Source: Chloroflexota bacterium | GTDB lineage: Bacteria; Chloroflexota; UBA11872 | DNA length: 64,000 nucleotides | Assembly: GCA_022824865.1 (NCBI GenBank) | Contig: JAJDZD010000072.1 | Location: 70,848-134,847 of the forward strand | Reading direction: 5' to 3' | Shown: piece by piece, positions 1 to 64,000 of the stretch | How the letters are laid out: every line of letters starts with the position of its first letter | How positions within the stretch are numbered: the first letter of the stretch is position 1 | Position numbers and translations under genes: made by a program | Notes under the pieces: model-generated | Told to the model about the DNA's origin: nothing | Seen by the model: the letters and a program-made list of their open reading frames with translations, nothing else | Databases searched by the model: none

Positions 1-137
1 ACGGCTGCCGGTTCGCGCTAGATGCATGGCAGGCGGGACACGCGACGAACGCTCATAGGTGCGTGAACGCGTCATAGTAGCGAGACCGACGATCGGCTTC
101 CCTATACTCGTCGCATCCCACCCGCAGGTGAAGCCCC

Positions 138-809
138 ATGGCATCGCGCCGCCGACGTCGCACCCGCCGCCAGACCGGCGGAGGTCAAAGCAGCCCCGCA
201 CGCGACGCCAGCCGCGCATCCGGGACGAAAAAGGCTGAGAAACGCGACCAGCGCAAGGGCAGGCAGGGCGGCCAGCAGAAGGGCGGCCTGGGACGCGGAT
301 TCTGGCTGTACATGATCGCGGTGATGGCCCTGTTCATTCCGCTCAACCTGTACTGCCTGAATCAGGCCAGCCCACCTGGCCCGGGCGAGGAGACCGACCA
401 ACAGGCGGCCACGGTTCTCAATTCCATCAACGACCCGCACGAGCCCTACGCCACGGATCCGCCGACCTCCGGGCCGCACGTGACGCAATTGGCCGCGCAC
501 GGCTACCGGACTGACACCCTGGTGGACGAGATTCAGGTCGCGAATCTTTCGCGCGGCTTCGTGATCGTCCACTTCAAGGACACCGGGTTGGAAGCCGAGA
601 TGCGGCAGCTGGCTGCGGAGTTCGAGGGACACGATGTGATCGTGCAGCCCGACGCCAGCCTGCCGGCCGAGACCGCCGTGGCGTTGACGGCCTGGGGCCG
701 GATCGAGCGCCTGGACGCCTACGACAAGGGCCGCGTCTACAACTTCGTGCGCAATTACGCCGGTCTTGGTCAGCCCGCGGCTTCGCCCCCTGCCGGAGGA
801 GGCGGCTGA
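138..809 (+). CDS. Membrane-anchored hypothetical protein, DUF3105-like
   Basis: 223-aa ORF with AGGTGA RBS at 126-131. Arg/Lys-rich N-terminus followed by one TM helix (FWLYMIAVMALFIPLNLY). Conserved SGPH...AHGY region resembles the DUF3105 family. Confidence 0.45.
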   Translation: MASRRRRRTRRQTGGGQSSPARDASRASGTKKAEKRDQRKGRQGGQQKGGLGRGFWLYMIAVMALFIPLNLYCLNQASPPGPGEETDQQAATVLNSINDPHEPYATDPPTSGPHVTQLAAHGYRTDTLVDEIQVANLSRGFVIVHFKDTGLEAEMRQLAAEFEGHDVIVQPDASLPAETAVALTAWGRIERLDAYDKGRVYNFVRNYAGLGQPAASPPAGGGG

Positions 810-3800
810 TTCACGCGCAACTGCACCGGGCCGAGTAATCCCGAAACCAGGGACTCGGCTTCAATGTTGTCCTCGTGCCAGTAGCGGTGCCATGCGTTCC
901 CCATCTTCGTCTCGTCCCGCTTCCAGCGCATTTCGTTGGCGTAGAGGTTGCTTACGCGAACCCGCAGACTATTGGATCCGGTCTGCACAAACCCGCTGAG
1001 GTCGAAGCGGTAGGGCGGCCATAGTCGCACGTCCACCCGCCGATTGTTGACCAGGACTTCGGCATGATGGCGCACGTCGCCGAGGTCCAGCGTCACCTCC
1101 GAATTCGCTTGCTCGGCCGTGAGCTCAAAGCTGCGCTCATAGATGCCGGTGCCGGAATACCAGCCGTATCCAAAGTCCGCCCACGGTTGCAGGGCAATGG
1201 TCGTTGGCCGCGTGAACAGCTCCAGCGGCGCCAAGATGCCGTTGGAGAAGTCGGCCGCCTCAATCTCGACGGTGAGCGTTCGACCGGTGGTGATGTTGTA
1301 AATGCCCTGGATGTCGGGCGTGCGTTCGCGCACGTCCACGTACACCTTGTGGGTGCCCTTGATGTTGGGGATGCCGATTCCAACGCACCCGGCCGGCAGG
1401 CGCTGTCGGTACACGAGCGTGCGGGGAAATGCGACCGGCTCGCCCAGCAGTGGAATGTGCCGCCACGGCTCGACGGGTGGACGTCCCCGCTCCCAGATCG
1501 CCAACGGAGTGTCGCGCTCAAAGGCCAGGCCTGACCACACCTCGGTTGGCGGGGCCTGCACGTCCCACGATTCATCGGACACGATGACGATGGAGCCACC
1601 CGAGCGCAGATCCACCTGGCCCTCGAACAGGAATGAAATCGGCTGGTCGGACACGCACTCCACGTCGGCGACGATGGTGTTCTGGCCCGGCCTGAGGTAG
1701 GGCATGATGTTGTAGGTGACAGGGCTAGACCAGTCCTCGGACTCGCCGAGTTGGGTGCCGTTCATATACACGGTCACTCGGTCCACACCCACGAATGTGG
1801 CCCATGCCTTGATTGGCGGCTCAGTGATTTCGATCGACCGCCGGAACCGCAGACGCCGGTGCTGGTCACTCTTACGCTTGACGGCCCAGCCCCCGTGCTT
1901 GTGGACGCCAGTGATCCAGCTGGCCCGCCAGTTGCCAATGGTGTCGGCCCCCGCCCGCACTAACCAAGTCTCCGGCCAGTCGGCATCGTCGAATTGCGGA
2001 TCGCGCAACTGCTCCAAGCGGCTCGCCCCCAACGAAAAGCTGGCGACTCGCATGACGGGCAACTCGAACCGTCGAATCGAACCCTGACCAGTCGGGGTCC
2101 CACCGCCCAATGCGAAGGTCCAGTCCGTCTTGAAGTCCAGATCCTTGGTCGGCGTCTTCTTGGGCCGTGAGACCCGACTGCGCGAGGCGCGGACGGACGT
2201 GTCGAACACGACGAAGCGAGCGGTGCGCGGAGGAAGCTCAAGCGTGAAGCGACGCTTCCCGCGCGAGCCGGTCGTCGGCAGCGCGGTGGTCTCACCGGTC
2301 TCCGGGTTCCAGACCTCGGGGCGGCCGGGCACGTCGGTGCTAACCGTGGGCGTTGTGTCCACAGCCGAGCGGTTGACGACCATCAAAACCTCGGCGCCGT
2401 CCAGCCGCCGTGGAACGACAAGCACGTCAGCCTCGCTGTCGACCTTGGTCCCCGGAGCCACGATTTCGGCGACGCACTCAAGCGTCTCTGGAAGTGACTC
2501 GGGGACCCGGAATGTCCGGCCCTTGCCAACAGCCGCGCCCGTGGGCGTGGCTGAGGCCTTCCCAAAGAGCGTTCCAACGGCCCGTGTAATCGAGCGGTGC
2601 TTCCAACCCCCGCTGCTGCTGCCGGAAGGACACTCGCCCACCACAATGAGATCGCCGCCCGAACGCACAAACGCGCCCAGGCGGCGCATTGCCTGTGGGC
2701 TGATGACGGGGGTTGGCGGCATAACCAGGGTCGTGATGGTGAGCGCACCCTGCCGGAGGCGGCCGTTTTCGAGGCGCGCGTTCCCATGGCTAATGAACCG
2801 TTCGTCCACGATCTGCACGTCGATGCTGAGGTCGGTCAGACCGTCGATGAGCCCCTCGTACGCCTCCGCGATTTCCCGCGCTCGCGCGTTGGGCCGGCCG
2901 TCCGCGGTATTGGCGGCAATGCTGGTCCACGGGTACAGCACGCCGACGGTGGTTGCGGATCTGGAATGGCCCACTACCGCCGACAGGCGGGCCACGTAGT
3001 CCGACAGACCCTTGAAGTGAGACCAGTACGGATTCTGGTGGCCAAAACTCGGCGGCCAATCGTCGGCCGCCTCGGCGGTGGCCATGGAGTAGAAGAGCCC
3101 GTGGAGCACCAGCATGTTGACGCCGTAGGCGGCCAGCAAGTTGGCGCCGTGCCGAATCTCGTCCAGCGTGACGCCCCAGCCGGCACCGCCGAAGGCCTCC
3201 GCCATCACGCGCGGCCGCCCCGTCATGGCCGCGACCGACACGGCCGGTTTGACCTCGGCCGCTTGCACGGTTCGCGGTCGGGCGTAGCGGAAGCCGTGGT
3301 GATCGGTGCCCGGGATCGTGAGATGGCGCAGGCCGCGGAAGTAGTCGCCTTGCCGGGTCGGATGGGAGGCCACATGCTCTTCGGTGTGACCCGTCCACTC
3401 CAGGCCGTGGCGTTGGCACCACGCGCTGATCTGCGCGAACCACGCCTCCTCGTACAGCGCGGCCACGGTGTCGTAGAAGTCACAGCGGACCTTGACGGTG
3501 TTGTTCCCACCCCGCAGCACCAGCAGCGGGAGTGAGGTCAGCAGGTCGTACCCCTTGTCCTGCTCGAAGCGCGCCGGCAGATCGTCGGTCCAGGGCAGCG
3601 GCTCCGCCGTGATGTAGGGCTCGTCGAAGAAGACCCCGGGAATACCGTCGCCGAAGGCGGCCTGGTGGCGCTGGGCGTAGCCCTCGTAGGCGATATCGAG
3701 GAAGGCCTTCACCGTTGCCGGCCGCAGGTAGTCGATGCGGTCCTCGATCGTGCGGACGGCGAAGCTGAGGACGCGCCATGTCCCTTCCGGGCACTCCCAG

Positions 3801-4327
3801 GTATTGGCTTTGGTCACGTCCACCAGCGTCTCGGGGTCCAGATCGCCATCCGCGTCAAGCCGGGCGGCCACCTGGACCAGCGGCGTCCCGGTTGGGTAGC
3901 GGCCTTCCAGCCCGATCTCAGCCGGACCTTCGACCTCGTGGATCATGCGCGTCAGCGTCTTGGCGTAGTGCTCGCTGCCCCGGGCCAGGACGGCGGACTC
4001 GGTCTGACCGTTACGGCCGCCGGGCGAACCTGCGGCTCCGCTGGGCCAGGCGTACTCGTCGTAGATCCAGGTCTTGAGGCCGGCGTCGCGACCCTTGCGG
4101 ACGGCAAAGTCAACCGCATCCCACCACCGCTCGCCAAAGTACGGGGTCTGCAGGCTTTCGCGCGCGTGCATGAACACGCCGCCGATGCCCTTGTCCGCGA
4201 ACTCCTTAATCTGTCGACCAAGCTCGGCTTCGTGCAGCCGGCCGTTCCAAAACCAGAGCGCCAGCGGCGCATATTCGGGGTCGGGCTGGCCAAAGGACGT
4301 TCGCAGACGATCAAGTGCTCGGCTCAC
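770..4327 (-). CDS. Large glycoside hydrolase-like protein (1185 aa), family unassigned
   Basis: Long ORF with uniform codon usage. N-terminal LALWFWNG...DEYAWPSG resembles the start of a TIM-barrel glycosidase. C-terminal VLVNNRRVDVRLWPPYRFDLSGFV resembles a GH2-type sugar-binding/galactose-binding-like domain. Confidence 0.55.
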   Translation of the reverse strand: MSRALDRLRTSFGQPDPEYAPLALWFWNGRLHEAELGRQIKEFADKGIGGVFMHARESLQTPYFGERWWDAVDFAVRKGRDAGLKTWIYDEYAWPSGAAGSPGGRNGQTESAVLARGSEHYAKTLTRMIHEVEGPAEIGLEGRYPTGTPLVQVAARLDADGDLDPETLVDVTKANTWECPEGTWRVLSFAVRTIEDRIDYLRPATVKAFLDIAYEGYAQRHQAAFGDGIPGVFFDEPYITAEPLPWTDDLPARFEQDKGYDLLTSLPLLVLRGGNNTVKVRCDFYDTVAALYEEAWFAQISAWCQRHGLEWTGHTEEHVASHPTRQGDYFRGLRHLTIPGTDHHGFRYARPRTVQAAEVKPAVSVAAMTGRPRVMAEAFGGAGWGVTLDEIRHGANLLAAYGVNMLVLHGLFYSMATAEAADDWPPSFGHQNPYWSHFKGLSDYVARLSAVVGHSRSATTVGVLYPWTSIAANTADGRPNARAREIAEAYEGLIDGLTDLSIDVQIVDERFISHGNARLENGRLRQGALTITTLVMPPTPVISPQAMRRLGAFVRSGGDLIVVGECPSGSSSGGWKHRSITRAVGTLFGKASATPTGAAVGKGRTFRVPESLPETLECVAEIVAPGTKVDSEADVLVVPRRLDGAEVLMVVNRSAVDTTPTVSTDVPGRPEVWNPETGETTALPTTGSRGKRRFTLELPPRTARFVVFDTSVRASRSRVSRPKKTPTKDLDFKTDWTFALGGGTPTGQGSIRRFELPVMRVASFSLGASRLEQLRDPQFDDADWPETWLVRAGADTIGNWRASWITGVHKHGGWAVKRKSDQHRRLRFRRSIEITEPPIKAWATFVGVDRVTVYMNGTQLGESEDWSSPVTYNIMPYLRPGQNTIVADVECVSDQPISFLFEGQVDLRSGGSIVIVSDESWDVQAPPTEVWSGLAFERDTPLAIWERGRPPVEPWRHIPLLGEPVAFPRTLVYRQRLPAGCVGIGIPNIKGTHKVYVDVRERTPDIQGIYNITTGRTLTVEIEAADFSNGILAPLELFTRPTTIALQPWADFGYGWYSGTGIYERSFELTAEQANSEVTLDLGDVRHHAEVLVNNRRVDVRLWPPYRFDLSGFVQTGSNSLRVRVSNLYANEMRWKRDETKMGNAWHRYWHEDNIEAESLVSGLLGPVQLRVNQPPPPAGGEAAG

Positions 4328-4600
4328 GGGTGTTCAGTCCTGACGAGGGAGCGCGGACGGCGCGCTTCGGCGGGTCATCGTCAGCGCAGGTGCGTGTTGG
4401 GAGGCGCGACGAGGGGGTTGAAAAATGCGAAGGAAGATCGCGCCGGAGCGGCACGCAAGGCCCATTATAAGAGCCACCTCAAAATTACACCAAATTGCTT
4501 GACATAACTTCAATTTTGACGCGTGCCAGGCCGATCGCTTTCGTTCGCACCGCTGGCCCCGGGCACATGTATCCAGGACCAGCGGCGGCGAAGCGCTTTG

Positions 4601-5689
4601 CTATTCCACCGGCCAACCGTCAGGCGTCTCGTTGGCGTCCAGGGCCGACTGAATGGCAGTGGCCGCGTCAGCCGTAACCCAGCCGGTCCAGATACCGGGG
4701 CTGCTCTTGAGCCACCAGAGGGCCACGTCATTGGTACTCGCGTCCGGGTTATCGCGCTGCCATCGGGCAATCGTCTGGTACACCTCAATGTTGAGATCCC
4801 AGGATCTCAGCATCTCCACGACGTCCGGCGCGCCAGTCAGGACGTCGGGATGTACCGCGATCAGGATTGTCGCGTCCTCGTACCCGCACGCCTTGGTGGT
4901 GAACCAGCATTCGTCGCTGTATGCCGGCTCCTTCAGCCGCACCAGGTCCAGCACCAGCGACGGATCGTTCGTACCCCACTGGTACCCCAGCCACGGCTCG
5001 CGCCGCTCATACGCGCCGTAGAGGTCGGCGTTCGCGGCCGCGCTATCCCCCGGATTGACGATGTGTACGTGATCGGTGAGGCCGTAGGCCTCGATCTGGG
5101 CGGCATTCACCTCTTCACAGGCCCAACCGATCATGCACGAGACAAGGCGCGCCTTGTCTCCGGATTCTGTCGTTTGGAACAACGCCTTGTACTGCTCGTC
5201 CTTGAGGTCCTCAACGCTGTCCAACTCTGGATACTCTTCCTGCAGGTAGGCTGGAATTACAAATGCCGACTGCCAGTCCTTGCCCAGACTTTCGCCAATA
5301 GAAACCACCTCGCCGGCCGTCTGCGCCTCCGCCCAGGCTTCATCCTGGTTTGGCAGCCAGATTTCCATTGTGATGTGGCTGTCGCCGCGGCGCAGGCCCT
5401 GAAACAACGGGAGCGTAGCGCCGAACACTACGTCGGTGGGATATCCGTAGCCCTTTTCAACGATATACTGGGCAATCCGGTTCTGTATCTGGGCGCTGGT
5501 CCAGTTGAGGTCGCTAAAGACGAGGGTCTGTTTCTCTCCGGGCGGCGCCTCGACCGTCTTTTCGACACCCACTTCCTGAGTAGCGGTCTTCTCGACAACC
5601 TGCGTCTCGCCGCACGCGGCTGCCACAACGGCGCCGGCAAAGCCTAGTGTCCCTAAGCGCAACATCCGTCGTCGGCTGATGTATTTCAT
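4601..5689 (-). CDS. proX: Glycine betaine/proline ABC transporter substrate-binding lipoprotein
   Basis: Start at ATG 5689 (MKYISRRRMLRLG, Tat/lipoprotein signal ending AAACGETQVVE), preceded by a GAGGAG RBS. OpuAC/ProX-type fold motifs are present. Last gene of the proVWX cluster. Confidence 0.8.
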   Translation of the reverse strand: MKYISRRRMLRLGTLGFAGAVVAAACGETQVVEKTATQEVGVEKTVEAPPGEKQTLVFSDLNWTSAQIQNRIAQYIVEKGYGYPTDVVFGATLPLFQGLRRGDSHITMEIWLPNQDEAWAEAQTAGEVVSIGESLGKDWQSAFVIPAYLQEEYPELDSVEDLKDEQYKALFQTTESGDKARLVSCMIGWACEEVNAAQIEAYGLTDHVHIVNPGDSAAANADLYGAYERREPWLGYQWGTNDPSLVLDLVRLKEPAYSDECWFTTKACGYEDATILIAVHPDVLTGAPDVVEMLRSWDLNIEVYQTIARWQRDNPDASTNDVALWWLKSSPGIWTGWVTADAATAIQSALDANETPDGWPVE

Positions 5690-5936
5690 GAAATAATCTT
5701 CACTCCTCGAGGGTCGACCTTGTCGGCCACCATCGCACTGAGCTGCCGCAAACATGCCTTGGTGCATCAAGACTACTGCTATGCACAACACTTCTTTGTG
5801 CAACTTGCACAACAGCAACCTGTATGCTCACGCTACCTGACGAACGCATACCTGTCAATGCAGTGGTCGATGTGTCTCTCAAATCGCCGACACAAGTCAT
5901 ATTATCCGCGTAATTACGTCAACTATTCAGCGACAA

Positions 5937-7001
5937 CTACCCTACGGATCTCAGCATTTCCTGCCGGCTGCGCGATACGGCTTGTGTAAGACGATCGATG
6001 ATGATGGCCATGAACACAATGGCCAGCCCGGCAATGGCCCCGTTGCCCGGCTGATTCTTTTGCAGCGCCCGCAGCACGTTGTCGCCCAGGCCGCCGGCGG
6101 CCACCATGCTGGCGATGGTCACCATGGACAACGCCATCAGGGTGGTTTGATTGATCCCCGCCATGATCGTCGGTAGCGCCATCGGGATCTGAACTTTCGC
6201 CAGGATTTGCAGCGGCGATGCGCCGAACGATCGAACAGCCTCGATCGTCTCGCTCGGAACCTGGCGGATTCCCAGGTTCGTCAACCGGATGACGGGTGGA
6301 ATAGCGTAGATGATCGTGGCGAAAATCCCGGCTGGCTTCCCCAGGCCAAAGGCCAGAATGCCCGGCAGAAGATAGACAAAGCTCGGCATGGTCTGCATCG
6401 CATCCAAAATGGGGCGCAGCAGGTTGTCGGCGAGCCGGCTCCGCGAACTCCAAATCCCCAGGGGCAGGCCGATCAACACGGCAGTAACCACGGCCACCAC
6501 CATCAGCGCAATGGTGTCGATCATGTTTTCCCACAGGTCCATGAAGCCCACGAAGAGCAGCGCGGCCGCCGTAAACCCCACGAGCCGCCATCCGCCCGCC
6601 GCAAAGGACAGGAAAGCCAGTCCGGTCACAATCGCCGGCCACGGCACCCATTTCAGTCCGCCCTCAATCTGGACCAATACAATGTCCACGGCTGCGCTGA
6701 GTCCGTCGAACAGCCAGCTGCCGTCCTTCGTGATCCGATCAACCGCATCGTCAATGGCTCCGCTTGTGACTTCGCGCACGGTGCGGTCCAGCGTGAGGGA
6801 ACCGCCGCCCGAGGTCGGGATTTCCGAACTGGACACCGTCGTCGGAAAGCCCATATCCACGCCCCATAGCAGCAAGCTGATCAGCAGCACGACGCCAACC
6901 GTCGCCAGCCCCGCCAGCCAGGCGTAGTGACGCCGGAGCAGGTGGATCGGCTTGTGCGGCGTCGAAGTTCGTTGGTCAGGCGCACGGTCGACTTGTGCCA
7001 T
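5937..7001 (-). CDS. proW: Glycine betaine ABC transporter permease
   Basis: Multi-TM permease carrying the EAA-type ABC permease motif region (IYAIPPVIRLTNLGIRQVP). Lies immediately downstream of the ATPase gene. Confidence 0.85.
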   Translation of the reverse strand: MAQVDRAPDQRTSTPHKPIHLLRRHYAWLAGLATVGVVLLISLLLWGVDMGFPTTVSSSEIPTSGGGSLTLDRTVREVTSGAIDDAVDRITKDGSWLFDGLSAAVDIVLVQIEGGLKWVPWPAIVTGLAFLSFAAGGWRLVGFTAAALLFVGFMDLWENMIDTIALMVVAVVTAVLIGLPLGIWSSRSRLADNLLRPILDAMQTMPSFVYLLPGILAFGLGKPAGIFATIIYAIPPVIRLTNLGIRQVPSETIEAVRSFGASPLQILAKVQIPMALPTIMAGINQTTLMALSMVTIASMVAAGGLGDNVLRALQKNQPGNGAIAGLAIVFMAIIIDRLTQAVSRSRQEMLRSVG

Positions 7002-7003
7002 GT

Positions 7004-8206
7004 TTAAGTCTCCTGCTGGCCTTCAGACATTCCGGTGAGCAGCGCCCCGGACCGAATCTCGCCCAACAACGCTTGCGTGTCGCCAACCACGGCGATCGGA
7101 TGCCGGGAGCGCGCCGCGATTGGGATGATGTCTTCGATCAAGGCGTCAGGAGTCGTTGTGGTTGCTGGATCGACTTCCGCGCCCTCGAGGGTACGCTGCC
7201 TCTCATCGATCAGCTCCATAACTGAGTCCTTCGTCAGTACCCCCCGTAGCGTGAAGTCGCGCGCGATCAGGAACACCGCCTCCAGGCTGTGACTATCCAT
7301 AAGGTGCAACGCCGCGCGCGGTCCCTGCCGTTCGTAAACGACGACTTCAGGCTCCTGCATCATGGCTTTGGCCTGTATGACCTTGGCTCGAGAAACGTCC
7401 TGCACGAATTCAGTCACGTATTCGTCCGATGGCAGCGTTACGATCTCCTCCGGCGAGCCCTCCTGGATGATCTCCCCATCCCGCATCACGGCAATGCGGT
7501 CGCCGATCTTCAGCGCTTCGTTCAGATCGTGCGTAATAAACACGATGGTCTTTTGCAGCTTGGTTTGCAGCGAGATAAGTTCGTCTTGCAGTTCCCTGCG
7601 AATGAGTGGGTCCAGCCCGCTGAACGGCTCATCCATCAGCAGCATGTCGGGATTCACGGCCAGCGCGCGGGCGAGCCCGACGCGCTGCTGCATCCCGCCG
7701 CTCATCTCGCGCGGGCGATAGTTTTCCCAGCCGCCAAGCCCCACGGTTTCAATGCTGTCCGACGCCATTCGATAGCGCGTTTCCTTGTCGAGCCCGCGTA
7801 TCTCAAGCCCAAGGGCAACGTTGTCGAGCACCGAACGATGCGGGAGCAGCCCGTAGTTCTGAAACACCATCGCGATCTTCTGTCGACGGAACTGCATCAG
7901 CTGGTTCGTTGAATACGACAGCACATCCTCACCATCGATCGATATGCTGCCGCGCGTGGGTTCCACGAGCCTGATCAGGGCGCGTACTAGGGTTGACTTG
8001 CCGCTGCCCGAAAGCCCCATGACGACGAAGATCTGTCCCCGCTCCACGCTGAACGACACGTCGCGCAGCGCCACGACAAGTCCAAGCTCGTCCTGAATCT
8101 CGCTTCGAGACTTCGAGCTATAGGCGGGATCCAGGGCGCGCTCCGGCTTGTTGCCGAACACCTTCCAGAGTCCCTGCACGTCAACCTGAGGCGCTGACCG
8201 GTGCAT
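7004..8206 (-). CDS. proV: Glycine betaine ABC transporter ATP-binding protein with C-terminal CBS domains
   Basis: Walker A GLSGSGKST, signature LSGGMQQRVGLARAL, Walker B LLMDEPFSGLD. C-terminal tandem CBS-like region is typical of ProV/OpuAA. Confidence 0.9.
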   Translation of the reverse strand: MHRSAPQVDVQGLWKVFGNKPERALDPAYSSKSRSEIQDELGLVVALRDVSFSVERGQIFVVMGLSGSGKSTLVRALIRLVEPTRGSISIDGEDVLSYSTNQLMQFRRQKIAMVFQNYGLLPHRSVLDNVALGLEIRGLDKETRYRMASDSIETVGLGGWENYRPREMSGGMQQRVGLARALAVNPDMLLMDEPFSGLDPLIRRELQDELISLQTKLQKTIVFITHDLNEALKIGDRIAVMRDGEIIQEGSPEEIVTLPSDEYVTEFVQDVSRAKVIQAKAMMQEPEVVVYERQGPRAALHLMDSHSLEAVFLIARDFTLRGVLTKDSVMELIDERQRTLEGAEVDPATTTTPDALIEDIIPIAARSRHPIAVVGDTQALLGEIRSGALLTGMSEGQQET

Positions 8207-8349
8207 GGTGGCAAGTCCCTCGGTCGTCCTCGTCGGCTACCGGTGCCGGGCGGCTGGCGTCCGCTTGCGCTCGATCACGGCTTCCGTCCGACAAGGAACA
8301 AGACGCTGCCCATACTGCCCGAAGACTCCACGGCTTTCATGCCTCGGTC

Positions 8350-9321
8350 GTGAGTGCCGGCTGCAACCAGGGCCGCGTGACAGAATCCAGCAAAGTCGCC
8401 CTGACCAGACGCAATCGATATGACGATGACGCCTCGCCGACGCCGCGCACGATGACTGCCGGGAAGTCCACTCCGCCCGACGACCGGGCAGTTCGGGCCA
8501 TGGTGGACATGCTGGCCGATCACGATCCGGCCATCCGTGCGCGAGTCGTCGCACATCTCGCGCAGGCCGGCGAGCGAGCGGTGGTCGTGCTGAAGGCGGC
8601 CGAACGCACGACCCCGCATCCGGACCGCATTGAGGAGGCGCTGACGGCGATCCACCGCGAACAAGCGCTGCGAGGGCTCGACCGGTTCCGCTCCGTTGAA
8701 CCGGCCGGAGCGGCTGAAACCGGGGCGCTGCTGGTGGCGCGGGTGCTGGATCCGCGCATCGATGCGGACCAAGTGCTTCGGTTCCTTGACAAGCTTGCGG
8801 AGGCAGCGCCGGGCCCGATGCGGGAGGCCGACCCGGCGCAGGCGCTGCGAACGCTGGCCGTCTACATGTACAGCGTGTGCGGGTTCGACGGCGCTCGCAA
8901 CGACTATCCGAACCCGGCCAACAGCCTGCTGGACCAGGTCGTCACCCGCCGCACCGGGCTGCCCATCACCCTCGGCGTCGTCTACCTGGCCGTGGCTCAG
9001 CGGGTCGGGATTCCCTTGGAAGGCGTGGGCCTGCCGGCGCACTTCGTCCTGCGGCATCCCGACGTTGCCGATCGTTCGTACCTCGACCCGTTCAACCGCG
9101 CCCGGCTACTCAACGAGGACGACTGCGCGGAGATCGTCCAGGCCCACGGCTTCTCGATGGGCCCTGAGCATCTGGCTGCGGTCAGCCCACAGGAAATCGC
9201 CGCGCGCATCTGTCGAAACCTGATCCTGGCCTATCGACGCCGGCGGGATGTCGAGCGCGAGGGTCTGGCCCGCGACGCGCATCGCCGGCTGCGCCCCGGC
9301 CAGGACATGCTGACGGTATGA
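8350..9321 (+). CDS. Transglutaminase-like/SirB1 (YchA) family protein
   Basis: Core NSLLDQVVTRRTGLPITLGVVYLAVAQRVGIPLEGVGLPAHFVLRH matches the UPF0162/SirB1_N transglutaminase-like family. True start is uncertain (alternative Met at about 8452 or 8500). Confidence 0.6.
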   Translation: MSAGCNQGRVTESSKVALTRRNRYDDDASPTPRTMTAGKSTPPDDRAVRAMVDMLADHDPAIRARVVAHLAQAGERAVVVLKAAERTTPHPDRIEEALTAIHREQALRGLDRFRSVEPAGAAETGALLVARVLDPRIDADQVLRFLDKLAEAAPGPMREADPAQALRTLAVYMYSVCGFDGARNDYPNPANSLLDQVVTRRTGLPITLGVVYLAVAQRVGIPLEGVGLPAHFVLRHPDVADRSYLDPFNRARLLNEDDCAEIVQAHGFSMGPEHLAAVSPQEIAARICRNLILAYRRRRDVEREGLARDAHRRLRPGQDMLTV

Positions 9322-9415
9322 GGCCGCCACCCGCCGTTGGCGTAGCAGTGTTCGCGAGAGTCGCCTGAACGAACGGCCGCCGACCCGCGTCGGTTTTCAC
9401 GACTGGCAGCTTGGC

Positions 9416-10132
9416 TTGATCGACGTCCAGCGCGTGTACGCGGCGCTGGACGTGGGTTGCGGCGAAGGGCGGATGACTGCAGCCCTCCGCGCGCGAGCCG
9501 CACCTGGCGCCTGGATTGTGGCCCTGGACGTGCAGCCGGACGCCGTGGCCCTCACGCGGGCACAACACCAGGCGGACGGCTTGCAGGCCAGCATCGCATC
9601 CCTGCCGCTGAGCTCCGGTCAGTTCGAACTCGTGACGGCCGGACACGTGCTGCCGTCCGCGGTGGACATCCCGCGCGCCCTGCGCGAGTTGCGGCGCGTG
9701 CTGTCCCCGGGTGGCGTCTTACTGGCTAGCGCCGACAGCGAATCGTCAGGCCGGCGACTACTGGATTGGCACGTGGAGGCCTGCCGGCGGGCCGGCTTGA
9801 CCGATCAGGCCTCGCGAGCCGCCGCGCCATCGGCCCGCGGCAGATTCACATTGGAAAACGGCGCGCACACGCTGTCGCGTACCTTCGATACGGTGGAAGT
9901 CCATGCCCGAGACGACGTGCTGGCGTTCCCTTCGGTCGACACGCTGCTGCGGCTCTATGCCACCGGGCTGCACCTGCGCGGCGCGCCTGCCTTGAACGAT
10001 CCCGGCGACGCTGACGCGCTGGCGGACAAACTGCGACCGCACCTGCGAAACATCGCGTCCGCCGCCGCCGGACCGGACGGCCGCGTGATCGTGCCTCGCC
10101 GTTCCGGTTGCTTCGTCGCTCGAACGCTCTAG
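9416..10132 (+). CDS. Class I SAM-dependent methyltransferase
   Basis: Motif I LDVGCGEG and motif post-I/II (LSPGGVLLAS) are present. Starts with TTG in the track; the frame is open back to 9314, so the N-terminus may be longer. Confidence 0.6.
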   Translation: MIDVQRVYAALDVGCGEGRMTAALRARAAPGAWIVALDVQPDAVALTRAQHQADGLQASIASLPLSSGQFELVTAGHVLPSAVDIPRALRELRRVLSPGGVLLASADSESSGRRLLDWHVEACRRAGLTDQASRAAAPSARGRFTLENGAHTLSRTFDTVEVHARDDVLAFPSVDTLLRLYATGLHLRGAPALNDPGDADALADKLRPHLRNIASAAAGPDGRVIVPRRSGCFVARTL

Positions 10133-10184
10133 TTGTAGACCTCGCAGGCGCCCGCGTAGGCTCACCCTCAAGGAGGCGTCAATC

Positions 10185-10652
10185 ATGTCGGATACAGCAC
10201 AGACCGGGGTTGGACAGGCAATCCGAGGGGTGGCCGGACTCGCCACGCTTGGCACGCTGCTAGCCGCAATTATCGTCACGATTCTGGGGATCGTCGGCGT
10301 CGTTGAAATGGACTGGATCGTTGCCGATCAGACCGTCAGCTTCGCCTACATCGTTGGCATTGGAACCGTCGCGCTCAGCCCGCTCGTCGCGGTCGGAATC
10401 GTCGCGATCGGCCTGGGCAACGCCATCGGCATCGTCGCCATCAGTGCTGGGAACGCCAGCGGCATCATCGCCATCTCCGGCGATAACGCCAGCGGCATCA
10501 TTGCCATCAGCGCCGGCGGCCGGGCCAACGGCATGCTGGTCGGCATCGGCGACGAGGCGCGGGGCGCGTTGGCCGTCGCCTACTCGGGACGCACGGCTGG
10601 GGCCTTCGGCAACTGGCCGGCTTGGCCGGGCGGCGAGTCTTCATCCGCCTGA
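10185..10652 (+). CDS. Small membrane protein with three tandem 13-aa repeats (NA[IS]GI[VI]AIS[AG])
   Basis: AAGGAGG RBS at 10170-10176. Hydrophobic Gly/Ala/Ile-rich sequence. Three tandem 39-bp nucleotide repeats at about 10417-10520. Confidence 0.5.
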   Translation: MSDTAQTGVGQAIRGVAGLATLGTLLAAIIVTILGIVGVVEMDWIVADQTVSFAYIVGIGTVALSPLVAVGIVAIGLGNAIGIVAISAGNASGIIAISGDNASGIIAISAGGRANGMLVGIGDEARGALAVAYSGRTAGAFGNWPAWPGGESSSA

Positions 10653-10868
10653 CTCCAGGGAGCTTCGAGGCGGCTCGTACCCAGCCGCGCGCCACTTACG
10701 GCATTCGTAGCAACCTGGGCTGAGCCACGCCCTCCCGGCAGCTAAGCCTGAACCGACTACAATCCAGCCGACGCCGGGGCGTCGGGCGCGCGCCCACCGG
10801 GCAGCGTGTAGCGGCGGGCACTGGTCGTGGTATGCCCTGGGATCTTGGGGGGCCCGCAAGCAGCACTC

Positions 10869-12941
10869 ATGTCCACCAGCCGCGCGCTAACAATCGCCGC
10901 CATCGTCGGGACCATCCTGCTGATCCCGGTGCTCGTCATCCTGGCGCTGGGCCTTTACGGCTCGTCCATCACCGGCGACTTCCCCCTGGCCGAGGATCAC
11001 GGCCCCGAACTGCAGATCGAACCGCCCAGCGGCGCGGCCGGGTCCGATATCACCATTCGCGGCGTGGACTGGGTGCCGCGAACGCTCGTGCGGGTGGAGA
11101 TGATCGTGGCCTCGGGCCGTCCGTCCCTGACCGCGGACGGTCAGATTGATACGGCCCGATTGTCATCGCCGGCCGTGTACGTCGGCGAGGTCATCGCCTC
11201 ACGGGCCGGAACATTCACCGTCGAGACGCAACTGCCCACCACACTGCCGCTCACCGCTCAATCAGCCATCAGCTTTCGCGCCGAAGCCAGCTACCGCGCC
11301 GGAGAGTTTGCCGGCGCCTCGGAAACCGAATTCGACGTCATCGCCGGCCCCGGCGTCATCGAAGCCACCGTGGTGGACGAAGCGAGCGGCCGACCGCTCG
11401 CCGACGGCTTTGTGGATTTACTTGGCCTGCGCGGCGATGTGCTGGCCATCGTGCCGATTGCGGCCGACGGCACCGCCGCCTTCACCGGGCTGGCGCCGGG
11501 CCAGGGCTATGACGTGCGGGTTCGCGTGCCCGGATACCAGGCGTTGCGGTCCGCCGGAGTCACCGTGGCGGAGACCGAACCTTCGACTGTGCGCTTCGAA
11601 ATGCCGGCCGGCCGGGCCGGCCGGATCGTGGCGGGCGGCGTGCCGCTGGTCGGCGCTCCCGCCTCGACCACGATGGCGGTTATCGATTTACCCTCGCTTA
11701 CGCCATTGCCGCCGGCCGCGGCCAGCGCTTTGCCGGCGGCCTGGGCCATCGCCTCGGATCCTGACCGCGGCCGTGCCTTCACCGTCGACGAAGTCGCCAC
11801 GCACGTCGAGGTGATCGAGGCTGAGGCCGGCGCCGCAGGACCGCCGATCCCGCTCACCTTCTCGCTGGAGGTGCGCGTCGTCGACACCGAAGAAGAGCCG
11901 GTGCCCGACGCCTTCGTGCGGCTGTTCTGGAACGTTCGCGGCACCCGCGTCTTCGTCAAGTCGGAGCGGACCGACGACCAGGGCCGCATCCGTGTTTCCG
12001 ACCTGATCAGCGGCAGCCGGTATGAGGTGTTGGCCACCGCCGACAGCCACTTTCAACCCTTGGGCGAACGCGTGTCCGTCGTGATCAAGCCCAACGTCAT
12101 CTCCACCGCCACCGTCATCATGCGCCGGGAGCCCCGGACCGAGCAGAGCCTTTGGTCGGGCGAGCCGGCCAGGGGATCCGGCGAGCCGGGGTCGGCCGGC
12201 GGCATCGGGTCGCTGTTCCGTCTGGCGCCCCTGGCGGGAACCGACCGCGCGCCTGCCACGGCATTGGTCACCGCGGACATCGCCGTGGAGCCCGCGAACG
12301 GCCGCGTATACGTCACCGGCTCAGACCTCGACCGCGGTCACCTCTTCGTGCTGGACCCGGACACTCGCCAGGTTATCCACGACTGGGAGGTTCCGGCCGG
12401 CGTCGGGGACATCGTGCCGACGGGCGACGGCAAAACCGTCTACCTGGCCAACCGCCCGTTCTCTACGGTGGTTCGCTTCAACGTGGAGACCGGTGAGCAA
12501 GAAGCGCGGGCCGTGGTGCCCTCCTGGCCCGAGGCCCTGATCCGTGACGCCACGGGCCGCCTGTTCGTGGCCAGCCTGCGCGACGGCAGCGTGAGTCGGC
12601 TGGACCCCGACACCCTCGAAGTGCAGCTCACGCGCCGCCTGGAGGAGGGCATCAACCGCCTGGCCATGGACGAACGCACGTCCACCGTCTTCGCCACAAA
12701 CCTCTGGACCGACACGGTGACCGGCCTGGACGCCGAGACCCTGGCCATGCGCTTTCTGTTGCCGGTGGCCAAGTCGCCGCGAGCGGTTGCGCTGGATCCC
12801 GCCAGCGGGTCGCTGATTGTCGGCAGCGCCGACCAGGGCACTGTGGCCATCTACAGCCCCCAGACGTTCGAACTGGCGCAGGCCCTGCGGCTGCACATCC
12901 CGATCAACGACATCGTGACCGTCGCCACGACCGACGCTTGA
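10869..12941 (+). CDS. Membrane-anchored protein with carboxypeptidase-regulatory-like beta domains and C-terminal YVTN-type beta-propeller repeats
   Basis: Start chosen at ATG 10869 (MSTSRALTIAAIVGTILLIPVLVILALGLY signal anchor). Repeated VxVxG beta-sandwich-like segments. C-terminal repeats (RVYVTGSDLDRGHLFVLD, KTVYLANRPFSTVVRFN, LFVASLRDGSVSRLD, LIVGSADQGTVAIY) typical of YVTN/40-residue beta-propeller family. Confidence 0.55.
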   Translation: MSTSRALTIAAIVGTILLIPVLVILALGLYGSSITGDFPLAEDHGPELQIEPPSGAAGSDITIRGVDWVPRTLVRVEMIVASGRPSLTADGQIDTARLSSPAVYVGEVIASRAGTFTVETQLPTTLPLTAQSAISFRAEASYRAGEFAGASETEFDVIAGPGVIEATVVDEASGRPLADGFVDLLGLRGDVLAIVPIAADGTAAFTGLAPGQGYDVRVRVPGYQALRSAGVTVAETEPSTVRFEMPAGRAGRIVAGGVPLVGAPASTTMAVIDLPSLTPLPPAAASALPAAWAIASDPDRGRAFTVDEVATHVEVIEAEAGAAGPPIPLTFSLEVRVVDTEEEPVPDAFVRLFWNVRGTRVFVKSERTDDQGRIRVSDLISGSRYEVLATADSHFQPLGERVSVVIKPNVISTATVIMRREPRTEQSLWSGEPARGSGEPGSAGGIGSLFRLAPLAGTDRAPATALVTADIAVEPANGRVYVTGSDLDRGHLFVLDPDTRQVIHDWEVPAGVGDIVPTGDGKTVYLANRPFSTVVRFNVETGEQEARAVVPSWPEALIRDATGRLFVASLRDGSVSRLDPDTLEVQLTRRLEEGINRLAMDERTSTVFATNLWTDTVTGLDAETLAMRFLLPVAKSPRAVALDPASGSLIVGSADQGTVAIYSPQTFELAQALRLHIPINDIVTVATTDA

Positions 12942-14056
12942 TGGACTGGCGATTTGTGGGCAACGCCCACGCCGTGCGGGTCGTCCGGGGCTCGTTGCGG
13001 GCGGGCCGGGCCGCCCAGACCTATCTGATCGTCGGACCGCCGGGCGTGGGCCGCCGTACCTTTGCCATCCGGCTGGCGCAGGAGATTTGGTGCGCCGGGC
13101 TGCCCGAACCGGTCGAAGGGTCCGACGCGTACCGGTTCCTGGACGACGCCAACGCCATGTGGCGAACCGCCGTGCGGCGCGGCCACCCCGACGAAGAGCC
13201 CGATCCGGACAGACTCACGACTGGGGAAGGCCGGCGCGTGGACCTGCGCTTCGTGCTCACCGCCTACAACGACCTGCACGTGCTGCGTCGCGCGGATCAC
13301 GCACGGGACATCGTGATCGATGGCGTGCGCGAGTGGGGCGCCGGGCTATACCGCACGCCCGCCACCCAACCCATGCGCATCGGCATGATTGACGCGGCGC
13401 ACGAGATCAACGTATTGGCCGCCAACGCGCTGCTGAAAACGCTTGAGGAACCGGGCGCGCACGCCATCCTAATCCTCATGGCGCCCCGAGCTGCCGACGT
13501 GCTGCCGACCATCGTGTCCCGCTGTCGCGTCATCGAGTTGGGTCCGGTGCCGGTGGCCGATATCGCGGCGCATCTGACCGCGATCTCCTCGCTGTCCCCC
13601 GACTCGGCGGGTCAGATCGCGCAGGCGGCTCGTGGGCGGCCCGGCTGGGCGATCCGCATGGCGCGCGACCCGCAGGCTTGGGAGGCCTACCGGAGCGCCC
13701 GCAATGAGGCCGCCGACTTTGAGGAAGCGCCCGTGCCCGCGCGCTTTCGCTCCGTGGACGGCCTGCTGCCGCGTGGCCGTATGGTGGCGCAGACCAACGA
13801 GGCCCTGGCTTGGCTGCGGACGGTCGAGGAGGCGCAGTCGCATACACTGCGCTCAGCGATGCGGGGCCTTCCGCGCGGCGCTCCCGCCGAGCGTCGGGCA
13901 GCCTTGGCGGGTGCCGTCGGGCGTCTGGCCCGACTGCGCGAAACGCAGCGGGCGCTGATCGCCAACGTTTCGCCGCGGCTCGCGCTGGAGGATCTGGCCC
14001 TGCGGCCGGAGCCCGACCCGGGCGACGCTCAAGGAGGTGGTCGTGGTCGCCGCTGA
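12938..14056 (+). CDS. holB: DNA polymerase III subunit delta prime
   Basis: AAA+ clamp-loader signature: GPPGVGRRTFA (P-loop), NALLKTLEEP, SRC motif (TIVSRCRV). Overlaps the preceding gene by 4 nt. Confidence 0.8.
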   Translation: MMDWRFVGNAHAVRVVRGSLRAGRAAQTYLIVGPPGVGRRTFAIRLAQEIWCAGLPEPVEGSDAYRFLDDANAMWRTAVRRGHPDEEPDPDRLTTGEGRRVDLRFVLTAYNDLHVLRRADHARDIVIDGVREWGAGLYRTPATQPMRIGMIDAAHEINVLAANALLKTLEEPGAHAILILMAPRAADVLPTIVSRCRVIELGPVPVADIAAHLTAISSLSPDSAGQIAQAARGRPGWAIRMARDPQAWEAYRSARNEAADFEEAPVPARFRSVDGLLPRGRMVAQTNEALAWLRTVEEAQSHTLRSAMRGLPRGAPAERRAALAGAVGRLARLRETQRALIANVSPRLALEDLALRPEPDPGDAQGGGRGRR

Positions 14057-15059
14057 TGCCCCCGCCAGGACCGCCAGCGCCATTGGCGTTCGCTTTCGCC
14101 GTGCCGGACGGCTCTACTACTACGACCCGGGCGATGCCGACTTGGCCGTCGGCGACTACGTGATCGTCGAGACGCCGCGCGGCCTCACCGCCGCGCGCGT
14201 GGTCATGCCCGCCACCGAGGTCGATCTTGACGACCTGCGCGGGGAGCTGAAGCCGATCGTCCGGCGGGCCACCGACGACGACCTCGTCAGCATGACCAAC
14301 TACCGCACGGAGGAAGTCGAAGCCGAGCGCGTGTTCGCCAGGGCCATCATGGAGAAGCGGCTCCCTATGCAGGCGGTGAAGGCGGAATACACCTTCGACG
14401 GCGCCACTCTCACCCTGCACTTCTCGTCGCGCGAGGCCAGGCTCGAATTGGGCGACCTGGTGGCCGAGATGGCGGCCCGCTTCCGCACGCGTGTGGAGCT
14501 TCGCCAAGTCGGCCCGCGTGAGCGGGCCGCCATGCGCACCGGCATGGGGCGCTGTGGCCGCGAGCTGTGCTGCGCGACGTTCCTGTCGGAATTGGACACC
14601 GTCTCGCTGCGGATGGCCAAGGACCAGAACCTGCCGCTGAACCCCGACAAGATCTCCGGCGCCTGCGGGCGGCTGCTCTGCTGTTTGCAGTACGAACACG
14701 CCGGGTACGTGGAGGACAAGCTGGCGGCCGAGGAGGCGCAGGGCGGTGGCGGCTGCGCCACCAGCGGCGCCTGCGATAGCTGCGGGGTGCACGAACTGAA
14801 GGACGTGCTGGGCCAGGCGGTGGCGCCGGGCCATGAGCCGGAGCCCCAGCCGGAAGCGCCTGAGCCTGAGCGGGCGGAACCGCGACAGCGGAACCGCAAC
14901 AGCCCGCGGCCGGCGCGTGGACGCGAAGCGGGGAGCGATCCGGCGAAAAAGAGCGAGGCTGATTCAGGGCAGGAGACCAGGTCTTCCAGCCCACGGCCAC
15001 GACGGCGCGCACGCCGACGGCGTCGCGGGCGGACGCAGCGGCGGCCGCAGTCCAATTAA
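14037..15059 (+). CDS. ricT: PSP1 domain protein (RicT/YaaT-like) with Arg-rich C-terminal tail
   Basis: PSP1 C-terminal domain with a Cys cluster (CGRELCCATFL...CGRLLCCLQYE). The holB-yaaT adjacency is a widely conserved neighbourhood. Confidence 0.7.
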   Translation: MVVVAADAPARTASAIGVRFRRAGRLYYYDPGDADLAVGDYVIVETPRGLTAARVVMPATEVDLDDLRGELKPIVRRATDDDLVSMTNYRTEEVEAERVFARAIMEKRLPMQAVKAEYTFDGATLTLHFSSREARLELGDLVAEMAARFRTRVELRQVGPRERAAMRTGMGRCGRELCCATFLSELDTVSLRMAKDQNLPLNPDKISGACGRLLCCLQYEHAGYVEDKLAAEEAQGGGGCATSGACDSCGVHELKDVLGQAVAPGHEPEPQPEAPEPERAEPRQRNRNSPRPARGREAGSDPAKKSEADSGQETRSSSPRPRRRARRRRRGRTQRRPQSN

Positions 15060-15112
15060 CCCTCGCGGCCCCCGTTGCCGGGGGCCGCGAGAGTTGAAGC
15101 TGAGGCTCGACG

Positions 15113-16555
15113 CTACGCGTCGTAGTAGAGCATGAACTCGTACGGGTGCGGCCGCAGGTTGACCTCGTCGGCCTCGCGCGTGCGCTTATATTCAAGCCAG
15201 GTGTCAATGACGTCCTGGGTGAACACGTCGCCGACCAGCAGGAACTCGTGGTCGGCTTCCAGCGCGTCCAGTACCTCGTAGAGGGAGCCCGGCACCGACT
15301 GGATCTTGGCCGCTTCCTCGGGTTCCAGCTCGTACAGGTCCATGTCGGCCGGCGGGGGCGGCTCGATCTTGTTGCGAATCCCGTCCAGCCCGGCCATCAG
15401 CAAGGCGGCGAACGCCAGGTACGGGTTCGCCGTCGGGTCGGGCGGGCGGAATTCCACGCGCCGCGCCGCCGGGCTGTTGGAGTACGTGGGAATGCGAATG
15501 CACGCGCTGCGGTTGCGCATGGAGTAAACCAGGTTGACCGGAGCCTCGAAGCCCGGCACCAGGCGCCGGTACGAGTTGGTGGTCGGCGCCGCGAATGCCA
15601 GCAACGACGGCGCGTGCCGCAGCAGCCCGCCGATGTAGTGACGGGCCGTCTCGCTCAACATGGCGTAGCCGGTCTCGTCGTAGAACAGCGGCGTGCCGTC
15701 CTTCCAGAGGCTCTGGTGGACGTGCATGCCCGACCCGTTGTCGCCGAAGATCGGCTTGGGCATGAACGTGACCGTGTACCCGGCCTTCTGCGCCACGTTC
15801 TTGACGATGTACTTGTACAGCATGATCCCGTCGGCGGACTTGACCAGCGGCGCGTACACCAGGTCGATTTCGGCCTGACCGGCGGTGGCGACCTCGTGGT
15901 GGTGCACCTCCACGTCAAGCCCGACTTCGCCAAGCGCCAGCACCATCTGGGTGCGCAGGTCCTGCAGCTTGTCGTTTGGCGGGACGGGGAAGTAGCCCAT
16001 CTTGTGCCGCGGACGGTGACCCAGGTTGGCCACGTGCATGTCGTCGGCGCCGGTGTTCCAGACACCTTCTTCGCTGTCGATGAAGAAGTAGCCGGTGTTG
16101 GCCGTCTGGTCGTAGCGGATGCTGTTGAAGATGAAGAACTCAGCCTCGGGACCCCAGTAGCTGGTGTCGGCGATGCCGCTGTCGATCAGGTGCTGCTCGG
16201 CCTTGCGGGCGATGTTGCGCGGATCGCGGGTGTAGGACTCACCGGTGATCGGGTCGCGGATGTCACAGGACATCACCAGGGTCGGGACTTCCGGAATCGG
16301 GTCCACGAACGCCGTGGCCGGGTCCGGCACCACCAGCATGTCGCTTTCCTGGATCTGCTGGAAGCCGCGGACGCTGGACCCGTCAAAGCCGAGGCCGTCG
16401 TCGAAGAGGTCTTCTTCGAGCTTGTCGATCGGCAGCGAGAAATGCTGCCAGGTGCCCGGCAGGTCCGTGAACCGGAGGTCGAAAATCCGGCAGTCGGCGT
16501 CGCGCGCCTTGCGCATGACGCTTTGGATGAGATCGTCTCGAGAGGGCTCAGACAT
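15113..16555 (-). CDS. glnA: Glutamine synthetase type I
   Basis: 480 aa with a canonical GSI sequence throughout (e.g. [11 protein letters not shown], adenylylation-region NPY). Confidence 0.9.
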
Positions 16556-16910
16556 TGCGATGCCGCTCCTCGCGTTGGCAGCCCGCCCGCCTCCTGCGGC
16601 CTGGCCTGCCGGCTATATATGAAAAACGCCCCGGGGCATCACTGCCATACGGGGCGGGAGGATCAACGTCCCAACGCTCCCACGCTGGAGCGCCGATAGC
16701 CGACATGCATTGCCGACTTGCGGCAATTGTAGGCGGGGGCGCGCTCGACTGTCTACGGGTGGTGGGTCACGTTGATCAGACGCCAGTCCCGGGAGTGATT
16801 CGTGGCCTTTCCACCTCTCGCGAGTAGAGCAACGGTGGGCGTTGAGAGTTCATCTGCGGGGATGCCGATCTTCCCCTCTCTCCCCTTCTTCCAATGTGTA
16901 TCCTCGGTGT

Positions 16911-17120
16911 ATGTCACGCACCAACATCGACATCGACGATCACGCCTGCGCCGAAGTCATGCGCCGCTATCGACTTCCCACCAAGCGCGCCGCCGTCAAC
17001 TTCGCCCTCCGGACCCTCGCGGCCGAGCCCTTGTCCATCGACGAGGCTCGGGCCCTTCGCGGCAGCGGCTGGGAAGGCGATCTTGAGACCATGCGTTCCC
17101 CCCGCCCGCCGTGGTCCTGA
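16911..17120 (+). CDS. vapB: Type II antitoxin VapB ([10 protein letters not shown] family)
   Basis: Start ATG 16911 gives [20 protein letters not shown], typical of VapB-family antitoxins. Overlaps the downstream PIN gene by 10 nt. Confidence 0.75.
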
Positions 17121-17509
17121 TCGACACCTCAGCCTGGATCGAGTTCCTGCGCGACACCGGGTCTCCCGCCTGCCGACACGTCGACGACCTGCTGGACCGC
17201 GACATCGCCATCTGCGATCCCATTCGCATGGAGGTGCTGGCCGGCGCGCGGGACGAGTCCCATCTGCTGAACCTCCGGCGCCTGCTCGCTCGCGCCGTGG
17301 TAATACCAATGCGCCCCACCGACTACGAGGACGCCGCTGCCCTCTATCGCCGCTGCCGCCGCCAGGGCGCCACAGTCCGCAAGCTGATCGACTGCCTCAT
17401 CGCCGCCGTCGCCATTCGCGCCGGCACGCCCGTACTTCATCACGACGCCGACTTCCACATCCTCGCCCGCCACACCAACCTCCAAACCCACGCACCCGCC
17501 CCCAGCTAA
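17111..17509 (+). CDS. vapC: PIN-domain ribonuclease toxin VapC
   Basis: GTG start overlapping the vapB stop. [10 protein letters not shown] (acidic D in beta1), later conserved acidic residues and a HHDADF C-terminal motif. Confidence 0.8.
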
Positions 17510-17785
17510 CCAGAACCACGCCTAGCCTTTCCCCAACCGAGGCCCACGCTATTTCAAGCTGAACCTGCGAAGAGCCTGTCGAGGGGGATCCAACCGTTCG
17601 TGGTGAGCCGGAGCGCCGTCCCCTGCGCCCCGTGTCGAACCACAGCCTCCAGCATCCAAGCCACTCAGGCCATCCTCCCCCTCCTCATCTCAGTTCGCTC
17701 AGCTAGTCCCTCTCGCTCAGGCGCTAGCGCACTTTCCGTTCGCACTCGAAACTTGGGCAGCCCCGCACACATTCGAGGCACTCAC

Positions 17786-18598
17786 ATGCCCCCATTCGCT
17801 GAACTCAACAACCGCGTCGCCATCGTCACCGGCGCCGCCCAGGGCATCGGCCGCAACTCCGCCGTCACCCTCGCCCGCCACGGCATGCCCGTCGTCCTCG
17901 CCGACCTCAACGACGATCGCGGCCATCGCGTCGAGTCCGAAATCCAAGAAGCCGGCGGCCGCGCCGCCTACGTCCACGCCGACGTCGGAACCATGGCCGG
18001 CTGCGAACTGATGGTCCAAACCGCCCTCGACCAGTTCGGCGGCATCTACGCCCTCGTCAACAACGCCCGCTGGCACCCCCACGACAAGCTGGTGGACGTT
18101 ACCGAGGCCGACTGGGACCGCAGCCAGGACGTGCTCATCAAGTCCCACTTCATGGCCTGCAAGCTCGCCATTCCCCACATGATCGCCGGCGGAGGCGGCT
18201 CCATCGTCGGCATCTCATCCGCCCACGCCATCCAGGCCAACGCCATCGAGGGTCCCTACGAAGCCGCCAAGGCCGCCATCAACGCCCTCATGCGTAACGT
18301 CGCCGTCGCCTACGGCGAACACAACATCCGCGCCAACAGCATCCTGCCCGGCGGCATCATGACCGACGTCAAATACGAAGCCGCCGCCCGTGCGCCTACG
18401 CCCGAGCTGGATGCTCGCCAGGCTCTTCAGAACCCCATCTGCCGACGCGGCGACGCCCAGGACATCGCCAACGCCGTGCTATTCCTCGTCTCCGACCTCG
18501 CCAGCTTCGTCACCGGCGAATCCCTCGTCGTCGACGGCGGCCTCTCCATCGAACTCCCCGGCTCCGCCACCAGCCGAATGACCGGTCTCGACGTCTAA
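17786..18598 (+). CDS. SDR-family oxidoreductase
   Basis: Start ATG 17786 (MPPFAELNNRVAIVTGAAQGIGR = TGxxxGxG Rossmann motif). Catalytic YxxxK region (YEAAKAAI) and NAR motif are present. Confidence 0.8.
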   Translation: MPPFAELNNRVAIVTGAAQGIGRNSAVTLARHGMPVVLADLNDDRGHRVESEIQEAGGRAAYVHADVGTMAGCELMVQTALDQFGGIYALVNNARWHPHDKLVDVTEADWDRSQDVLIKSHFMACKLAIPHMIAGGGGSIVGISSAHAIQANAIEGPYEAAKAAINALMRNVAVAYGEHNIRANSILPGGIMTDVKYEAAARAPTPELDARQALQNPICRRGDAQDIANAVLFLVSDLASFVTGESLVVDGGLSIELPGSATSRMTGLDV

Positions 18599-18719
18599 CT
18601 GCCAGCCTTCTGGGTCAGACGACCAAACACTCGGCCGAGGATTCTTGGCGATACGAACGCAGTCACTGCTATAACAACATGATCTGGGAGACAAAGGCGC
18701 CACCATCGCCAGCATCATC

Positions 18720-18950
18720 TTGCGCAACCTCGACGAAGGGCTGAAGCGCCGGCTGAGCATCCGGGCGGCTCAAAATAGTCGATCCATAGAGGACGAAGTC
18801 CGCGACATCCTGCAGACGGCGCTCGGCCACCAGCCCGCGGTGCCGGAGAACCTGGCAACCGCCATTCGCGCCCGCTTCGCGCCCCTGGGCGGCGTTGAGC
18901 TGGACCTGCCGCCACGCTCACCCATGCGCAAGCCGCCCCGATTCGACTGA
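18720..18950 (+). CDS. FitA/VapB-like ribbon-helix-helix antitoxin
   Basis: ILRNLDEGLKRRLSIRAAQNSRSIEDEVRDILQ matches the FitA/plasmid-stability-protein RHH family. Track start is TTG 18720. The in-frame region is open from 18675, so the start is uncertain. Confidence 0.65.
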   Translation: MRNLDEGLKRRLSIRAAQNSRSIEDEVRDILQTALGHQPAVPENLATAIRARFAPLGGVELDLPPRSPMRKPPRFD

Positions 18951-18960
18951 AGCGGCCGCG

Positions 18961-19377
18961 ATGATCGTCCTGGACACCAACGTCGTCTCGGAGTTGATGC
19001 GCCCGAATCCCAGTTCCCGCGTCATGGACTGGGTGGCCGGACAGTCGGTTCTACGCTTGTTCCTCTCCACCGTCAGCGAAGCCGAGTTGCGCTACGGCGT
19101 GGATATCCTCCCACCCGGTAAACGACGAACCCAATTGCTGGACCAGATTGAAGGAATGCTCTCGGAAGACTTCGCCGGCCGCATCCTTCCCTTTGACCGT
19201 GCGGCGGCTCAGGCCTACGCCGTTATAGCTGCCACTCGACGCGCTGCCGGGCGTCCCATCAACCACGCTGACTGCCAGATCGCGGCCGTAGCCGGTTGCC
19301 GAGGAGCGTCAGTGGCAACCCGGGACGCCACCGGCTTCGAGGGGAGTGGGATTGACGTGATTGACCTCTGGGGCTGA
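18961..19377 (+). CDS. PIN-domain toxin (VapC/FitB-like)
   Basis: Start ATG 18961 (MIVLDTNVVSELMRP, classic PIN beta1). Lies 11 nt after the antitoxin stop. C-terminal HADCQIAAVA...ATRD motifs. Confidence 0.8.
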   Translation: MIVLDTNVVSELMRPNPSSRVMDWVAGQSVLRLFLSTVSEAELRYGVDILPPGKRRTQLLDQIEGMLSEDFAGRILPFDRAAAQAYAVIAATRRAAGRPINHADCQIAAVAGCRGASVATRDATGFEGSGIDVIDLWG

Positions 19378-19608
19378 TGGCAGATCGCAGGACTCAAGGT
19401 CAATCGTGCCCATCCGCGCCGTCCACGGGCGCCCGGCATCTATGATCTGCAAGCGCAACGGCTGCGATGCTGAGGCGTAAGGGCCGGATGTGACCAGCGG
19501 TCGGATGTACCGGAATCGTCTGACGATGTCCGAGGTCGCCATTGATCCGCGCTTGCCCCCGGCGGAAACCCTCAATCACTCGCCACGGCTACATCCGAGG
19601 AATCCGCT

Positions 19609-20325
19609 ATGCGGGTGACCGAAAAGCAGCTCGGCGGCTGGTCATTGTTGCTTGGCACTGCGGCGGTGGGATTGGGCTACCTCCTCTCGCCCGGCCGCGG
19701 CGCGGTGGACACGGTGCCCAGCACCAGCCTCAACGACCTTACGCTGGCCATGGCCCGCAACGCCACGCTGTCCTACACCGTGCCCGTCGTGATCATCTGC
19801 GGCGCCCTGCTCATGCTCAACGGATTCCTGACCCTGCGGCGCTATGCCGGTCCAGTCCCCCGGCTCGGCCTTCTGGCAATGGCCATCGCGCTGGTCCTGC
19901 AAATGACCATGCGCGGACTCGACTACATGATCGTCGGCATGGGGCTGGCGGCGCTGGAGAGCGACACCGTGCGGTCGGAGGAATGGCTGCAATCGGCGCT
20001 GGGAATGCAGCGAATGGTGTGGGGGCTGCACTTCACGTCCAGCGTCGCCGGCTACATCGGGATCGTGATTCTGGCCGTGGGTCTCGCATTCCGGCCTGAG
20101 CCCGTGCGTCTCCCACCCACCCTGAACGTCATCGTCGCCGTGCTGGCCGTAGCCTCGCTGGTGGTCTTCATCTCCGCCTGGCATTCGGACGCACTGGAAC
20201 TGGCCTTCGCCCCCGTGTTCGCCGCAATGTCCGTCGCCGGCCTCGTCTACATGGGCTTGTTGGGCCGGGGGTTGGCATCATCCACAGACCACCAGCCCAC
20301 CAAACCGGAAGCCGAACCCAACTGA
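19609..20325 (+). CDS. Hypothetical polytopic membrane protein
   Basis: GAGGAA RBS before the ATG. At least six predicted TM helices. No recognisable motif. Confidence 0.5.
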   Translation: MRVTEKQLGGWSLLLGTAAVGLGYLLSPGRGAVDTVPSTSLNDLTLAMARNATLSYTVPVVIICGALLMLNGFLTLRRYAGPVPRLGLLAMAIALVLQMTMRGLDYMIVGMGLAALESDTVRSEEWLQSALGMQRMVWGLHFTSSVAGYIGIVILAVGLAFRPEPVRLPPTLNVIVAVLAVASLVVFISAWHSDALELAFAPVFAAMSVAGLVYMGLLGRGLASSTDHQPTKPEAEPN

Positions 20326-20387
20326 TCGACACCGAGTCCCTCGCCCGCGAGTTCCGCGCCCGCGTCAATGCCCTGTCGTCCGCCAAG

Positions 20388-20984
20388 GTGCCGCGCGTCC
20401 GGCCCATCCGCCGCGAATTCTCCAGGAAAATCGCATCCGCCCAGCCGGAGCAAGTACTCGAGTTCGCCGCGCGCCTGATAGACCTCGACCTGCGAATCTG
20501 GGCCTACGAGATCGTCCATTACCACCGCCCCACCCTCAGGGCGCTTGACGCCGCAACAATTGAGAACCTCGGTCAGGGCCTCGCCGATTGGGCCTCGGTC
20601 GACGTCTTCGGTGGCTACGTGGCCGGCCCCGCCTGGGTGAATCGCCAGATCAGCGATCAGGACGTTCACCGCTGGGCCAGGTCCCCCGATCGCTGGTGGC
20701 GGCGCACCGCCCTGGTCGCCACCGTCGGCCTCAACACCAAGACCCGCGGCGGCTACGGCGACACCCCCCGCACCCTCGCCGTCTGCGAACTACTGGCCGA
20801 CGACCGCGACGACATGGTCGTCAAAGCCCTCTCCTGGGCCCTCCGAGTCCTCGCCCCCCACGACCACACAGCCGTCCAACACTTCCTCACAACCAACGAG
20901 CCCCGCCTCGCCGCCCGAATAAAACGCGAAACCCACAACAAACTAACCACCGGCCTCAAAAACCCCCGTAAGACATACGTCTGA
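20388..20984 (+). CDS. DNA alkylation repair enzyme (AlkD-like HEAT-repeat protein)
   Basis: Matches the DNA alkylation repair family (IWAYEIVHYHRP..., WWRRTALVATVGLN). The frame is open back to about 20322 and upstream residues (ESLAREFRARVNALSS) also look family-like, so the true start is probably upstream of the GTG at 20388. Confidence 0.6.
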   Translation: MPRVRPIRREFSRKIASAQPEQVLEFAARLIDLDLRIWAYEIVHYHRPTLRALDAATIENLGQGLADWASVDVFGGYVAGPAWVNRQISDQDVHRWARSPDRWWRRTALVATVGLNTKTRGGYGDTPRTLAVCELLADDRDDMVVKALSWALRVLAPHDHTAVQHFLTTNEPRLAARIKRETHNKLTTGLKNPRKTYV

Positions 20985-21039
20985 CCGGCCCATAGGTCTA
21001 GGTGTATTCCTTGCTCACGACCCTGATCACGGCGCATCC

Positions 21040-21627
21040 GTGTCTCCGACCCCCGAGACGGCATTGCGACTGATGTCTGGCCGGGACGAGGCGATGGCCT
21101 CATCGGTTGGTGGCACAGTGGAGCGATGCGCGACCTGGCGAATAGCGGTCACGGCATTGGTAGGTGTCGTCGGCTGCGTGTCGGGCCTCGCGTGGCGACA
21201 TGCGCGGCTGGGCGGACTGGACTTGCTCGATAGTCGGGGCTGGTACACGCCCGCAGACGCGGCGGCCCTGTTCGACGCTCTCGACCGGCTCGACGCGAGC
21301 GCAAGAGTCGTCTATGCAACGACCGCGCTCACCATCGATATGGTCTTTCCGGCCTCCTACGGCCTGCTATTCGCAATCCTGCTGTACCGGCTGTTTCAAG
21401 GCGGCGCGCCGCTATATCTGCTGCCGTTGGCGCTTGCTTCGGCGGATGCGCTGGAGAACGTCACCGTCGCGGCGCTGGCGCTAAGCCATGACGGTCCACC
21501 GTCTCAGCTGGCATGGCTGGCCGCCGTGTTCACCGCGGTCAAGACTGTGCTGATTGTGGCGACGCTGGCTGTGATATGCGTTGGCGGCGTGCGCTGGCTG
21601 TGGACGCGCATACGTCACGTGAGCTGA
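21040..21627 (+). CDS. Hypothetical membrane protein
   Basis: 195-aa ORF with four predicted TM helices. No known motif recognised. Confidence 0.45.
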   Translation: MSPTPETALRLMSGRDEAMASSVGGTVERCATWRIAVTALVGVVGCVSGLAWRHARLGGLDLLDSRGWYTPADAAALFDALDRLDASARVVYATTALTIDMVFPASYGLLFAILLYRLFQGGAPLYLLPLALASADALENVTVAALALSHDGPPSQLAWLAAVFTAVKTVLIVATLAVICVGGVRWLWTRIRHVS

Positions 21628-21969
21628 CCAGGGCCCGTGCCCTTCTTTAGCGGCGCTTCGTACGGATAGCAGCAACCTTTCGCTTTGATTACTCAAGACT
21701 CCGATAGACGTACAGTGCCGCCTCCCACCGATTAGTTCGAAATCCCGTCCTAAGCGCCCCGCCAGTCCAAAGCCAAGAACTTGAAGAGACCGAAACTTTG
21801 GAGTCGCGCCGGGATCAGGTTGGAGACTGACGAACGAGTTAAGCCGAATGATCGCTGACGCAGGTACGGGAAGTGTCGCTTTGAAGGCCAGAAACACTCC
21901 ATGGAGCAACCGTTTCCGGAGACGGCCCGGCACCTTGCCAAACTTTGCCAACCTCATTAACTTTGCATC

Positions 21970-22209
21970 ATGAGCACCATGAACATCTCGCTCCCCCAGG
22001 CCCTCAAGTCTTTTGTGGACCGGCAAGTCACGTCCCGCGGCTACAGCTCGTCGAGCGAATACGTCCGCGAACTGATCCGCAAAGACCAGGATCGTCAGCA
22101 CCTGCGCGGCCTCCTCCTCGAAGGCGCGGCCTCGCCGCCAGCAGGTACCGCCGACACTGCCTACTTCGACCAGCTTCGCGATCGCCTTCGCGAAGCCGGC
22201 CGGCGGTGA
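21970..22209 (+). CDS. parD: ParD-family antitoxin
   Basis: MSTMNISLPQALKSFVDRQVTSRGYSSSSEYVRELIRKDQDRQ is near-identical in pattern to ParD/RHH antitoxins. Confidence 0.8.
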   Translation: MSTMNISLPQALKSFVDRQVTSRGYSSSSEYVRELIRKDQDRQHLRGLLLEGAASPPAGTADTAYFDQLRDRLREAGRR

Positions 22210-22535
22210 CTGAAAAGCCTGTCGAACTTCGCGAACGGGCGCGGCGCGATATCGACGAAGCCGTCGACCACTATCTGACCGACGCTGGGACGTCGATTGC
22301 GCTGGCCTTCATCGACGCGCTGGAAGAAGCGTTCCGCCGAATCGGCCAGCATCCCGCCAGCGGCTCGCCCCGGTACGCACAGGAACTGAGTCTCCCCGGT
22401 CTGCGCTCCCGGATCCTCAGCGGGTTCCCGTATCTGGTCTTCTACGTCGAGCGAGAGGCCGACATCGACGTTTGGAGAGTCCTGCACACGGCGCGCGACG
22501 TCCCCGTCTGGCTGCGGGAACCACCCAACGACTGA
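22206..22535 (+). CDS. parE: ParE/RelE-family toxin
   Basis: GTG start overlaps the parD stop (gtga). Conserved ParE features (AxxDIDEAVDHYL, FPYLVFYVEREADIDVWRVLH). Confidence 0.75.
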   Translation: MTEKPVELRERARRDIDEAVDHYLTDAGTSIALAFIDALEEAFRRIGQHPASGSPRYAQELSLPGLRSRILSGFPYLVFYVEREADIDVWRVLHTARDVPVWLREPPND

Positions 22536-22593
22536 TCATTCCCGACCCACATGGCACCATCCAACCCAATCCACCCCTTCAACCACCTGACCC

Positions 22594-23628
22594 ATGCCCC
22601 CCGACTACGACTGGCAAGCCCTCCACCGCGACGCCCTCGTCATCGACTCCCACAACGACACCATCGTTGGCCTCATCCGTCGTGATGGGCAGAGCATGGC
22701 CGGGCCCGACGCCCCGTCCCGTGACACCCCCGAGAGCCTGATCGGCTACCTGCGCGGACCCGTCGACACCGCTGAAATCCCCATCCAGTCCGACCTCCCC
22801 GCCATGCGCGAAGGCGGCCTGGACTGCGGCTACTTTGCCGTTGACAACACCCGCGCCTGGGGCAACCACCTGGCCTACGTGCTGGATGGATTTGGTTGGT
22901 TTCACGCCGAAATCCAGGCCCATGCGGACCAGATCGCCCTGGCCTTCACCGCCGACGACATCCTGGCCGCCAAGGCCGCCGGCAAAGTCGCCGTCGTCCT
23001 CGCCATTGAGAACTCCGAAGCCCTCGAACGCAGCCTCTACGTCCTGCCCATGCTCTACCAGGTCGGCGTCCGCACCATGACCATCACCCACTCCATCCGC
23101 ACCTACGCCGGCGACGGCGAGCGCGCCCACCGTTCAGGCGGCGGCCTCACCGAATTCGGCCACGACCTCATCGCCTCAATGAACGACCTCGGCATGCTCG
23201 TCGACGTCTCCCACCTCAGCGTCCCCGCCTTCTGGCACGCCATGCGGGCTACCAACGCCCCCGTCATCGCCAGCCACAGCTCCTGCCGCGCCCTCAACGA
23301 ACACGGCCGCAACCTCCACGACGACCAGATGAAAGCCATTGCCGACGGCGGCGGCGTCATCGGTGTCAGTTGCGTCCACCACTTCGTCCACTGGACCAAC
23401 CCCACCCTCGAGCTCTACCTCGACCACGTCGAACACGCCGTCAACGTCGTCGGCATCGACCACGTCGGCTTCGGCTCCGACTTTGACGGCGGCTCATACC
23501 TCCTCGACGACGCCCGCCAGGTCCCCCAGATCACCCGGGGCCTCGCCGCCCGCGGCTGGACCGAACCCCACCTCCGCAAATTCCTCGGCCTCAACCACCT
23601 CCGTGTCTTCCGCGACGTCTGCGGCTGA
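22594..23628 (+). CDS. Membrane dipeptidase (peptidase family M19, renal dipeptidase-like)
   Basis: VIDSHNDT metal-binding start, VDVSHLS, HSSCRAL and GFGSDFDGG motifs typical of M19 dipeptidases. Confidence 0.85.
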   Translation: MPPDYDWQALHRDALVIDSHNDTIVGLIRRDGQSMAGPDAPSRDTPESLIGYLRGPVDTAEIPIQSDLPAMREGGLDCGYFAVDNTRAWGNHLAYVLDGFGWFHAEIQAHADQIALAFTADDILAAKAAGKVAVVLAIENSEALERSLYVLPMLYQVGVRTMTITHSIRTYAGDGERAHRSGGGLTEFGHDLIASMNDLGMLVDVSHLSVPAFWHAMRATNAPVIASHSSCRALNEHGRNLHDDQMKAIADGGGVIGVSCVHHFVHWTNPTLELYLDHVEHAVNVVGIDHVGFGSDFDGGSYLLDDARQVPQITRGLAARGWTEPHLRKFLGLNHLRVFRDVCG

Positions 23629-23783
23629 ACCGACTGCATGTGACGTTGCCGGCGCCGAGCGCTAAGGTTTCGGCTCGGCTGGTTGAGGCGCACATCCGCG
23701 GGCGGTCGGATAAGCGCAGTCACACGTACTCTGGCCGAGCGTCCCTTCTGACTGGGTAGAAGTCTCCCCGGAGGTTCGAGACC

Positions 23784-24572
23784 ATGCGTGTAATCCGTGC
23801 GCTCGTTATCGCGGCTCTGACCGCGATTCTGCTTTCAACACCTGCGCTGGCCCAATGGCCAACCACCTGCGTGTCCCTCAACGACATCGTTGAGAATCAC
23901 CTCGGGAACTACAACAACGTCGGCATCTACCAGCGCGTATTCGGTGATCAGGCCGAACAGGCGTGTCAAAACGACCATCGTGACGATGTTCGCGGTGTGT
24001 TTGCCTGGGCATTCCCCGAAGGCGTTGGACTCGTTGTCCCGGTGCCCGCGCCCGGCGCCACGTCGCCATCCATAACGCCTGCCGAGCTTGAAGCCAAGAT
24101 CGACGGGTTCTTGCACGCCAGCGCGGCGCATACCAACACCGGGAATGAGAGTGTCCAAGAGGCAAATGCGGAGATAATCAGCGCCACCGCGGCTATTCGA
24201 GCCGGCAATGTTGATACTGCGTCAACAGCGGTTTTGCGTGCCGGCGCACACTGGGCTGACGCTGATGACAGCCTCAGAAAGGCGGCTACCGAGATATCCG
24301 CGGCAGCCGCAACGGCGGCGACGGACGATTACGTGGAGACTTCCCGCCTCCTCTACTCGGTCTCGACTTCCCTCTTCGTCGCGGCCGGATTTGCGCGTCA
24401 GATCAGCGATATCAACCTGGAGGTTGCCGAGTTGCTTGCCGCCAGGGACTTCAATCGGGTTGGTCCGCTCCTGGCTGAGAGTCAGAGAATCTCCACGTCG
24501 CTGGCTGAACTCATGGCTGCCGGTGCCGATGAGCTTAGGGCTGCCGGCGTCGCGCTCTCTGAAGGCCGCTAG
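23784..24572 (+). CDS. Secreted hypothetical protein (Sec signal, 4-Cys N-domain, Ala-rich helical C-domain), paralog A
   Basis: Signal peptide MRVIRALVIAALTAILLSTPALA. About 90% identical paralog at 25263-26051. Confidence 0.6.
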   Translation: MRVIRALVIAALTAILLSTPALAQWPTTCVSLNDIVENHLGNYNNVGIYQRVFGDQAEQACQNDHRDDVRGVFAWAFPEGVGLVVPVPAPGATSPSITPAELEAKIDGFLHASAAHTNTGNESVQEANAEIISATAAIRAGNVDTASTAVLRAGAHWADADDSLRKAATEISAAAATAATDDYVETSRLLYSVSTSLFVAAGFARQISDINLEVAELLAARDFNRVGPLLAESQRISTSLAELMAAGADELRAAGVALSEGR

Positions 24573-24687
24573 TCTGTGACCTGCGCCAGGGGCATCCGCC
24601 CCTTGGCGCAGGTCCAACGACTTCAGCACCGCCAGCCTGCTCGCGAGCAGCGCTTGGCGCGCGGCTATCACTTCCGCGCGCCTGCCC

Positions 24688-24800
24688 TCAGTCCCGACTC
24701 ACCCGAATCGCAGCCCTCACGCCCAGCTCCGCCCACGCCCGCTCCGACGTCACCGCCGGCAACCCCTGCATTGCCGCCAGCGTCAAACACGCCCGGTCGC
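24688..24800 (-). pseudogene. Remnant of a VapC PIN-toxin C-terminus (truncated paralog of 26168-26554)
   Basis: Encodes ...GDRACLTLAAMQGLPAVTSERAWAELGVRAAIRVSRD, matching the C-terminal 37 aa of the two intact VapC paralogs. No N-terminal PIN half is present. Confidence 0.5.
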
Positions 24801-24837
24801 CAGGCGCGAGACCTCTGCGCCGATCGAACGCACCCCC

Positions 24838-25107
24838 ATGTCCTCCCCCATGCTCTACCGGGTCGGCGTCCGCACCACGACCATCACCCACGCAGTCCGC
24901 ACCAACGCCGGCGAATTCATCGCCCTCAACTGCGTCAACCACGTCGGCTTCGGCTCCGACTTTGACGGCGGCTCATACCTTCTCGACGACGCCCGCCAGG
25001 TCCCCAAGATCACCCGGGGCCTCGCCGCCCGCGGCTGGCCCGAACCCAACCTCCGCAAATTCCTCGGCCTCAACCACCTCCGCGTCTTCCGCGAAGTCTG
25101 CGGCTAG
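24838..25107 (+). pseudogene. Internally deleted fragment of the M19 dipeptidase gene
   Basis: Encodes MLYRVGVRTTTITHAVRT...HVGFGSDFDGGSYLLDDARQVPKITRGLAARGWPEPNLRKFLGLNHLRVFREVCG, a copy of dipeptidase segments 23050-23100 and 23450-23628 with the middle missing. Confidence 0.6.
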
Positions 25108-25262
25108 CCCGACTACAAGTGACCTAGCCAGCTTCAGACGCTAAGGTTTCGGCTCGGCTGGTTGAGGCGCACATCCGCGGGCGGTCGGATCAGCGCAGTC
25201 ACACGTGCTCTGGCCGAGCGTCCCCGCTGACTGGGCAGAAGTGTCCCGGGAGGTCCGTAACC

Positions 25263-26051
25263 ATGCGTGTAATCCGCGCCCTTTTCATCGCGGCTCTGAC
25301 CGCGATCTTGCTTTCGTCACCTGCGCTGGCCCAATGGCCAACCACCTGCGTGTCACTCAACGACATCGTTGAGAATCACCTCGGGAACCACAACAACGTC
25401 GGCATCTACCAGCGTGTGTTCGGCGATCAGGCCGAACAGGCGTGTCAGAACGACCACCGTGACGATGTTCGCGGTGTCTTTGCCTGGGCATTTCCCGAAG
25501 GCGGTGGACTCGTCGTGCCGGTGCCCGCGACCAGCGCCACGTCGCCATCCATAACGCCTGCCGAGCTTGAAGCAAAGATCGCCGGCTTCTTGCAGGCCGG
25601 CACCGCGCACTTGAATGACGCCAGCGCGAGCATCGGCATGGCCACCCAGGAGATCAACGCCGCCACGGCGGCTACCCAGGCCGGCGACATCAATGCGGCC
25701 ACAAGTGCCATCCGGCGCTCAAGCGCACACTGGGCTGACGTCGACAACAGTCTGAGAGCCTCGGCCATCGAGACGACGAAGGCCGCAGCCGCGGCGGCGG
25801 CGGACAACTTCCCGGAAACGTCCCGACTCCTCTACTCAACCTCAACCACCGTTTTCATCGCGGCCGGAAAAGCACGCCAAATCAGCGACAACAGCTTGGT
25901 AATAGCCGATGAGTTTGCGGACATCAACTCTGAACGGGTCGCTCCGCTCCTGGCCGAGAACCAGAGCCTGTCAATGTCGCTGGCTGACCTCATGGCGGCC
26001 GGCGCCGATGAGAGTCTTCAAGTCGCAGCCGCTCTGGCGGCTGGCCGCTAG
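25263..26051 (+). CDS. Secreted hypothetical protein, paralog B
   Basis: Same signal peptide and domain layout as 23784-24572. The upstream 150 bp is also duplicated. Confidence 0.6.
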   Translation: MRVIRALFIAALTAILLSSPALAQWPTTCVSLNDIVENHLGNHNNVGIYQRVFGDQAEQACQNDHRDDVRGVFAWAFPEGGGLVVPVPATSATSPSITPAELEAKIAGFLQAGTAHLNDASASIGMATQEINAATAATQAGDINAATSAIRRSSAHWADVDNSLRASAIETTKAAAAAAADNFPETSRLLYSTSTTVFIAAGKARQISDNSLVIADEFADINSERVAPLLAENQSLSMSLADLMAAGADESLQVAAALAAGR

Positions 26052-26167
26052 TTCCGGGTCGGCGCCAGGGGACATGCTTCCTTGGCGCCGGCCGGCGGCT
26101 CGTGGATCCGGCGCATCCGTTTGCCCCGGGAGTCGGTTGCACGCCTGGTCCCACCGCGCACCGCCCC

Positions 26168-26554
26168 TCAGTCCCGAATCACCCGCACCTCAACCCCAAC
26201 CTCCAACCCTGCCCACGCCCGATCCGCCGTCACCGCCGGCAGCCCCCGCACTGCCGCCAACTGCAAACACGCCCGATCACCCAGCGAAAGACCTCGGTGC
26301 CTGGTCGGATTCCGTAGCCGACCCGACGCAATTGCCTGGTTCTCGTCAAAGGCAACGACTTCGAGTTCAAGCATCGCCAGGGCGTAGTGCCACTCCGCCG
26401 CGTTCAAGCCCTCATCGGAAAGCCTGGAAACGACCTCTGCGACATTGACCGACGAAGCCACGGCGTCGCCTCGGTATCCCGCCACCACGTCGGCCCCGCG
26501 TTCGCCACGGAAAAGAGCCAACATCGCCGAGGCGTCCAGGACGGCTCGGCTCAC
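26168..26554 (-). CDS. vapC: PIN-domain toxin VapC
   Basis: MSRAVLDASAMLALFRGE (PIN beta1 D) ...LSLGDRACLQLAAVRGLPAVTADRAW. Stop overlaps the upstream antitoxin by 4 nt. Confidence 0.75.
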   Translation of the reverse strand: MSRAVLDASAMLALFRGERGADVVAGYRGDAVASSVNVAEVVSRLSDEGLNAAEWHYALAMLELEVVAFDENQAIASGRLRNPTRHRGLSLGDRACLQLAAVRGLPAVTADRAWAGLEVGVEVRVIRD

Positions 26555-27126
26555 GTGGGCTCCGTCGTCACAGCCTTGGCCCGCCTCGCCTTGATCTCGG
26601 CAATTTCGGCCTCCTCGGCCGCAGCTTCCCGACGTCGCTCGGCAATCAGTTCATCCACCAGGCTCACACCCTCCGGCACGTAGCTGGCAATCATCTGCTG
26701 AACGCGCTTGAACTCCTTCTCGTCATTCACCACCCGCAACTCGTCCCCATCCATCTGCATCACGATGTAATCGCCCTCTTCGACCTCCAGCGCCTTTCGA
26801 TACGCCGCCGGAATCACCACCCGCCCTCCCGGCCCAATCGCCGTTCGCACCAGCACCGGCAGCGAGTCCCCGGCCTCGCCGTCCGCAGCCGGCATCGTCC
26901 GGCTTAACTGGGTCTCCATAAACCCGCTCTGCACCAGCACATTCCGCACATGCTGATAGCGGATACCCAGGAACCCCGCGATCTCCGACCGGCTATATCC
27001 CGCCCGGAACAGCGCCCGAATCTTGTCGGCCTTCGTCGTCAGCCCCGCCACCACCTCATCCGCCGGCTCCCGACAGCACGCACACACACAGCACTCGTCA
27101 TCACAGCAGCAGTCACAACACGCCAT
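26551..27126 (-). CDS. Antitoxin with Cys-rich N-terminal tag, HTH domain and SpoVT/AbrB swapped-hairpin domain
   Basis: Start ATG 27126 has a strong AAGGAGAG RBS. N-terminus is MACCDCCCDDECCVCACC. HTH segment KIRALFRAGYSRSEIAGFLGIRYQHVRNVL. AbrB/MazE-like GRVVIPAAYRKALEVEEGDYIVMQMDGDELRV. Acidic C-terminal tail. Confidence 0.65.
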   Translation of the reverse strand: MACCDCCCDDECCVCACCREPADEVVAGLTTKADKIRALFRAGYSRSEIAGFLGIRYQHVRNVLVQSGFMETQLSRTMPAADGEAGDSLPVLVRTAIGPGGRVVIPAAYRKALEVEEGDYIVMQMDGDELRVVNDEKEFKRVQQMIASYVPEGVSLVDELIAERRREAAAEEAEIAEIKARRAKAVTTEPT

Positions 27127-27231
27127 TAGGTCTCTCCTTCGACCGCCGTGCAATCCACGCGCAGTATGTCCGAATATGGCAAACAAACCAGTCTTTGCCA
27201 AGTGATAGGTTTATATTTTTCGGCTACTGCC

Positions 27232-27618
27232 TCAGTCCCGAATCAACCTCACTTCCACTCCCAGCTCCAACTCCGCCCACGCCCGATCCGCCGTCACCGC
27301 CGGCAACCCCCGCTGCGCCGCCAGCTGCAAGCAAGCTCGGTCAGCGAGCGAGAGACCGAGGTGACGGGTCGCGAGGCGAATTTCGGTGGTGGCTAGTGCC
27401 AGCTCTCTGTCAAGAGGCACGATGTCCAGCGACATACGAACGATGTACTGCCTTACTTCGGTCCTGGACAGACCAAGATCAACTAGCCGGGCCCCGACCT
27501 CGGCGACATTGACCGCCGAGGCCAGAGAACTGCCCAAATATCCGACAACAACCTCCCCGCCGGGCTCGCCTCGCAAAAAAGCCAGCATCGCCGAGGCGTC
27601 CAATACGGCCCGGCTCAC
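27232..27618 (-). CDS. vapC: PIN-domain toxin VapC, paralog
   Basis: About 70% identical to 26168-26554 (MSRAVLDASAMLAFLRGE...). 4-nt overlap with its antitoxin. Confidence 0.75.
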   Translation of the reverse strand: MSRAVLDASAMLAFLRGEPGGEVVVGYLGSSLASAVNVAEVGARLVDLGLSRTEVRQYIVRMSLDIVPLDRELALATTEIRLATRHLGLSLADRACLQLAAQRGLPAVTADRAWAELELGVEVRLIRD

Positions 27619-28232
27619 AAAGCGTCTTCGGCCGCGGCTTCGCGTCGGCGATCGCGAATCAATTCGTCGACCAGGCTCACCCCCTCGGGCACATATCGAG
27701 CGAGCCTCTCCCGAATCCGAAGGGTCTCGGTATCGAAGTTCACCAACCGCAACTCCTCACCCTCGATTCGCATGCTCACGGCGTCGCCCACCTCCAGGCC
27801 TAGCGCCTCACGAAACGCTAACGGGATGACCACCCGTCCGCCGGGGCCTACGACGCCTCGGACCGGATCCATCAGCGGATCCGCGTCCGGAAAGATGCCG
27901 ACCCCTCTGCGCTCTTCGCTGGCAATGCCCTGCCGATCTTTGGGCTGGGCCCGAGCGATCTGACAGATCGTTTCGAGCTTCCGAAGATCCGGCTCACGAG
28001 CAACTCGCCACTGATAGCGGGTGTATTTCTGTCGGTCGGATTCGACATAGGTTCGCAGTAGGCGGCGCAAAGCGTTCGTTCGGCCCCTGTGGCTCTGGTC
28101 CGGCCAAAGCGCTGCGGCTAACTCCTTCGGCGTTATGACTCCATCCGATCTGGCGATTGCGCGGAAGTCGATGCCAGTGTCAGCCGCTGTGGTCGGCGGC
28201 CGGCGGTAGGTGTATCCATGAGTCGCCACCAT
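27615..28232 (-). CDS. AbrB/SpoVT-domain antitoxin, paralog without the Cys-rich tag
   Basis: Start ATG 28232 with a GAAGGAG RBS. GRVVIPLAFREALGLEVGDAVSMRIEGEELRLV swapped-hairpin domain. C-terminal YVPEGVSLVDELIRDRRREAAAE is shared with 26551-27126. Confidence 0.65.
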   Translation of the reverse strand: MVATHGYTYRRPPTTAADTGIDFRAIARSDGVITPKELAAALWPDQSHRGRTNALRRLLRTYVESDRQKYTRYQWRVAREPDLRKLETICQIARAQPKDRQGIASEERRGVGIFPDADPLMDPVRGVVGPGGRVVIPLAFREALGLEVGDAVSMRIEGEELRLVNFDTETLRIRERLARYVPEGVSLVDELIRDRRREAAAEDAL

Positions 28233-28420
28233 GTAGCTCCTTCCCCTGGCGAAGAGCATCTTGAACCTTTCCGAATAATCTTAGAAAAGATTCCAGTTTT
28301 TGGCAAGATCATGACAACTCGTGAATCTTTCGGGCCGACGTTGAGTTCCAGCGGCCAATCCTCCCTTCATTTCCTCGGCGACTACACTGTCCTCCCTACC
28401 CCCATGCCGAGGCCCCACCC

Positions 28421-29305
28421 ATGCAACGCCGCAAACTCGGCCGCATAGACCACCACAGTTCCGTCGTCACCCTCGGCGCCGCCGGCCTTGGCCGCCAGGA
28501 CCTTCCCCAGGCCGTGGTCGACACGGCCGTCCAGCAATCCCTCGCCGCCGGCGTCAACCACCTGGATATCGCCCCCACCTACGGCAACGCCATGGAACAC
28601 ATGGCCCCCTGGATGCCCCGCCTGCTGGACGAAGGCTGGTTCATCGGCGCCAAAACCCGCGGCCGCACCCGTGAGGAAGCCTGGGACAACATCCGCTCCT
28701 GCCAGCAACGCCTCGGAGTCGAGACCTTCGACCTCTTCCAGCTCCACTCCGTCGTCGATTTCGACGACCTCGACCAGGTCACCCAACCCGGCGGCGCCAT
28801 CGAAGCCCTCGTCGAAATGCGTGACCAGGGCCTCACCCGCTACATCGGCATCACCGGCCACGGCCCCCTCGCCCCCGCCGTGCAGCTTCAGGCCCTCAAC
28901 CGCTTCGACTTCGACACCGTCATGTTCCCCCTCGCCGCCGCCATCTACCTCAACCCCGACTACTGCCGCGACGCCCAGGCCCTGCTGGCGGCCTGCCGGG
29001 AACGCAACGTCGGCGTCCAGACCATCAAAATGCTCGCCCGCGGCGGCTGGGGCGATGGCCCCCAGGAACTCAGCTGCTGGTACGACCCCCATCGCGAGCA
29101 GCCCCAGATCGACCAGGCCCTCTGGTGGGTCCTTTCCCAGCCCGTCCACACCGCCCCTTCCACCGGCGAAACCACCCTCCTCCCCCGCATCTTCGACGCG
29201 GCAAGACGCTTCCGCCCCCTCACCCCCGCCCAACAAACCGCCGCCCTCGCCGCCCAACACCCCCCACGCCCCGAACCCCGCCTCGCCATCCCCGCCGTCG
29301 CCTAG
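28421..29305 (+). CDS. Aldo/keto reductase
   Basis: AKR fold motifs (LDIAPTYGN, FDLFQLHSV, GITGHG). Confidence 0.8.
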   Translation: MQRRKLGRIDHHSSVVTLGAAGLGRQDLPQAVVDTAVQQSLAAGVNHLDIAPTYGNAMEHMAPWMPRLLDEGWFIGAKTRGRTREEAWDNIRSCQQRLGVETFDLFQLHSVVDFDDLDQVTQPGGAIEALVEMRDQGLTRYIGITGHGPLAPAVQLQALNRFDFDTVMFPLAAAIYLNPDYCRDAQALLAACRERNVGVQTIKMLARGGWGDGPQELSCWYDPHREQPQIDQALWWVLSQPVHTAPSTGETTLLPRIFDAARRFRPLTPAQQTAALAAQHPPRPEPRLAIPAVA

Positions 29306-29359
29306 CTCGAGACGCGGCGAGCGGCGTGCAGCTACGCGTGTCGGTCTGGTGCCAGCTGT

Positions 29360-29656
29360 CTACGAACCGGCCGCTTGCCGTTCAGCTTGCTCCACGTGCG
29401 AACGCAGCGCCCGGTTGATGTCCGTCTGATACCCGCGACCGTCCGGAGCCTGCTGCTTGAACCACGCCACCACGTCCGCGTCCAGCCGCAGCGTGATCTG
29501 CTGTTTCACCGGCCGGTAGAACAGCCCGCGCTTGGCGCCGGACCAGTCCAGCGTCTCGGGGATGTCCGACGTGTCGATCTGGTCGTCCGGCAACGCCTCA
29601 AGCGCGTCAAGCTCCGCTCGCTGGGCCGCTGTCAGATCAGAAGTGTCCTTCTGCAT
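29360..29656 (-). CDS. brnA: BrnA antitoxin
   Basis: Start ATG 29656 (MQKDTSDL...). YRPVKQQITLRLDADVVAWFK is the BrnA CopG-like signature. Overlaps brnT. Confidence 0.7.
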   Translation of the reverse strand: MQKDTSDLTAAQRAELDALEALPDDQIDTSDIPETLDWSGAKRGLFYRPVKQQITLRLDADVVAWFKQQAPDGRGYQTDINRALRSHVEQAERQAAGS

Positions 29657-29939
29657 AAGCCATCCTTTCGTGAGCCGTGGCCTTCCGTGCGCTGATGATC
29701 CGGCCCACATCGTCACCGGTCGGCCAGTCGTCCTCGGGCCATGTGTGAACGATCAGCACAATCGCCGCACCCACGGTCCCAATCGTTCGCAAGCGATGTT
29801 CACCTTCATACGGGTCACTCCGCGTCATGGCCATGGGATCATCGAAGACACGCGCCGCAGTCTGGAAACTCAGCCCGTGCTTCAGTCGATTGGCTCGATC
29901 CTTCTCCCGATCCCATGTCCAGCGAAGTCGCCCGACCAT
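29637..29939 (-). CDS. brnT: BrnT toxin (DUF497 ribonuclease)
   Basis: WTWDREKDRANRLKHGLSFQTAARVFDDPMAMTRSDP...RIISARKATAHER matches the BrnT family closely. Confidence 0.8.
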   Translation of the reverse strand: MVGRLRWTWDREKDRANRLKHGLSFQTAARVFDDPMAMTRSDPYEGEHRLRTIGTVGAAIVLIVHTWPEDDWPTGDDVGRIISARKATAHERMAYAEGHF

Positions 29940-30008
29940 GCGTAACTACACTATTGTAGTTACAGAGGCCGAGGCATGCAACCGCGCTAAACGACTCGGA
30001 ATCAGTGG

Positions 30009-30836
30009 TTGCGCGTTCCCCTCGACCCGAACAGATCCGAGAAATCGCCGTGGCGTTCGAAAGCTCGGCATGCGGCACTCCCCGTGAGTGATGTCCCGTC
30101 GGCCGCTCGCCCGTGCCGCACGTCAGTGCCGGCCAGCCTCCGCGCCCATTATCGCTGGCTCCTCACCCTCCCCACCCCACCACCCCGGCGCCTCCTTGAC
30201 GTCGGCGCTGGCGACGGCCGCCTCCTCCAAGTCGCCGCCGACCTGGGCATCCCCCACCTAACCGGCCTCGAACGCAAACGCCGCTGGAACCCCGCCAACC
30301 GCGACTTCGCCCCCACCATCGCCGACGCCCACCGCCTCCCCTTCCCAAACGACTCCTTCGACTGCGTCGTCGAAAACGAATCCCTCGAATGGATCAAAAG
30401 CCCCATCCGCTACCTCAAGGAAGCCGCCCGCGTATGCACCCCCAGCGGCCTCGTCATCACCGACGACTCCGACTGGGACACCCTCGTCTACGCCGTCCGG
30501 GACACCGCCCTCGCCCGCCGCGTCTTGCGAGCCTTCTGCGACACCGGCCCCAACGGCTGGATCGGCCGCGCGGCGCCGTCACTCATGCGTCAGGCAGGCC
30601 TGCGCGACATCCAGGTCCACGTCCGCGTCATCACCGAGCGCGAATTCGCCCCCCACACCCTCGGCCACCACCAGGCCCAGATCATCGACGACTGGCTCCG
30701 CCAAACCGGCAACATCACCCCCACCCGACTCGACGACTTCCAGGCCGACCTCCACCACACCGCCCACCGCGGCGATTACCTCTTCACCCTCAACCGCTAC
30801 ATCTGCCTCGGTCGTCCGGCTCCACACTCCTCGTAG
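30009..30836 (+). CDS. Class I SAM-dependent methyltransferase
   Basis: LLDVGAGDGRLL (motif I) and the FDCVVENESLEW region. The start may be the GTG near 30084. Confidence 0.6.
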   Translation: MRVPLDPNRSEKSPWRSKARHAALPVSDVPSAARPCRTSVPASLRAHYRWLLTLPTPPPRRLLDVGAGDGRLLQVAADLGIPHLTGLERKRRWNPANRDFAPTIADAHRLPFPNDSFDCVVENESLEWIKSPIRYLKEAARVCTPSGLVITDDSDWDTLVYAVRDTALARRVLRAFCDTGPNGWIGRAAPSLMRQAGLRDIQVHVRVITEREFAPHTLGHHQAQIIDDWLRQTGNITPTRLDDFQADLHHTAHRGDYLFTLNRYICLGRPAPHSS

Positions 30837-30973
30837 AGTCGGGTCTGAGACCCGCCTCGATCGTCCGCCGCCCAACTCCGTTCGTGGTGAGCCGGCCCGT
30901 AGTCTTCGAAGGGCCGTGTCGAACCACCGGCACGGAGCCTGACCCTGGCCAAAGAGCCCCCTCAAACCACCCG

Positions 30974-31189
30974 CTACCGCCGCCGCCTATCCGGCAGCGA
31001 CATTGCAATCACCAACCCAATTGGTCCCAGGAAAAACCCTACAAAGAACCAGATCGGAACCCACAAATTGCCCCAGACCTCCGGCTCTTCCTTCTTCGAC
31101 GCCACATTTGACGTAGCCACCCCAAACCCAACCGCCACCAGGAACAACACGAAAAACAACGGCTCCGGAATCGCCATCCGCCTGCTCAT
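30974..31189 (-). CDS. Small two-TM membrane protein
   Basis: 71-aa ORF with two hydrophobic helices. Weak support. Confidence 0.35.
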   Translation of the reverse strand: MSRRMAIPEPLFFVLFLVAVGFGVATSNVASKKEEPEVWGNLWVPIWFFVGFFLGPIGLVIAMSLPDRRRR

Positions 31190-31493
31190 TTCGCTGAGCT
31201 AGTCCCCCAACCCTACGCCCCGGCCCTGCGTCTCTCACCCTCCCCGCCCCATTCGTAAGGAGCCCGTCCACGGTGCCAGCCCCCGTTCGTGGTGAGCCGG
31301 TCCGGAGTCTTCGGCGGACCGTGTCGAACCACATCCGTAAGCACCCAACCGCGTATTCTTCCAACCACAACAACCCTCCAGAACTTTTCCCATCCACTTC
31401 CCCTTCGCCGAATTCATCGGTGCCCCTTACGACCTCGGCCTCCAGCACGGCCAGCGTTTCCGCGACCTCGTCCGCCTCCAGCTCGCCGAGACC

Positions 31494-32423
31494 ATGCAAG
31501 GCGCCGCCGACAGCGGCCTCACCGCCGCGGCCGCCCTTGAGTGGGCCCGCCAGCAGCAACCCGCCGTCGAAGCTATTGGCCCCCACTGGATCGACGAGCT
31601 TCAGGGCCTCGCCGACGGCGCCGGCATCCAGTTCGACGAAGCCCTCGCCCTCCAGCTCCGCCCCGGCACCGGCGGACTCCCCGAAGGCTGCACCTCATTC
31701 GCCGCCGTTGGATCCGCCACCGTCGACCGCCAGACCATCTGCGGCCAGAACCGCGACCTCGGCGAGCCCTACCTCCACCGCATGTTCCTCGCCGCGTTCA
31801 GGCCCACCCACGGCCCCCACATCCTCATGCACTGCGTCCCCGGCGAACTCGGCGGCGTCGGCCTCAACAGCCACGGCGTCTGCGTCTTCGCCAACTCCCT
31901 CTGGGGCAAATCCGGTCGCACCTGGATGGCCCCGCCCATCCTCCGCCGCGCCGCCCTCGAATTAGACACGGCCGAAGCTGCCACTCAGCGCATCCGTGCC
32001 ATGTCCGGACCCGCCGTCGGCAACTTCCTCATCGCCGATACCCGCCATGCCCGCAACCTCGAAATCCTGGCCGAAGGCCTCCACGTCACCAATGTCGACG
32101 ACGGCGTCTACGCCCACGCCAACAACTGCACCTCGTCCATCCTCCTCCCCCACGAAGCCACCCGCCGGCCCCTCCCCTACTCCGAAGGCCGCCGCGTCTC
32201 CCTCCAGACCGCCCTCGAGCACCACGCCGGCGCCATCGACACCACCGTCTGCCGCCGCCTCCTCAGCGACGAATCCGGCCGCCCCGAACCCGTCTGCCGC
32301 CCCTTTCGGTCCGGCGACCCCTTCGCCACCATCGCCGCCCTCATCGCCGTCCCCCACACCCAAACCCTCCACCTCAGCTACGGCCCACCCAGCAATAACC
32401 ACTTCACCACCTACCGCCTCTAA
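31494..32423 (+). CDS. Peptidase C45 / acyl-CoA:6-aminopenicillanic-acid acyltransferase-like (Ntn hydrolase); 5-prime end unresolved
   Basis: Gly-Cys autoprocessing site (PEGCTSFAAVG) and downstream family-like sequence. The same frame is open back to 31341 and encodes family-like FAEFIGAPYDLGLQHGQRF, but contains no ATG/GTG/TTG start codon. Confidence 0.55.
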   Translation: MQGAADSGLTAAAALEWARQQQPAVEAIGPHWIDELQGLADGAGIQFDEALALQLRPGTGGLPEGCTSFAAVGSATVDRQTICGQNRDLGEPYLHRMFLAAFRPTHGPHILMHCVPGELGGVGLNSHGVCVFANSLWGKSGRTWMAPPILRRAALELDTAEAATQRIRAMSGPAVGNFLIADTRHARNLEILAEGLHVTNVDDGVYAHANNCTSSILLPHEATRRPLPYSEGRRVSLQTALEHHAGAIDTTVCRRLLSDESGRPEPVCRPFRSGDPFATIAALIAVPHTQTLHLSYGPPSNNHFTTYRL

Positions 32424-32472
32424 CCGCCCCCTCCGCGTCCGCATCCTTGACTCTCGTAGGGGCGCGGTCTCT

Positions 32473-32603
32473 GAGCCTGTTTCATAAGTCGCTCAACCCG
32501 GCGAATTCATGGGTCGACAGGCTCGCCACGAATGGTCCTGAACCTGTAACGCTCGTCCAGAGCTTGTCGAAGGACGAGATTTGGCGACTTATGAAACACC
32601 CTC
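32473..32603. mobile_element. 131-bp MITE-like non-autonomous derivative of the IS at 37998-39667
   Basis: Left end GAGCCTGTTTCATAAG. Right end CTTATGAAACACCCTC, the degenerate inverted copy. Flanked by TCTCT on both sides. Inserted in the loop of a REP-like hairpin (gggcgcggtctct / ctctgacccgccc). Confidence 0.55.
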
Positions 32604-32829
32604 TCTCTGACCCGCCCGTCTTCCTCCACCCTTCTCCGCACTCCCTCTTTGCTCTCACCGCCCACTCCTCTCAGCTCACTCCTTCCTCACCCCCCGTTCG
32701 TGATGATCCTGTCCTGAGCCTGCCGAAGTGGCCGGCCCGGAGTCCTCGGAATGCCGTGTCGAACCATCCCTGTCATTCCGACGGTCCCCCGAGGAATCTC
32801 GACTTTTCCCCTCCCCCTCCTCCTCTTTC

Positions 32830-34284
32830 TCACTGCTCTCCCCTCTTCCCTCTCCCCTTCCCCGGAACAAACATCCCATGCGGCTGCCCAACCACCAGCC
32901 CGCCGTCCCGGCTGAACCCCTCCGGCCGCTCCGCAAGCTCTTGCGCCAACCGCCCTCGCCAGGGCGCAAGACTCGCTTCTGAAGCCAAATCCCGCTCCTC
33001 GTTCGGATCGTCCACCACGTCAAACAAATGCTCCTCGCCCGTCTGGCTGAACCAGATGTACTTATGCCGCTCGTTCACAATCCAGTGATTCCCGTCCGCC
33101 TCCCGGTACTGGCCCGCATGCTCCCCGTGCAGCACGTCCCGCCATTCCGGCGTTTCGCCGCGCATCCACGGCAGCACACTCCGACCCGTCACCGACTCGG
33201 GAATCTCACAGCCCGCCGCGTCCAGCAGCGTCGGCATCACGTCCTGCAGCCCCACCGGCGCCGCCACCTCGACTTGCCTCGGCAACCCCATCGACCGCGG
33301 CGCCCGCGCCAGGAACGGGACGCGGACCGAGGCCTCATACGGCCACGTCTTCGCGAATAGGTGATGATCCCCCAGCATCTCCCCGTGATCCGACACGAAC
33401 ATGATGAACGTGTCGTACAGCAACCCGCGGTCGCGCATGTACTGGAACAGCCGGTTCAACTGCATGTCCACGTGATTCACCAGCCCGTAATAGCCCGCCC
33501 GGCAGTGATGCATCGGCGCCGCGTCCAGGTGCAGCCGTCGGCTCCACCGCTCCATGTCCTCCGAAAGCTCCGGATCCATCCCGCGCCGCGGCCCCTCAAA
33601 CGGCGGAACCCAGTCCCCAACCACCGGTTCCGGCAAATCCATGCGCTCGTACCGGTCAAAGAAGAACGATGGCGGCGTAAACGGCGGATGCGGGTCCATG
33701 AACGACACGTTCAGAAAAAACGGTGCCGTCGGATCGCGCGTTTCCAGGAAATCGATCGCGCGCGACACCGTCCAGAATGTCAGCGTCTTCTCCTCCGGCA
33801 AGTGCGTCGGACGGCCGATCCATCCGTTGGAAGGCGCCCCATTTGCCATCGCCCAGCGGTGCGGCGGAGCCTCGCCGCGCAGCCACGTCAGGTAATCGTT
33901 GTCGCGGCCGCGCGAGCTCTCCGCCAGGTCCATCGCGTCAAAGCCGAATCGGCGCCGCGTCGGTTGCAGGTGCAGCTTGCCGCACAGGTGCGTTTCGTAG
34001 CCCGCGTCTCGCAACTCCCCCGCCAGCGTCGCCGGCGGATCCCACTCCGGATGCCCGGTCATCCCCACCATCCCGTTCGCCGAGGGCGCCTGCCCCGACA
34101 TCAGCACCCGGCGCGCCGGAACGCACGACGGACACTCCGAATACCCGCGCCGGAAATGCGTCCCCGAAGCCCCGATCCAATCCATCGCCGGCGTCTCCAA
34201 CACCGGATGCCCATCCAACCCCAGCGCATCTCCCCGCTGCTGATCCGTCACAACCAACAAAACATTCGGCCGCCCCTCACCCAT
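32830..34284 (-). CDS. Sulfatase (arylsulfatase family), copy 1
   Basis: Start ATG 34284 with a GGAAGGAG RBS. Sulfatase motif SCVPARRVLMSGQ (C-x-P-x-R) and VLLVVTDQQRGD. About 90% identical to 36419-37876. Confidence 0.8.
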   Translation of the reverse strand: MGEGRPNVLLVVTDQQRGDALGLDGHPVLETPAMDWIGASGTHFRRGYSECPSCVPARRVLMSGQAPSANGMVGMTGHPEWDPPATLAGELRDAGYETHLCGKLHLQPTRRRFGFDAMDLAESSRGRDNDYLTWLRGEAPPHRWAMANGAPSNGWIGRPTHLPEEKTLTFWTVSRAIDFLETRDPTAPFFLNVSFMDPHPPFTPPSFFFDRYERMDLPEPVVGDWVPPFEGPRRGMDPELSEDMERWSRRLHLDAAPMHHCRAGYYGLVNHVDMQLNRLFQYMRDRGLLYDTFIMFVSDHGEMLGDHHLFAKTWPYEASVRVPFLARAPRSMGLPRQVEVAAPVGLQDVMPTLLDAAGCEIPESVTGRSVLPWMRGETPEWRDVLHGEHAGQYREADGNHWIVNERHKYIWFSQTGEEHLFDVVDDPNEERDLASEASLAPWRGRLAQELAERPEGFSRDGGLVVGQPHGMFVPGKGRGKRGEQ

Positions 34285-34365
34285 CACCCCTACTCCTTCC
34301 CCGTCCAACCCTCACGACTCCCCCCACCACAAACCCTATACCCCCATCCGGCCCCTCTTTCGTAC

Positions 34366-34386
34366 GGGCGGGTCTCTGACCCGCCC
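34366..34386. repeat. REP-like perfect hairpin GGGCGGGTC-TCT-GACCCGCCC (intact copy)
   Basis: 9-bp stem and 3-nt loop, followed by the conserved GTCTTCCGCTCGTGATC tail. The same unit recurs at 36169-36189 and, interrupted, at 32459-32616 and 37985-39680. Confidence 0.7.
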
Positions 34387-34642
34387 GTCTTCCGCTCGTG
34401 ATCTACTGGCCGCCCCCGCATATTTCGTACAGACCGCCTTTCGATCCCGCCCGTCGTCCTCTTCCTCTTCCTCGGCCACCCGCGAATCATTACCCTCTCC
34501 TGGGAGACCTTTGCAAAACGCCTCTCGACCTCGAAAATGTGTCCGCTCTTAATCCCTCTCCTGGGGGAGAGGGTTGGGGTGAGGGGTCTTCCGCGCAACC
34601 AACGATGGGTTACGCAAAGGTCTCATTAGGGAGAGATATGTC

Positions 34643-36127
34643 GTGAGCCACACGCCCGCAAACGCGCGCAGCCCCAACGTCCTCATCGTCCTCTGCGACC
34701 AGCTCCAACGCGACTTCGTCGGCGCCTACGGCCATCCCCTCGCCCACACCCCCAACATCGACCGCCTGGCTGCCCGCGGCGTCAAGCTCGCCCATGCCTA
34801 CGTGCCCAAGCCCCAGTGCGCCCCTGCCCGCGCCTCCATGTTCACCGGCCGCTATCCCCACCAGCACCAGCTCATGATGAACAACGCCGCCATCACCTGG
34901 CAGACCCCCGTCGGCCCCCTCGCCAACCGCCCCGACCTGCCCGAGACTGTCCCCTCCCTCGGCCAGGCCTTCCAGGCCGCCGGCTACCGACTCGGCTACA
35001 CCGGCCCCTGGCACATGGGCAACGACGAAACCCCCCAGCACGGCTTCACCGACTTCTGGCGCACCTATCGCTACTGGCAAGACGGCCGCGACTACTACGT
35101 CCAGTACCTGGAAAAGCTCGGCCTGGACCAACTATTTCACGACGAGCATCAGCGCGCCAACATGGCCCGCGCCGCCCGCACCGATCACGCCCAGCCGTCC
35201 ATGGCCACCGAGATCCCAACGGAGCACACCCGCACCGCCTGGGCCGTCAGGCAGACCCTGGAGTTCCTCGATAGCGCCGACACCCGCCCCTGGCTCTTCT
35301 GCTGCTCCATCAAAGACCCCCATCCCCCCGTCCTGCCGCCCCCCGAATTCGCCGACCTCGTCTCACCCGACGACGTCCGCTTCGTCCCCTCCTGGGTCGA
35401 CGACCTCTCGGACAAACCCGCCCTCCAGCGCGACTCCGCCAGCGTCCGCTGGACCTCCTACATGACCGACGACCAGTGGCGTCAATACATCGCCCACTAC
35501 CACGGCCTCAACGCCCACATCGACACCGAAGTCGGTCGGCTACTACAGGGCCTCGACCAGCGCGGCCTCACCGGCAACACCCTCGTCATCTTCCTCTCCG
35601 ACCACGGCGAAATGATGGGCTCCCACCACATGGCCCACAAAGGCCCCTACATGTACGAAGACGTCTACGCCATCCCCTTCATCGCCCACTGGCCCGGCCA
35701 TGTCGAAGGCGGCCGTACCCACCCCGACCTCTTCTCCACCGTCGACTTCACCCCCTCCCTCGGCGCCCTCTGTGGCGTGCCCGTCGATGCCGGCGCCGGC
35801 CTCGACCAGTCCGCCGTGCTCACCGATGGCGAGACGGGCCCCCGCGACGCCATCTTCGCCGAGTTCTACGGCCAGGGCTCCGAGGCCGAACGCGGCCTCA
35901 TGGCCATCAAATCCATCCGCACCCACGACTGGAAACTCAACATCTACCTCAACGACCGCTCCGAGCTCTACCACCTCGCCACCGACCCCCACGAACTCAC
36001 CAACCTCATCGACCACCCCGACCACCAGGCCACCAAACGCCACCTCGCCCACCGCATCCTCCACTGGCTCCGCCAAACCGACGACCCCCTAACCGAGGTC
36101 TTCGCCAACGAAGCCGTATCCACCTAG
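34643..36127 (+). CDS. Sulfatase (arylsulfatase family), distinct subfamily
   Basis: GTG start 34643 with a GGGAGAG RBS. PQCAPARASMFTGRYP (C-x-P-x-R), VLIVLCDQLQRD, DHGEMMGSHH. Confidence 0.85.
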   Translation: MSHTPANARSPNVLIVLCDQLQRDFVGAYGHPLAHTPNIDRLAARGVKLAHAYVPKPQCAPARASMFTGRYPHQHQLMMNNAAITWQTPVGPLANRPDLPETVPSLGQAFQAAGYRLGYTGPWHMGNDETPQHGFTDFWRTYRYWQDGRDYYVQYLEKLGLDQLFHDEHQRANMARAARTDHAQPSMATEIPTEHTRTAWAVRQTLEFLDSADTRPWLFCCSIKDPHPPVLPPPEFADLVSPDDVRFVPSWVDDLSDKPALQRDSASVRWTSYMTDDQWRQYIAHYHGLNAHIDTEVGRLLQGLDQRGLTGNTLVIFLSDHGEMMGSHHMAHKGPYMYEDVYAIPFIAHWPGHVEGGRTHPDLFSTVDFTPSLGALCGVPVDAGAGLDQSAVLTDGETGPRDAIFAEFYGQGSEAERGLMAIKSIRTHDWKLNIYLNDRSELYHLATDPHELTNLIDHPDHQATKRHLAHRILHWLRQTDDPLTEVFANEAVST

Positions 36128-36418
36128 CACGTCAAGTCAGAACCCCGCCCTGATTCCGTCTGTCGTAGGGGCGGGTCCTCGACCCGCCCGTCTTCCGCGC
36201 AACCACCAGCCCCTACCCATTCGTGGTGAGCCGGTCCGCTGCCGTGTGGCCCAGGCTGCGCCCAACCTGGGACCCTCCGCCGGGGACCACACCCCCGCAC
36301 TACCCAACCCACCCCGCCAATCCCCCTCCGTCATCCCGGCGTCCCCAGAGAGCCTGCCCTGAGCTTGCCGAAGAGCCTGCCCTGAGCCTGTCGAAGGGGG
36401 ATCCAGTCTTCCTCCCCT

Positions 36419-37876
36419 CTAACTCCTCTTCCCTCTCCCCTCTCCCTTTCCGCCCGGAACAAACATCCCATGCGGCTGCCCAACAACCAGGCCACCGTCC
36501 CGGCTAAACCCCTCCGGCCGATCCGCCAGCTCCTCCGCTAACCGCCCCCGCCACGGACCAAGATCGGTGTTTGGTGCCAGATCCCGCTCCTCATTCGGAT
36601 CCTCCACCACGTCAAACAAATGCTCCTCGCCCGTCTGGCTGAACCAGATGTACTTGTGCCGCTCATTCACGATCCAGTGATTCCCGTCCGCCTCCCGGTA
36701 CTGCCCCGCGTGCTCCCCGTGCAGCACGTCGCGCCACTCCGGTGATTCCCCACGCATCCACGGCAGCACGCTGCGACCCGTCACCGATTCCGGAATCTCA
36801 CAGCCCGCCGCATCCAGCAGCGTCGGCATCACGTCCTGCAGACCCACCGGCGCCGCCACCTCCACCTGGCTGGGGAATCCCATCGACCGCGGCGCCCGCG
36901 CCAGGAACGGCACCCGAACCGACGCCTCGTACGGCCACGTCTTTGCGAATAAGTGGTGATCGCCCAGCATCTCCCCGTGATCCGACACAAACATGATGAA
37001 CGTGTCATACAGCAAGCCCTTATCCCGCATGTACTGGAACAACCGGTTCAGCTGCATGTCCACGTGATTCACCAGCCCGTAATAGCCCGCCCGGCAGTGG
37101 TGCATCGGCGCCGGGTCCAGGTGCAGTCGACGGCTCCATCGCTCGGTGTGCTCGGAAAGCTCCGGATCCATCCCGCGCCGCGGCCCCGGGAACTCCGGCA
37201 CCCAGTCGCCAATCACCGGCTCCGGCAGGTCCATGCGCTCATACCGGTCGAAAAAGAACGCCGGCGGCGTAAACGGCGGATGCGGATCCATGAACGAGAC
37301 GTTCAGGAAGAACGGCGCCGTCGGATCGCGCCTCTCAAGGAAGTCGATTGCTCGCGACACCGTCCAGAACGTCTGCGTTTTCTCCTCCGGCAGATGCGTC
37401 GGACGTCCGATCCATCCGTTCGAGGGCGCCCCATGGGCCATCGCCCAGCGGTGCGGCGGCGCCTCGCCCCGCAGCCACGTCAGGTAATCGTTGTCCAGGG
37501 TGCGCGAGCTGTTCGCCAGGTCCATCGCCTCAAACCCAAAGCGCCGCCGCGTCGGTTGCAGGTCCAGCTTGCCGCTCATGTGTGTTTCATAGCCCACGTC
37601 GCGCAACTCGCCTGCCACCGTCGCCGCCGGATCCCATTCCGGGTGCGAGATCATCCCCGCCATCCCGTTCGCCGACGGCGCCTGCCCCGACATCAGCACC
37701 CGGCGCGCCGGAGCACACGACGGATACTCCGTGTACCCCCGCCGGAAATGCGTCCCCGAAGCCCCAATCCAATCCATCGCCGGCGTCTCCAGCACCGCAT
37801 GCCCATCCAACCCCAGCGCATCCCCCCGCTGCTGATCCGTCACAATCAACAAGACATTCGGCTGCCCCTCACCCAT
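36419..37876 (-). CDS. Sulfatase, copy 2 (paralog of 32830-34284)
   Basis: Start ATG 37876 (MGEGQPNVLLIVTDQQRGD). SCAPARRVLMSGQ motif. The flanking non-coding sequence is also duplicated. Confidence 0.8.
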   Translation of the reverse strand: MGEGQPNVLLIVTDQQRGDALGLDGHAVLETPAMDWIGASGTHFRRGYTEYPSCAPARRVLMSGQAPSANGMAGMISHPEWDPAATVAGELRDVGYETHMSGKLDLQPTRRRFGFEAMDLANSSRTLDNDYLTWLRGEAPPHRWAMAHGAPSNGWIGRPTHLPEEKTQTFWTVSRAIDFLERRDPTAPFFLNVSFMDPHPPFTPPAFFFDRYERMDLPEPVIGDWVPEFPGPRRGMDPELSEHTERWSRRLHLDPAPMHHCRAGYYGLVNHVDMQLNRLFQYMRDKGLLYDTFIMFVSDHGEMLGDHHLFAKTWPYEASVRVPFLARAPRSMGFPSQVEVAAPVGLQDVMPTLLDAAGCEIPESVTGRSVLPWMRGESPEWRDVLHGEHAGQYREADGNHWIVNERHKYIWFSQTGEEHLFDVVEDPNEERDLAPNTDLGPWRGRLAEELADRPEGFSRDGGLVVGQPHGMFVPGGKGEGRGKRS

Positions 37877-37997
37877 CACCCCTACTCCTTCCCCATCCAA
37901 CCCTCGCCAATCCCCCACCACAAACCCTATACCCCCATCCGTTCGTGGTGAGCCCTGTCGAACCACCCGGCCCCTATCTTCGTAGGGGCGGGTCTCT

Positions 37998-39667
37998 GAG
38001 CCTGTTTCATAAAGTGGGTGGTGTTGCGTGACGGCGCCGCCGGCCAGCGGGCCGGCGTGGGTGGAGGTGAGGGGGTATGCCGCATCGACCGATGAGCCGC
38101 GAGCAGCAATGGCTGCTGCCTCCGAGCCTGGACGAGCTGGTGCCGGCCGATCATCCGGCCCGCTTCGTGGCCGAGTTCGTCGATGCCCTCGACGGCGGCG
38201 CCTGGGCTGCCATGGGCATCGACCTCGCCGGGGATCCCCTGGGCGCGCCGGCCTACCACCCGCGGGCGCTGCTGAGTGTCTGGGTGTACGGCTTCATGAC
38301 CGGGGTCCGGTCGAGTCGGAAGTTGGAGGCGGCCTGCCGGGAGCAACTGCCGTACCTGTGGCTGACGGGGTGCCAGACGCCGGATCACATCACCTTGTGG
38401 CGGTTCTACGCCGTCCATCGAGCCGGGATGCGGCAGCTGTTCACGCGCACGGTCCGGATGGCGCTGCGGCTGCAGCTGGTGGCGTTGGCGGTGCAGGCCG
38501 TGGACGGCACCAAAGTCGACGCCAACGCCAGCGGGGCCCGGACCTACGATTCGGCGGGGCTGCGCCGGCTGCTGGACCGGGTGGAGGGCGCGATCGACGA
38601 CCTGGAAGCGCAGCACGAAGCGGGCGACGAGCCGCGGCCAGCCCGGCTGCCGGCGGCCTTGGCCACCCGGCGGCGGTTACGCACGCAGGTGCGGACGGCC
38701 CTCGCGACGCTGGACCAGCCCACGTCGCCCACGCGGATCAATCTGACCGATGCGGACGCGCCGCTGATGAAGACGCGGCAGGGGGTGCGGCCGGCCTACA
38801 ACGCCCAGGCGATGGTCGCGCCGGTGGCCCGGGGGGCCGCGGGCGGCGGCCGCCTGATCACCGCGGTCGCGGTGGTGGATGACCCGGCCGATGCGGCGCA
38901 GTTGCCGCCCATGCTGGCGCAGGCCGAGGCCGCGACCGGTACGCCAGCGGACCTGACGGTGGCCGATGCGGGCTATCACTCGGGGGCGGCGCTGGCGGCC
39001 TGTGCGCGCCGCGGCCACCGCGTGGCCATGCCGGAGGCGCAGGCGCGGGCCCTGCAGCAGCCGTATCACAAGGACCGCTTCAGCTACGAGGCGGCGCGCG
39101 ACCGCTATCGCTGTCCGGCCGGGCAGTGGCTGCGCTTCACGCGCACGAAGACCACGCAGGGCACCGCCATGCGGCTCTACCGGGCCTCCGGGGCCGTCTG
39201 CCGGGCCTGTCCGGCCTTCGGAATCTGTACGACCGACGGGCGGCATGGACGCGGCTTGGAAATCGGGCCGCACGACGCCCTGCTACGGCGGCATCGGGCC
39301 TGGATGGCCACGCGCGCGGCCCAGCACTGGGTAGCGCAGCGCCCGGCCCTCGTCGAACCCGTCTTCGGCATCATCAAAGACCAGCAAGGGGCTCGCCGCT
39401 TCCTGCTGCGCGGGCTGGCCAATGTCAAGGCCGAGTGGGCCCTGCTCGCCACCGCCTTCAACCTGCGCACGCTCTGGCGGCTCTGGCGGGCGCCACCCAC
39501 CGAACCCGCCGGGTGGGATGCGGCGATGACCACCGCTGGCGCGCCCGCCTAGCCCCCGGTGACGCCTCAGCGCGTCGGCGCAGCCTCGTCACATCGCCGG
39601 AAGCCACCCGTCCAGGCCGCACGATGGCGTGAGCCTGCCCCCTGAATACGCCTAATGAAACAGGCTC
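37998..39667 (+). mobile_element. IS element (1670 bp), IS5/IS1182-family, with 13-bp terminal inverted repeats and 4-bp CTCT target-site duplication
   Basis: TIR GAGCCTGTTTCAT at 37998-38010 and its reverse complement ATGAAACAGGCTC at 39655-39667. CTCT at 37994-37997 and 39668-39671. Removing the element plus one CTCT regenerates the REP hairpin GGGCGGGTCTCTGACCCGCCC. Confidence 0.7.
38077..39552 (+). CDS. DDE transposase, IS5/IS1182 family (DUF772-type N-terminus)
   Basis: 491 aa. N-terminal LPPSLDELVPADHPARFV and WLTGCQTPDHITLWRF. DDE region with DAGYHS. C-terminal LLRGLANVKAEWALLATAFNLRTL is typical of this family. Confidence 0.8.
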   Translation: MPHRPMSREQQWLLPPSLDELVPADHPARFVAEFVDALDGGAWAAMGIDLAGDPLGAPAYHPRALLSVWVYGFMTGVRSSRKLEAACREQLPYLWLTGCQTPDHITLWRFYAVHRAGMRQLFTRTVRMALRLQLVALAVQAVDGTKVDANASGARTYDSAGLRRLLDRVEGAIDDLEAQHEAGDEPRPARLPAALATRRRLRTQVRTALATLDQPTSPTRINLTDADAPLMKTRQGVRPAYNAQAMVAPVARGAAGGGRLITAVAVVDDPADAAQLPPMLAQAEAATGTPADLTVADAGYHSGAALAACARRGHRVAMPEAQARALQQPYHKDRFSYEAARDRYRCPAGQWLRFTRTKTTQGTAMRLYRASGAVCRACPAFGICTTDGRHGRGLEIGPHDALLRRHRAWMATRAAQHWVAQRPALVEPVFGIIKDQQGARRFLLRGLANVKAEWALLATAFNLRTLWRLWRAPPTEPAGWDAAMTTAGAPA

Positions 39668-40001
39668 CTCTGACCCGCCCGTCTTCCGCTCGTGATCGAC
39701 GGGCCGCCCCCGCCTCTTTCGCAGGCGCGTCATCTCCGACCCGCCCGTCTTCCTCTTCCTCCGCCATCCCGGCGTCTCCGGCCGGGACCCAGCAGCACCC
39801 AACAACCCGAACGCATCCAAGCCATCCCTGGCAACCCACCCAGACCAAATGCTCCCAACCGTCCCCTCCGCCTCCCACTACTCACTGCTCTCCGCTCACT
39901 CCCTCCCCACCCGCCATCGCCCTGTCCCACGCCGCCGTCATCGGCGACGGTGACCGCCGACGCTACAATCGGATCACCGGACGGGTCACTGGAGAGCTTC
40001 A

Positions 40002-40298
40002 ATGGATGTACGCGAGGCTGCACGCACAGCCAAGACGTATATCGCCAATGTCTTTGCCGACGAGGCTATTGATGAAGTCGGACTCGAGGAAGTCGACTTT
40101 GACGACCATTCGAATCTCTGGAAGATAACCATCAGCTTCCTGCGTCCCAGGGGCGAAATGGACAGATTCCAGGCTGCGGCATCAGGCTATCCGGCCGGTA
40201 CCCCCACAATGCGTCGTTCCTTCAAGGTTGTGAACATCGACGACGGGTCCGGCAGCGTCGTTTCCGTCAAGCACCGGGTGGTGGAAGGCGCCGACTGA
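40002..40298 (+). CDS. Small acidic hypothetical protein (98 aa), upstream partner of a PIN-like gene
   Basis: GGAGAG RBS. Highly acidic (ADEAIDEVGLEEVDFDDHS). Ends 4 nt before the next ORF. No known family recognised. Confidence 0.5.
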   Translation: MDVREAARTAKTYIANVFADEAIDEVGLEEVDFDDHSNLWKITISFLRPRGEMDRFQAAASGYPAGTPTMRRSFKVVNIDDGSGSVVSVKHRVVEGAD

Positions 40299-40302
40299 CT
40301 CG

Positions 40303-40761
40303 TTGCCCGCCGCATGCTATCTCGACGCCAATCTGCTCGTGCTCCTCGTTGTCGGCGCCACGGATCAAGCCCTGGTACGTAGGCATCGTCGCCTGCAAGC
40401 ATTCGACCCTGATGACTATGAGCTTCTGGTCGAATTGCTCGGGAATTACCCGCAAGTACTGGTAACGCCAAATACACTCACCGAAACGTCCAATCTGCTA
40501 AGTCAACATGCCGAACCCCAGCGATCCAGGTTCTTTGAAACGTTCCGATCACTAATCGAAATCAACAAGGAAATAGTCGTGGAAAGCCGGCAAGCCTCAG
40601 GAAACGCATCTTTCAAGCGCCTGGGACTGACCGATGCCGCGCTTCTTGAGGTAGTCACCGCGGACACCCCGCTGATCACGGTGGACCTGGACTTATACGT
40701 GGCAGCCTTAGCAAAGTCGCCAGGTGCAGCCATAAACTTCACGCATCTCCAGCACCTCTAG
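40303..40761 (+). CDS. PIN-like domain protein
   Basis: CYLDANLLVLL (beta1 Asp), then LTETSN, LTDAALLEV and ITVDLDLYVAA acidic positions, consistent with a divergent PIN fold. Confidence 0.5.
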   Translation: MPAACYLDANLLVLLVVGATDQALVRRHRRLQAFDPDDYELLVELLGNYPQVLVTPNTLTETSNLLSQHAEPQRSRFFETFRSLIEINKEIVVESRQASGNASFKRLGLTDAALLEVVTADTPLITVDLDLYVAALAKSPGAAINFTHLQHL

Positions 40762-40987
40762 TCGTCCCCCTCTTGCGTAGGTGCCGCGTTTCCAACCGGC
40801 CTCTTCCGCGCAACCACGCCCGAAGTACGCAGAGGTCTCCCGTTACGACACCGTCCCTGCCCCCGCAGTCCTCTTCTCCCCTCCGCCTCTTTTCTCAACG
40901 CTCACTACTCTCAGCTCACTCCTTCCTCCGGCGTCCATCCTCAACCCGCCCCAAGTAAGCTAGCCCGACCCCCACGCCACCTCTCGC

Positions 40988-43936
40988 ATGCCCCGCACCG
41001 CCGAACACACCGTCAACGTCGAACTCGCCCGCCTCCTGCGCACTAGGCACCCGCGTTGGCGCAACGGCATCGGCGTTGAACAGACCGGCGTGCTGGCCGA
41101 CGCCCCCGCCCAGCGCCCCGACATCCTCATCCAGCATCCCGGCGGCCTGCCCGTCGTCATCGAGACCGAGTACCGCCCGGCTCGCGAAGTTGAACAGGAC
41201 GCCAGCAGCCGCCTCGGCGCGGTCGTCGCGGCCACCGGCGAAGCAATAGAGCAAGCCGTCGCCCTCCGCGTGCCCGTGGAACTCCGCGGCGTCAACCAGG
41301 CCCAACTGCCCCAACGCGTCGCCGAGGCCGCCTTCGACTACTGCGTCTTCACCGAGGGTGCCGAAGGCCCCGACCGCTGGCCCGCCAGCGGCTGGCTTAC
41401 CGGCGGCGTCGACGACCTCGCCGGCTTCATTGAACACACCGCCCTATCGGAGCGCCGCATCGCCCGCGGGACCTTAATTCTTGAAGTCGGCGTTCGTCAG
41501 GCCGCGGGTCGTCTTGAGGCCATGCTGCTAGAACCGGAAGGGATATTGGGCCGACGAGCGGCCGTCCTGCACCAGCAGCCCGGAGAGCAAACCGAGCGCA
41601 TGGCCATGGCGATCGTGGCCAACGCCATGACCTTTCACGCCACGCTCGTCGCAGCCAAGCTTGATGTCCGCTCGTTCGACGATCTGCGCCGGGATTCCTC
41701 GCTCAACCGTCTGAGCCGATCCATAGTCCTCGGGGAATGGCGCCGAATCCTCAGGGAGATCAACTACTGGCCGATCTTCCGGATTGCCGATGAGCTCATG
41801 TCGCCGGTCTCGGCCCGCGAAGCCTCGTCAATCCTCGAGCACTTGGCCAAAGTCGCCGACGAGCTGCACCAAATCGGCACGTCCACCACCCACGACCTCT
41901 CCGGCCAGATGTTCGGCCGTCTGATTACGGACCGGAAGTTCCTGGCCACCTTCTACACGCTTCCTGCCTCCGCCTCGCTACTGGCCGAACTGGCGGCGAC
42001 TCGTCTCGAAGTCGATTGGGCGGATTCCGTAGCTTTCACCGACCTGCGGATTGCCGATCTGGCCTGCGGCACCGGTGCCCTGCTGGCCTCGGCTTACCGC
42101 GCGGTGGCGTCCCGCCATCGCCGCGCCGGCGGCGACGATGCTCCGCTCCACGCAACCATGATGGAGCACTCACTCATCGGTGCCGACATCATGCCGGCCG
42201 CCTCCCACCTCACCGCCTCCACGCTCTCCAGCGCGCATCCCGGTGTGCCGTTTGATCGTACCCGCATACACACCATGCCCTACGGCGACCCAGAGCCTGA
42301 CGATCCCAGCGGGCGCGGTACCGCCATCGGCTCCCTGGATCTGATCCTCAGCGACGCCCAGCCGTCCCTCTTCGGTACCGGCCAGCACGCCGTCCGGGGC
42401 CGCGACCCGTCCCTAAGCGCCGAATCCTCGCCGGCGCATGTGCGGCAGGGCGACGAACTTCATGTGCCCCAGGGCTCGGTTGATCTCATGATCATGAATC
42501 CACCGTTCACCAGCCCGACAAATCACGCAGCGCAAAATAATGTCCCGATACCTTCGTTTGCTGGATTCGCCACCGGCGAGGACGAACAGCGAAGGATGTC
42601 GGAGGTACTCCGAGAGATTCGGAGGTGCCTGGAGCATCCTGTAGGTCACGGCAACGCCGGCCTCGCTTCCAACTTCATTGACCTCGCACACGCGAAGACA
42701 AAGCCGGGCGGGGTGCTCGCCCTTGTCTTGCCGCTGGCGGTGGTCTCAGGAAGCGCATGGTCATCGGCGCGGCGGATGCTGGCCCGCGACTACAGCGATC
42801 TGATAATCGTCACGATCGCGGCCGTCGGTGACACTGATCGTGCGTTCTCGTCGGACACCAGCATCGGCGAGGCGCTCGTTGTCGCAACACGGCGGGATGG
42901 CCCGGTCCACACAGACGAATCTGCGGCCGAAACGCTCTATGTGAGTCTCGGCAGGCGACCGCAGAGTCTGGCTGAGGCATCAGAGATCGCCCGCGCGGCT
43001 CGTTGTCTGCCAGATTCAGGTGGCGGGCTCTTTCAAATCGGTGACGAGACAGTCGGCTGTTTCATCCGCGCCACACTTGCTGACAGCGGATGCGCTGCGG
43101 TGCGTGAGCCGGGTGTCGCACAAGCTGCGCTTGCGGTGAGAGAGGGCTCGTTGCGCCTGCCTCGTATGCGCGAGGCGCACTCTTTGCCAATAGCTCTGCT
43201 GGCTGAACTTGGCCACCGCGGGCTGGTTCACCGCGACATCAACGGTAGAAACTCTGACGGTTCTCCCCGTGGCCCCTTCGATGTCATGCCGCGACTCGGC
43301 GCGGCGTCGGCGTACCCAATGCTCTGGCAACACGGCGCTAAACGTGAGCGGCGGCTCCGCGTAGAACCGGATACGGAGGGCCGCGTTCGGCAAGACTGTG
43401 AAACCAAAGCCATTGACGTATGGGAAACAGCAACTCGGCTCCATTTGACCCTGGACTTCCGCCTCAACTCGCAAAGCTTGGCCGTCTGCCTCACCCCCGA
43501 ACCTTCGATCGGAGGCCGAGCCTGGCCTAACTTTCGGCTATTGAACGCCGCAGGCGAAGAGGCGGTCGCGCTCTGGGCGAACAGCACCTTGGGACTGATG
43601 AGCTTTTGGTTGACTGGCGGGCGCCAGCAGCAGGGTCGCTCGATCATGACCATTTCTCAGTTGCCCGAACTGCCAACACTCGACGTACGCCAACTCAGCA
43701 TGGAACAGATCGAGCGATCCCACCGCATCTTCGCCGACTTCCTCGACTATGAATTCCTCCCCGCCAACGAGGCCTACCACGACCCTGTCCGCCAGGCACT
43801 CGACCAGGCCGTCCTCATCGACCTCCTCGGCCTCCCCGAATCCATCCTCGATCCCCTCGCCCTCCTCCGCCTTCAATGGTGCGCCGAACCCACCGTCCAC
43901 GGCGGCAAATCCACTAAGCCCCCTGAGCTACCGTAG
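40988..43936 (+). CDS. Large N6-adenine DNA methyltransferase fused to an HSDR_N-like nuclease-fold N-terminal domain (Type IIG/IIL-like single-chain restriction-modification candidate, 982 aa)
   Basis: N-terminal RPDILIQHPGGLPVVIETEY resembles the HSDR_N PD-(D/E)xK-fold domain, but the Lys is replaced. Motif I LRIADLACGTGALL. Motif IV VDLMIMNPPFTSPT (NPPF). I-then-IV order indicates gamma class. About 450 aa of C-terminal domain could be a target-recognition domain. Confidence 0.65.
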   Translation: MPRTAEHTVNVELARLLRTRHPRWRNGIGVEQTGVLADAPAQRPDILIQHPGGLPVVIETEYRPAREVEQDASSRLGAVVAATGEAIEQAVALRVPVELRGVNQAQLPQRVAEAAFDYCVFTEGAEGPDRWPASGWLTGGVDDLAGFIEHTALSERRIARGTLILEVGVRQAAGRLEAMLLEPEGILGRRAAVLHQQPGEQTERMAMAIVANAMTFHATLVAAKLDVRSFDDLRRDSSLNRLSRSIVLGEWRRILREINYWPIFRIADELMSPVSAREASSILEHLAKVADELHQIGTSTTHDLSGQMFGRLITDRKFLATFYTLPASASLLAELAATRLEVDWADSVAFTDLRIADLACGTGALLASAYRAVASRHRRAGGDDAPLHATMMEHSLIGADIMPAASHLTASTLSSAHPGVPFDRTRIHTMPYGDPEPDDPSGRGTAIGSLDLILSDAQPSLFGTGQHAVRGRDPSLSAESSPAHVRQGDELHVPQGSVDLMIMNPPFTSPTNHAAQNNVPIPSFAGFATGEDEQRRMSEVLREIRRCLEHPVGHGNAGLASNFIDLAHAKTKPGGVLALVLPLAVVSGSAWSSARRMLARDYSDLIIVTIAAVGDTDRAFSSDTSIGEALVVATRRDGPVHTDESAAETLYVSLGRRPQSLAEASEIARAARCLPDSGGGLFQIGDETVGCFIRATLADSGCAAVREPGVAQAALAVREGSLRLPRMREAHSLPIALLAELGHRGLVHRDINGRNSDGSPRGPFDVMPRLGAASAYPMLWQHGAKRERRLRVEPDTEGRVRQDCETKAIDVWETATRLHLTLDFRLNSQSLAVCLTPEPSIGGRAWPNFRLLNAAGEEAVALWANSTLGLMSFWLTGGRQQQGRSIMTISQLPELPTLDVRQLSMEQIERSHRIFADFLDYEFLPANEAYHDPVRQALDQAVLIDLLGLPESILDPLALLRLQWCAEPTVHGGKSTKPPELP

Positions 43937-44084
43937 ATTTTTCCGTCGCGCACTCAATTCCAGCAACGAAACGGAAGAGAACGATGGTGATCACTTGACA
44001 CCAGGCACGAATCCTAGCGACTCATCTATTTCGATACAGGACCTTCATGAAGATGAACTAGAGCATGTAATCAGAGTTTTTTCA

Positions 44085-45029
44085 ATGCGTATCGGATTGG
44101 ATCGGATCATCAAGAGCGCATCCGTCTCAAAGATTGTTCCAATAGACGATTTACTCGAAGCACTATCGTTGGATGAATGGCCAGCTGAAAGCGCAACACT
44201 TGACGAGCTTATATGGTGCTCGGAGCCACTCACACATGAGGACTTCAAGCGCTTACGTGAATATTCTGTGCACTGGCAGAAGACTAGTCAAGACTGGCGA
44301 CTTTGGATAGCTCGTGAGCCTTCGTTGCCGGCAGACGATAGAATGTTCTTTGACAAGCGTCGAATAATGATTAGTATATTCACCGTATATCGGATCTATA
44401 TAGATGCAGCGCATCAGAAACAATATCGATCCGCCCTGAGGCTTTGGCACCTAAAGAGATTGGCACCCACGATCCTTTTTACTGTAATTGTTCTAATTGT
44501 TATAGCCCTCAACAGCTGGCAGGCATCCGAGACGCTTACGCTGGATTTCTGGAAGACTATTCTGTTTCAGTACGTGGCATTTGGCGCGGTAATCTACACT
44601 TCACACTACATGACAGGAAAGCTCGGCTTTATCCACGGAGTGCTAACACTAACTGTCGTTTGGTTGTTCCCTTTCCACTTTTTCTTATTTGGAACGATTG
44701 AGGCTCTTGCAATCGACGTGCCACAATGGCAAACCGAACTGATGTCTTTAGGACTTAGCGTGCTAGTTGGGTTATTGATGGCGGAATTAAGGCACCCTTT
44801 AAAGAGCGTCAGTCAAATGCATTCAGAAGGCGGATGGGCGATAGTTTACAAAAATGTGTTGGCGACTCCGGCACTCGTGATGGCGCCGACCTACGGAGCC
44901 ATTAAGATAGTTGAATACTTGATCAGGGTATCGGTTCACAACAATCAGTTGGCAATTGTAGCAGTTCCTATCGGACTAATTGTCATCGTGGCGAGTGCGG
45001 AATTGATACGACGTGAGCTAAGTCGTTAG
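44085..45029 (+). CDS. Hypothetical membrane protein (N-terminal soluble domain plus 5 TM helices) encoded in an AT-rich insert
   Basis: First in-frame ATG after the upstream stop is 44085. GC content of 43937-45330 drops to roughly 45-48% against about 67% background. Five hydrophobic helices in the C-terminal 200 aa. Confidence 0.5.
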   Translation: MRIGLDRIIKSASVSKIVPIDDLLEALSLDEWPAESATLDELIWCSEPLTHEDFKRLREYSVHWQKTSQDWRLWIAREPSLPADDRMFFDKRRIMISIFTVYRIYIDAAHQKQYRSALRLWHLKRLAPTILFTVIVLIVIALNSWQASETLTLDFWKTILFQYVAFGAVIYTSHYMTGKLGFIHGVLTLTVVWLFPFHFFLFGTIEALAIDVPQWQTELMSLGLSVLVGLLMAELRHPLKSVSQMHSEGGWAIVYKNVLATPALVMAPTYGAIKIVEYLIRVSVHNNQLAIVAVPIGLIVIVASAELIRRELSR

Positions 45030-45289
45030 AAGGTGGGCTGAGCAATACAATGGATAGGAGGCTATAGCGACACGGATTGATAGACCGTGCTTTCAACGAC
45101 AGAATCGATGGAGATATGGCATTCGGACCGAAGCGTGAGCGCACAACGACTAACACTTGAGAAGATTGCAAACCACTCGAAGCGCAGAATGGATGAAATC
45201 GTTATATCCGTTGACTCTCGATCGATTCATAAGTCGAAGCGAGCGGTGCTCCCGTCGCTGAAGACTGGTTTCGTTCGTCGATTACGTGA

Positions 45290-45649
45290 TCAGCCTTCGA
45301 CTATCGAGTCAGGATGGCGGCAAGGAACCCTATAAATTCCAAGGACATTCAAGACGCTGACCAGCAGTAGGCTGACTATCCAGGTCTTGAGATTCTCAAC
45401 ATCGGCCTTTGTCGCGCACTGCCGAAACAATTCACCGCGGAGCCGATCAAACTCCTCGCGTAACTCCGCCCGCGTCAACGGCGGATCCCCGGCGTTCAAC
45501 TCGGCCGTTCGGACGCTTCCCCTCCTAAGTGGCGCAATCACCGCGCCCGCTGAAGGATTCCCAAGCTGCCCGAACAATCCTCTCGCTCGATCACACCCGC
45601 CCGACCCCGCCGGGACCTCGCCTCCACGCCGGCATCCCCGGCGCCGCAC
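45290..45649 (-). CDS. Small coiled-coil protein with C-terminal TM anchor, paralog A (start uncertain)
   Basis: Shares GNPSAGAVIAPLR...PLTRAELREEFDRLRGELFR.CATKAD...LK.W followed by a hydrophobic helix with 46706-46981. Its partner starts at the position aligned to Leu here, so a non-ATG start or the upstream ATG at 45649 are both possible. Confidence 0.45.
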   Translation of the reverse strand: MRRRGCRRGGEVPAGSGGCDRARGLFGQLGNPSAGAVIAPLRRGSVRTAELNAGDPPLTRAELREEFDRLRGELFRQCATKADVENLKTWIVSLLLVSVLNVLGIYRVPCRHPDSIVEG

Positions 45650-45704
45650 CGCCCCATCTATTCGCTTGATCAGTCAGGTCCGATAGACTGAATGACTCAC
45701 TTCG

Positions 45705-45980
45705 ATGCGAGTCCGTGAAATGGCCACGCTCCAGGTCGGCGTGCCTCCAAATGACCCCGAAGTCATGCTTGCCGAGATGCAACGCGAGCTGGATGACGTT
45801 CGTTGGATCGAGGACAACATGGCCGCGCTCGTCGAGGAGTACGGCATCAAGTTTGTCGCGGTCCGTCACCGCAAGGTTATTGGCTCGTCACACCGACTCA
45901 CCCTGCTTCTTGAAGACCTCAGGGAGCGCGACATTGCCCCAGGATCGGCCTCCATCGAAGTGCTCTACCGCCAGGAATAG
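45705..45980 (+). CDS. Small hypothetical protein (91 aa), upstream partner of a retropepsin-like protease
   Basis: Ends 6 nt before the protease ORF. No family recognised. Confidence 0.45.
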   Translation: MRVREMATLQVGVPPNDPEVMLAEMQRELDDVRWIEDNMAALVEEYGIKFVAVRHRKVIGSSHRLTLLLEDLRERDIAPGSASIEVLYRQE

Positions 45981-45986
45981 CCGACC

Positions 45987-46463
45987 GTGGCAATCCTTGG
46001 CACGGCAAGGCCTCCGAGCCCGGGGGCAAGTCCCGCGCCGTACATCCCTACCTGGGTCTACGCGCGCTACCCGGGAGCCGACAGGCGGCAGCACGTGACG
46101 GTTTCCTTCATGGTCGACACTGGAGCCGACCGAACCGTTCTGTCCCTTCGCAAGGCACGCGATCTCATAGGCGCCGATTGGAACGCTGTCTGTCAGACAT
46201 CCGTCACCCTCGAGGGCATTGGTGGTGCTCAGCCCTATTGGGAAGTTCCCATGCGGATCTGGTTCAGGGACGCCTCGGTCCAACGCTTTGTCTCTGTCGA
46301 GTCGCAAGTCCTGGTTCCGTTCTATTCAGAAGTTCAGGACTTGGCCGAACGCTCGAGTGAGCGCCGAGGTCGCGAACCGATCTCTTTACTGGGTCGCGAC
46401 GTCTTCGGCCACATGCGTCTCGAATTCGACCTTTCCCAGCCTGAGCAAGTAGTTCTGCGCTAG
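45987..46463 (+). CDS. Retropepsin-like (clan AA) aspartic protease, small single-domain bacterial/archaeal type
   Basis: FMVDTGADRTVLS contains the D-T-G-A catalytic signature of retroviral-type aspartic proteases. Size (158 aa) matches the small AF_0612-like family. LLGRDVF near the C-terminus is like the dimerisation strand. Confidence 0.55.
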   Translation: MAILGTARPPSPGASPAPYIPTWVYARYPGADRRQHVTVSFMVDTGADRTVLSLRKARDLIGADWNAVCQTSVTLEGIGGAQPYWEVPMRIWFRDASVQRFVSVESQVLVPFYSEVQDLAERSSERRGREPISLLGRDVFGHMRLEFDLSQPEQVVLR

Positions 46464-46705
46464 CGGCGGCCGTCAGTCGCCTCGGTGTCGCCGAGCCGAG
46501 GGCGAACTGCAAACGCGTGCTCAATTCGGATTACAAGACTCCCGATTAGGTCCCCGAAGCCATCGCGCACTAGACTATGACGATTGCGACTGGCTAGGTC
46601 TTGAAGGCGTTGCGGCCTGTAGCGCGATACTAACGGGCGATAAGCCTGTCCGCTTCGCGGTATCGGAAGTTCGCGAACTCCGCAATCATCGCCTGCCGCC
46701 GCGAC

Positions 46706-46981
46706 CTAGCGAGTCAGTAGAGTTGCGATTACCCCGGCCGTTCCAAGGAGATTAAGCACAACGACCAATAAGACACCAACCAGCCACGCTTTGAGATCCG
46801 CAAAGTCCGCCTTCGTCGCGCAGTGTCGAAACAGCTCACCACGGAGCCGATCAAACTCCTCACGCAACTCCGCCCGCGTCAGCGGGGCAGCCGAGGTCTT
46901 CGAGTCTGCCACTCGGACGTTTCCCTTCCTAAGTGGCGCAATCACCGCGCCCGCTGAAGGATTCCCATGCCGCCCGAACAA
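46706..46981 (-). CDS. Small coiled-coil protein with C-terminal TM anchor, paralog B
   Basis: MFGRHGNPSAGAVIAPLRKGNV...PLTRAELREEFDRLRGELFRHCATKADFADLKAWLVGVLLVVVLNLLG. Same architecture as 45290-45649. Confidence 0.5.
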   Translation of the reverse strand: MFGRHGNPSAGAVIAPLRKGNVRVADSKTSAAPLTRAELREEFDRLRGELFRHCATKADFADLKAWLVGVLLVVVLNLLGTAGVIATLLTR

Positions 46982-47299
46982 TCCTCTCGACCAATGCTAC
47001 CCAAACAACCCCGCCAAAGTTCCGGACGACCCCACCAGCGGTTCACCTTGATCGCAGCTGCGGCCGCTCTCAATCCCTTGTACCTTCCGCCGGCCTTGGA
47101 TTGACCAAGGCCACAGAGAGCGGGCCGGGACAGACCGAAAATCCCCGGGTCCGGTGAGACCGGAGGAGAGCAGGGTCGTCCCGGCCCTGACGCTGCCCCA
47201 GAGCCTGCAACCGCAAGGCTTAGTGCGGGGTCAACGTCCCTCGAGCCTACCCAATCGCCCCACCACCCCAAATCCCCGTCGGCATCCATACGCCCAGGC

Positions 47300-47400
47300 G
47301 CCACCCGCACCTCACCCCCAGCCCCCGACCCCATCCCATCCCTTTCCCTTCCCTTCCCCTCCCCCTCTCACTCCTCTGCCCTCTCCCCTCTACCCTTCTT
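47300..47400. repeat. Pyrimidine-rich direct repeat, copy A (about 100 bp)
   Basis: CCACCCGCACCTCACCCCCAGCCCCCGACCCCATCCCATCCCTTTCCCTTCCCTTCCCCTCCCCCTCTCACTCCTCTGCCCTCTCCCCTCT. Repeats at 47583-47685 with more than 90% identity. Confidence 0.7.
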
Positions 47401-47582
47401 CAAGTCCCCCACGTGCCACCGCCACCCTTGCCGGGACTGCCGGCACTCGCAGCACGGCCTGCACTGACTGCGTTGCCAGCAACGCTGGCAGCCCCCTGGT
47501 CGGCGACAGTCCGCCCACCACCCACCCGAAGGCCTTGCGGCCGGCGGGGTCCAAGTCTTCCCAAGCCCGCCAAACCTTCAAC

Positions 47583-47685
47583 CGCACGCGCACCTCGCCC
47601 CCAGCCCCCGACCCCATCCCATCCCTTTCCCTTCCCTTCCCATCCCCCTCTCACTTCTCTCCCCTCTCCCCTCTCCCCTTCCTCC
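47583..47685. repeat. Pyrimidine-rich direct repeat, copy B
   Basis: Second copy 283 bp downstream of copy A. The top strand is more than 90% C/T. Confidence 0.7.
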
Positions 47686-47801
47686 CCGGCACTTGAACCA
47701 GCCCATCGTTGACGCTTCAATTCACCCCGAGCCCCGATTGCCCGTTACCCCGGGGAGCTAACCCATTGCCCCGTCACCCCGGCCAACCTCTTGCCGAGGC
47801 C

Positions 47802-48428
47802 ATGGACGCCACTAGCGAGATAGGCCCAAGACTCTGGCTCTGGTGGACCCTTGCCACCGTCGCTGGCTGGGCCGTGGGCGAGTTCTTCTTCCGGGCGTCT
47901 GGTGAGTTTGTATGGGCTGCCATCCTGTTCAGGGGCGCCCACGTGCTGGGCGTCGGCGGGGCCGTGCTGCAAGCCCTTGTGCTTCGCCGGCATCTGCCGC
48001 GAGCCGCCTGGTGGGTTCTGGCAACCGGCGTTGCCGCCGTCCTGGGTGGTATCGCGGTGCTCGCCGCTATTGTCGACGTGCCCTACCTCACGCGAGGATT
48101 CGAAGTGCCGTCCATCGCGCTCATCCTGTTGTCCGTCCTTGCAAGCGGACTTCTCGTCGGCGCTTTCCAGTGGCTGATCTTGCGTCGGCACGTCGCTCGG
48201 GCTGGCTGGTGGGTTCCCGCCAGCGGCCTCAGCCTCACCCTCGGCTGGCTCGTCGGCGCCGTCGTGGTCGAAATCGCACTCGACCCCCGGTACCACCCCG
48301 CCGCAGTCGATCTAATCGCCGGCCTCGTGAGCGCCACCATCTACGGCGCCCTCACCGGCCATACCCTGTCTCGCCTTCTCCAATCCAGGAAGCCCAACCC
48401 CCACAACACCCAGCCCGTCCCGCACTGA
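47802..48428 (+). CDS. Hypothetical membrane protein with internal two-fold repeat (LRRH.xRAxWWV)
   Basis: Start chosen at MDATSEIGPRLWLWW. Two homologous halves each contain LxLRRHxxRAxWWV followed by TM helices. Confidence 0.45.
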   Translation: MDATSEIGPRLWLWWTLATVAGWAVGEFFFRASGEFVWAAILFRGAHVLGVGGAVLQALVLRRHLPRAAWWVLATGVAAVLGGIAVLAAIVDVPYLTRGFEVPSIALILLSVLASGLLVGAFQWLILRRHVARAGWWVPASGLSLTLGWLVGAVVVEIALDPRYHPAAVDLIAGLVSATIYGALTGHTLSRLLQSRKPNPHNTQPVPH

Positions 48429-48990
48429 CACCCCGTTCACGCCATCAGCGTCTCGATCGCTCAGCCCAACCCACCCGTCACGCCTAACCAACAGCCGACA
48501 AACCCCACACGCCGGCACAGCCCTCCACGCCCAGCGAGTTCACCGCACCCCCGGCACCCGTCGGTCACCCTGACACTTGCCCCTCGTCCTCCGAGAGTGT
48601 ACACTACTGGTACACCGTTCGCAACCTCACCCGGAGTCCCCATTGTCCACGCCACCAATCCGCCACCCACCATCGCCGGCCCCCGAAACAGCCGTCCGCG
48701 CCCAGTCGTCCAGCCCCCGGACCGCCATCAGCGCAGCGATTCGCCTGCTCTGGATCCTCCTCACCCTCACACCCCTCTCGCTCACCTGGATCCCCGCCAC
48801 TCTGGGTTTTCTCCCACCCGCGCTGCGCCCATCCCCCGACGCCGCCACTCCGCTCCCATCCCCGTCAAACCCACCCATCCACCCACCCCTACCCCACCGC
48901 CCAACCCCCGCATTGGCCTCGCCTCCCCGCACCAAATCGCCGCCCCCGAACGCCCTCCAGACCCCGCCAAAACACACCCCGCGCCGCCTC

Positions 48991-49014
48991 AAGAGTTTTT
49001 TGGAAAAAACTCTT
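48991..49014. promoter_or_regulatory. Perfect AT-rich palindrome AAGAGTTTTTT-gg-AAAAAACTCTT, 210 bp upstream of the isomerase/oxidoreductase/aminotransferase operon
   Basis: 11-bp inverted repeat with a 2-bp spacer, embedded in 65-70% GC pyrimidine-rich DNA. Candidate operator. It is a poor intrinsic terminator because the stem is AT-only. Confidence 0.4.
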
Positions 49015-49225
49015 ATGCGCGCGAGGCCCCCCATTTCGACCCCTCCAGCCACCCGCGTCAGCACCCACCCGCGGCTGCGGCCGCCGTTTCCCGTTCCTCC
49101 GTCCCCGTCTTCTCTCACTGCTCACTGCTCTCAGCTCACTCCTTCCGCCCCACCCGGCCTCGGTTGACATCCCACCCCACCCCGGCACGATTGACGCAGC
49201 CCGCATCCCGGAGCGCAACACCTCC

Positions 49226-50086
49226 ATGCCCTACCGCCTCGCCGCCCTCACCATCCCCTACGCCCGCGACGGCCTCTCCCGCCGCCGCGCCTACGCCGGC
49301 ATCGCCCGCGTCGGCTTCACCCACGTCGGTCTCTACGACCGCCACGACGAAGGCCCCCTCTGGCCCGATGGCGCCGATGCCTCCGCGGCCCGCGCCGCCG
49401 TCCAGCCCGCCCTTGACGCCGGCCTCCAGGTCGACCACAAGTCCCACGGCGGGGTCACTTCCGACCCCGGGGAACCCGAACGCTTCCTCATGGCCATCGA
49501 GCTCGCCGCCGAATCCGGCGTGCCCGCCCTGGTCTGCTGGGGCCCCTACGAATACCCGGCCGATGGTTTCCCCGACCATCCCAAGTCCGGTCCCGCCTGG
49601 CAGGCGGAGGTCGACGGCTTCTACGCCGCCTTTGAACCCGGCGTGCGCGCCGCCGAGGATGCGGGCGTCCTGCTGCTGCCCAAGCCCCACACGGGCGTCG
49701 GCAAGCACGGCGCCGCCCTGCGCGAGTTGCACGACCGCTTCGACTCGCCGGCGGTCGGCGTCTGTTACGACACCGGCAACGTCCACTATTACGAGGGCCT
49801 GGACCCGGTGGAGGACATCGCTCCCGTGGCCGGCCTCTGCCGCCAGCTCATCATGAAGGACCACATCGGCCCCCGCGGCGCGCCCGTCTTCCGCACTCCC
49901 GGCGACGGCGATATCGACCACCAGGCCGTCATTGCCAGGCTTGCCGCCGCCGGTTTCGACGGCACGCTGACCAACGAACGTGTGGACGTTTCGGGCGCCG
50001 AGGCGATCGACGTCGAACTCGGTCGCGCCCGCCGTCATATGCTGGCGGTGGCCGACGCCGCGTTCGGGGAGTCCACCGGTGCCTGA
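49226..50086 (+). CDS. Sugar phosphate isomerase/epimerase (xylose-isomerase-like TIM barrel)
   Basis: 286 aa with an AP-endonuclease-2/xylose-isomerase-like TIM-barrel pattern (metal-binding E/D/H positions, e.g. CYDTGNVHYYEG). Confidence 0.7.
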   Translation: MPYRLAALTIPYARDGLSRRRAYAGIARVGFTHVGLYDRHDEGPLWPDGADASAARAAVQPALDAGLQVDHKSHGGVTSDPGEPERFLMAIELAAESGVPALVCWGPYEYPADGFPDHPKSGPAWQAEVDGFYAAFEPGVRAAEDAGVLLLPKPHTGVGKHGAALRELHDRFDSPAVGVCYDTGNVHYYEGLDPVEDIAPVAGLCRQLIMKDHIGPRGAPVFRTPGDGDIDHQAVIARLAAAGFDGTLTNERVDVSGAEAIDVELGRARRHMLAVADAAFGESTGA

Positions 50087-51164
50087 GACTGTTGGCGTCG
50101 GCATGCTCGGCTACGGCTTCATGGCCGCCGCCCACCTGTCCGGCCTCAGGCAGGTGCCCGGCGCCCGCGTCACCGCCATCGCCGGCCCCAACCGGGAACG
50201 CGCCTCGACTGTGGCCGCCGCCCACGGCGTTCCGTCCGTCTACCCCGACGAGCACACGTTGCTGGCCGATCCGTCCGTTGACGCCGTCGTGATTACCTCA
50301 CCCGACGACCAGCACTACGCGCAGACCATGGCCTGCATCGAGGCCGGCAAGCATGTCTTCGTCGAGAAGCCGATCTCGCTGGACGCCATGCAGGCCCGCG
50401 AGATGTACATGGCCGCCATGTCGGCCGGCGTTCGGACGGGAGTCGGGTTCACCCTGCGTTGGAACCCGCTGATCGAGCGCATCGCCGCGATGGTCCAGGC
50501 CGGCGAGTTGGGCCAGTTAGTCAGCGTGCACTGCCAGCGGTTCAACCGGCGCTTGCTGGGCGACGTTCCCGTGATGGAGTGGCGCTACGACCCGAGCCGC
50601 GGCCGCAGCGGCGTCCTGGGCGACCTGGGCAGCCACATGATCGACCTGGCCCAGTTCCTGGCGGGACCGATTACCGCGGTGGCCGCCGACCTGAACACTG
50701 TGCGGCCGCACGCCCTGGATCCCGAGAGCGGCGCCGAGGTTCCGCTTACGCTGGACGACGATGCGGTGCTCAGCGTCCGCTTCGCCAGTGGCGCCCACGG
50801 CACGATTTCCACCAGCCGCGTCGGCGCCGTGGACTCGCACCTGCCGCTGGGCCGCAGCAGCTTCCTGATCAACGGCACGGAGGCCGGCGTGCTGACCGAC
50901 TGCGTTTTGCAGGCCACGATCAACCGGGTTGGGCAGGAGCCCGAACTGGTCGACCCCGGCCTGCCGCTGGACGACGCCGATCACGCCGGCATCCTGGCCT
51001 TTTTCGGCGAGCGCATGATGCGCGGCTTCGTGGACTCAATCCTTGAGGATCGCGACGTGCCGCCCACACTCATGGACGGACTGCGCACCCAGGAGGTCAT
51101 CGACTGTGCCCTGGAAGCCGCGCGGACCCGCCGCTGGGTTGACGTGCCCCCGACTCATGGCTGA
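50079..51164 (+). CDS. Gfo/Idh/MocA-family NAD(P)-dependent oxidoreductase
   Basis: GTG 50079 overlaps the upstream stop. N-terminal Rossmann GMLGYGFMAAAH, EKP motif (VFVEKPISLD) and a C-terminal alpha/beta domain. Confidence 0.8.
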   Translation: MPETVGVGMLGYGFMAAAHLSGLRQVPGARVTAIAGPNRERASTVAAAHGVPSVYPDEHTLLADPSVDAVVITSPDDQHYAQTMACIEAGKHVFVEKPISLDAMQAREMYMAAMSAGVRTGVGFTLRWNPLIERIAAMVQAGELGQLVSVHCQRFNRRLLGDVPVMEWRYDPSRGRSGVLGDLGSHMIDLAQFLAGPITAVAADLNTVRPHALDPESGAEVPLTLDDDAVLSVRFASGAHGTISTSRVGAVDSHLPLGRSSFLINGTEAGVLTDCVLQATINRVGQEPELVDPGLPLDDADHAGILAFFGERMMRGFVDSILEDRDVPPTLMDGLRTQEVIDCALEAARTRRWVDVPPTHG

Positions 51165-52326
51165 CACCAGCACGTTTGCCAAGTTGAGGGAGGCGATTCC
51201 CGCCATCCGCCACTACCACTGCCTCAACTCGGGCGGCGTCGCGCCGACTCCGCAAGCCACGATCGATCTGCAGCAGGCGCTATACGACCGCGAAGCGGTT
51301 ATGACCACGACGAATCCCGACCTGCGTGAGATCTACAGCAAGGAACTCGCTGCGCTGCGAAGCGAAATTGCGGTGCTTATCAACGCCGACCCCGATGAGA
51401 TCGCACTCATCCGCGCCGTCTCCGAGGCCGTCTCATTCGTCGCCGCCGCCCTCCGGTTGCAGCGCGGCGACCGGGTCATCCTCACGGCCGCGGAGCATCC
51501 CAGCGGCTACCTGGCCTGGCTGACGCTGCGGGATCGGATTGGTTTGGAACTCGTGGCCATCGAAGCCGACGGCCATGACGATGCCTTTGTGAGCGACGTG
51601 GAAAAGGCGATGACGCCGAACACGCGCGCGTTCTGCCTGAGCCACGTCACCACGGAGCGCGGCATTGTGTTGCCGGTGGACAGGGTGTCCGCGCTGGCCC
51701 GCGAGCGCGGCGTCGTGACCGTGGTGGACGCCGCCCAGTCCTTCGGCGCTCGGCCCACCGACATGCGGCAGCTTGGCTGCGACGTGTACACCTTCCCCGC
51801 CTTCAAGTGGAGCATGGGTCCCTACGGCGTGGGCGCCATGTACGTGCGTCGCGACGCCCAGAAGCGTCTGCATCCCTGGGGCAGCGGGGCCGGGGCGGTG
51901 TCGCAGTCGAGCTTCCCGCCCGGCGAGGCCCATCTGCACGAGAACGCCCAGCGCTATGAGTTTGGGGCCCGGCCCTTTGCCCTCTACGCGGCCTGGCGCG
52001 CCTCGATCAAGATCCTCGGTGACCTGGGACTTGAAGCCATCCAGCAGCGCAGCGCGGCACAGGCGGCCGAGGCTCGAGCGGTGTTCAGCGACCTGCCCGG
52101 CGCCAGTATCCGAACACCCGAGCAAGGCGATGCGCGCTCAGGGATCTTCACGGTCGGGCTGGAAGGCGCCGACGGCATGGCGCTGGCCAACCACTGTCTG
52201 AAAGCTCACCGCATCCTCTGCCGAGCGGCGGACCATCACACGGCGGTGCGCCTCTCCTTCCACGCCTTCAACGACGCGAGCGACATCCAGGCGGCGGCCA
52301 ACGCCTTCGAGGACTTCCCGGCCTAG
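51157..52326 (+). CDS. Aminotransferase class V (cysteine desulfurase/isopenicillin-N-epimerase-like PLP enzyme)
   Basis: Start ATG 51157 overlaps the upstream stop by 8 nt. Fold-type I PLP pattern with a lysine in TFPAFKWSMGPYGVGAMYV. Confidence 0.7.
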   Translation: MADTSTFAKLREAIPAIRHYHCLNSGGVAPTPQATIDLQQALYDREAVMTTTNPDLREIYSKELAALRSEIAVLINADPDEIALIRAVSEAVSFVAAALRLQRGDRVILTAAEHPSGYLAWLTLRDRIGLELVAIEADGHDDAFVSDVEKAMTPNTRAFCLSHVTTERGIVLPVDRVSALARERGVVTVVDAAQSFGARPTDMRQLGCDVYTFPAFKWSMGPYGVGAMYVRRDAQKRLHPWGSGAGAVSQSSFPPGEAHLHENAQRYEFGARPFALYAAWRASIKILGDLGLEAIQQRSAAQAAEARAVFSDLPGASIRTPEQGDARSGIFTVGLEGADGMALANHCLKAHRILCRAADHHTAVRLSFHAFNDASDIQAAANAFEDFPA

Positions 52327-52814
52327 ACCCCGCGAATCTGCTCGAGGCTGCGGGCCATGGCGATGGCGGCAAGGGCCGCGTCGCCGCCGCGGTTGCCGAA
52401 CTTGCCGCCGCAGCGGTTGATGGCCTGCTCGACTGTTTCGGCGGTCACGATCCCGTAGATCACCGGCGTCTTGGAGTTCAGCGCCACCTGGGCGATTCCC
52501 CGCGCCGACTCCTGCGCGACGTGGTCGTAATGCGTGGTTTCCCCACGGATGATGCAGCCCAGGCAGATCACAACATCCGGCTTCTCGGCCTCGATCAGGT
52601 CCCGCGCCGCCACCGGCAACTCGAAGGAACCCGGAACCCAGGCGATCGTCTGGTCGCCCTCGGCCACGCCGTGACGCCGCAGTTCGCGCTGGCAGGCCTC
52701 CAACAGGTGGCTCACGAAGAACTCGTTGAAGCGCGCGGCGGCGATGCTCACCCGCAACCCTTCGCCGTCCAGCGGCGGATCGATCACTCGCGATTCGTTC
52801 GTTTGCTCGCTCAT
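52323..52814 (-). CDS. ribH: 6,7-dimethyl-8-ribityllumazine synthase
   Basis: Start ATG 52814 (MSEQTNESRV...). RVSIAAARFNEFFVSHLLEAC and WVPGSFELP lumazine synthase motifs. Overlaps the ribBA stop. Confidence 0.85.
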   Translation of the reverse strand: MSEQTNESRVIDPPLDGEGLRVSIAAARFNEFFVSHLLEACQRELRRHGVAEGDQTIAWVPGSFELPVAARDLIEAEKPDVVICLGCIIRGETTHYDHVAQESARGIAQVALNSKTPVIYGIVTAETVEQAINRCGGKFGNRGGDAALAAIAMARSLEQIRGV

Positions 52815-54004
52815 AGCTCGTGCCCCATTCGTGCGCGCTTGGTTTCCAGGTAGCGGCGGTTGTGCGCGCCCGGCTCCACTGCCAGTGGCAACTGTTCGAC
52901 GACCTTCAGTCCGTAGGCCCGGAAGCCTGCGGTTTTCTTGGGGTTGTTGGTCAGCAGGCGCAGGCCGCTGATGCCAAGCTCGCGCAGGATCTGCGCGCCG
53001 ACGCCGTAGTCGCGCAGGTCGGCGGCGAATCCCAGGTGACGGTTGGCGTCCACGGTGTCCAGGCCCCGATCTTGCAGTTCGTAGGTGCGCAGCTTGTTGG
53101 CCAAGCCGATGCCGCGGCCTTCCTGCCGCATGTACAGCACCACGCCGCGGCCTTCGTTGGCGATCCTCGCCAGGGCGGCGTCCAGCTGGTCGCCGCAGTC
53201 GCAGCGCATCGAGCCGAAGACGTCGCCGGTGAGGCACTCGGAATGCACTCGCACCAGCGGCGGCGAGTCTCCGGTCAGATCGCCAAGCGTCAGCGCCACG
53301 TGGTCTTCTCCGGTTGTCGTGTCATGAAAGGCCACGGCCTGGAAGGACCCACTGGCCGTCGGCAATTTGGCGGCGGCGACCTGATAGACGACGCGCTCAT
53401 TGGCCCGCCGGTGGTGGACGATCTGGCTGATGCGCACGACGGGGATGCGTGAATCGCCCGATGTCGAGGTCAGCCAGGGTTCCTGGAAGGCTGCGGCGTC
53501 CGGCGTGTCGACGTGTGAGAGCACGGCCACGGGCGCAAGTCCCGCCAGCACGGACAGGTCGACGGCGGCTTCAGTGTGTCCCAGGCGTCGGAGTACGCCA
53601 CCTTCGCGTGCCCGAATCGGCGTGACGGGACCTGGCGATTGGAAGTCGGCGCCATTGCGAATGGACGCCAGGGCCCGCACCACCGCGGCCGTTTGCTCGT
53701 CGCCGGTCGCCGCAGAATCGTCGGCGAGGCCCACGGATGCGGCCAGCGCCGGGCGCCGTGCCAGCGGGTCTTCCGAATCCGGCAGCTGTTCGGTTAGCCC
53801 AAGATCGTCGAGCCGGCGTGCGGCGGCAGGGGCGTAAATCTCGCCGTTGCCCAGGTCGCGCAGGTGGTTCAAGGTCTCGGCTCGCAGGTTCTCACCGGCT
53901 GCCACAACGTCCAGATCCGGTTGCGCCAGGCCGTCGTCGACGACCGCCACAATGCCGCCGCGCCTGATGCACTCAGTCGCGGTGGCAACCGCGTTGTGGG
54001 TCAT
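52811..54004 (-). CDS. ribBA: Bifunctional 3,4-dihydroxy-2-butanone-4-phosphate synthase / GTP cyclohydrolase II
   Basis: DHBP synthase N-half (VVDDGLAQPDLDVV..) and GTP cyclohydrolase II C-half with a CxxC zinc site (CLTGDVFGSMRCDCG). Confidence 0.9.
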   Translation of the reverse strand: MTHNAVATATECIRRGGIVAVVDDGLAQPDLDVVAAGENLRAETLNHLRDLGNGEIYAPAAARRLDDLGLTEQLPDSEDPLARRPALAASVGLADDSAATGDEQTAAVVRALASIRNGADFQSPGPVTPIRAREGGVLRRLGHTEAAVDLSVLAGLAPVAVLSHVDTPDAAAFQEPWLTSTSGDSRIPVVRISQIVHHRRANERVVYQVAAAKLPTASGSFQAVAFHDTTTGEDHVALTLGDLTGDSPPLVRVHSECLTGDVFGSMRCDCGDQLDAALARIANEGRGVVLYMRQEGRGIGLANKLRTYELQDRGLDTVDANRHLGFAADLRDYGVGAQILRELGISGLRLLTNNPKKTAGFRAYGLKVVEQLPLAVEPGAHNRRYLETKRARMGHEL

Positions 54005-54651
54005 CGTGTTTCGTCCAGCTTGTAGCCGGCGGCCCGCAACTGTTCGATGGATGGACCACTCTCTTGCTCGGGCTCCGGCACGCGTCCGTACTTGGCCAGG
54101 ATGTCGACTTCAAGGTTGGCCCGGTAGCCGATTGGCGCGTGGCCCAGGGTGACGGAACGCAACGTGTGCGGGATCAGAGCCACTGCGAACGTCGCTTCGT
54201 GCGGATCGACGACGGTCAGGCTTGCGCCGTCGAGCGCCACGAAGCCCTTGGAGACGATGTACCGCATGAGGTCCGGTGGGACGGCAAATCGCACGAGGTC
54301 CGAGTCGCCGTCAGGTTGGCGTTCGATCAGTTCGGCCGTGGCATCCACGTGGCCCTGCACGTAGTGCCCGCCCATGCGGTCGCCGTAGGCGAGCGGGCGT
54401 TCCAGGTTGACGGGACTGTCGACGGCGAGCTGACCGAGGTTCGTCAGTCGCAGAGTCTCGGGGACGGCCTCCACTGAAATCTCGTTAATCGTCACGTTGA
54501 CGGCGGTCAGGCAGGCGCCGTTGACCGCGATGGAGTCGCCGACGCGCACACCGCCGGCGCAGATGTCCGACCGAAGGGTGAGCCGGCGTAAGCCCTCGGC
54601 GTCCTCTAAGCGAACTACGCGTCCGAGGTCCTCAACGATGCCGGTGAACAC
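54001..54651 (-). CDS. ribE: Riboflavin synthase alpha subunit
   Basis: MFTGIVEDLG start and duplicated lumazine-binding half-domains (SLTV.. twice). Confidence 0.85.
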   Translation of the reverse strand: MFTGIVEDLGRVVRLEDAEGLRRLTLRSDICAGGVRVGDSIAVNGACLTAVNVTINEISVEAVPETLRLTNLGQLAVDSPVNLERPLAYGDRMGGHYVQGHVDATAELIERQPDGDSDLVRFAVPPDLMRYIVSKGFVALDGASLTVVDPHEATFAVALIPHTLRSVTLGHAPIGYRANLEVDILAKYGRVPEPEQESGPSIEQLRAAGYKLDETR

Positions 54652-54652
54652 T

Positions 54653-55738
54653 TCAGTTCACCGCCGGTCCGTAGCGCTGCAGGTCGCCCTCGATCAGGGT
54701 GTCCTCGCCGACGCTGCTCAGCTGCGGGCGGTCCAGCAGTGATTCGACATCAGCGGGCGCTGAGAGGCCGTCCCGCATGGTCCAGGGCGCGACGAAGACC
54801 GCTAGGCTGTCGACGGCGCCGGTGGCCAGAAATGCCCCGGTAAGGGTTGGTCCGGCCTCAAGCAGCACGGTAGAGAGACGAAGTGCGCCAAGGGCCTCCA
54901 ACGCTGCATTGATGTCAACGCGTCCGGCGGCTGTGTGCGGGCAGATCAGCACCTCAGCGCCGGCTTCGTTGAGTTGGCCGACGCGCTGGGATGGCACGGC
55001 TGCCGTTGTCAGTATGAGCGAGCGGCCGTCGTGACCAACGACTCGAGACGACGGCGAGGTGCGCGCCAGGGAATCAACAACCACGCGGAGGGGCTGCCGG
55101 CCGTCGGTGGGCGGCGGGCGCACGGTGAGGCGCGAGTCGTCGACCAGAATCGAATCGACGCCGGTGATGATGGCGTCGGCCGCGTTGCGCATTGCGTGGA
55201 CGCGCCGCCAGGCGGAATCGCCGGTGATCCGGCCGCCGCCGGACGGCCTGGCAACCTTGCCGTCTGAGGTCACGGCCCACTTGGCAGTCACGTAGGGACG
55301 GCCGGTGTCGGCGAGCTTGAAGTGACCCTGTGCGAGGTCGCTGGCCGCCCGCGCGCCGACGCCGGTCACGACTTGCACCCCGTGACCGCGCAGGTAGTCG
55401 AAGCCGCCGCCGCGGACTCCGGGGTTCGTGTCGGGAATCGCCGCGACTACGCGCCTGATGCCGGCGCGCAGGATCGCCTCGGTGCATGGGGGCGTGTGTC
55501 CGTGGTGATTGCAGGGTTCGAGCGTGACGGCCAGCGTGGCGCCGCGCGCGCGGGGACCGGCGGCCCGCAAGGCCATGACTTCGGCGTGGTCGCCTCCGGC
55601 TGGTTGGGTGGCGCCTTCGCCGAGGATGGTTCCATCGTTATCGACGACGACGGCGCCAACCGGTGGGTTGGGGTGCGTACGGCCCCGCGCCTGGCGCGCC
55701 ACATCCAGGGCACGAGCCATGGCGGACTCGTGTCTCAT
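54653..55738 (-). CDS. ribD: Bifunctional diaminohydroxyphosphoribosylaminopyrimidine deaminase / 5-amino-6-(5-phosphoribosylamino)uracil reductase
   Basis: CMP/dCMP deaminase zinc motif (HAEVMAL...PCNHHGHTPPC) and C-terminal RibD reductase domain. Confidence 0.85.
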   Translation of the reverse strand: MRHESAMARALDVARQARGRTHPNPPVGAVVVDNDGTILGEGATQPAGGDHAEVMALRAAGPRARGATLAVTLEPCNHHGHTPPCTEAILRAGIRRVVAAIPDTNPGVRGGGFDYLRGHGVQVVTGVGARAASDLAQGHFKLADTGRPYVTAKWAVTSDGKVARPSGGGRITGDSAWRRVHAMRNAADAIITGVDSILVDDSRLTVRPPPTDGRQPLRVVVDSLARTSPSSRVVGHDGRSLILTTAAVPSQRVGQLNEAGAEVLICPHTAAGRVDINAALEALGALRLSTVLLEAGPTLTGAFLATGAVDSLAVFVAPWTMRDGLSAPADVESLLDRPQLSSVGEDTLIEGDLQRYGPAVN

Positions 55739-55842
55739 TGCGGCGTGGGCGCTCTGGCGTTCGCTCAGGGCAGTCGTCAGGTCGCGGGCCCCCGACGCGT
55801 CGAACCGCCGGGGCGCGGACGTGCACGCGTAGCACGCCCACG

Positions 55843-55986
55843 GCGCCTTCTCCCTTCCGGACTGTACCGTCGGCTCCGGATTCGCACCGGATCAGCCGGC
55901 GAACGCCGGCTCGCGGGCTTGGCCTCGGGCCTCACCGCCGGTCGGGAATTTCCAGGCGCGAGCGCCGGGATCACCCTGCCCCGAAG
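55843..55986 (-). ncRNA. FMN riboswitch (RFN element) leader of the rib operon
   Basis: Minus-strand sequence reads GGGGCAGGGTGA..GGAAATTCCCGACCGGCGGTGAGG...GGTGCGAATCCGGAGCCGACGGTACAGTCCGGAAGGGAGAAGG. It contains the conserved RFN cores GGGCAGGGTGAAATTCCCGACCGGCGGT and GATTC.GAGCCGACGGTA.AGTCCGGA.GGGAGAAGG. Located about 105 nt upstream of the ribD start. Confidence 0.75.
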
Positions 55987-56090
55987 GCACGTATGTGCGT
56001 GGGTCAAGCATACGCCCGTGCATCGCGGCGTCCAATCGCCGCCGTATGCTCCGACAACGAACATACGACTGTCGGCCGGAGCGAGGCGTG

Positions 56091-56735
56091 ATGATGCCGG
56101 ACGATCACATCGTGATCGGGTTGACCGGAAACCTGGGCGCCGGCAAGTCGACCGTCGGGCGGATTGCGGGTGAGTTGGGCGCGCGCGTCATCGATTCCGA
56201 TCAGACAGTGCGCGACCTGCTGGCGAACGATCCGGAGTTGGCGGGGAGCATCCGAAACGCGTTTGGCTCCGAGGTCATGCTGGACGGCCGACCGGACCGT
56301 GCGGCGCTGGCGGGGATCGTGTTCAACGATTCGGACGCCCTCGCGCGCCTGGAAGAACTCATCTATCCGCGGGTCGGTGAGCGAACGGCCGAATTGTTGG
56401 CGGAACCGACCACGGCGCCCGCCACCATCATTGAGGCCATCAAGGTGGTAGAGGGTCCGAGCGTGCAACGGTTGGACGCTCTGTGGATCGTGGAATCGAC
56501 GCCTGAACTCCAGGTCGAGCGAGCGGCTGCCACGGGTCGCATCACGCCGGCCGAGGCGCGCCGCCGAATGGCCGTGCAATCCAGCGCCGACGACAAGGAA
56601 CGCCTGTTCAGGAACCGACGACCTGGACGACCCGTTTGGCGCATCGACAACAGCGCCGACCTGAAGGCGCTGCAGGAGCGAGTCGCGCTCGTGTGGCAGG
56701 AGAGCCTGGCGCTCTCTACCGAACCGCCGAAGTAG
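56091..56735 (+). CDS. coaE: Dephospho-CoA kinase
   Basis: MMPDDHIVIGLTGNLGAGKSTV (P-loop GxxGxGKST) and the CoaE fold. Confidence 0.8.
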   Translation: MMPDDHIVIGLTGNLGAGKSTVGRIAGELGARVIDSDQTVRDLLANDPELAGSIRNAFGSEVMLDGRPDRAALAGIVFNDSDALARLEELIYPRVGERTAELLAEPTTAPATIIEAIKVVEGPSVQRLDALWIVESTPELQVERAAATGRITPAEARRRMAVQSSADDKERLFRNRRPGRPVWRIDNSADLKALQERVALVWQESLALSTEPPK

Positions 56736-56777
56736 CCGTCCCGTCAGCGACCGCGTAGGGCGGTCAGAAGCGTCGGC

Positions 56778-57764
56778 TCAGGCGCAGAGTTCGTGGCTGT
56801 TGTCCCAGCGGTGGGCGCGGATCGGCACTGGGTTGTCCATGAGCCGATGCAGCGTGTCCTCCCACGACTGCTTCCAGGCCGCTGCGTCGTGCAACTCCGT
56901 CTCCGGGTTCGCGCGGCTGCGCGCCACCCAGCTTGGGAAGTAGGTGCGACCGGTGGATTGGCCGGTGGGGTTGTAGCGCAGGTCAAAGCTCCAGCGGACG
57001 CTATCGCTGTGATTGGTCAGCGAGGCGTGCATGCAACCCTTGTGCATCAGCAGCACGTCGCCCGGCGACATGGGCAGCGGCCTGGCGCGTTCCTTGGGAA
57101 TCAACTGGGTCGGAATGGTGGTCGCATTGAGCCCTCGCTCGTTGGGCATCGTGCAGTGCACCTGCAGGCCGTCCCGGTAACTTCCGGGCACGACCATCAG
57201 GCAGCCGTTGCGCTCCGTGGCTTCGGTTAGCGGCAACCAGACCGTGAGCATATTGGTGTCGTCGGCTTCCTCGTGGACCACGCCGTTGTCCTGGTGCCAG
57301 CCGGTGGTCGTGACCAGGCCGGTTCCCTCGTTCTTGGTGACGTAGCGTTCCGGCGGCTTGATGCGCACGTGCTGGACCGGGTTGGAGGTGATCTCGGGGC
57401 CGATCAAGGACTCAACGGCGTCCAGCAAGCGCTCGTTGCGCAGCAGGGCAAATACGGCCGGTCCAAAGTGGTATTTGGTGTCCGAATTGATCGAGGCGGT
57501 GTTGATCGGAATGGTGATGTCGAACGGCCGTGGGTCAAGCAGCCCGGCTTCGCGGGTGATGGCGATCGTGCGCCGGTCAAAGGGCAACTCGTCATAGGTG
57601 CTGGAGATCTCGCCGTCGCGGAACATGCGCTCGGCTTCCCGGTCGAGAATCTCGGCGTACTCGTCCATGACCGGTTGCAGGTCCTCTTCGGGGGACAAGA
57701 TGCCGCGGGCGACGACGAATCCGTCGCGGTCGAAATCGGCCAGTTGTTCGGCTGTGAGGTGCAT
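56778..57764 (-). CDS. Phytanoyl-CoA dioxygenase (PhyH)-family Fe(II)/2-oxoglutarate oxygenase
   Basis: PhyH family pattern with an HxD...H facial triad (WHQDNGVV ... HKGCMHAS). Confidence 0.7.
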   Translation of the reverse strand: MHLTAEQLADFDRDGFVVARGILSPEEDLQPVMDEYAEILDREAERMFRDGEISSTYDELPFDRRTIAITREAGLLDPRPFDITIPINTASINSDTKYHFGPAVFALLRNERLLDAVESLIGPEITSNPVQHVRIKPPERYVTKNEGTGLVTTTGWHQDNGVVHEEADDTNMLTVWLPLTEATERNGCLMVVPGSYRDGLQVHCTMPNERGLNATTIPTQLIPKERARPLPMSPGDVLLMHKGCMHASLTNHSDSVRWSFDLRYNPTGQSTGRTYFPSWVARSRANPETELHDAAAWKQSWEDTLHRLMDNPVPIRAHRWDNSHELCA

Positions 57765-57854
57765 GGTGGTATATCGGAGTCGAAGTTCTTGAGAGTCTAG
57801 CCCAAACCGACGGGCATTTTGCGACTTTGGCCGGGTTTATTCGGTGCCTTCTGC

Positions 57855-58154
57855 CTAGGTTCGGCTGAGTGCCACGAGCAGGATGGCCGCGGCGAATCCG
57901 CCGACTCCAACGGCGATCGCCAGGGCACTGCTGAAAAGCAGCACCCCGGCGGACTGTCCGCGCTGCCCGCTGGGATTCGGCGCGTTCAAGGCCAGGTAGG
58001 CGGCGAGGGCCACGATCGCTGCTACGAGTATGGCGCCGCCCGCCCGCACGTTCTCGATGAGGAAGTACGTTCCGGCCAGCACGACTCCGAACGCCAGCGC
58101 ACTGGCCACCAGCGTGCGCCGCCAGCGAATTCTCAGGTTCACGAAATCGAGCAT
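57855..58154 (-). CDS. Small 3-TM membrane protein (weak)
   Basis: 99-aa hydrophobic ORF. It occupies the region that the six-frame track assigns to an N-terminal extension of the TPP enzyme. Confidence 0.35.
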   Translation of the reverse strand: MLDFVNLRIRWRRTLVASALAFGVVLAGTYFLIENVRAGGAILVAAIVALAAYLALNAPNPSGQRGQSAGVLLFSSALAIAVGVGGFAAAILLVALSRT

Positions 58155-58262
58155 ACGCTAGCCATTGCGCTGTCTTTGGGGGCTCCGGTTGCCGTGCCGG
58201 GTGCGGCGTGTCACCGTAGGCGCACGACCGCTCGGAAGCGCGTGCCCGGAAGGACGAACGAC

Positions 58263-59921
58263 GTGACTGGCGCCGATGCCCTGGTCCAGATCCTCAAAGC
58301 CGAAGGCGTGAAGCAGGTGTTCTGCTTTCCCTACACGCCGGTCATGGAAGCCATGGCCCGCGCCGATCTCCGCATCCTGCTGACCCGGCAGGAACGGGTG
58401 GCCGGCAACATGGCCGACGGCGTATCCCGCTCGACGAACGGGCGCGAGATCGGCACCTGGACCGTGCAACAGTCGGCCGGCGTGGAAAACGCGTTTGCCG
58501 CGATTGCGCACTCCTACACGGACTCGACGCCGGTGCTGTTCGTGCCCGGCCACCCCGGCATGCCCAAGACCAGCGTCCCGCCGGCCTTCGAAGGCGTGCG
58601 GAATTACCAGGCCACCATTCGCCACGGGGCCGTCGTGGGCTCGGCGGCCGAGGTGCCGCAGCGGGCGCGCATGGCGTTCACGGCCCTGCGGTCGGGCCGT
58701 CCCGGACCGGTGATGTTGGAAATGCCGGTGGAGGTCTGCGCGGAGGAGTTCACCGGGCCGCTCGACTACACGCCGATCCGCCCCGCCCGCTCGGCGGCCG
58801 ATAGCGGCGCGGTATCGGAAACCGCGGACCTGCTGCTGCGAGCCGGGTCCATCCTCATCTGGGCCGGCCAGGGCGTGCTCTACGCCGAGGCTTCAGACGA
58901 ATTGCAGGAAGTCGCCGAACTGCTGGGCGCACCCGTCATGTGCACCCTGCAGGGCAAGAGCGCCATTTCCGAGAAGCACGAGCTCTCGGCCGGCGTTGGC
59001 GCCTATGTGCGTACGGCCATGGCCGCCCACTACCTGGAGACGGCGGACACCGTGCTGGTGGTCGGCTCGAGTCTCAGCCGCATGTCGTTCACGCCCGATC
59101 TGCCCGAAGGCAAGACCATCATTCACGCCACCAACGACTCGGTGGACCTGAACAAGAGCTACGAGACGGCGGTTCCCATTCTCGCCGACGCCAAGCTGTT
59201 CCTGCGCCAGCTGGCCGATGAGCTGCGCGTGCGCGTTGGCGATGGTCGCGAAGCCGAGCGCCAGCAGACGGCGGCAGACATCGCCACCATGAAGCGCAAC
59301 TGGTTCGCGGACTACACCGCCCACTTCAACGACGACTCAGAGCCGATCAACGCCTACCGCATGCTGCGTGAACTCTGGAGTGTGCTGGACCCGGACACGA
59401 GCATGCTGACGCACGAGTCCGGCGCGTCGCGCGACATCCAGAGCGTGTTCTACCAGTCGACGGTTCCCCGCAGCTATCTCGGTTGGGGACAGTCGTCCCA
59501 GCTTGGCTTCTCGATCGGCCTGGCGATGGGAGCCAAGATCGCCAATCCCGACAAGACCATCGTCAACGTCATGGGCGACGGGGCCGTGGGGATGACGGGC
59601 ATGGACTGGGAGACGGCGGCGCGGGAGAACCTGCCGATCCTCAGCGTCATCAAGCACGATGCCATTTTCAGCGGCTACGACAAGAACATTCCGGAGTCGA
59701 TCGAAAAGTTCGGCTCGTCGACGCTGCACGGCGACTACGCCGGCGTGGCCGCGGCGCTGGGATGCCACGCGGAGTCGGTGTCCGCCATCGGCGACTTGCG
59801 ACCGGCGCTGTTGCGCGGCCTGCGCGCGGTGAAGGAGGGACAGCCCGCCGTGGTGGACGTATCCACCGCCGAAACGCGGGAGTTGTCGATGGCGCCCGGG
59901 GCTCGCCTGTACGACCGGTAA
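58263..59921 (+). CDS. Thiamine-pyrophosphate-dependent enzyme (acetolactate-synthase-like family)
   Basis: GTG start 58263 (VTGADALVQILKAEGVKQVFCFP). TPP-binding GDGAVGMTGMDWETAARENLPI motif (GDG...N). Confidence 0.75.
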   Translation: MTGADALVQILKAEGVKQVFCFPYTPVMEAMARADLRILLTRQERVAGNMADGVSRSTNGREIGTWTVQQSAGVENAFAAIAHSYTDSTPVLFVPGHPGMPKTSVPPAFEGVRNYQATIRHGAVVGSAAEVPQRARMAFTALRSGRPGPVMLEMPVEVCAEEFTGPLDYTPIRPARSAADSGAVSETADLLLRAGSILIWAGQGVLYAEASDELQEVAELLGAPVMCTLQGKSAISEKHELSAGVGAYVRTAMAAHYLETADTVLVVGSSLSRMSFTPDLPEGKTIIHATNDSVDLNKSYETAVPILADAKLFLRQLADELRVRVGDGREAERQQTAADIATMKRNWFADYTAHFNDDSEPINAYRMLRELWSVLDPDTSMLTHESGASRDIQSVFYQSTVPRSYLGWGQSSQLGFSIGLAMGAKIANPDKTIVNVMGDGAVGMTGMDWETAARENLPILSVIKHDAIFSGYDKNIPESIEKFGSSTLHGDYAGVAAALGCHAESVSAIGDLRPALLRGLRAVKEGQPAVVDVSTAETRELSMAPGARLYDR

Positions 59922-60061
59922 CTTCGAAGCGCGTCGGCGGTGACGCTTCCGTAGCGCGGCGGGCTGGTCGGGCTATGGCGCACGCTCAGTGCGCCGTGCA
60001 TGTCCTCGCACCCTAGACTGCCGACGCCGTATACGCCTGCCTGCCGTCCTGGAGAGCCGCA

Positions 60062-60385
60062 ATGCCTGAGGTCACCGTGATAGCCACCATCCATCCCAAG
60101 CCCGGTCATACCGACGAGTTGATTCGCAAAATGCAGGACAACGTGCGCAACGTGCACGAGGAGGACGGCTGCCTGCACTACACGTATCACCGGGGCCTTG
60201 ACGACCCCGACGCCCTGGTCGTGATCGAGCGTTGGGAGTCGGAGGAACACCTGGCCGCGCACGCGGCCGCGCCGCACATGAAGGCGTTCGGCGAACTGGC
60301 CGCCGAACACCGGGCCGCCCCGTCCGAGGTCGTTCGCTACCGGATGGTTGACACCGACGGCGATCCGGAGAAGTCGCACTTCTAG
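60062..60385 (+). CDS. Antibiotic biosynthesis monooxygenase (ABM) family protein
   Basis: 107-aa ferredoxin-like ABM pattern (VIATIHPKPG..., ERWESEEHLAAH). Confidence 0.7.
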   Translation: MPEVTVIATIHPKPGHTDELIRKMQDNVRNVHEEDGCLHYTYHRGLDDPDALVVIERWESEEHLAAHAAAPHMKAFGELAAEHRAAPSEVVRYRMVDTDGDPEKSHF

Positions 60386-60435
60386 CCGGCTGATCCAGCC
60401 TCGGGCCGGATTCAGGTTCGGCTCGCGCCCTTACG

Positions 60436-61737
60436 TCACTTCGGGGCTGTCATCCCGGCCAGCATCGCGTCGGTGATGAATCGGCCCAGCCCGAACATCT
60501 TGCGGTCCGAATACCAGAGGGTGCGCTCGCCGTTGTGCTCAGTGAGGCTGGCGTACATGGAAAGCCACGGGCGGTAAAAGGGCGGTACGCCAACGCCGTT
60601 GGTGTCGAACAGAAACTTCGGGTCACTGAACCATATGGGCTGGTGAGCCCCGGGACGAAATTCGCCCACCGATATGAACTGCGGCCGTCTGGCGTTGGTG
60701 TTGTCGGTTGGACCGGCAGCGCCATGACTCCAGCCATCGTGGTTCTGGAGGAATTGCAGGTAGCGGCCATCCCGCAGGCGGTAGAGCGGCGTTGGGGACA
60801 CCGGGTTTTCCATCGGCGCTCCTCCGTCCTTGAAGCGCAGCATCTCGGTGGGCCGCCAGGAGTGGCCGTGGTCGTCGGACACCGTGTACCAGATCTGTCC
60901 GTTGCGGGTGCGCATGACCGTAAACAGGCGGTCGTCCGGTAGCAGCGCCACCGCTGGCTCCTGGCAGAACGACAAGTCCGGCGGCGCGTCCGGATCGGTT
61001 GTGATGGGGACTGAAATGAGCTCTTCGCTGTCCGGAAGCCAGGTAATCCGCACCTCGTGCGGCTCGGGTCCCTCGTCGATATTGTCGAAGCGCATGAACT
61101 GGCAGCGGCACTCGCTGTTGAAGATCTTGGCCGCGCCGTCCGGCTTACGGACGACGAGCGGTCGTGCGGCCGCGGCGGATGACCACTCGGTGTATCCCAC
61201 CAGCACGCGGTCGCGCGCGTCCCGGATCGGCTTCTGCCACACCAGGGCATTGGTGCCCACGCTCGGGTCGGGGTGGCTCAGGATGGTTCGTCGGTACGGA
61301 ATGCCGACGTTGCCGGGCGTCCAGGTTCGGCCATCGTCATCGGAGTAGCTGCAGCGCATGAAGCTGGTTGTGTAGTCGGTCCCGACGGCCGTCGCCTTGT
61401 TGTAGAAGACGTAGATGCGGCCCGCGCGGCTGATCACCGGAAACCCGAAGCAGGCCACCTGGCCGTACTTTGGGCCCGGCGGATCAAACTCGCCAGGCTC
61501 GGACCAGGTGCGGCCGCCGTCTTCGCTGCGCGCATGGAGCACGGTCTGGTCCGAGGCGTCGGCCTTAGCGCCGTATGTCCAAACGGCCAGTAGATCTCCC
61601 TCCGGGGTCACATCTACCAGGACGTGATCAACCGCCTCGACAAACTGCGGCGGTTGCCTGGGCAGGAAGAGAACCAGATCAGGGTTGGTGCGGCGCCAGT
61701 CGTCGCTGAAGCACTCAAAGTCGCCGGCGACTGGCAT
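60436..61737 (-). CDS. BNR/Asp-box repeat protein (sialidase/exo-alpha-sialidase-like beta-propeller glycosidase)
   Basis: Three Asp-box motifs: SEDGGRTWS, SDDDGRTWT, SDDHGHSWR. Confidence 0.65.
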   Translation of the reverse strand: MPVAGDFECFSDDWRRTNPDLVLFLPRQPPQFVEAVDHVLVDVTPEGDLLAVWTYGAKADASDQTVLHARSEDGGRTWSEPGEFDPPGPKYGQVACFGFPVISRAGRIYVFYNKATAVGTDYTTSFMRCSYSDDDGRTWTPGNVGIPYRRTILSHPDPSVGTNALVWQKPIRDARDRVLVGYTEWSSAAAARPLVVRKPDGAAKIFNSECRCQFMRFDNIDEGPEPHEVRITWLPDSEELISVPITTDPDAPPDLSFCQEPAVALLPDDRLFTVMRTRNGQIWYTVSDDHGHSWRPTEMLRFKDGGAPMENPVSPTPLYRLRDGRYLQFLQNHDGWSHGAAGPTDNTNARRPQFISVGEFRPGAHQPIWFSDPKFLFDTNGVGVPPFYRPWLSMYASLTEHNGERTLWYSDRKMFGLGRFITDAMLAGMTAPK

Positions 61738-62083
61738 CGGACGCCCCCGCTTGCCATTACCGCGGACGCGCCGCCCGGGCAGCGGCAGCCTAGATCGTCG
61801 TCCGCCCCCGAGCGAACCGCTCGGGCTGAATGCGGCAGGTAGTACATACGGAGACGTAAGCGACCAGGGAGCTCGCCGCGACTCCCACCTGTCTCAGCCC
61901 GCGTCGTGCGTTGGCCTGGGCTCGATCGCCCAGCGAAATTGAGCGCCTCCGGCACCGCTCAGCCATCAGGACGCGCCCAAACCTGATGAGTGAACAATCG
62001 ATGCTCTTGACAATGAGTGCTAAGGCAACTACTATGACTCTTGTTGGGTTGATAGCGAAGGGCAAAGGGGCCCGAGGCGCGTA

Positions 62084-62554
62084 GTGGCGGAAGAGCAGAA
62101 GGAGCCGACTAGGCCGATAGGTCTTGTGGCCAGCACTGTCGTTGCAGCCCACGCCAAGTTGGCGGGTGACGTGCTGGCACCCTTCAAGATCGTGCCGGTC
62201 CAGTGGGCCATCCTTGAGCAGTGTGTCCCCGCTCAGGGCACCACGGCCACGTTGCTGGCGCGAGTCATTCCAATCGACTCCGCCTCCATCAGCCGCAACG
62301 TAGAGCGGCTGGTACGGCTCGGCCTGCTGCAACGGCAACGGCTTGAGCGCGACCGGCGCATCGTACGTTTGACTCTCACGGACGACGGCCGAGCCATCCT
62401 CCCGGAAATCATGAAGCGGATGAAGGTCGTCGACGCTACGCTCTTGGACGGGGTGACGGAGCAAGAGCTTGACGGTTTTCTTCGGACTGTGCGCAAGGTC
62501 GCGGCCAACGTGGCGCGCTCCGCCGAGCTAGCCGATCCCGGCGGCCCCGGCTAA
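62084..62554 (+). CDS. MarR-family transcriptional regulator
   Basis: Winged-helix MarR pattern (QWAILEQC..., ISRNVERLVRLGLLQRQRLERDRRIVRLTLTDDG). Confidence 0.75.
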   Translation: MAEEQKEPTRPIGLVASTVVAAHAKLAGDVLAPFKIVPVQWAILEQCVPAQGTTATLLARVIPIDSASISRNVERLVRLGLLQRQRLERDRRIVRLTLTDDGRAILPEIMKRMKVVDATLLDGVTEQELDGFLRTVRKVAANVARSAELADPGGPG

Positions 62555-62698
62555 GCCAGGCCGAGCGTCCTGAGACGCTTTGGCTGGTGATCCCGCTCTT
62601 GTCCAGAGTCCTTTGCACGTCAAGGAACAGGGGCTGGAGCGTGTCTTACGCCGCATGGCAGCGCTTCCCGCCCCTCGCCCGTTGAGGGACTCCCCGGG

Positions 62699-62793
62699 CG
62701 GAGGTGCATGGGAGTCGAACCCACCTGGAACGCTCACCAGCGCCCCACAACGGTTTTGAAGACCGCGAGGACCACCCGGCCCCGTCCACCTCC
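62699..62793 (-). tRNA. selC: Candidate selenocysteine tRNA (tRNA-Sec, anticodon UCA), 95 nt
   Basis: Minus-strand sequence is GGAGGTGGACGGGGCCGGGTGGTCCTCGCGGTCTTCAAAACCGTTGTGGGGCGCTGGTGAGCGTTCCAGGTGGGTTCGACTCCCATGCACCTCCG. Acceptor is 8 nt (one G.G mismatch at pair 8). 6-bp D-stem with 4-nt loop. Anticodon loop CTTCAAA is identical to E. coli selC. Long variable arm. T-loop TTCGACT is identical to E. coli selC. Discriminator is G. Confidence 0.55.
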
Positions 62794-63119
62794 ACGTCCA
62801 CGCTAGCAGGTTTGGAGGGGAAATCCGGGACGCCAGCGACCGCGCCCGACCGTTCGCGTGAGCGGGAAGATCATGCGGCATGCACGCTGCTCAGCCGGGC
62901 GCCACCGCGGGTGATCCTCATGCTCGCGAACGGCATCAACGGGCTGTGAACCCAGATATGAGGGCAGAGACGTGGATTGTTGCGCTGGGTTGGTCCGACC
63001 TTGCGACTGTGCCCGAGCCCAGACGCAGTTTGTCGCCTGACAGTTTGTCGACGAATTGCCGTCGCGGTAGACTAATTCGGGTCGGGATCTTTGTACGATG
63101 AATTGACCGGGAGGTCGCT

Positions 63120-64000
63120 ATGTCCCCAACGATGACGCGTCGCCGAATGCTTGCCGGGGCCGCGGGTACGGTTGGCGCCACCGTATTGGCGGCCTGTGGC
63201 GAGACCCAGGTCGTAGAGGTGGAGAAGATCGTTACCCAGGAGGTGATCAAGGAAGTCCCGGTCGAGAAGATTGTGACGCAGACGCAGATCAAGGAAGTTG
63301 CAGTCGAGAAGATTGTGACGCAGACGCAAATCAAGGAAGTCCAGGTGGACCGGGTCGTAACCCAGGTCGTCGAGAAGGTCGTTGAGGCGCCGCCAGCGGC
63401 CCGCACGGTGAAGTTCAATTTTGAGACGGACCATACGGCCGGTCCTCGAGGCAAGTCGACGCAGTGGGCGATTGATCGCTACAACCAGATCAAGCCGAAC
63501 ACGATCGTCAAGTTCATTGCGCAGCCGGATCAATTCACTGAAAAAATCAATATTCAGGCGGTCGCCGGCACTCTTTCCGAGATCAGTCTGCTGAGCGACC
63601 GGGTATTCCAGCAGTGGGTTGACGCCGGAACGTGGCTGCAGATCAACGATCTTCTAGCCAAGAACCCTGACTTCACGCCCGCGGAGTACCACTTCTCAGG
63701 CGAGGTGTATACGGACAACAAGGAGCTGCCCGGCCCGCTGCCCTACGACGACACGATGCGCGGACCGCAATACGGCATGCCCTACCAGGGCGCTGGAATC
63801 GCGGCCTTCATCTACAACGTCGATCTCCTGAATGCCGCCGGCGTTCCGGAGCCCACGGATGGCTGGTCGTACGACGACATGCTTGAGGGCGCCATGAAGG
63901 TCCGTGATCAGGAGACAGGGGTCTGGGGACTCAACTCCGGCATCCTTGGCATGCAGCACCAGTGTTGGGGCTTTAACGGGCTCCAGAAATACATCCTGGG
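63120..64000 (+). CDS. ABC transporter extracellular solute-binding lipoprotein (sugar-type), 3-prime partial at window end
   Basis: GGGAGG RBS. Tat-lipoprotein signal MSPTMTRRRMLAGAAGTVGATVLAACGETQVVE. Three tandem 13-aa linker repeats (VEKIVTQTQIKEV). SBP family-1-like body. The ORF runs off the window end. Confidence 0.75.
   Translation, partial: MSPTMTRRRMLAGAAGTVGATVLAACGETQVVEVEKIVTQEVIKEVPVEKIVTQTQIKEVAVEKIVTQTQIKEVQVDRVVTQVVEKVVEAPPAARTVKFNFETDHTAGPRGKSTQWAIDRYNQIKPNTIVKFIAQPDQFTEKINIQAVAGTLSEISLLSDRVFQQWVDAGTWLQINDLLAKNPDFTPAEYHFSGEVYTDNKELPGPLPYDDTMRGPQYGMPYQGAGIAAFIYNVDLLNAAGVPEPTDGWSYDDMLEGAMKVRDQETGVWGLNSGILGMQHQCWGFNGLQKYIL

Follow-up and report, generated by a model that had tools for sequence, protein, structure and literature searches.

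A 982-residue protein of a Chloroflexota bacterium belongs to a large unnamed family of predicted single-chain restriction-modification enzymes

The Type IIG enzyme BpuSI is built in four parts, with its methyltransferase at residues 293-579 and its target-recognition domain (TRD) at 580-876 (PMC3185434). Most Type IIG enzymes require a second methylase; in the case of MmeI, one such protein makes up a complete restriction-modification (RM) system and dispenses with distinct methylase and specificity subunits (PMC2582602). Here we describe a gene in a 64-kb stretch of DNA from a Chloroflexota bacterium (the window) whose product has the same four-part layout as BpuSI, with similar boundaries. 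From its sequence and a structural model we predict that it is a single-chain RM enzyme combining a cutter, an adenine methylase and a DNA reader, a reading to which we assign a probability of about 0.6. This type of enzyme is already familiar; the large unnamed family itself is not.

Domain architecture of the protein

The initial annotation had placed a 982-residue reading frame at 40988-43936 (+), and translation, homologues and a confident fold bear this out. The frame is complete, with 982 codons and a stop, and we judge its start codon to be right because the N-terminus (MPRT..E..N) aligns with homologues. With more than 2,400 full-length homologues, a family of 3,633 clusters (50% identity; E<=1e-3) and an AlphaFold model at pLDDT 91 (pTM 0.93), it is no chance frame of high-GC DNA. 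That model was built on an alignment of 79 sequences, which cured the disordered methyltransferase core and pLDDT of 65 obtained with 22 close homologues. Family members carry the label "hypothetical protein," and single-sequence searches with the window protein passed no curated Pfam or NCBIfam threshold, giving only sub-threshold matches there and in the PDB. In the flanks of the gene, scans for promoters and terminators gave no signal exceeding shuffled expectation.

The model divides the chain into four parts (Table 1), and its best Foldseek match is BpuSI, aligned end to end over 1086 columns (E 1.2e-15). Next come PglX/BrxX, CamA/BseCI, DrdV and the Type ISP enzyme LlaBIII; all 50 of the 50 matches listed are DNA methyltransferases or RM enzymes. 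The N-terminal domain comprises, in the model, a helix at residues 6-20, strands at 28-30, 46-48 and 56-62, a helix at 68-73 and a strand at 89-95.

Table 1. Features of the gene and its product, in window coordinates.
Feature	Position	Strand	Residues	Basis
N-terminal PD-(D/E)xK-type nuclease domain, putative	40988..41407	+	1-140	model, BpuSI match, conserved E6/PD45/E59
Putative catalytic motif P44-D45 ... E59-T-E61 ... E69-x-D71	41117..41200	+		conservation, co-variation
All-helical connector	41408..41887	+	141-300	helices 141-296 in model; likewise in BpuSI (PMC3185434)
Gamma-class N6-adenine DNA methyltransferase domain	41888..42907	+	301-640	profile matches, Foldseek, motifs
Motif X, FYTLP	41951-41965	+	322-326	
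Motif I, DLACGTG	42056-42076	+	357-363 (DLACGTGALL 357-366)	
ADIMP	42182-42196	+	inside methyltransferase domain	
Motif IV, NPPF	42497-42508	+	504-507	
C-terminal target-recognition domain and terminal helices	42908..43933	+	641-982	Foldseek CamA/BseCI, conserved residues
Fast-diverging part of the TRD	42908..43267	+	641-760	divergence, mosaic tandem paralogues

The motifs quoted in the initial annotation are all present (VVIETEY at residues 56-62, PD at 44-45, and DLACGTGALL and NPPF as tabulated), and the gamma class that it had claimed agrees with the motif order X-I-IV, which is that of the class. Y323, T324, D357, G361, G363, N504, P505 and P506 are invariant in 79 sequences. A profile search of the PDB gave BrxX (8e-5) and DrdV (5e-4) as best matches, covering motifs X, I, IV and V, and among 43 family members Pfam Eco57I matched 36 (best 5.7e-10), N6_Mtase 17 (the window protein itself falling below the cutoff at E=0.088) and MmeI_Mtase, weakly, seven (best E 1.5e-4). 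PADLOC models matching the window protein were MTase_II (1e-10), mad2 (2.7e-10) and PglX (2e-4), the last two over the methyltransferase core. The profile matches to Eco57I, BrxX and DrdV, together with the whole-chain structural match to BpuSI, support the Type IIG/IIL-like reading first proposed.

The "450-residue C-terminal domain" of the initial annotation survives in part: a C-terminal stretch exists, but it consists of the latter part of the methyltransferase, its second half, which ends near residue 640, and a TRD of about 340 residues. Foldseek aligns the methyltransferase and TRD with CamA/BseCI at a TM-score of about 0.58 of the target; W780, G842, G843, W846, W863 and N865 are conserved in the TRD, and its LWANSTLGL element presumably resembles the LNS motif of TaqI/HsdS-type TRDs. 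Residues 641-760 change rapidly: they diverge 1.5-2.0 times as much as the chain mean in pairs that are 70-95% identical, and 1.1-1.4 times in pairs below 70%, and close relatives and tandem paralogues differ most there. At one locus three tandem copies are mosaics, copies 1 and 3 being 96-99% identical over residues 1-600 and 78-83% over 601-800, and copies 2 and 3 being 94-98% identical over 601-900; two TRD types are predicted among the three. Diversifying DNA specificity would be expected to leave such divergence, and residues 641-760 are likely the specificity determinant. Against an RM reading, the TRD overall is more conserved than is typical of RM specificity domains. Its natural variants and mosaics are material for MmeI-style engineering of specificity.

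The N-terminal domain and its putative active site

An HSDR_N-like fold had been suggested for the N-terminus, and this did not hold up: at E<=10, none of 43 full-length and 25 N-terminal sequences matched HSDR_N. Nor did the 25 N-terminal sequences match any nuclease family in Pfam (residues 1-140, E<=10), and an N-terminal profile search of the PDB gave no significant nuclease match; the sole hit of these searches, to YhcN (E 0.19), was judged spurious. What marks the domain is its conservation. D45 and E59 are conserved in 99 of 100 representatives, and E6, D45 and E59 vary little or not at all in sequences down to 33% identity, level with N504-P505-P506, so that both catalytic centres are conserved alike.

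The replacement of the catalytic Lys noted in VIETEY is real: E61 stands at the expected Lys position of the window protein, giving PD-x13-ExE, and the canonical ExK is found in 17 of 278 relatives. Residue 61 is Glu in 258 of these 278 family members and Lys in 17 (80 and 17, respectively, among 100 representatives). E61 is paired with an acidic residue, D or E, at position 71 in 258 of 258 cases, and K61 with Q or N in 13 of 17. This pairing indicates co-evolution of an active site and not decay, and the missing Lys does not look like decay to us. The option of a dead nuclease is disfavoured by the invariance of D45 and E59, equal to that of NPPF, by the clade-wide co-variation of E61 with residue 71, and by the 17 of 278 relatives that keep ExK. 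The pattern suggests a putative acidic active site like that of BamHI, a working, fully active ExE nuclease (D94/E111/E113). BamHI is listed among active-site variants (PMC3424549). With its natural ExK/ExE pair and a co-varying second-shell residue, the family lends itself to studies of PD-(D/E)xK chemistry.

We propose that the C-terminal TRD would read a short asymmetric DNA sequence, in which the gamma-class domain, using S-adenosylmethionine, would form N6-methyladenine and so label the host's own DNA. Unmethylated DNA, from phage or other foreign sources, would be cut beside the site in a Mg2+-dependent manner by the N-terminal PD-(D/E)xK nuclease, which the helical connector would keep at a fixed distance. 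In this clade the cut would be made by an all-acidic, BamHI-type site, D45/E59/E61 (+D71), in place of the usual D/E/K. We infer that the enzyme does cleave, depends on SAM, cuts at a set distance and protects its host with one methylase.

An unlikely but serious alternative is that the protein is an orphan DNA adenine methyltransferase that only modifies, for epigenetic regulation or to shield DNA from other restriction systems, its N-terminal domain being a DNA-binding, regulatory or oligomerisation module. This would account for the loss of the canonical catalytic Lys from the window protein, and for the absence of a companion methylase, which most Type IIG enzymes need (PMC2582602). Distant homologues on conjugative plasmids, annotated only as "N-6 DNA methylase," lie among genes of anti-restriction type and adjoin those for an ArdC-like metallopeptidase, DUF3560 and PRTRC proteins, and relatives in haloarchaeal viruses span only the connector and methyltransferase. 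However, E6, D45 and E59 are kept as strictly as the methyltransferase motif, the alternation of E61 and K61 co-varies with residue 71 as would not be expected in a relic domain, and nearly every full-length member has kept the 140-residue domain whole. We therefore favour a single-chain RM enzyme over a modification-only one.

Genomic neighbourhood, copies and spread

The initial annotation had seen no separate specificity or restriction partner, and there is none in the window, nor is one conserved across 84 related loci. Clustering of open reading frames over these loci found no neighbour family in common beyond synteny within lineages. Within 10 kb on either side of the gene in the 64-kb window, the other genes are metabolic or encode sulfatases or an IS1182 transposase, with nothing RM-like and no companion methylase, although a stretch of this length would miss an unlinked one. 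Two candidate partners were rejected: a downstream "paralogue" of about 790 residues in Dehalococcoidia loci, which was unrelated by BLAST, looked CoA-transferase-like by eye and had been chained to the family through shadow reading frames; and a cluster in 13 loci which by eye resembles ABC-type ATPases, at variable distances.

These neighbourhoods bear on the proposal that the protein is part of a defence system of several genes (BREX PglX-like, MADS MAD2-like or Type I/ISP-like) whose partners lie elsewhere in the genome. The TM-score is highest for PglX/BrxX (0.45), which are also the top sequence match in the PDB, and the PADLOC mad2 and PglX models match the methyltransferase core, but PglX is not known to have an N-terminal nuclease domain and the NCBIfam MAD2 model (NF047738) gives 14.7 bits, where its cutoff is 720. 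Genes for PglZ, BrxC/L, MADS, HsdR/S or a helicase adjoin the gene in none of the 84 loci, nor do they in the window, and pglZ, brxC, brxA/B and brxL are likewise absent from the window and the related loci. We consider such a component improbable, and a role as the sensor of a larger system, which the initial annotation had left as an option, is likewise disfavoured, the 84 loci having no conserved neighbour.

The family occurs mostly in metagenome-assembled genomes (MAGs) whose names indicate sponge symbionts, with relatives among apparent sponge symbionts of more than 10 phyla. Copies number two to four or more per genome, some of them in tandem arrays. Within one genome, two copies are 96.7% identical in nucleotides, and their homology is confined to the reading frame, beginning at -9 nt and ending just short of the stop; many pairs at 80-89% nucleotide identity have similarly tight boundaries. 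Cross-phylum pairs reach 77-80% amino acid identity, a figure subject to MAG binning errors. Two further pairs of loci (L055/L071 and L029/L065, 84-93% nucleotide identity) were rejected as cross-phylum transfers, their taxonomy placing each pair within one class or order.

Could the gene be primarily selfish, its nuclease driving its own spread or retention by homing-like copying or post-segregational killing? The multi-copy genomes, tandem arrays, tight boundaries and cross-phylum pairs would all fit. The copies, though, have neither terminal repeats nor target duplications nor an associated recombinase, and we rejected a mobile-element reading of their boundaries: a simpler account is that paralogues exchange sequence by gene conversion or allelic replacement, with the conserved coding ends as anchors. 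Because RM genes are already known to behave selfishly, a selfish role, which we think has little going for it, would in any case overlap with the RM explanation and not replace it. Least probable is an RNA or protein (Gln-N5) methyltransferase carrying the NPPF motif, a reading prompted by weak sub-threshold matches to Pfam MTS and PrmC and a METTL5 match in the PDB profile search, which span only about 20-50 residues at NPPF or motif I, whereas the whole-chain fold, motif X FYTLP and TaqI/CamA-type TRD all fit DNA enzymes.

Returning to the single-chain RM enzyme, a more speculative extension, which we regard as doubtful, is that the family serves the sponge microbiome as a shared RM "currency," a single gene passed horizontally, and, in addition, that the passage from ExK/Q71 to ExE/D71 changed the chemistry or regulation of the nuclease. 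If so, members with related specificities would share methylation marks, and DNA would pass between their hosts while phage and outside DNA was cut; the change at residues 61 and 71 would be a clade-wide switch in nuclease chemistry or regulation, new for Type IIG enzymes. An enrichment of sponge microbiomes in defence features has been reported (PMC5099237), and among the results listed by our literature search no paper connected sponges with MmeI or Type IIG enzymes. Censuses of RM and defence genes, those of sponges included, probably miss the family because it has no annotation, and such inventories would gain a frequent defence gene if it were recognised as a family of single-chain RM enzymes. 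The enzyme class being well known, the conceptual novelty is modest.

Comparison with known systems

Over about 1,000 columns the highest TM-scores (0.42-0.46) are with PglX/BrxX, which also give the best PDB sequence match, at motif I, and share a large gamma-class methyltransferase, a helical N-terminal part and a TRD. The 982-residue protein differs in being about 220 residues shorter, in its putative N-terminal nuclease motif and in having no BREX genes nearby. The likeness to BamHI is confined to the motif: both have Glu for the canonical Lys at the third motif position and more acidic residues nearby, but BamHI, a Type IIP enzyme, is a small homodimer unrelated in sequence to the family.

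BpuSI and Eco57I-like Type IIG enzymes share the order of nuclease, helical connector, gamma-class N6-adenine methyltransferase and C-terminal TRD. BpuSI, whose TRD contains an extra domain, is, however, only about 11% identical in sequence to the window protein and carries PD-x15-ExK in place of PD-x13-ExE (+D71); and, unlike for BpuSI and Eco57I-like enzymes, no accompanying second methylase gene is seen in the window. MmeI and DrdV likewise share the domain order, in single proteins of about 920-1030 residues, and DrdV, a Type IIL enzyme, matches the 982-residue protein both by profile (5e-4) and in structure. Of the MmeI Pfam domains only MmeI_Mtase found matches among 43 family members, with none for MmeI_N, MmeI_hel, MmeI_TRD or MmeI_C, and MmeI itself (5HR4) is absent among the 50 Foldseek matches listed. 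By analogy with MmeI, one-strand methylation and two-site cleavage at a distance of about 20 nt are assumed. Because it would need no partner gene, the predicted enzyme is closest in logic to the Type IIL, MmeI-like enzymes.

Gene, motifs and predicted fold

The 982-aa RM (restriction-modification)-like protein is encoded by a real gene, not by a chance open frame in 65% G+C DNA, because it has many full-length homologues (>2,400 at E<=1e-3 in a 90%-clustered protein collection) and a confident fold from a diverse alignment; in a 50%-clustered library 3,633 representatives matched at E<=1e-3, and 1,092 still did so at E<=1e-30. Its N-terminus (MPRT-E--N) aligns with homologues, which confirms the start codon. 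All motif strings quoted in the initial annotation occur in the translated protein, and the order X, I, IV agrees with the gamma class proposed there.

Features of the RM-like protein and of the window around its gene
Feature	Position	Strand	Remarks
RM-like ORF	40988-43936	+	982 codons + stop, uninterrupted
PD	residues 44-45
VVIETEY	residues 56-62
FYTLP	residues 322-326		motif X
DLACGTGALL	residues 357-366		motif I
NPPF	residues 504-507		motif IV
Nuclease	residues ~1-140		model and BpuSI layout
Helical connector	residues 141-300		model and BpuSI layout
Methyltransferase	residues ~301-640		model and BpuSI layout
TRD (target-recognition domain)	residues ~641-982		model and BpuSI layout
Arylsulfatase genes, clustered	32830-34308; 34643-36127; 36419-37966	-; +; -	Pfam Sulfatase 1e-39 to 1e-52
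IS1182-family transposase, intact	38077-39552	+	NCBIfam 3.8e-106; 1.4 kb upstream of RM-like gene
98-aa and 152-aa ORFs, adjacent	40002-40298; 40303-40761	+	just upstream of RM-like gene
Low-G+C stretch	43937-45660		sharp fall to about 52% right after RM-like stop codon
314-aa multi-pass membrane-protein ORF	44085-45029	+	inside low-G+C stretch; no Pfam match
Paralogous small ORFs	45290-45649; 46706-46981	-	flank retropepsin-like pair
91-aa ORF	45705-45980	+
158-aa ORF	45987-46463	+	weakly retropepsin-like: Asp_protease_2 4.6e-5, RVP 1e-4
Proline-rich low-complexity ORFs	e.g. 47154-47696
tRNA-Sec gene	62697-62793	-	anticodon TCA

The family is large and unannotated, and its single sequences escape current domain libraries. 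Alone, the query passed no curated Pfam or NCBIfam threshold, giving sub-threshold MTS and Methyltransf_36 in Pfam and PrmC and MAD2 (each ~15 bits) in NCBIfam; in PADLOC it matched MTase_II (1e-10) and mad2 (3e-10), both over the catalytic core. Among the homologues listed, none had precomputed Pfam domains, and the few named ones were all labelled "hypothetical protein". Across 43 diverse family members Pfam Eco57I matched 36 (best 5.7e-10), N6_Mtase 17 and MmeI_Mtase seven, and a PDB search with a 79-sequence profile reached BrxX/PglX at motif I (8e-5) and the Type IIL enzyme DrdV at motifs X and IV-VI (5e-4).

An initial structural model from 22 close homologues was of poor quality; a second, for which 79 sequences with identities as low as 33% were used, had mean pLDDT 91 and pTM 0.93 and was confident throughout except for loops 464-487 and 511-515. 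Its top Foldseek match in the PDB was the Type IIG enzyme BpuSI (E 1.2e-15), matched end to end since 1,086 columns aligned, followed by PglX/BrxX (TM 0.42-0.46 over about 1,000 columns), CamA and M.BseCI (TM 0.57-0.59 of target, covering methyltransferase and TRD), and then DrdV and the Type ISP enzyme LlaBIII. We are highly confident that the query belongs to the gamma-class DNA adenine methyltransferases and has a TRD of its own, and give a probability of roughly 0.6 to the whole protein being an active, self-sufficient Type IIG/IIL-like RM enzyme. The TRD would read an asymmetric site, the central domain would methylate one adenine, and the N-terminal nuclease would cleave unmethylated DNA, with the helical connector setting the distance to the cut.

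The nuclease domain and its putative active site

The modelled nuclease domain runs helix 6-20, strands 28-30, 46-48 and 56-62, helix 68-73 and strand 89-95, with D45 where the second strand begins and E59-x-E61 within the third, the same fold positions that PD-(D/E)xK residues occupy (PMC3424549). The model supports the PD-(D/E)xK fold suggested at first; the accompanying "HSDR_N-like" label finds no support, as sequence searches matched the N-terminal domain to neither HSDR_N nor any other named nuclease family. E6 in the first helix, D45 and E59 vary hardly or not at all across 79-100 diverse relatives, a level of conservation equal to that of N504-P505-P506. At position 61 of the putative catalytic ExE or ExK motif (residues 59-61), Glu occurs in 258 of 278 full-length sequences and Lys in 17, the Lys61 forms being more distant members (33-48% identity to the query). 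Residue 71, in the helix after this strand, co-varies with the switch: it is Asp or Glu in every Glu61 sequence (258/258), and Gln or Asn in 13 of the 17 with Lys61. Judging by these counts and the co-variation, the family has enzymes with the canonical ExK and, as a large derived clade, others whose site is all-acidic.

The all-acidic form resembles that of BamHI (D94/E111/E113), a fully active nuclease, and the family carries a BamHI-like ExE/D71 variant of the putative active site. The main alternative to an active RM enzyme, an enzyme that only modifies DNA and whose N-terminal domain does not cut, is unlikely: conservation, the co-variation of residues 61 and 71 and the likeness to BamHI disfavour decay, and the Glu61 pattern argues for a remodelled, functional active site.

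Surroundings of the gene

Upstream of the RM-like gene in the window lie the transposase gene and two small unannotated ORFs, downstream a low-G+C 1.7-kb insertion with a membrane-protein ORF, and farther out three sulfatases and ordinary metabolic genes; no RM- or defence-like genes were found around it. All ORFs in 8-10 kb flanks were clustered for 79 loci of species-representative genomes plus several others taken from assemblies, and beyond within-lineage synteny no conserved neighbour emerged save the gene and its shadow ORFs. The initial annotation's view that the enzyme has no separate specificity or restriction partner therefore holds for window and clustered flanks alike. Because the flanks hold no partner genes, a BREX, MADS or Type I arrangement is excluded, leaving a stand-alone enzyme; membership of a dispersed multi-gene system is improbable. 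An apparent downstream "paralogue" in Dehalococcoidia loci proved unrelated on checking.

The locus is a hotspot for insertions. The low-G+C stretch, missing from three syntenic loci of relatives (L002, L003 and L008), has the look of foreign DNA inserted recently. The 91-aa/158-aa pair comes immediately after the RM-like gene at three related Chloroflexota loci; in the window, therefore, the insertion has come between gene and pair. The paralogous small ORFs flanking this pair have matching copies in relatives and a common motif, "...GNPSAGAVIAPLR.G.VR...PLTRAELREEFDRLRGELFR.CATKAD...", with a C-terminal hydrophobic segment. Upstream, the 152-aa ORF begins "YLDANLLV...", contains "TPNTLTE" and seems PIN-like by eye, which suggests a putative toxin-antitoxin pair with the 98-aa ORF; neither matched Pfam, NCBIfam or PADLOC. 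Negative GC skew is strong and sustained (down to -0.36) across tens of kb, at 16000-37000 and 46000-50000, and the tRNA-Sec gene means that the organism probably uses selenocysteine.

Recombination, spread and relation to known enzymes

In pairs 70-95% identical (n=1,589), substitutions at residues 641-760 ran at 1.5-2.0x the chain average; below 70% identity the excess was just 1.1-1.4x. Three tandem copies on one Longimicrobiales chromosome (locus L042, 1833-10958) are domain mosaics, copies 1 and 3 sharing 96-99% identity over residues 1-600 and 78-83% over 601-800, and copies 2 and 3 sharing 94-98% over 601-900 and 73-88% over 1-600, so catalytic half and TRD have recombined. Other paralogues within one genome likewise differ most in the N-terminal region and at 640-770. 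Such comparisons are evidence that the C-terminal domain probably sets a changing specificity; a recognition module changing fast and shuffled on a conserved catalytic scaffold is expected of RM under phage pressure.

Two to three copies stand in tandem or nearly so at L042 and at the homologue loci L059 (5016-10907), L066 (327-6156) and L060 (8001-17142); both L059 copies are essentially identical, which may reflect either an assembly artefact or duplication in the very recent past. Two copies on one Latescibacterota chromosome (L030 and L035, 7995-10894) share 96.7% nucleotide identity from 9 nt before the ATG to just before the stop, with unrelated flanks, and many pairs at 80-89% identity have the same ORF-tight boundaries. 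We regard allelic replacement or gene conversion between paralogues, with the conserved coding ends as anchors, as the simplest explanation. A self-mobilising role of the nuclease might conceivably lie behind these boundaries, but nothing else supports it, and we doubt strongly that the gene is mainly a selfish element.

The 79 closest loci, ranked by likeness to a query itself probably from sponge Chloroflexota, come from MAGs of Chloroflexota/Dehalococcoidia, Latescibacterota, Alpha- and Gammaproteobacteria, Acidimicrobiia, Longimicrobiales/Gemmatimonadota, Binatia, Spirochaetales, Acidobacteriota, Rhodothermales and Candidatus Synechococcus spongiarum. The names Ca. Poriferihabitaceae, Ca. 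Spongiisociaceae and S. spongiarum point to sponge symbionts and, with some MAG label series that we take to be sponge-derived, suggest a sponge origin of the carriers. The arylsulfatase cluster fits this putative habitat, as such clusters are reported for sponge-associated Chloroflexota. Several genomes hold two to four or more copies, some tandem. Cross-phylum pairs (e.g. Latescibacterota/Gemmatimonadota, Binatia/Alphaproteobacteria) reach 77-80% aa identity, which, subject to MAG binning, would imply horizontal transfer across phyla. In sponge-associated bacteria from many phyla the family appears to have expanded, with multiple copies that recombine.

Outside sponges, a full-length relative (39% identity) lies at 38443-41388 on plasmid pNRS527-2 (NZ_AP024517.1) of a rice-associated Nitrosospira isolate, directly after a T4SS coupling-protein gene and missing from the plasmid's listed gene table. 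Beyond it, across the record origin (313-3713), come an ATP-binding protein and an S8 peptidase that may form another defence-type module. Aminobacter and Sulfuricystis plasmids encode relatives that are more distant, as do haloarchaeal viruses, whose homologues carry the annotation "type IIG restriction modification enzyme" and consist of connector and methyltransferase only. On Dinoroseobacter shibae pDSHI04 (NC_009958.1), a fragment matching the TRD part only (22607-23302; aa 728-949, 41% identity), apparently left over from a family member, sits among IS5, IS110 and IS3 transposases.

All 50 Foldseek matches listed were DNA methyltransferases or RM enzymes, and a methyltransferase of some other substrate is very unlikely. 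The class of enzyme is familiar, and the novelty lies in the family. Although not a member of the MmeI family by sequence, the query is like MmeI a stand-alone enzyme without a partner gene (PMC2582602). It is also, like BpuSI, a four-part chain in the same division, BpuSI having an N-terminal PD-(D/E)xK nuclease, a helical connector, a gamma N6A methyltransferase (293-579) and a TRD (580-876) (PMC3185434).

Follow-up and report, generated by a model that had tools for sequence, protein, structure and literature searches.

A block of about 1.4 kb with markedly low GC content lies directly 3′ of a Type IIG-like restriction-modification (RM) gene in the analysed stretch of Chloroflexota DNA (64 kb, hereafter the window). 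This block may be interpreted, at a likelihood approaching an even chance, as an exchangeable cargo gene for a candidate second-line membrane anti-phage factor, an anti-phage role that we infer from its genomic context. The host Chloroflexota is probably sponge-associated.

The AT-rich block and its membrane-protein gene

GC content was 46.9% in the block at 43937-45350 and averaged 65.5% over the 64-kb window, and the GC minimum of the whole stretch, in sliding windows of 1414 nt, began at 43929 (0.469 vs 0.655, z = -5.0). These values bear out the sequence-only reading of this DNA, which had described an abrupt AT-rich 1.4-kb block at the stop codon of an upstream "MTase". The fall in GC content sets in no more than ~30 nt from the RM gene stop codon (43934-43936), and the recovery at ~45340-45450 marks the right edge. 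The spacer between the two genes is 79% identical to that of the orthologous locus L002, and neither a promoter-like nor a terminator-like site was found in it by a sigma-70-centric scan. Moreover, no repeats bracketing 43937-45336, no att/attC sites or insertion scars at the block borders and no integrase belonging to the 1.4-kb block itself were found, a comparison of borders revealed no junction motif common to the different membrane-gene alleles, and the closest transposase is located at 38077-39552.

The membrane-protein gene of this block had been assigned an ATG start at 44085 (314 aa). The comparison of homologues placed the start at TTG 43995 instead, giving 344 aa, and the public gene call (314 aa) is likewise 30 residues too short. 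The additional residues were kept in 20 of 20 aligned family members, with L17 and V25 invariant and E21 nearly so, and reached a pLDDT of 85-92 in the AF2 model; the residue encoded by ATG 44085, M31, was variable, being replaced by T or K in homologues. The TTG codon is preceded by the SD-like sequence GATGGTGATC (43983-43992), whose core is also kept in L002.

Compared with the L002 orthologue, the coding sequence (GC 0.461, GC3 0.487) presented a dN/dS of 0.25 at a dS of 0.35, with 45, 15 and 73 differences at codon positions 1, 2 and 3, and full-length homologues of identical architecture were distributed across ~40 clusters. As this pattern of substitutions indicates, 43995-45029 is a real gene under purifying selection. 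The contrary view, that it is a spurious ORF or a decaying pseudogene in AT-rich junk DNA, could invoke the atypical TTG start, the missing family match and the spurious ORF next to it, but its probability is negligible and it is for practical purposes refuted by the dN/dS value and strong third-position bias, the homologues and the confident AF2 model.

The adjacent ORF (45087-45335, 82 aa), which had been listed as a second small AT-rich ORF, evolves like non-coding DNA relative to the orthologous L002 locus. Its identity to L002 was 66%, the differences were spread as 31/23/31 over the three codon positions, a 1-nt indel was placed within it at 45114, and no counterpart was found in any other locus compared. 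The distribution of differences, the indel and the lack of homologues elsewhere ruled it out as a gene, so that it should stay unannotated. The search of the AT-rich tail (45030-45336) against Rfam revealed no RNA element.

Regarding the protein, the sequence-only reading of a 110-aa soluble N-domain followed by five TM helices had to be revised on both counts. In the AF2 model (pLDDT 82), a small alpha/beta head is followed by six long helices, the cytoplasmic head extending over ~150 aa and the six hydrophobic helices being also recovered by family-average hydropathy. Since both ends of the protein are Lys/Arg-rich, an N-in/C-in topology is predicted, and the product is modelled as an inner-membrane protein with both termini in the cytoplasm. 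Within the family, the mean pairwise identity was 33% for the head and 20% for the membrane part; a head more conserved than the membrane part is not expected of a fast-evolving phage sensor.

As judged from database searches, this protein belongs to a rare, undescribed orphan family, in line with the sequence-only reading, which had recognised no family. Homologues amounted to three among 5.8e9 proteins and to 44 cluster representatives among 1.84e9 proteins. Searches of Pfam, NCBIfam, PADLOC and PHROGs with the window protein and the 20 aligned members yielded no consistent match; PADLOC did not match the window protein, and only one of the 20 members was matched, at E = 0.1. The PDB sequence-profile search with the family returned nothing, and Foldseek found no match to the AF2 model at E ≤ 0.001, the best values (0.64 in PDB and 0.24 in BFVD) corresponding to long-helix noise. 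Thus, neither HMM nor fold searches linked the protein to a known defence, pore, channel or transporter family. Family patterns scanned over GTDB genomes, JGI metagenomes and IMG/VR revealed no further relatives, the family alignments A3 and A4 being too divergent to yield search patterns. A profile-seeded word-index search returned only four proteins. P0164, a repetitive Ig-like protein matched in the profile search, was treated as a false positive. Neither tblastn against phages and plasmids nor the searches of INPHARED phages, IMG/VR and PHROGs revealed a family member. A prophage superinfection-exclusion protein was also considered and rejected, given that no phage homologues were found and no phage genes adjoin the gene in the window.

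Table 1. Coordinates of the features in and around the AT-rich block (positions in the window)
Feature	Position	Strand	Basis
Type IIG-like RM fusion, 982 aa: PD..ExE nuclease-like domain, gamma-class N6-adenine MTase, variable C-terminal region	40988..43936	+	AF2, Foldseek, motifs
Spacer with GC collapse and SD-like GATGGTGATC at 43983-43992	43937..43994	+	58 nt, direct read
Orphan membrane-protein CDS, 344 aa, TTG start	43995..45029	+	Homologues, dN/dS, AF2 model
Cytoplasmic alpha/beta head (predicted), aa 1-150	43995-44444	+	AF2 model, conservation
Six-helix membrane module (predicted), aa 151-344	44445-45026	+	AF2 model, family hydropathy
Fast-evolving non-coding AT-rich tail, with spurious ORF 45087-45335	45030..45336	.	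66% identity to L002, no codon periodicity
Small convergent ORF copy a (coiled-coil and C-terminal TM), right-hand conserved flank of the slot	45290..45649	-	Homologues in other loci
Second cargo set: 91-aa ORF (45705-45980) and 158-aa retropepsin-like aspartyl protease ORF (45987-46463)	45705..46463	+	blastn, tblastn, Pfam
Small convergent ORF copy b and D1 copy b	46706..47015	-	Repeat and homology comparison

The RM enzyme and the exchangeable slot behind it

The upstream gene had been regarded as an MTase serving as a sensing module. The MTase part of this assignment holds, but motifs and fold indicate a nuclease-MTase-specificity fusion of the Type IIG kind, and the match to BpuSI-type fusions points to a self-sufficient RM enzyme in place of a sensor. 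The AF2 model of this protein (pLDDT 75, pTM 0.82) had as its best Foldseek match BpuSI (3s1s, E 3.8e-11 over 1089 alignment columns), with further matches to DrdV, LlaBIII, BsaXI and BrxX/PglX. Motif I (D357-L-A-C-G-T-G363) and motif IV (N504-P-P-F507) were invariant in 30 homologues, and so were P44-D45 and E59-T-E61 of the N-terminal domain, in which the third position of PD-(D/E)xK is occupied by E rather than K. The nuclease BamHI uses E-x-E. Sequence similarity to known families was marginal, being below threshold in Pfam and at E ~0.9 by phmmer against PDB, and PADLOC gave weak MTase_II/mad2 matches. The gene thus resembles a complete Type IIG-like nuclease-MTase fusion, with putative cleavage and methylation activities. 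It shares with Type IIG/IIL enzymes such as BpuSI, MmeI and DrdV the single chain of ~980 aa, the N-terminal nuclease-like domain, the gamma-class N6-A MTase with motifs DLACGTG and NPPF, and a variable, recombining C-terminal region, and differs from them in its PD...ExE motif, in place of ExK, and in its marginal sequence similarity. The RM C-terminus is near-invariant, and the gene is mosaic between alleles.

The region immediately downstream of this gene is highly variable. Neighbouring RM proteins were 73-87% identical, whereas the membrane proteins adjoining them were only 32-46% identical. Moreover, the AT-rich gene is not a constant of this locus among relatives, a point on which the sequence-only reading had hinged: the loci with the closest RM genes, L004 (87%), L005/6 (83%) and L007 (81%), are all devoid of it, L004 carrying 77 bp in place of window positions 43916-45660, and the RM loci L016 and L018 also lack it. 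The coexistence of conserved RM neighbours with divergent membrane proteins, together with this absence from the closest relatives, indicates that the membrane gene behaves as exchangeable cargo. For example, DNA similarity between the window and L008 ends at 43914 and restarts at 45298, and other Chloroflexota carry highly divergent membrane alleles between the same flanks, namely the RM 3′ end and the small convergent ORF. Similarly, the RM gene of L002 is pieced together from L008-like, L010-like and window-like segments; only its last ~200 nt accompany the window-type membrane allele, and no co-variation is seen between the membrane alleles and the variable RM segments. At the same position, L019, L021 and L022 carry unrelated AT-rich membrane-protein genes, and the cargo of this slot differs by genome, including the 91-aa and retropepsin-like ORFs, Mrr and unrelated membrane proteins.

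The flanks of the slot are also informative. Homologues of the small convergent ORF were placed 3′ of the RM gene in L002, L004, L005/6, L008, L011 and L018; the idea that this ORF specifically partners the membrane gene was rejected, because it is present at loci without that gene. In the window, a 275-nt direct repeat, D1, joins its two copies (45337-45611 vs 46741-47015, 78% identical). The retropepsin-like ORF of the second cargo set matched Asp_protease_2/RVP in Pfam (E 4.6e-5), and the pair that it forms with the 91-aa ORF directly follows the RM gene in L005 and L018, L004 having the 91-aa ORF only. The C/T-rich repeats at 40879 and 49099 were considered as borders of the RM islet and discarded, since further copies of the motif lie at 32661 and 39881; every copy precedes a gene start by 60-100 nt, as a 5′-leader or promoter motif would.

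Of 11 contexts, 8 place the membrane family 3′ of a Type IIG-type RM gene. In the window, L002, L008, L010/L015 and L014, the gene immediately upstream of it belongs to the ~980-aa RM family. In L011, the membrane gene follows such an RM gene at a distance of 1.9 kb, and the paralogue directly after the RM gene consists of the TM module only, the head being absent. We infer that P0124 is also RM-linked from its N-terminal read-through peptide, which corresponds to an out-of-frame RM 3′ end. In L012, the family gene follows a different, MmeI-type RM gene within a dense defence island (TIR, PLD-helicase, GmrSD and PIN), and the available DNA around the L003, L009 and L013 members contains no RM gene. 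The gaps between RM and membrane genes were 58-184 nt, except for an annotated 4-nt overlap in L010, where the start codon was probably called too early. Genes found near family members (Mrr, PIN, ParE-like and SIR2_2) are typical of defence or toxin-antitoxin systems. Among representative genomes, the family was present at 2 of 79 RM loci, which indicates that the RM enzyme works without the membrane gene. The RM-linked cases other than L012 may all descend from one pairing event in the ancestry of a single Chloroflexota lineage, and independent RM associations may therefore be as few as two.

Low GC content as a family trait

The composition break had been taken as a mark of recent horizontal acquisition. 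The accessory nature of the gene and its patchy presence agree with horizontal transfer, but a recent date is not supported. Each of the ten members of the family that were compared, at amino-acid identities of 25-46%, presented 0.46-0.51 GC and 0.48-0.54 GC3 within loci of 0.57-0.67 GC. When rewritten in host codon usage, the same protein would be encoded at 60.4% GC in place of the observed 46.1%, and, as these codon comparisons indicate, the family holds its ~47-50% GC mostly through codon choice. Given that every member is AT-rich in a high-GC host, low GC provides no evidence of recent arrival; it appears to be a maintained property of a mobile cargo pool.

A recent insertion from an AT-rich donor, with the protein as the abortive-infection executioner of an MTase "sensor", is therefore very improbable. 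The abruptness of the composition break, the lack of the gene in the nearest RM relatives and the location of a membrane protein beside a defence gene would all suit such an event, but it does not account for a low GC content that is family-wide at saturating divergence in high-GC hosts, nor for orthologues in the window and L002 that kept their composition despite a dS of 0.35. Moreover, no family member was found in low-GC, phage, plasmid or viral contigs, the borders revealed neither insertion scars nor flanking repeats, and the neighbour is a complete RM enzyme and no sensor. As is generally known of AT-rich islets and defence-island cargo in high-GC genomes, the block has a GC content below that of the host, is present in some relatives but not in others, and lies near IS, toxin-antitoxin and defence genes. 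It departs from them in that the low GC is constant across a deeply diverged family in high-GC hosts and that the 1.4-kb block has neither flanking repeats nor an integrase of its own.

Possible roles of the membrane protein

In the favoured interpretation, that of exchangeable anti-phage cargo, the slot immediately 3′ of the RM gene, within a small mobile RM islet, would carry the membrane gene, whose expression would depend on RM read-through or on a weak promoter of its own. Its product would provide a second line of defence against phages at the membrane, through abortive infection or exclusion, with a signal received by the conserved head and the membrane perturbed by the helical module. 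An abortive-infection "executioner" role is plausible from context. RexB, TM effectors of the CBASS and Thoeris type, SLATT and Kiwa KwaA offer general parallels, both as commonly described and in the PADLOC models, since they also combine a multi-pass membrane module with a fused or paired cytoplasmic domain, a defence-island neighbourhood, a small size and a patchy distribution; in contrast to them, the window protein had no PADLOC HMM match and no PDB/BFVD fold match.

The gene could otherwise be a hitchhiker without a defence function, i.e., an ordinary accessory membrane protein (transporter-like, or involved in stress or symbiosis, for example) in a recombination-prone slot behind an often-transferred RM gene. 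This is unlikely but to be taken seriously, considering that slot cargo is very different between genomes, that PADLOC revealed no homology to defence families and that three members are not beside an RM gene. It is weakened by the recurrence of divergent alleles behind two different Type IIG families, the presence of one member in the dense defence island of L012, the defence or toxin-antitoxin character of the Mrr, PIN, ParE-like and SIR2_2 neighbours, and the lack of a transporter fold match.

A more specific proposal is that of an RM guard analogous to PrrC. PrrC is described in PMC1484252 and PMC3458546 as an anticodon nuclease encoded within a Type Ic RM locus, and according to the former source EcoprrI keeps it latent and a T4 inhibitor of EcoprrI activates it. 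By analogy, the head would bind the Type IIG enzyme and keep the membrane module silent, until a phage anti-restriction protein inhibiting the RM enzyme released the module, leading to collapse of the membrane potential and abortion of the infection. This proposal is rather improbable. Besides the PrrC precedent (PMC1484252), it draws on the conservation of the head and of the near-invariant RM C-terminus and on an asymmetric linkage, in which the family is mostly by an RM gene (8/11, with two unrelated RM families) and the RM gene is mostly without the family (2/79), as would be expected of a guard and the partner that it guards. On the other hand, family members occur on their own in L003, L009 and L013, the RM-adjoining L011 paralogue is entirely devoid of the head, and membrane alleles do not follow the variable RM segments. 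The window gene and PrrC have in common an optional second-line effector tied to an RM locus that works without it, according to PMC1484252 and PMC3458546. They differ in that PrrC is a soluble protein combining an ABC-ATPase N-domain and an anticodon-nuclease C-domain, both absent from the window protein, which has six TM helices, an unrelated head and no homology to PrrC, and in that three family members have no adjoining RM gene. A new kind of restriction-enzyme guard is improbable as well. In it, a membrane-embedded suicide effector would use its conserved cytoplasmic head to monitor Type IIG enzymes, or some product that arises when they fail, and would fire once phage anti-restriction factors had disabled them. 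The low GC content of the family would then be kept by selection (e.g., for silencing or tight low expression of a toxic membrane protein in high-GC hosts) instead of reflecting recent transfer.

If the membrane protein is a defence factor, as the cargo interpretation proposes, an undescribed membrane effector would join the small set of second-line systems tied to restriction enzymes, from uncultured symbiont lineages of Chloroflexota, which are poorly covered by current defence catalogues. The locus also illustrates how a highly conserved and widely transferred RM gene can be a fixed anchor for a cargo slot of fast turnover. Moreover, a whole family near 48% GC in genomes of 57-67% GC is a counter-example to the equation of low GC with recent acquisition, and suggests that composition is under selection or that an AT-biased pool of mobile genes persists.

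Composition and gene model of the AT-rich block

The block at 43937-45350 had a GC content of 46.9% against a window mean of 65.5%, and the minimum-GC 1414-nt window of all 64 kb began at 43929 (z = -5.0). GC dropped from 0.65-0.67 to 0.40-0.47 over the first 100 nt or so past the stop codon (43934-43936) of the upstream restriction-modification (RM) gene and rose again between 45340 and 45450, so that the compositional break described in the sequence-only reading was correct and far beyond chance. The recent acquisition deduced from it was not supported, since the ten family members examined were all low in GC (0.46-0.51; GC3 0.48-0.54) within loci of 0.57-0.67 GC, and synonymous sites were saturated across the family (25-46% amino-acid identity). 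Recoding of the window protein with host codon usage, taken from ten host genes (GC3 0.86), yielded 60.4% GC versus the actual 46.1%, indicating that about 14 of the 19 missing GC points derived from synonymous codon choice. The saturation, together with the occurrence of family members in high-GC contigs only, indicates that low GC is an equilibrium trait, whether of the gene itself or of the mobile pool to which it belongs, and carries no timestamp. Low GC was common to other cargo genes of these slots too; it may be caused by selection, whether for silencing or for keeping a toxic membrane protein at low expression, or by long residence in an AT-biased mobile pool. In the comparison locus L003, an AT-rich SIR2_2 gene (2659-3993, minus strand; 0.47-0.50 GC) lies beside an rve transposase, 2.4 kb from the stand-alone family member P0003, and is a further low-GC defence-type cargo gene within a high-GC genome. 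The second lowest-GC patch of the window (below 0.52 in 300-nt windows) was rejected as an island; it spans the ends of two minus-strand ORFs, covering the 5′ end of the first, a gap of about 120 bp and the 3′ end of the second, and the sequences of both suggest a substrate-binding protein and a permease of ABC type.

The frame of the membrane gene is open from 43749, overlapping the RM gene out of frame up to the RM stop, past which there are two possible starts, TTG 43995 and ATG 44085. Public gene callers chose the ATG, giving the 314-aa P0001. Four lines of evidence (conservation, model, substitutions and upstream sequence) favour TTG 43995 and a 344-aa product. The N-terminal 30 residues were kept in every homologue, with L17 and V25 invariant and E21 nearly so, while M31, encoded by the ATG, was replaced by T or K; these residues fell within a confidently predicted helix (AF2 pLDDT 85-92). 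Their codons differed from those of L002, the locus of the closest orthologue, by 4/0/6 substitutions over the three codon positions, avoiding position 2. Moreover, TTG 43995 is preceded at 43983-43992 by GATGGTGATC, complementary to the 16S 3′ end, which L002 retains in front of a GTG in the place of the TTG. Over the whole CDS, which was 87% identical to that of L002, the codon-position differences (45/15/73) and a dN/dS of 0.25 (dN 0.088, dS 0.351; head 0.32, membrane part 0.22) indicate that the gene is real and subject to purifying selection. The second small ORF proposed inside the insert, at 45087-45335, was discarded as a gene: its identity to L002 was 66%, with differences of 31/23/31 and a 1-nt indel at 45114, and no counterpart was found in the other loci compared. 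It was reassigned to an AT-rich non-coding tail, within which there was no Rfam match.

Coordinates of features in the window and in the membrane protein
Feature	Position	Strand	Remarks
Second lowest-GC patch	5617-6069		
405-aa ORF	4601-5818	-	
354-aa multi-pass membrane ORF	5937-7001	-	
DDE transposase	38077-39552		DUF772 / DDE_Tnp_1 / DDE_Tnp_1_6
Lower-GC stretch	39650-40988		GC 0.52-0.61
CTCACTGCTCTCAGCTCACTCCTTCC copies	32661-32686, 39881-39906, 40901-40926, 49121-49146	+	C/T-rich, inside 50-60-nt repeats
RM gene	40988-43936	+	Slot 1; 982 aa
Membrane gene	43995-45029	+	Slot 1; 344 aa
Head helices	aa 19-33, 35-41, 50-56, 69-74, 121-132		Small alpha/beta head; AF2
Head strands	aa 76-78, 91-96, 101-106		AF2
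Six membrane segments	aa ~152-176, 183-206, 212-237, 244-266, 284-308, 313-338		Family-averaged hydropathy
Small minus-strand ORF, copy a	45337-45611 (repeat)	-	Slot 1
91-aa ORF + 158-aa retropepsin-like aspartyl protease ORF	45705-46463		Slot 2; Pfam Asp_protease_2/RVP, E 4.6e-5
Small minus-strand ORF, copy b	46741-47015 (repeat)	-	Slot 2
AAGAGTTTTTTGGAAAAAACTCTT	48991-49014		Perfect 24-nt palindrome
FMN riboswitch	55841-55992	-	96 bits; ordinary host feature
tRNA-Sec gene	62697-62793	-	Ordinary host feature

Architecture and rarity of the membrane protein family

The AF2 model, built from 20 family sequences (mean pLDDT 82), placed long helices after the head, and family-averaged hydropathy resolved six membrane segments where five TM helices had been counted earlier. 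Lys/Arg clusters preceding segment 1 and within the C-terminal RRExxR predict an N-in/C-in topology, and the predicted architecture is that of a six-TM inner-membrane protein with a conserved cytoplasmic head. Mean pairwise identity was 33% in the head and 20% in the membrane module, and the invariant or near-invariant residues were all located in the head (L17, E21, V25, G34, L57, W62, E71, W74, S76, L87, S91, W94, W104, I105, P112, Y132). In L011, the RM gene is followed immediately by an AT-rich ORF of 198 aa (6292-6888), which matched the family HMM at positions 147-341 only and is, by this match, a headless paralogue consisting of the membrane module alone, which suggests that the membrane part has an activity of its own. 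An additional partial TM module was observed upstream of the full-length family protein in L009 and for the family-search protein P0166.

Searches of Pfam, NCBIfam, PADLOC and PHROGs with the window protein and all 20 members, a PDB profile search with the family and Foldseek of the protein (best E 0.64 in PDB, 0.24 in BFVD) returned no known match. The protein is outside every described family, as the sequence-only reading had anticipated. This lack of homology to known families in the same resources fits a hitchhiker with no part in defence, which we regard as an unlikely reading. A word-indexed search of 5.8 billion proteins retrieved three matches (the window protein, an 83% orthologue and a 40% homologue), and 1.84 billion representatives, searched exhaustively with a profile, yielded 44 proteins at E <= 1e-3, of which 36 reached E <= 1e-10, the complete sequences being mostly of about 330-370 aa with the same architecture and the remainder fragments. 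At least one of these profile matches was a false positive, the repetitive Ig-like P0164, which was rejected as a member. A direct pattern scan of GTDB representative genomes returned no family member, nor did searches of JGI metagenomes, IMG/VR, INPHARED phages or PLSDB plasmids.

The RM gene and the slot at its 3′ end

The upstream neighbour had been taken for a bare methyltransferase or sensing module. Its MTase matches by sequence were sub-threshold only, and neither Pfam nor NCBIfam covers its sequence family. The AF2 model (pTM 0.82) matched full-length Type IIG/IIL/ISP RM fusions and BREX PglX, with BpuSI at the top (E 3.8e-11), followed by DrdV, LlaBIII, BrxX and BsaXI. Nuclease-like P44-D45...E59-T-E61, DLACGTG (motif I) and NPPF (motif IV) were invariant over 30 homologues. 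These fold matches and motifs, which are those of Type IIG RM enzymes, predict a self-contained Type IIG-like RM enzyme. The family gave 2401 matches at E <= 1e-5, and at least 560 relatives were counted among GTDB representative genomes, mostly marine and sponge-symbiont-type MAGs of many phyla (including Chloroflexota, Latescibacterota, Alpha- and Gammaproteobacteria, Acidimicrobiia, Gemmatimonadota, Spirochaetales and Synechococcus), with 2-4 copies in some genomes; the closest relatives there (72-85% identical) were all Chloroflexota, which makes this phylum the probable origin of the window. An enrichment of RM and further defence functions is reported for sponge symbionts (PMC5649159, PMC5099237).

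The RM gene was 0.91-0.95 identical to that of L004 at its 5′ end, 0.63-0.68 over 41440-41800 and 0.95 over 43070-43660. The L002 gene was about 100% L008-like over window 41513-42400, nearest L010 over 42400-43700, and nearest the window in its final ~200 nt only, adjoining the window-type membrane allele. By these patterns the RM gene is a recombination mosaic, consistent with domain (specificity) shuffling.

Such exchange extended to the position directly 3′ of the RM gene. L004, L005/6 and L007, whose RM proteins were 87%, 83% and 81% identical to the window's, were devoid of the membrane gene, which is thus not shared by all relatives as an ancient insert had been expected to be; in L004 the RM gene lies 77 bp from a homologue of window 45661-45986, and in L007 a host peptidase gene follows immediately. 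Family members stood straight after the RM stop in L002, L008, L010/L015 and L014, with gaps of 58 nt in L002, 79 nt in L008, about 184 nt in L014 and nominally -4 in L010, where the start was probably called too early and the true gap is estimated from sequence at about 75 nt. In L011 the family member lies 1.9 kb downstream, the headless paralogue occupying the slot, and P0124 begins with a read-through peptide of the kind that the RM 3′ end encodes out of frame, implying that it too sits behind such a gene. The RM proteins of the compared loci were 73-87% identical (67-84% for the partial, frameshifted L002 copy) and the adjoining membrane proteins 32-46%, except for the window/L002 pair (83%). 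DNA similarity between the window and L008 ran through the RM gene to 43914, was lost across the membrane gene and returned at 45298, at the small minus-strand ORF.

Other cargo occupied the slot elsewhere: L021 and L022 have an AT-rich membrane protein of 289-297 aa there, unrelated and encoded on the opposite strand, L005 and L018 have the 91-aa and retropepsin-like ORFs, and L004 has the 91-aa ORF with Mrr. The L021 (9028-9921, minus strand) and L022 (3414-4283, minus strand) genes, of 0.46-0.51 GC and with N-terminal TM helices, converge with the RM gene at its stop, and the former had no Pfam match; L019 has an AT-rich 128-aa TM/coiled-coil ORF in this position (9407-9793). Together, the comparisons point to a slot whose cargo is exchanged by recombination and whose anchor is the conserved RM 3′ end, and, as judged from these loci, the membrane gene is accessory, exchangeable cargo.

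The window holds two consecutive slots, whose minus-strand ORF copies make up a direct repeat of 275 nt with 78% identity. The encoded protein, with LTRAELREEFDRLRGEL, ATKAD and a TM helix, had no match in Pfam or NCBIfam, and homologues occur downstream of the RM gene in L002, L004, L005/6, L008, L011 and L018, with or without the membrane gene. The 91-aa/158-aa pair may be a two-gene module; L005/6 and L018 conserve it straight after their RM gene, L004 having the 91-aa ORF only.

The palindrome AAGAGTTTTTTGGAAAAAACTCTT is single-copy in the window and flanked by GC-rich arms. Ten Chloroflexota RM loci with differing chromosomal neighbours (L002, L004, L005/6, L008, L010/15, L011, L016, L018) each contained it exactly once, oriented alike and 2.6-5.3 kb past the RM gene on its downstream side; it may be the right end of the mobile RM islet or a protein-binding site. 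CTCACTGCTCTCAGCTCACTCCTTCC, also present in L004, L005, L010 and L019, looks like a shared leader or promoter element, its copies at 40901 and 49121 lying about 60-80 nt upstream of the RM and AP_endonuc_2 gene starts. The transposase, 1.4 kb upstream of the RM gene, has an unusually high GC of 0.72-0.79, and the stretch between both contains only ORFs without family assignment. GC skew on the plus strand is strongly negative from 17 to 49 kb.

Linkage and candidate role

Neighbourhoods were known for 11 of about 40 family clusters, and eight of these 11 contexts were RM-linked, mostly from one Chloroflexota lineage and a few metagenome projects, with some low-coverage assemblies and frameshifts in L002; the family was present in only two of 79 RM loci in representative genomes. 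The L012 member, 27% identical to the window protein (BLASTP), has another type of Type IIG enzyme upstream of it (Pfam domains MmeI_Mtase, Eco57I and TaqI_C), in an island that also includes cNMP-TIR, ParE-like, PIN, PLD-helicase and GmrSD genes. L003, with its SIR2_2 gene and transposase nearby, L009 and L013 had no RM gene within the locus DNA examined. These contexts place the membrane gene preferentially behind Type IIG-type RM genes.

From its context, the membrane protein may tentatively be regarded as a second-line factor against phages that works at the membrane, through abortive infection or exclusion; the head would be the input domain and the helical membrane module the output. A sharper form of this idea, modelled on PrrC/EcoprrI, would make the protein a guard; the asymmetric linkage fits it, but stand-alone members and the headless paralogue weaken it, and we consider it improbable. 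The putative second-line factor resembles RM-linked or island-borne membrane effectors in logic and context only. The membrane gene represents defence-slot cargo and a candidate membrane effector, and its significance resides in the RM linkage pattern and the family-wide compositional stasis of the gene, its function being that of a candidate only.

Follow-up and report, generated by a model that had tools for sequence, protein, structure and literature searches.

APRc of Rickettsia and the proteins of TIGR02281 are membrane-anchored, and RimB of Pseudomonas strips polyglutamate tails off ribosomal protein S6. Classical type II antitoxins usually carry a DNA-binding domain, and we know of no toxin family that is a retropepsin. 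To our knowledge, the function of the DUF5678 family is not known. Single-domain clan AA peptidases of prokaryotes are widespread in alpha-proteobacteria and are found in archaea too, so that an earlier note on the DNA studied here overstated the case when it called them rare in bacteria; of the soluble retropepsin-like enzymes of prokaryotes it was said in 2009 that 'little is known' (PMC2642776). RimB and RloA both cleave polyglutamate, and the RloA operon includes RloB, a transglutaminase-like membrane protein, and RloC, an ATP-grasp protein (bioRxiv 10.1101/2025.03.18.643919). When searching the literature for retropepsins in combination with toxin-antitoxin systems or with anti-phage functions, nothing relevant was found. 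A search on DUF5678 returned only a mention in an unrelated context, and no description was found of PDC-M08, a candidate defence system in PADLOC. The two-gene DUF5678-retropepsin cassette reported here is not described in the literature searched.

The window, which is the whole stretch of 64,000 nucleotides that was analysed, harbours a cassette of about 0.85 kb (45636-46514) with two genes, of which the first encodes a DUF5678-like protein and the second a retropepsin-like protease. The four open reading frames that the earlier note had placed in this region were confirmed in the sequence. The cassette and its surroundings contain the following features:

38077-39552: IS transposase
40988..43936, + strand: restriction-modification (RM)-like methyltransferase fusion of 982 aa (PADLOC MTase_II 9.7e-11, mad2 2.7e-10)
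43937..45336, + strand: low-GC insertion (GC 0.47, window 0.65) with a multi-TM ORF at about 44082-45029
45290..45611, - strand: degenerate second copy of the 69-aa unit, a pseudogene (remnant about 45290-45508, leader 45509-45611)
45636..45719, + strand: 5′ region of the cassette, presumed promoter and 5′ UTR (onset of similarity with L001, L003 and L005)
45720..45980, + strand: cassette gene 1, small acidic DUF5678-like protein of 86 aa (by homologues and profiles)
45987..46463, + strand: cassette gene 2, predicted soluble retropepsin-like (clan AA) aspartic protease of 158 aa (by PF13650, RVP and motifs)
46464..46514, + strand: 3′ tail of the cassette with a GC-rich inverted repeat, up to the end of the conserved block
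46706..46912, - strand: intact copy of the 69-aa unit, GTG start, encoding a single-pass membrane protein of 68 aa (family of 34 proteins)
46913..47019, - strand: conserved non-coding leader of the 68-aa gene (six aligned loci)

The small protein, the protease and the 69-aa protein all belong to families with conserved homologues, which indicates that they are encoded by real genes and not by chance ORFs.

Conservation between loci at the DNA level was limited to 45636-46514, while the flanks were mostly unrelated. Similarity to L001, L003 and L005 started at 45636-45664, with none further upstream, and the conserved block ended at 46514 in the comparison with L001 and at 46468 in that with L003. 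No sigma-70 consensus was found in 45636-45719, so that the promoter and 5′ UTR role of this region is only presumed. Direct reading of the 3′ tail revealed the inverted repeat CTCGG-N5-CCGAG at 46481-46495, and no T-run terminator was found in this tail. Between the stop of the small gene (45980) and the GTG of the protease gene (45987) lies a gap of 6 nt, exactly as claimed before, and the two genes are probably linked by translational coupling.

The earlier note had taken the D-T-G-A-containing ORF for a retropepsin-like protease, and this is borne out by matches to PF13650 and RVP and by a family profile that finds APRc and retroviral enzymes. The window protease scored 24.5 bits against PF13650, which is marginal (cut-off 24.3), and 23.0 bits against RVP (PF00077; cut-off 20.7). 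The sequence FMVDTGADRT occupies residues 41-50, with D-T-G-A at residues 44-47; in 18 protease homologues M42 and D44-T50 were invariant and F41 nearly so. GIGG at 77-80, the Gly-rich flap, and LLGRD at 134-138 vary little or not at all across the family and align to the equivalent motifs of the RSV and FIV proteases. D-[TSL]-G-[AS] was present in all ten proteases encoded next to a DUF5678-type partner, and all ten matched PF13650 (best 9.8e-7). The best solved match of a profile made from these ten partner proteases was Rickettsia APRc (PDB 5c9d; E 2e-6); it also matched the RSV, EIAV and FIV proteases (E 1e-5 to 1e-4; RSV 1e-5) and Ddi1, and the matches to solved retropepsins spanned positions 23-136. 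An AF2 model of the protease, built with the 18-sequence alignment, reached a pLDDT of 47 and returned only noise with Foldseek against the PDB. This model is unusable and was discarded as evidence for or against the fold, which is predicted from sequence profiles only. No TM segment was detected (maximum KD19 0.69). The 158-aa ORF is thus predicted to encode a soluble, cytosolic retropepsin-like protease of clan AA. Neither of the two families named for comparison in the earlier note accommodates it: TIGR03698 (AF_0612 family) gave no match at E<=1, and TIGR02281 matched the DTGA region only, where the 17.2 bits fell short of the required 57.95.

Like the retropepsins of PF13650 and TIGR02281, such as APRc, the window protease appears to be a single-domain clan AA enzyme, and its DTGA, Gly-rich flap and hydrophobic-hydrophobic-G-R-D motif can be aligned with theirs. 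Unlike APRc and the TIGR02281 proteins, it is predicted to be soluble, falls below the TIGR02281 cut-off and invariably follows a DUF5678 gene. RimB and RloA resemble it in being bacterial and of the retropepsin type, and RimB also in being cytoplasmic, a likeness that was compared at the superfamily level. However, no DUF5678 partner is described for them, and neighbours of the RloB or RloC type are absent here.

For the small gene a product of 91 aa had been proposed. This has to be corrected to 86 aa (pI 4.8) with the start at ATG 45720, as its 35 close homologues are nearly all 86-87 aa long and begin with MA(T/V); the two exceptions in length are a fragment of 58 aa and a call of 96 aa that contains an internal insertion. 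Against PF18929 (DUF5678) the window protein itself scored 12.2 bits (E 0.17), below the Pfam cut-off of 23.2 bits. Weak matches to PF18929 were obtained for 12 of 21 close relatives (best E 9e-4), and a profile search with the clade led to 144 relatives, of which 39 of the 46 scanned matched this family (best E 8e-10). Moreover, the partners of the proteases in L014, L018 and L021 carry the precomputed Pfam label DUF5678, and one relative is named 'DUF5678 domain-containing protein' by NCBI. By profile and transitivity, the small protein can be classed as a divergent member of DUF5678, to which it adds a clade-specific N-terminal extension of about 12 residues. The AF2 model (pLDDT 80) predicts the order alpha-alpha-beta-beta-alpha-beta. 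The protein was acidic in all ten pairs (pI 4.3-6.4), a property that speaks for binding to protein and not to DNA. No DNA-binding family was matched in Pfam or NCBIfam and no DNA-binding fold was recognisable, and no solved structural relative of the DUF5678 protein was found. Designer PPR proteins, matched by an HMM of the DUF5678 set among PDB sequences (E 5e-11), were rejected as a repeat artefact, because the score was a sum of matches of about 4 bits each to the repeated motif 'eLl..L.ekgi.P'.

The tight pairing of the two genes, already pointed out in the earlier note, is real and evolutionarily conserved. The genes are adjacent and co-oriented in nine Chloroflexota loci (the window, L001, L002, L003, L005, L006, L007, L008 and L009, the last from Dehalococcoidia). 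Among seven distant DUF5678 genes sampled, five (L014, L018, L021, L022 and L023) are followed by a retropepsin-like ORF, which begins anywhere from 23 nt downstream to an overlap of 4 nt. In the nine pairs that were measured the spacing ranged from -20 to +23 nt. The order DUF5678 then retropepsin thus recurs in distant lineages as a conserved, portable cassette. At larger distances the small protein diverges faster (37-56% identity) than the protease (58-65%). In L008 the protease gene is frameshifted, which may be a long-read assembly error, and the small gene is intact; truncated protease calls were found in some genomes (P0018-P0020). Within the Chloroflexota clade only, the N-terminal 12 or so residues of the small protein (MATLQVGVPPNDP) and of the protease (MAILGTARPPSPG) are weakly similar, with an empirical P of about 1e-3 to 1e-2 for three divergent pairs; this similarity is absent from the distant pairs, and the C-terminal similarity of the two proteins was not significant in the window.

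DUF5678 genes also occur without a protease. Such solo genes sit in phage-like clusters together with a Dam methylase, DUF5131 and MazE. In P0147 the DUF5678 domain is fused to a different, non-protease C-terminal region, which by eye may be TOPRIM-like.

The ORFs flanking the cassette are unrelated between loci, even at a cassette identity of 89-95% (window versus L003), and no consistent third gene was seen across the contexts. Exceptions are an RM gene common to the window and L001 and the synteny of L002 and L007. The 982-aa RM-like protein of the window shares 74% identity with the product of a 978-aa gene that directly abuts the cassette in L001, the closest relative, in which the low-GC insertion is missing. 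The multi-TM ORF of this insertion had no match in any family library, nor by tblastn in the phage and plasmid collections. In the window the cassette lies in a defence-type island, adjoining the RM-like gene and the IS, whereas in L002 and L007 it is found among housekeeping or ordinary metabolic genes. Searches of phage and plasmid collections by tblastn (with the window protease, two partner proteases and two distant DUF5678 proteins) yielded no copy of the cassette, and therefore classic plasmid addiction was not seen. Viral contigs scanned with the protease alignment gave nothing either.

The earlier note had further proposed that the pair is bracketed by two duplicated genes of about 90 aa encoding XhlA/holin-like coiled-coil proteins, and that the protease could activate these as membrane effectors. 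The duplication itself stands, since the pair lies between the two copies of a direct repeat of 275 nt (45337-45611 and 46741-47015, 78% identical). The length does not, because the family comprises 34 proteins of 68-72 aa, mostly 69 aa, with the N-terminus MADS..., which places the intact copy at 46706-46912 with a GTG start. Its 68-aa product has an N-terminal helix and a C-terminal TM segment (KD19 2.57 at residue 44) and is 94% identical to P0056, also of 68 aa. The upstream copy is a pseudogene: its start position reads ACG instead of the ATG or GTG of other copies, and 10 codons short of the stop there is a 1-nt frameshift through which the TM helix loses its second half, with the old C-terminus (...AAILTR and stop) still readable in another frame. 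It would be a decayed duplicate left by accretion of the island. The leader is conserved in six aligned loci with a 2-nt indel between loci; as this indel breaks the frame, 'GNPSAGAVIAPLR' cannot be coding and represents the translated 5′ leader. A structured RNA in the leader was considered but is not supported (MFE z = -0.1, 2 covarying pairs in 6 sequences, no Rfam match). Nearby, at 47125-47187(-), a sub-threshold match to Guanidine-II was noticed (21.5 versus 32 bits) with an ACGR loop in only one of the two hairpins; it was treated as chance.

An activation of the 69-aa proteins by the protease, in the manner of holin- or XhlA-like effectors, could be imagined from their helix and C-terminal TM segment and from their presence no more than about 1 kb away from it in five cassette loci (the window, L001, L003, L005 and L025), which is commoner than for a random neighbour. 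The distribution, however, separates the two. The cassette occurs without a 69-aa neighbour in L002, L006, L007, L008, L009 and all five distant pairs, and L010-L013 and L026 have the 69-aa gene beside GmrSD, MTase-like and AAA_13 genes but no cassette. Cassette and 69-aa unit also form separate blocks of DNA conservation. Among 27 members of the 69-aa family none matched XhlA at E<=1 and no consistent Pfam family was found at this threshold; nor did the 69-aa protein have a significant match in PHROGs, PADLOC or NCBIfam. With XhlA and holin-associated proteins the family shares only the general architecture of a helix and a C-terminal TM segment, and unlike them it has no lysis genes nearby and borders defence islands instead of sitting in a prophage lysis cassette. 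Taken together with the pseudogene copy, these data leave no link between the protease and a membrane effector. The proposed module is largely refuted by distribution and we consider it highly improbable. The flanking 69-aa units are neighbours of the cassette and not components of it. A metagenome scan with the family found 2 loci only. Defence-type variable genes lie 3′ of the 69-aa gene in the window, L001, L011, L012 and L026, suggesting that the family marks a hot spot on whose 3′ side variable defence cargo gathers, the cassette being one such cargo.

What could the cassette do? It is probably a self-contained conflict module made of an inhibitor and a protease. Our main reading, to which we give a probability of roughly 0.4, is that the module works in a toxin-antitoxin- or defence-like way, with the protease held in check by the acidic DUF5678 protein. 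A retropepsin-like protease would have to homodimerise to build its active site. The small acidic protein would bind the protease, a potentially harmful effector, and keep it inactive, either by sealing off the cleft or by holding it in the monomeric state. In the manner of toxin-antitoxin or abortive-infection systems, the loss, degradation or titration of the small protein, for instance when a phage attacks, would set the protease free to cleave cellular or phage proteins. One could speculate that the small protein mimics the dimer-interface strands of the protease with its own N- and C-terminal strands; we keep this only as speculation because the N-terminal likeness is modest and the C-terminal one is not significant in the window.

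Like type II toxin-antitoxin systems, the cassette is a bicistronic operon that starts with the small gene; its genes are closely spaced or overlap, the small partner evolves faster, and the self-contained unit recurs in unrelated contexts and in defence islands. It differs from them in the lack of a recognisable DNA-binding fold in the small protein. The proteases also show likeness to the B protein of PDC-M08: five of the ten partner proteases matched the PDC-M08B profiles (best 5e-5), whereas the match of the window protease, over the region from DTGA to the flap, was not significant (E 0.041). However, PDC-M08A was matched by 0 of 46 DUF5678 proteins, so the partner is a different one. Neither cassette protein had a significant match among the models of PADLOC, the toxin-antitoxin families of NCBIfam or PHROGs.

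In our tally of observations, the RM-like neighbour, the IS, the PDC-M08B likeness, the solo DUF5678 genes in phage-like clusters and the P0147 fusion were counted as conflict flavour, and the faster divergence of the small protein, its acidity, the frameshifted protease gene beside an intact small gene in L008 and the truncated protease calls as antitoxin-like. Counted against the conflict reading were the lack of a model match, the absence of a DNA-binding domain in DUF5678, the absence of copies from the phage and plasmid collections, the possible assembly error in L008 and the housekeeping setting in L002 and L007.

This last setting, between ordinary metabolic genes, would suit a housekeeping regulatory retropepsin of the cytosol that trims particular proteins of the cell and for which DUF5678 acts as an adaptor or chaperone in substrate delivery or selection, folding or dimerisation, with no role in conflict. 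That neither protein matches defence or toxin-antitoxin models points in the same direction, and cytoplasmic bacterial retropepsins with physiological substrates do exist, as RimB shows (bioRxiv 10.1101/2025.03.18.643919). A housekeeping gene pair would, however, be expected to show stable synteny, whereas the cassette is patchily distributed with unrelated flanks even between close relatives, and in the window it lies within an RM/IS island. The decay of protease genes in some genomes and the solo DUF5678 genes in phage-like clusters fit poorly as well, and we regard a purely housekeeping function as rather unlikely. Still less probable, in our view, is that the small protein is a substrate or precursor that the protease cleaves to an active fragment or peptide, or a pro-segment acting in trans. 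The gene order and tight coupling would suit an enzyme-substrate pair, and the N-terminal likeness could mark a shared processing site. But that likeness is weak, confined to Chloroflexota and missing in the distant pairs, with nothing significant at the C-terminus in the window, and the conserved part of DUF5678 is modelled as a folded domain and not as a linear peptide.

Returning to the toxin-antitoxin- or defence-like reading, a bolder extension, which we hold to be doubtful, is that DUF5678-retropepsin cassettes form an unrecognised and widespread class of protease-based toxin-antitoxin or abortive-infection systems, in which DUF5678 keeps a cytosolic retropepsin monomeric or blocked and the solo DUF5678 proteins of phages serve as counter-defence decoys.

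Bacterial retropepsin-like enzymes are poorly understood, and the cassette offers a candidate role for DUF5678 in partnering or regulating an aspartic protease that works as a dimer, in a conserved and portable pair seen in Chloroflexota as well as in several unrelated lineages from metagenomes. It also puts forward a candidate effector of a new kind, a protease, for toxin-antitoxin or anti-phage biology. If true, this would be the first conflict system with a retrovirus-type aspartic protease as its effector, and control of retropepsin dimerisation by a small protein would interest researchers of retroviral proteases. The 69-aa gene with its conserved leader is an apparent landmark of a defence-island hot spot in these Chloroflexota and could aid the mining of uncultured lineages for new systems.

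In the region 45290-46981 the earlier note described a D-T-G-A protease and a small protein gene before it, lying between two duplicated genes. This layout was seen again, as four ORFs, in the ORF list and the sequence. The D-T-G-A ORF encodes 158 aa and starts 6 nt past the stop of the preceding one, and a 275-nt direct repeat (78% identity; 45337-45611 and 46741-47015) brackets the central pair. Conserved homologues were found for each of the three gene families in a collection of 5.8 billion proteins, and they are therefore not chance ORFs. The window has a GC content of 65% and is most closely related to metagenome-assembled genomes of Chloroflexota. Its features are as follows.

38077-39552, IS-type DDE transposase (DDE_Tnp_1_6/DUF772)
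40988-43936, RM-like fusion of 982 aa, directly upstream (PADLOC MTase_II 9.7e-11, mad2 2.7e-10; NPPF motif)
43937-45336, low-GC insertion (47% versus 65% GC) with a multi-TM ORF (about 44082-45029)
45290-45649, minus strand, upstream flanking ORF as first read
45705-45980, plus strand, small ORF as first read
45987-46463, plus strand, protease of 158 aa
46706-46981, minus strand, downstream flanking ORF as first read
46706-46912, minus strand, intact 69-aa-family gene (GTG start, from homologue lengths)
52323-55738, riboflavin operon (ribD, ribE, ribBA, ribH)
55841-55992, minus strand, FMN riboswitch, upstream of that operon
62700-62793, minus strand, tRNA-Sec gene

Retropepsins are recognised by three signature motifs: a DTGA-type motif, a flap glycine motif and an LLGRD-type motif. 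Across the protease and 17 aligned homologues DTGADRT does not vary, and GIGG (the flap) and LLGRD vary hardly or not at all. The protein passed the Pfam cut-offs of Asp_protease_2 (PF13650; 24.5 bits, marginally over 24.3) and RVP (23.0 versus 20.7 bits). The check on TIGR families gave 17.2 bits against a cut-off of 57.95 for TIGR02281 and no match for TIGR03698. Searched against the PDB, the narrow-clade profile matched only retroviral proteases, and weakly (E 0.12). When the profile was widened with distant partner proteases, it matched Rickettsia APRc (5c9d) at 2e-6 and RSV protease, nearly over its full length, at 1e-5, followed by the EIAV, FIV and HIV proteases and Ddi1; PF13650 was matched by all ten proteases in this profile. 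Judged by sequence profiles, the 158-aa protein belongs to the retropepsin-like superfamily (PF13650), as the note had proposed, but to neither TIGR02281 nor TIGR03698. An AF2 model from a shallow alignment had a pLDDT of 47, and the fold search on it returned noise. No hydrophobic segment was found in the protease, which is therefore predicted to be cytosolic.

Homologues of the small protein are 86-87 aa long and start with MA(T/V), except for one call of 96 aa, which has an internal insertion, and one fragment of 58 aa; these lengths and starts place the gene at 45720-45980 rather than 45705-45980. The window protein alone scored 12 bits on DUF5678, under the Pfam threshold, and 12 of its 21 close relatives matched the domain weakly. 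In a search of 1.84 billion representatives the clade profile found 144 proteins of about 80 aa. PF18929 was matched by 39 of the 46 that were scanned (best E 8e-10), and NCBI names one 'DUF5678 domain-containing protein'. These matches place the small protein in DUF5678 as a divergent member. It was acidic in all ten pairs examined (pI 4.3-6.4). Its AF2 model (pLDDT 80) was usable and predicts a pair of helices followed by a beta-hairpin, a third helix and a terminal strand; no solved structural relative of the model was found, and PPR matches from the DUF5678 sequence profile were rejected as a repeat artefact. DUF5678 also occurs as two to three tandem copies within single proteins of the clade-profile set (among P0095, P0098, P0102 and P0147). 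In P0147 (313 aa) it is fused to a non-protease C-terminal region, which carries a VFVEGxTD motif and by eye resembles TOPRIM/OLD. The tandem copies and this fusion suggest that DUF5678 serves as a regulatory or partner module that can be reused.

The pairing of the two genes, also proposed in the note, was recovered in eight Chloroflexota loci, where they are adjacent and co-oriented while identity falls to 37% for the small protein and 58% for the protease. At larger distances divergence is faster in the small protein than in the protease. A much more distant intact pair was found in a Dehalococcoidia genome (L009). We also inspected the neighbourhoods of seven distant DUF5678 representatives. 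Five have an ORF of 137-163 aa directly downstream (4-nt overlap to 23-nt gap) that carries D(T/L)G(A/S), the flap glycine motif and (L/I)(L/I/A)G(R/M/L)(D/N); three of these ORFs have precomputed RVP, Asp_protease_2 or gag-asp matches and one is uncalled. The other two genes are solo, within phage-like clusters of small genes, beside Dam methylase, DUF5131, MazE or RNA ligase genes. In DNA sequence the window shares only 45636-46514 with three cassette loci (L001, L003 and L005). The ORFs within 6 kb on each side are not related from one locus to another, even in L003, though its cassette is 89-95% identical. Exceptions are the RM-like gene common to the window and L001, and the synteny of L002 and L007. 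No consistent third gene accompanies the cassette across the loci compared. In L008 (6001-6496) the protease gene is frameshifted into ORFs of 117 and 87 aa downstream of an intact DUF5678 gene, through either genuine decay to a pseudogene or an indel error of long-read sequencing, and several truncated calls occur among the protease homologues. These comparisons show a self-contained operon, DUF5678 followed by a soluble retropepsin, that recurs across lineages and switches neighbourhoods.

The flanking genes had been read as two paralogs of about 90 aa with an XhlA-like architecture. Their family is mostly 68-72 aa long and begins MADS; a helix (LTRAELREEFDRLRGEL...ATKAD) is conserved, and a single TM segment lies at the C-terminus. 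In a Pfam scan no member matched XhlA, nor any other family consistently. Of the two copies in the window only the downstream one is intact. In the upstream copy the start position reads ACG, and a 1-nt frameshift falls ten codons short of the stop, with the old C-terminus AAILTR* still readable in another frame; this copy is thus a pseudogene. The segment read as the protein stretch 'GNPSAGAVIAPLR' is a leader of about 95 nt, found in the window at 46913-47019 and 45509-45611 (both minus strand), in L001 (7096-7190) and L005 (5127-5221), and in two loci with the 69-aa gene, L011 and L012 (4906-5003 in both). It is conserved across loci at least as strongly as the coding region and contains a GGCGC-N5-7-GCGCC hairpin; it carries a 2-nt indel between loci and is therefore not coding. 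Its RNA fold was not significant, covariation was little and no Rfam family matched. It could serve as a promoter, as an operator or as a recombination site, or be a leader of an undescribed type.

In all loci with informative context, variable defence-type genes lie 3' of the 69-aa gene and conserved metabolic genes lie 5' of it, which suggests that it marks an island-integration hot spot. The 3' cargo is the RM-like gene and the cassette in the window and L001, a paralogue of the RM-like methyltransferase (30% identical) in L011, GmrSD in L012, and AAA_13 with an MTase-HNH gene in L026. Tandem accretion at the hot spot perhaps duplicated the 69-aa unit. In L001, the closest relative, the RM-like gene abuts the cassette and the low-GC insertion is absent; in the window they are separated by the insertion (1.4 kb, 47% GC) and the pseudogene copy. 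Searches of Pfam, NCBIfam, PADLOC, PHROGs and the phage collection gave nothing for the multi-TM ORF of the insertion. Together with the IS transposase, these features make the region 38-47 kb a mosaic of acquired modules.

Several repeats were observed in the window. A 100-nt polypyrimidine repeat (47302-47401 and 47585-47684; 93% identical, 283-nt spacing) lies in a C/T-rich stretch (47154-47700) that gives proline-rich pseudo-ORFs, and minus-strand ORFs starting MGSGAGGEVRV follow both copies. A Guanidine-II (mini-ykkC) candidate at 47125-47187 (minus strand) scored 21.5 bits, short of the gathering score of 32, has the GGGACGACCC loop in its first hairpin but not its second, and is probably due to chance. 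Plus-strand GC skew is strongly and sustainedly negative (down to -0.33) over 16000-38000 and 46000-50000, far stronger than elsewhere in the window, and goes with C-rich intergenic and coding sequence. Dispersed repeats comprise 'CCGTTCGTGGTGAGCCGG...CCGTGTCGAACCAC' (17594-17659, 30878-30943 and 31283-31348), which looks hairpin-forming, 'CTCACTGCTCTCAGCTCACTCCTTCC' (32635, 39855, 40875 and 49095) and a 94-nt pair (34374/39668). These short families may be REP- or MITE-like elements.

We consider a putative toxin-antitoxin-like or abortive-infection-like module the leading reading, with a probability of roughly 40%. The protease would be a potentially harmful effector, active only once dimerised; the acidic small protein would bind and restrain it, and its loss or titration would release proteolysis. 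Speculatively, the small protein might also mimic the terminal dimer-interface strands of the protease: N-terminal similarity between the two proteins reached P of about 1e-3 to 1e-2, and C-terminal similarity was not significant in the window. The toxin-antitoxin-like reading is favoured by the way the genes are arranged, by a cassette that is portable and lies in a defence island, by a small partner that evolves faster, by protease genes that have decayed in some genomes and by the distant similarity of partner proteases to the PADLOC candidate PDC-M08B, as well as by the solo DUF5678 genes in phage-like clusters and the fusion of DUF5678 to a non-protease region. The reading is weakened by the lack of a DNA-binding domain in the small protein, of matches in toxin-antitoxin and defence libraries and of copies in the phage and plasmid collections searched. 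The housekeeping context of the cassette in L002 and L007 weakens it further, and a housekeeping protease with the small protein as adaptor is a less probable, though still serious, alternative.

That the two proteins form an enzyme-substrate or pro-segment pair appears improbable. The membrane-effector module of the earlier note, which links the protease functionally to the flanking 69-aa proteins, is very unlikely; the interpretation in the note is supported in part, for the protease and the pairing. In the nearest subclade a family member does lie within about 1 kb of the cassette (window, L001, L003, L005 and L025). However, each occurs without the other, the 69-aa family in L010-L013 and L026, and the cassette in L002, L006-L009 and every distant pair. 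In our view the two families share an island hot spot as their place of residence and are not functionally linked.

The literature searched mentioned DUF5678 only in one unrelated paper and did not describe its pairing with a retropepsin, and PADLOC, NCBIfam and PHROGs contain no model of the pairing. We regard the cassette, whose mechanism we infer, as an undescribed but plausible candidate for a conflict-type module of two genes, in which the class of effector would be unusual.
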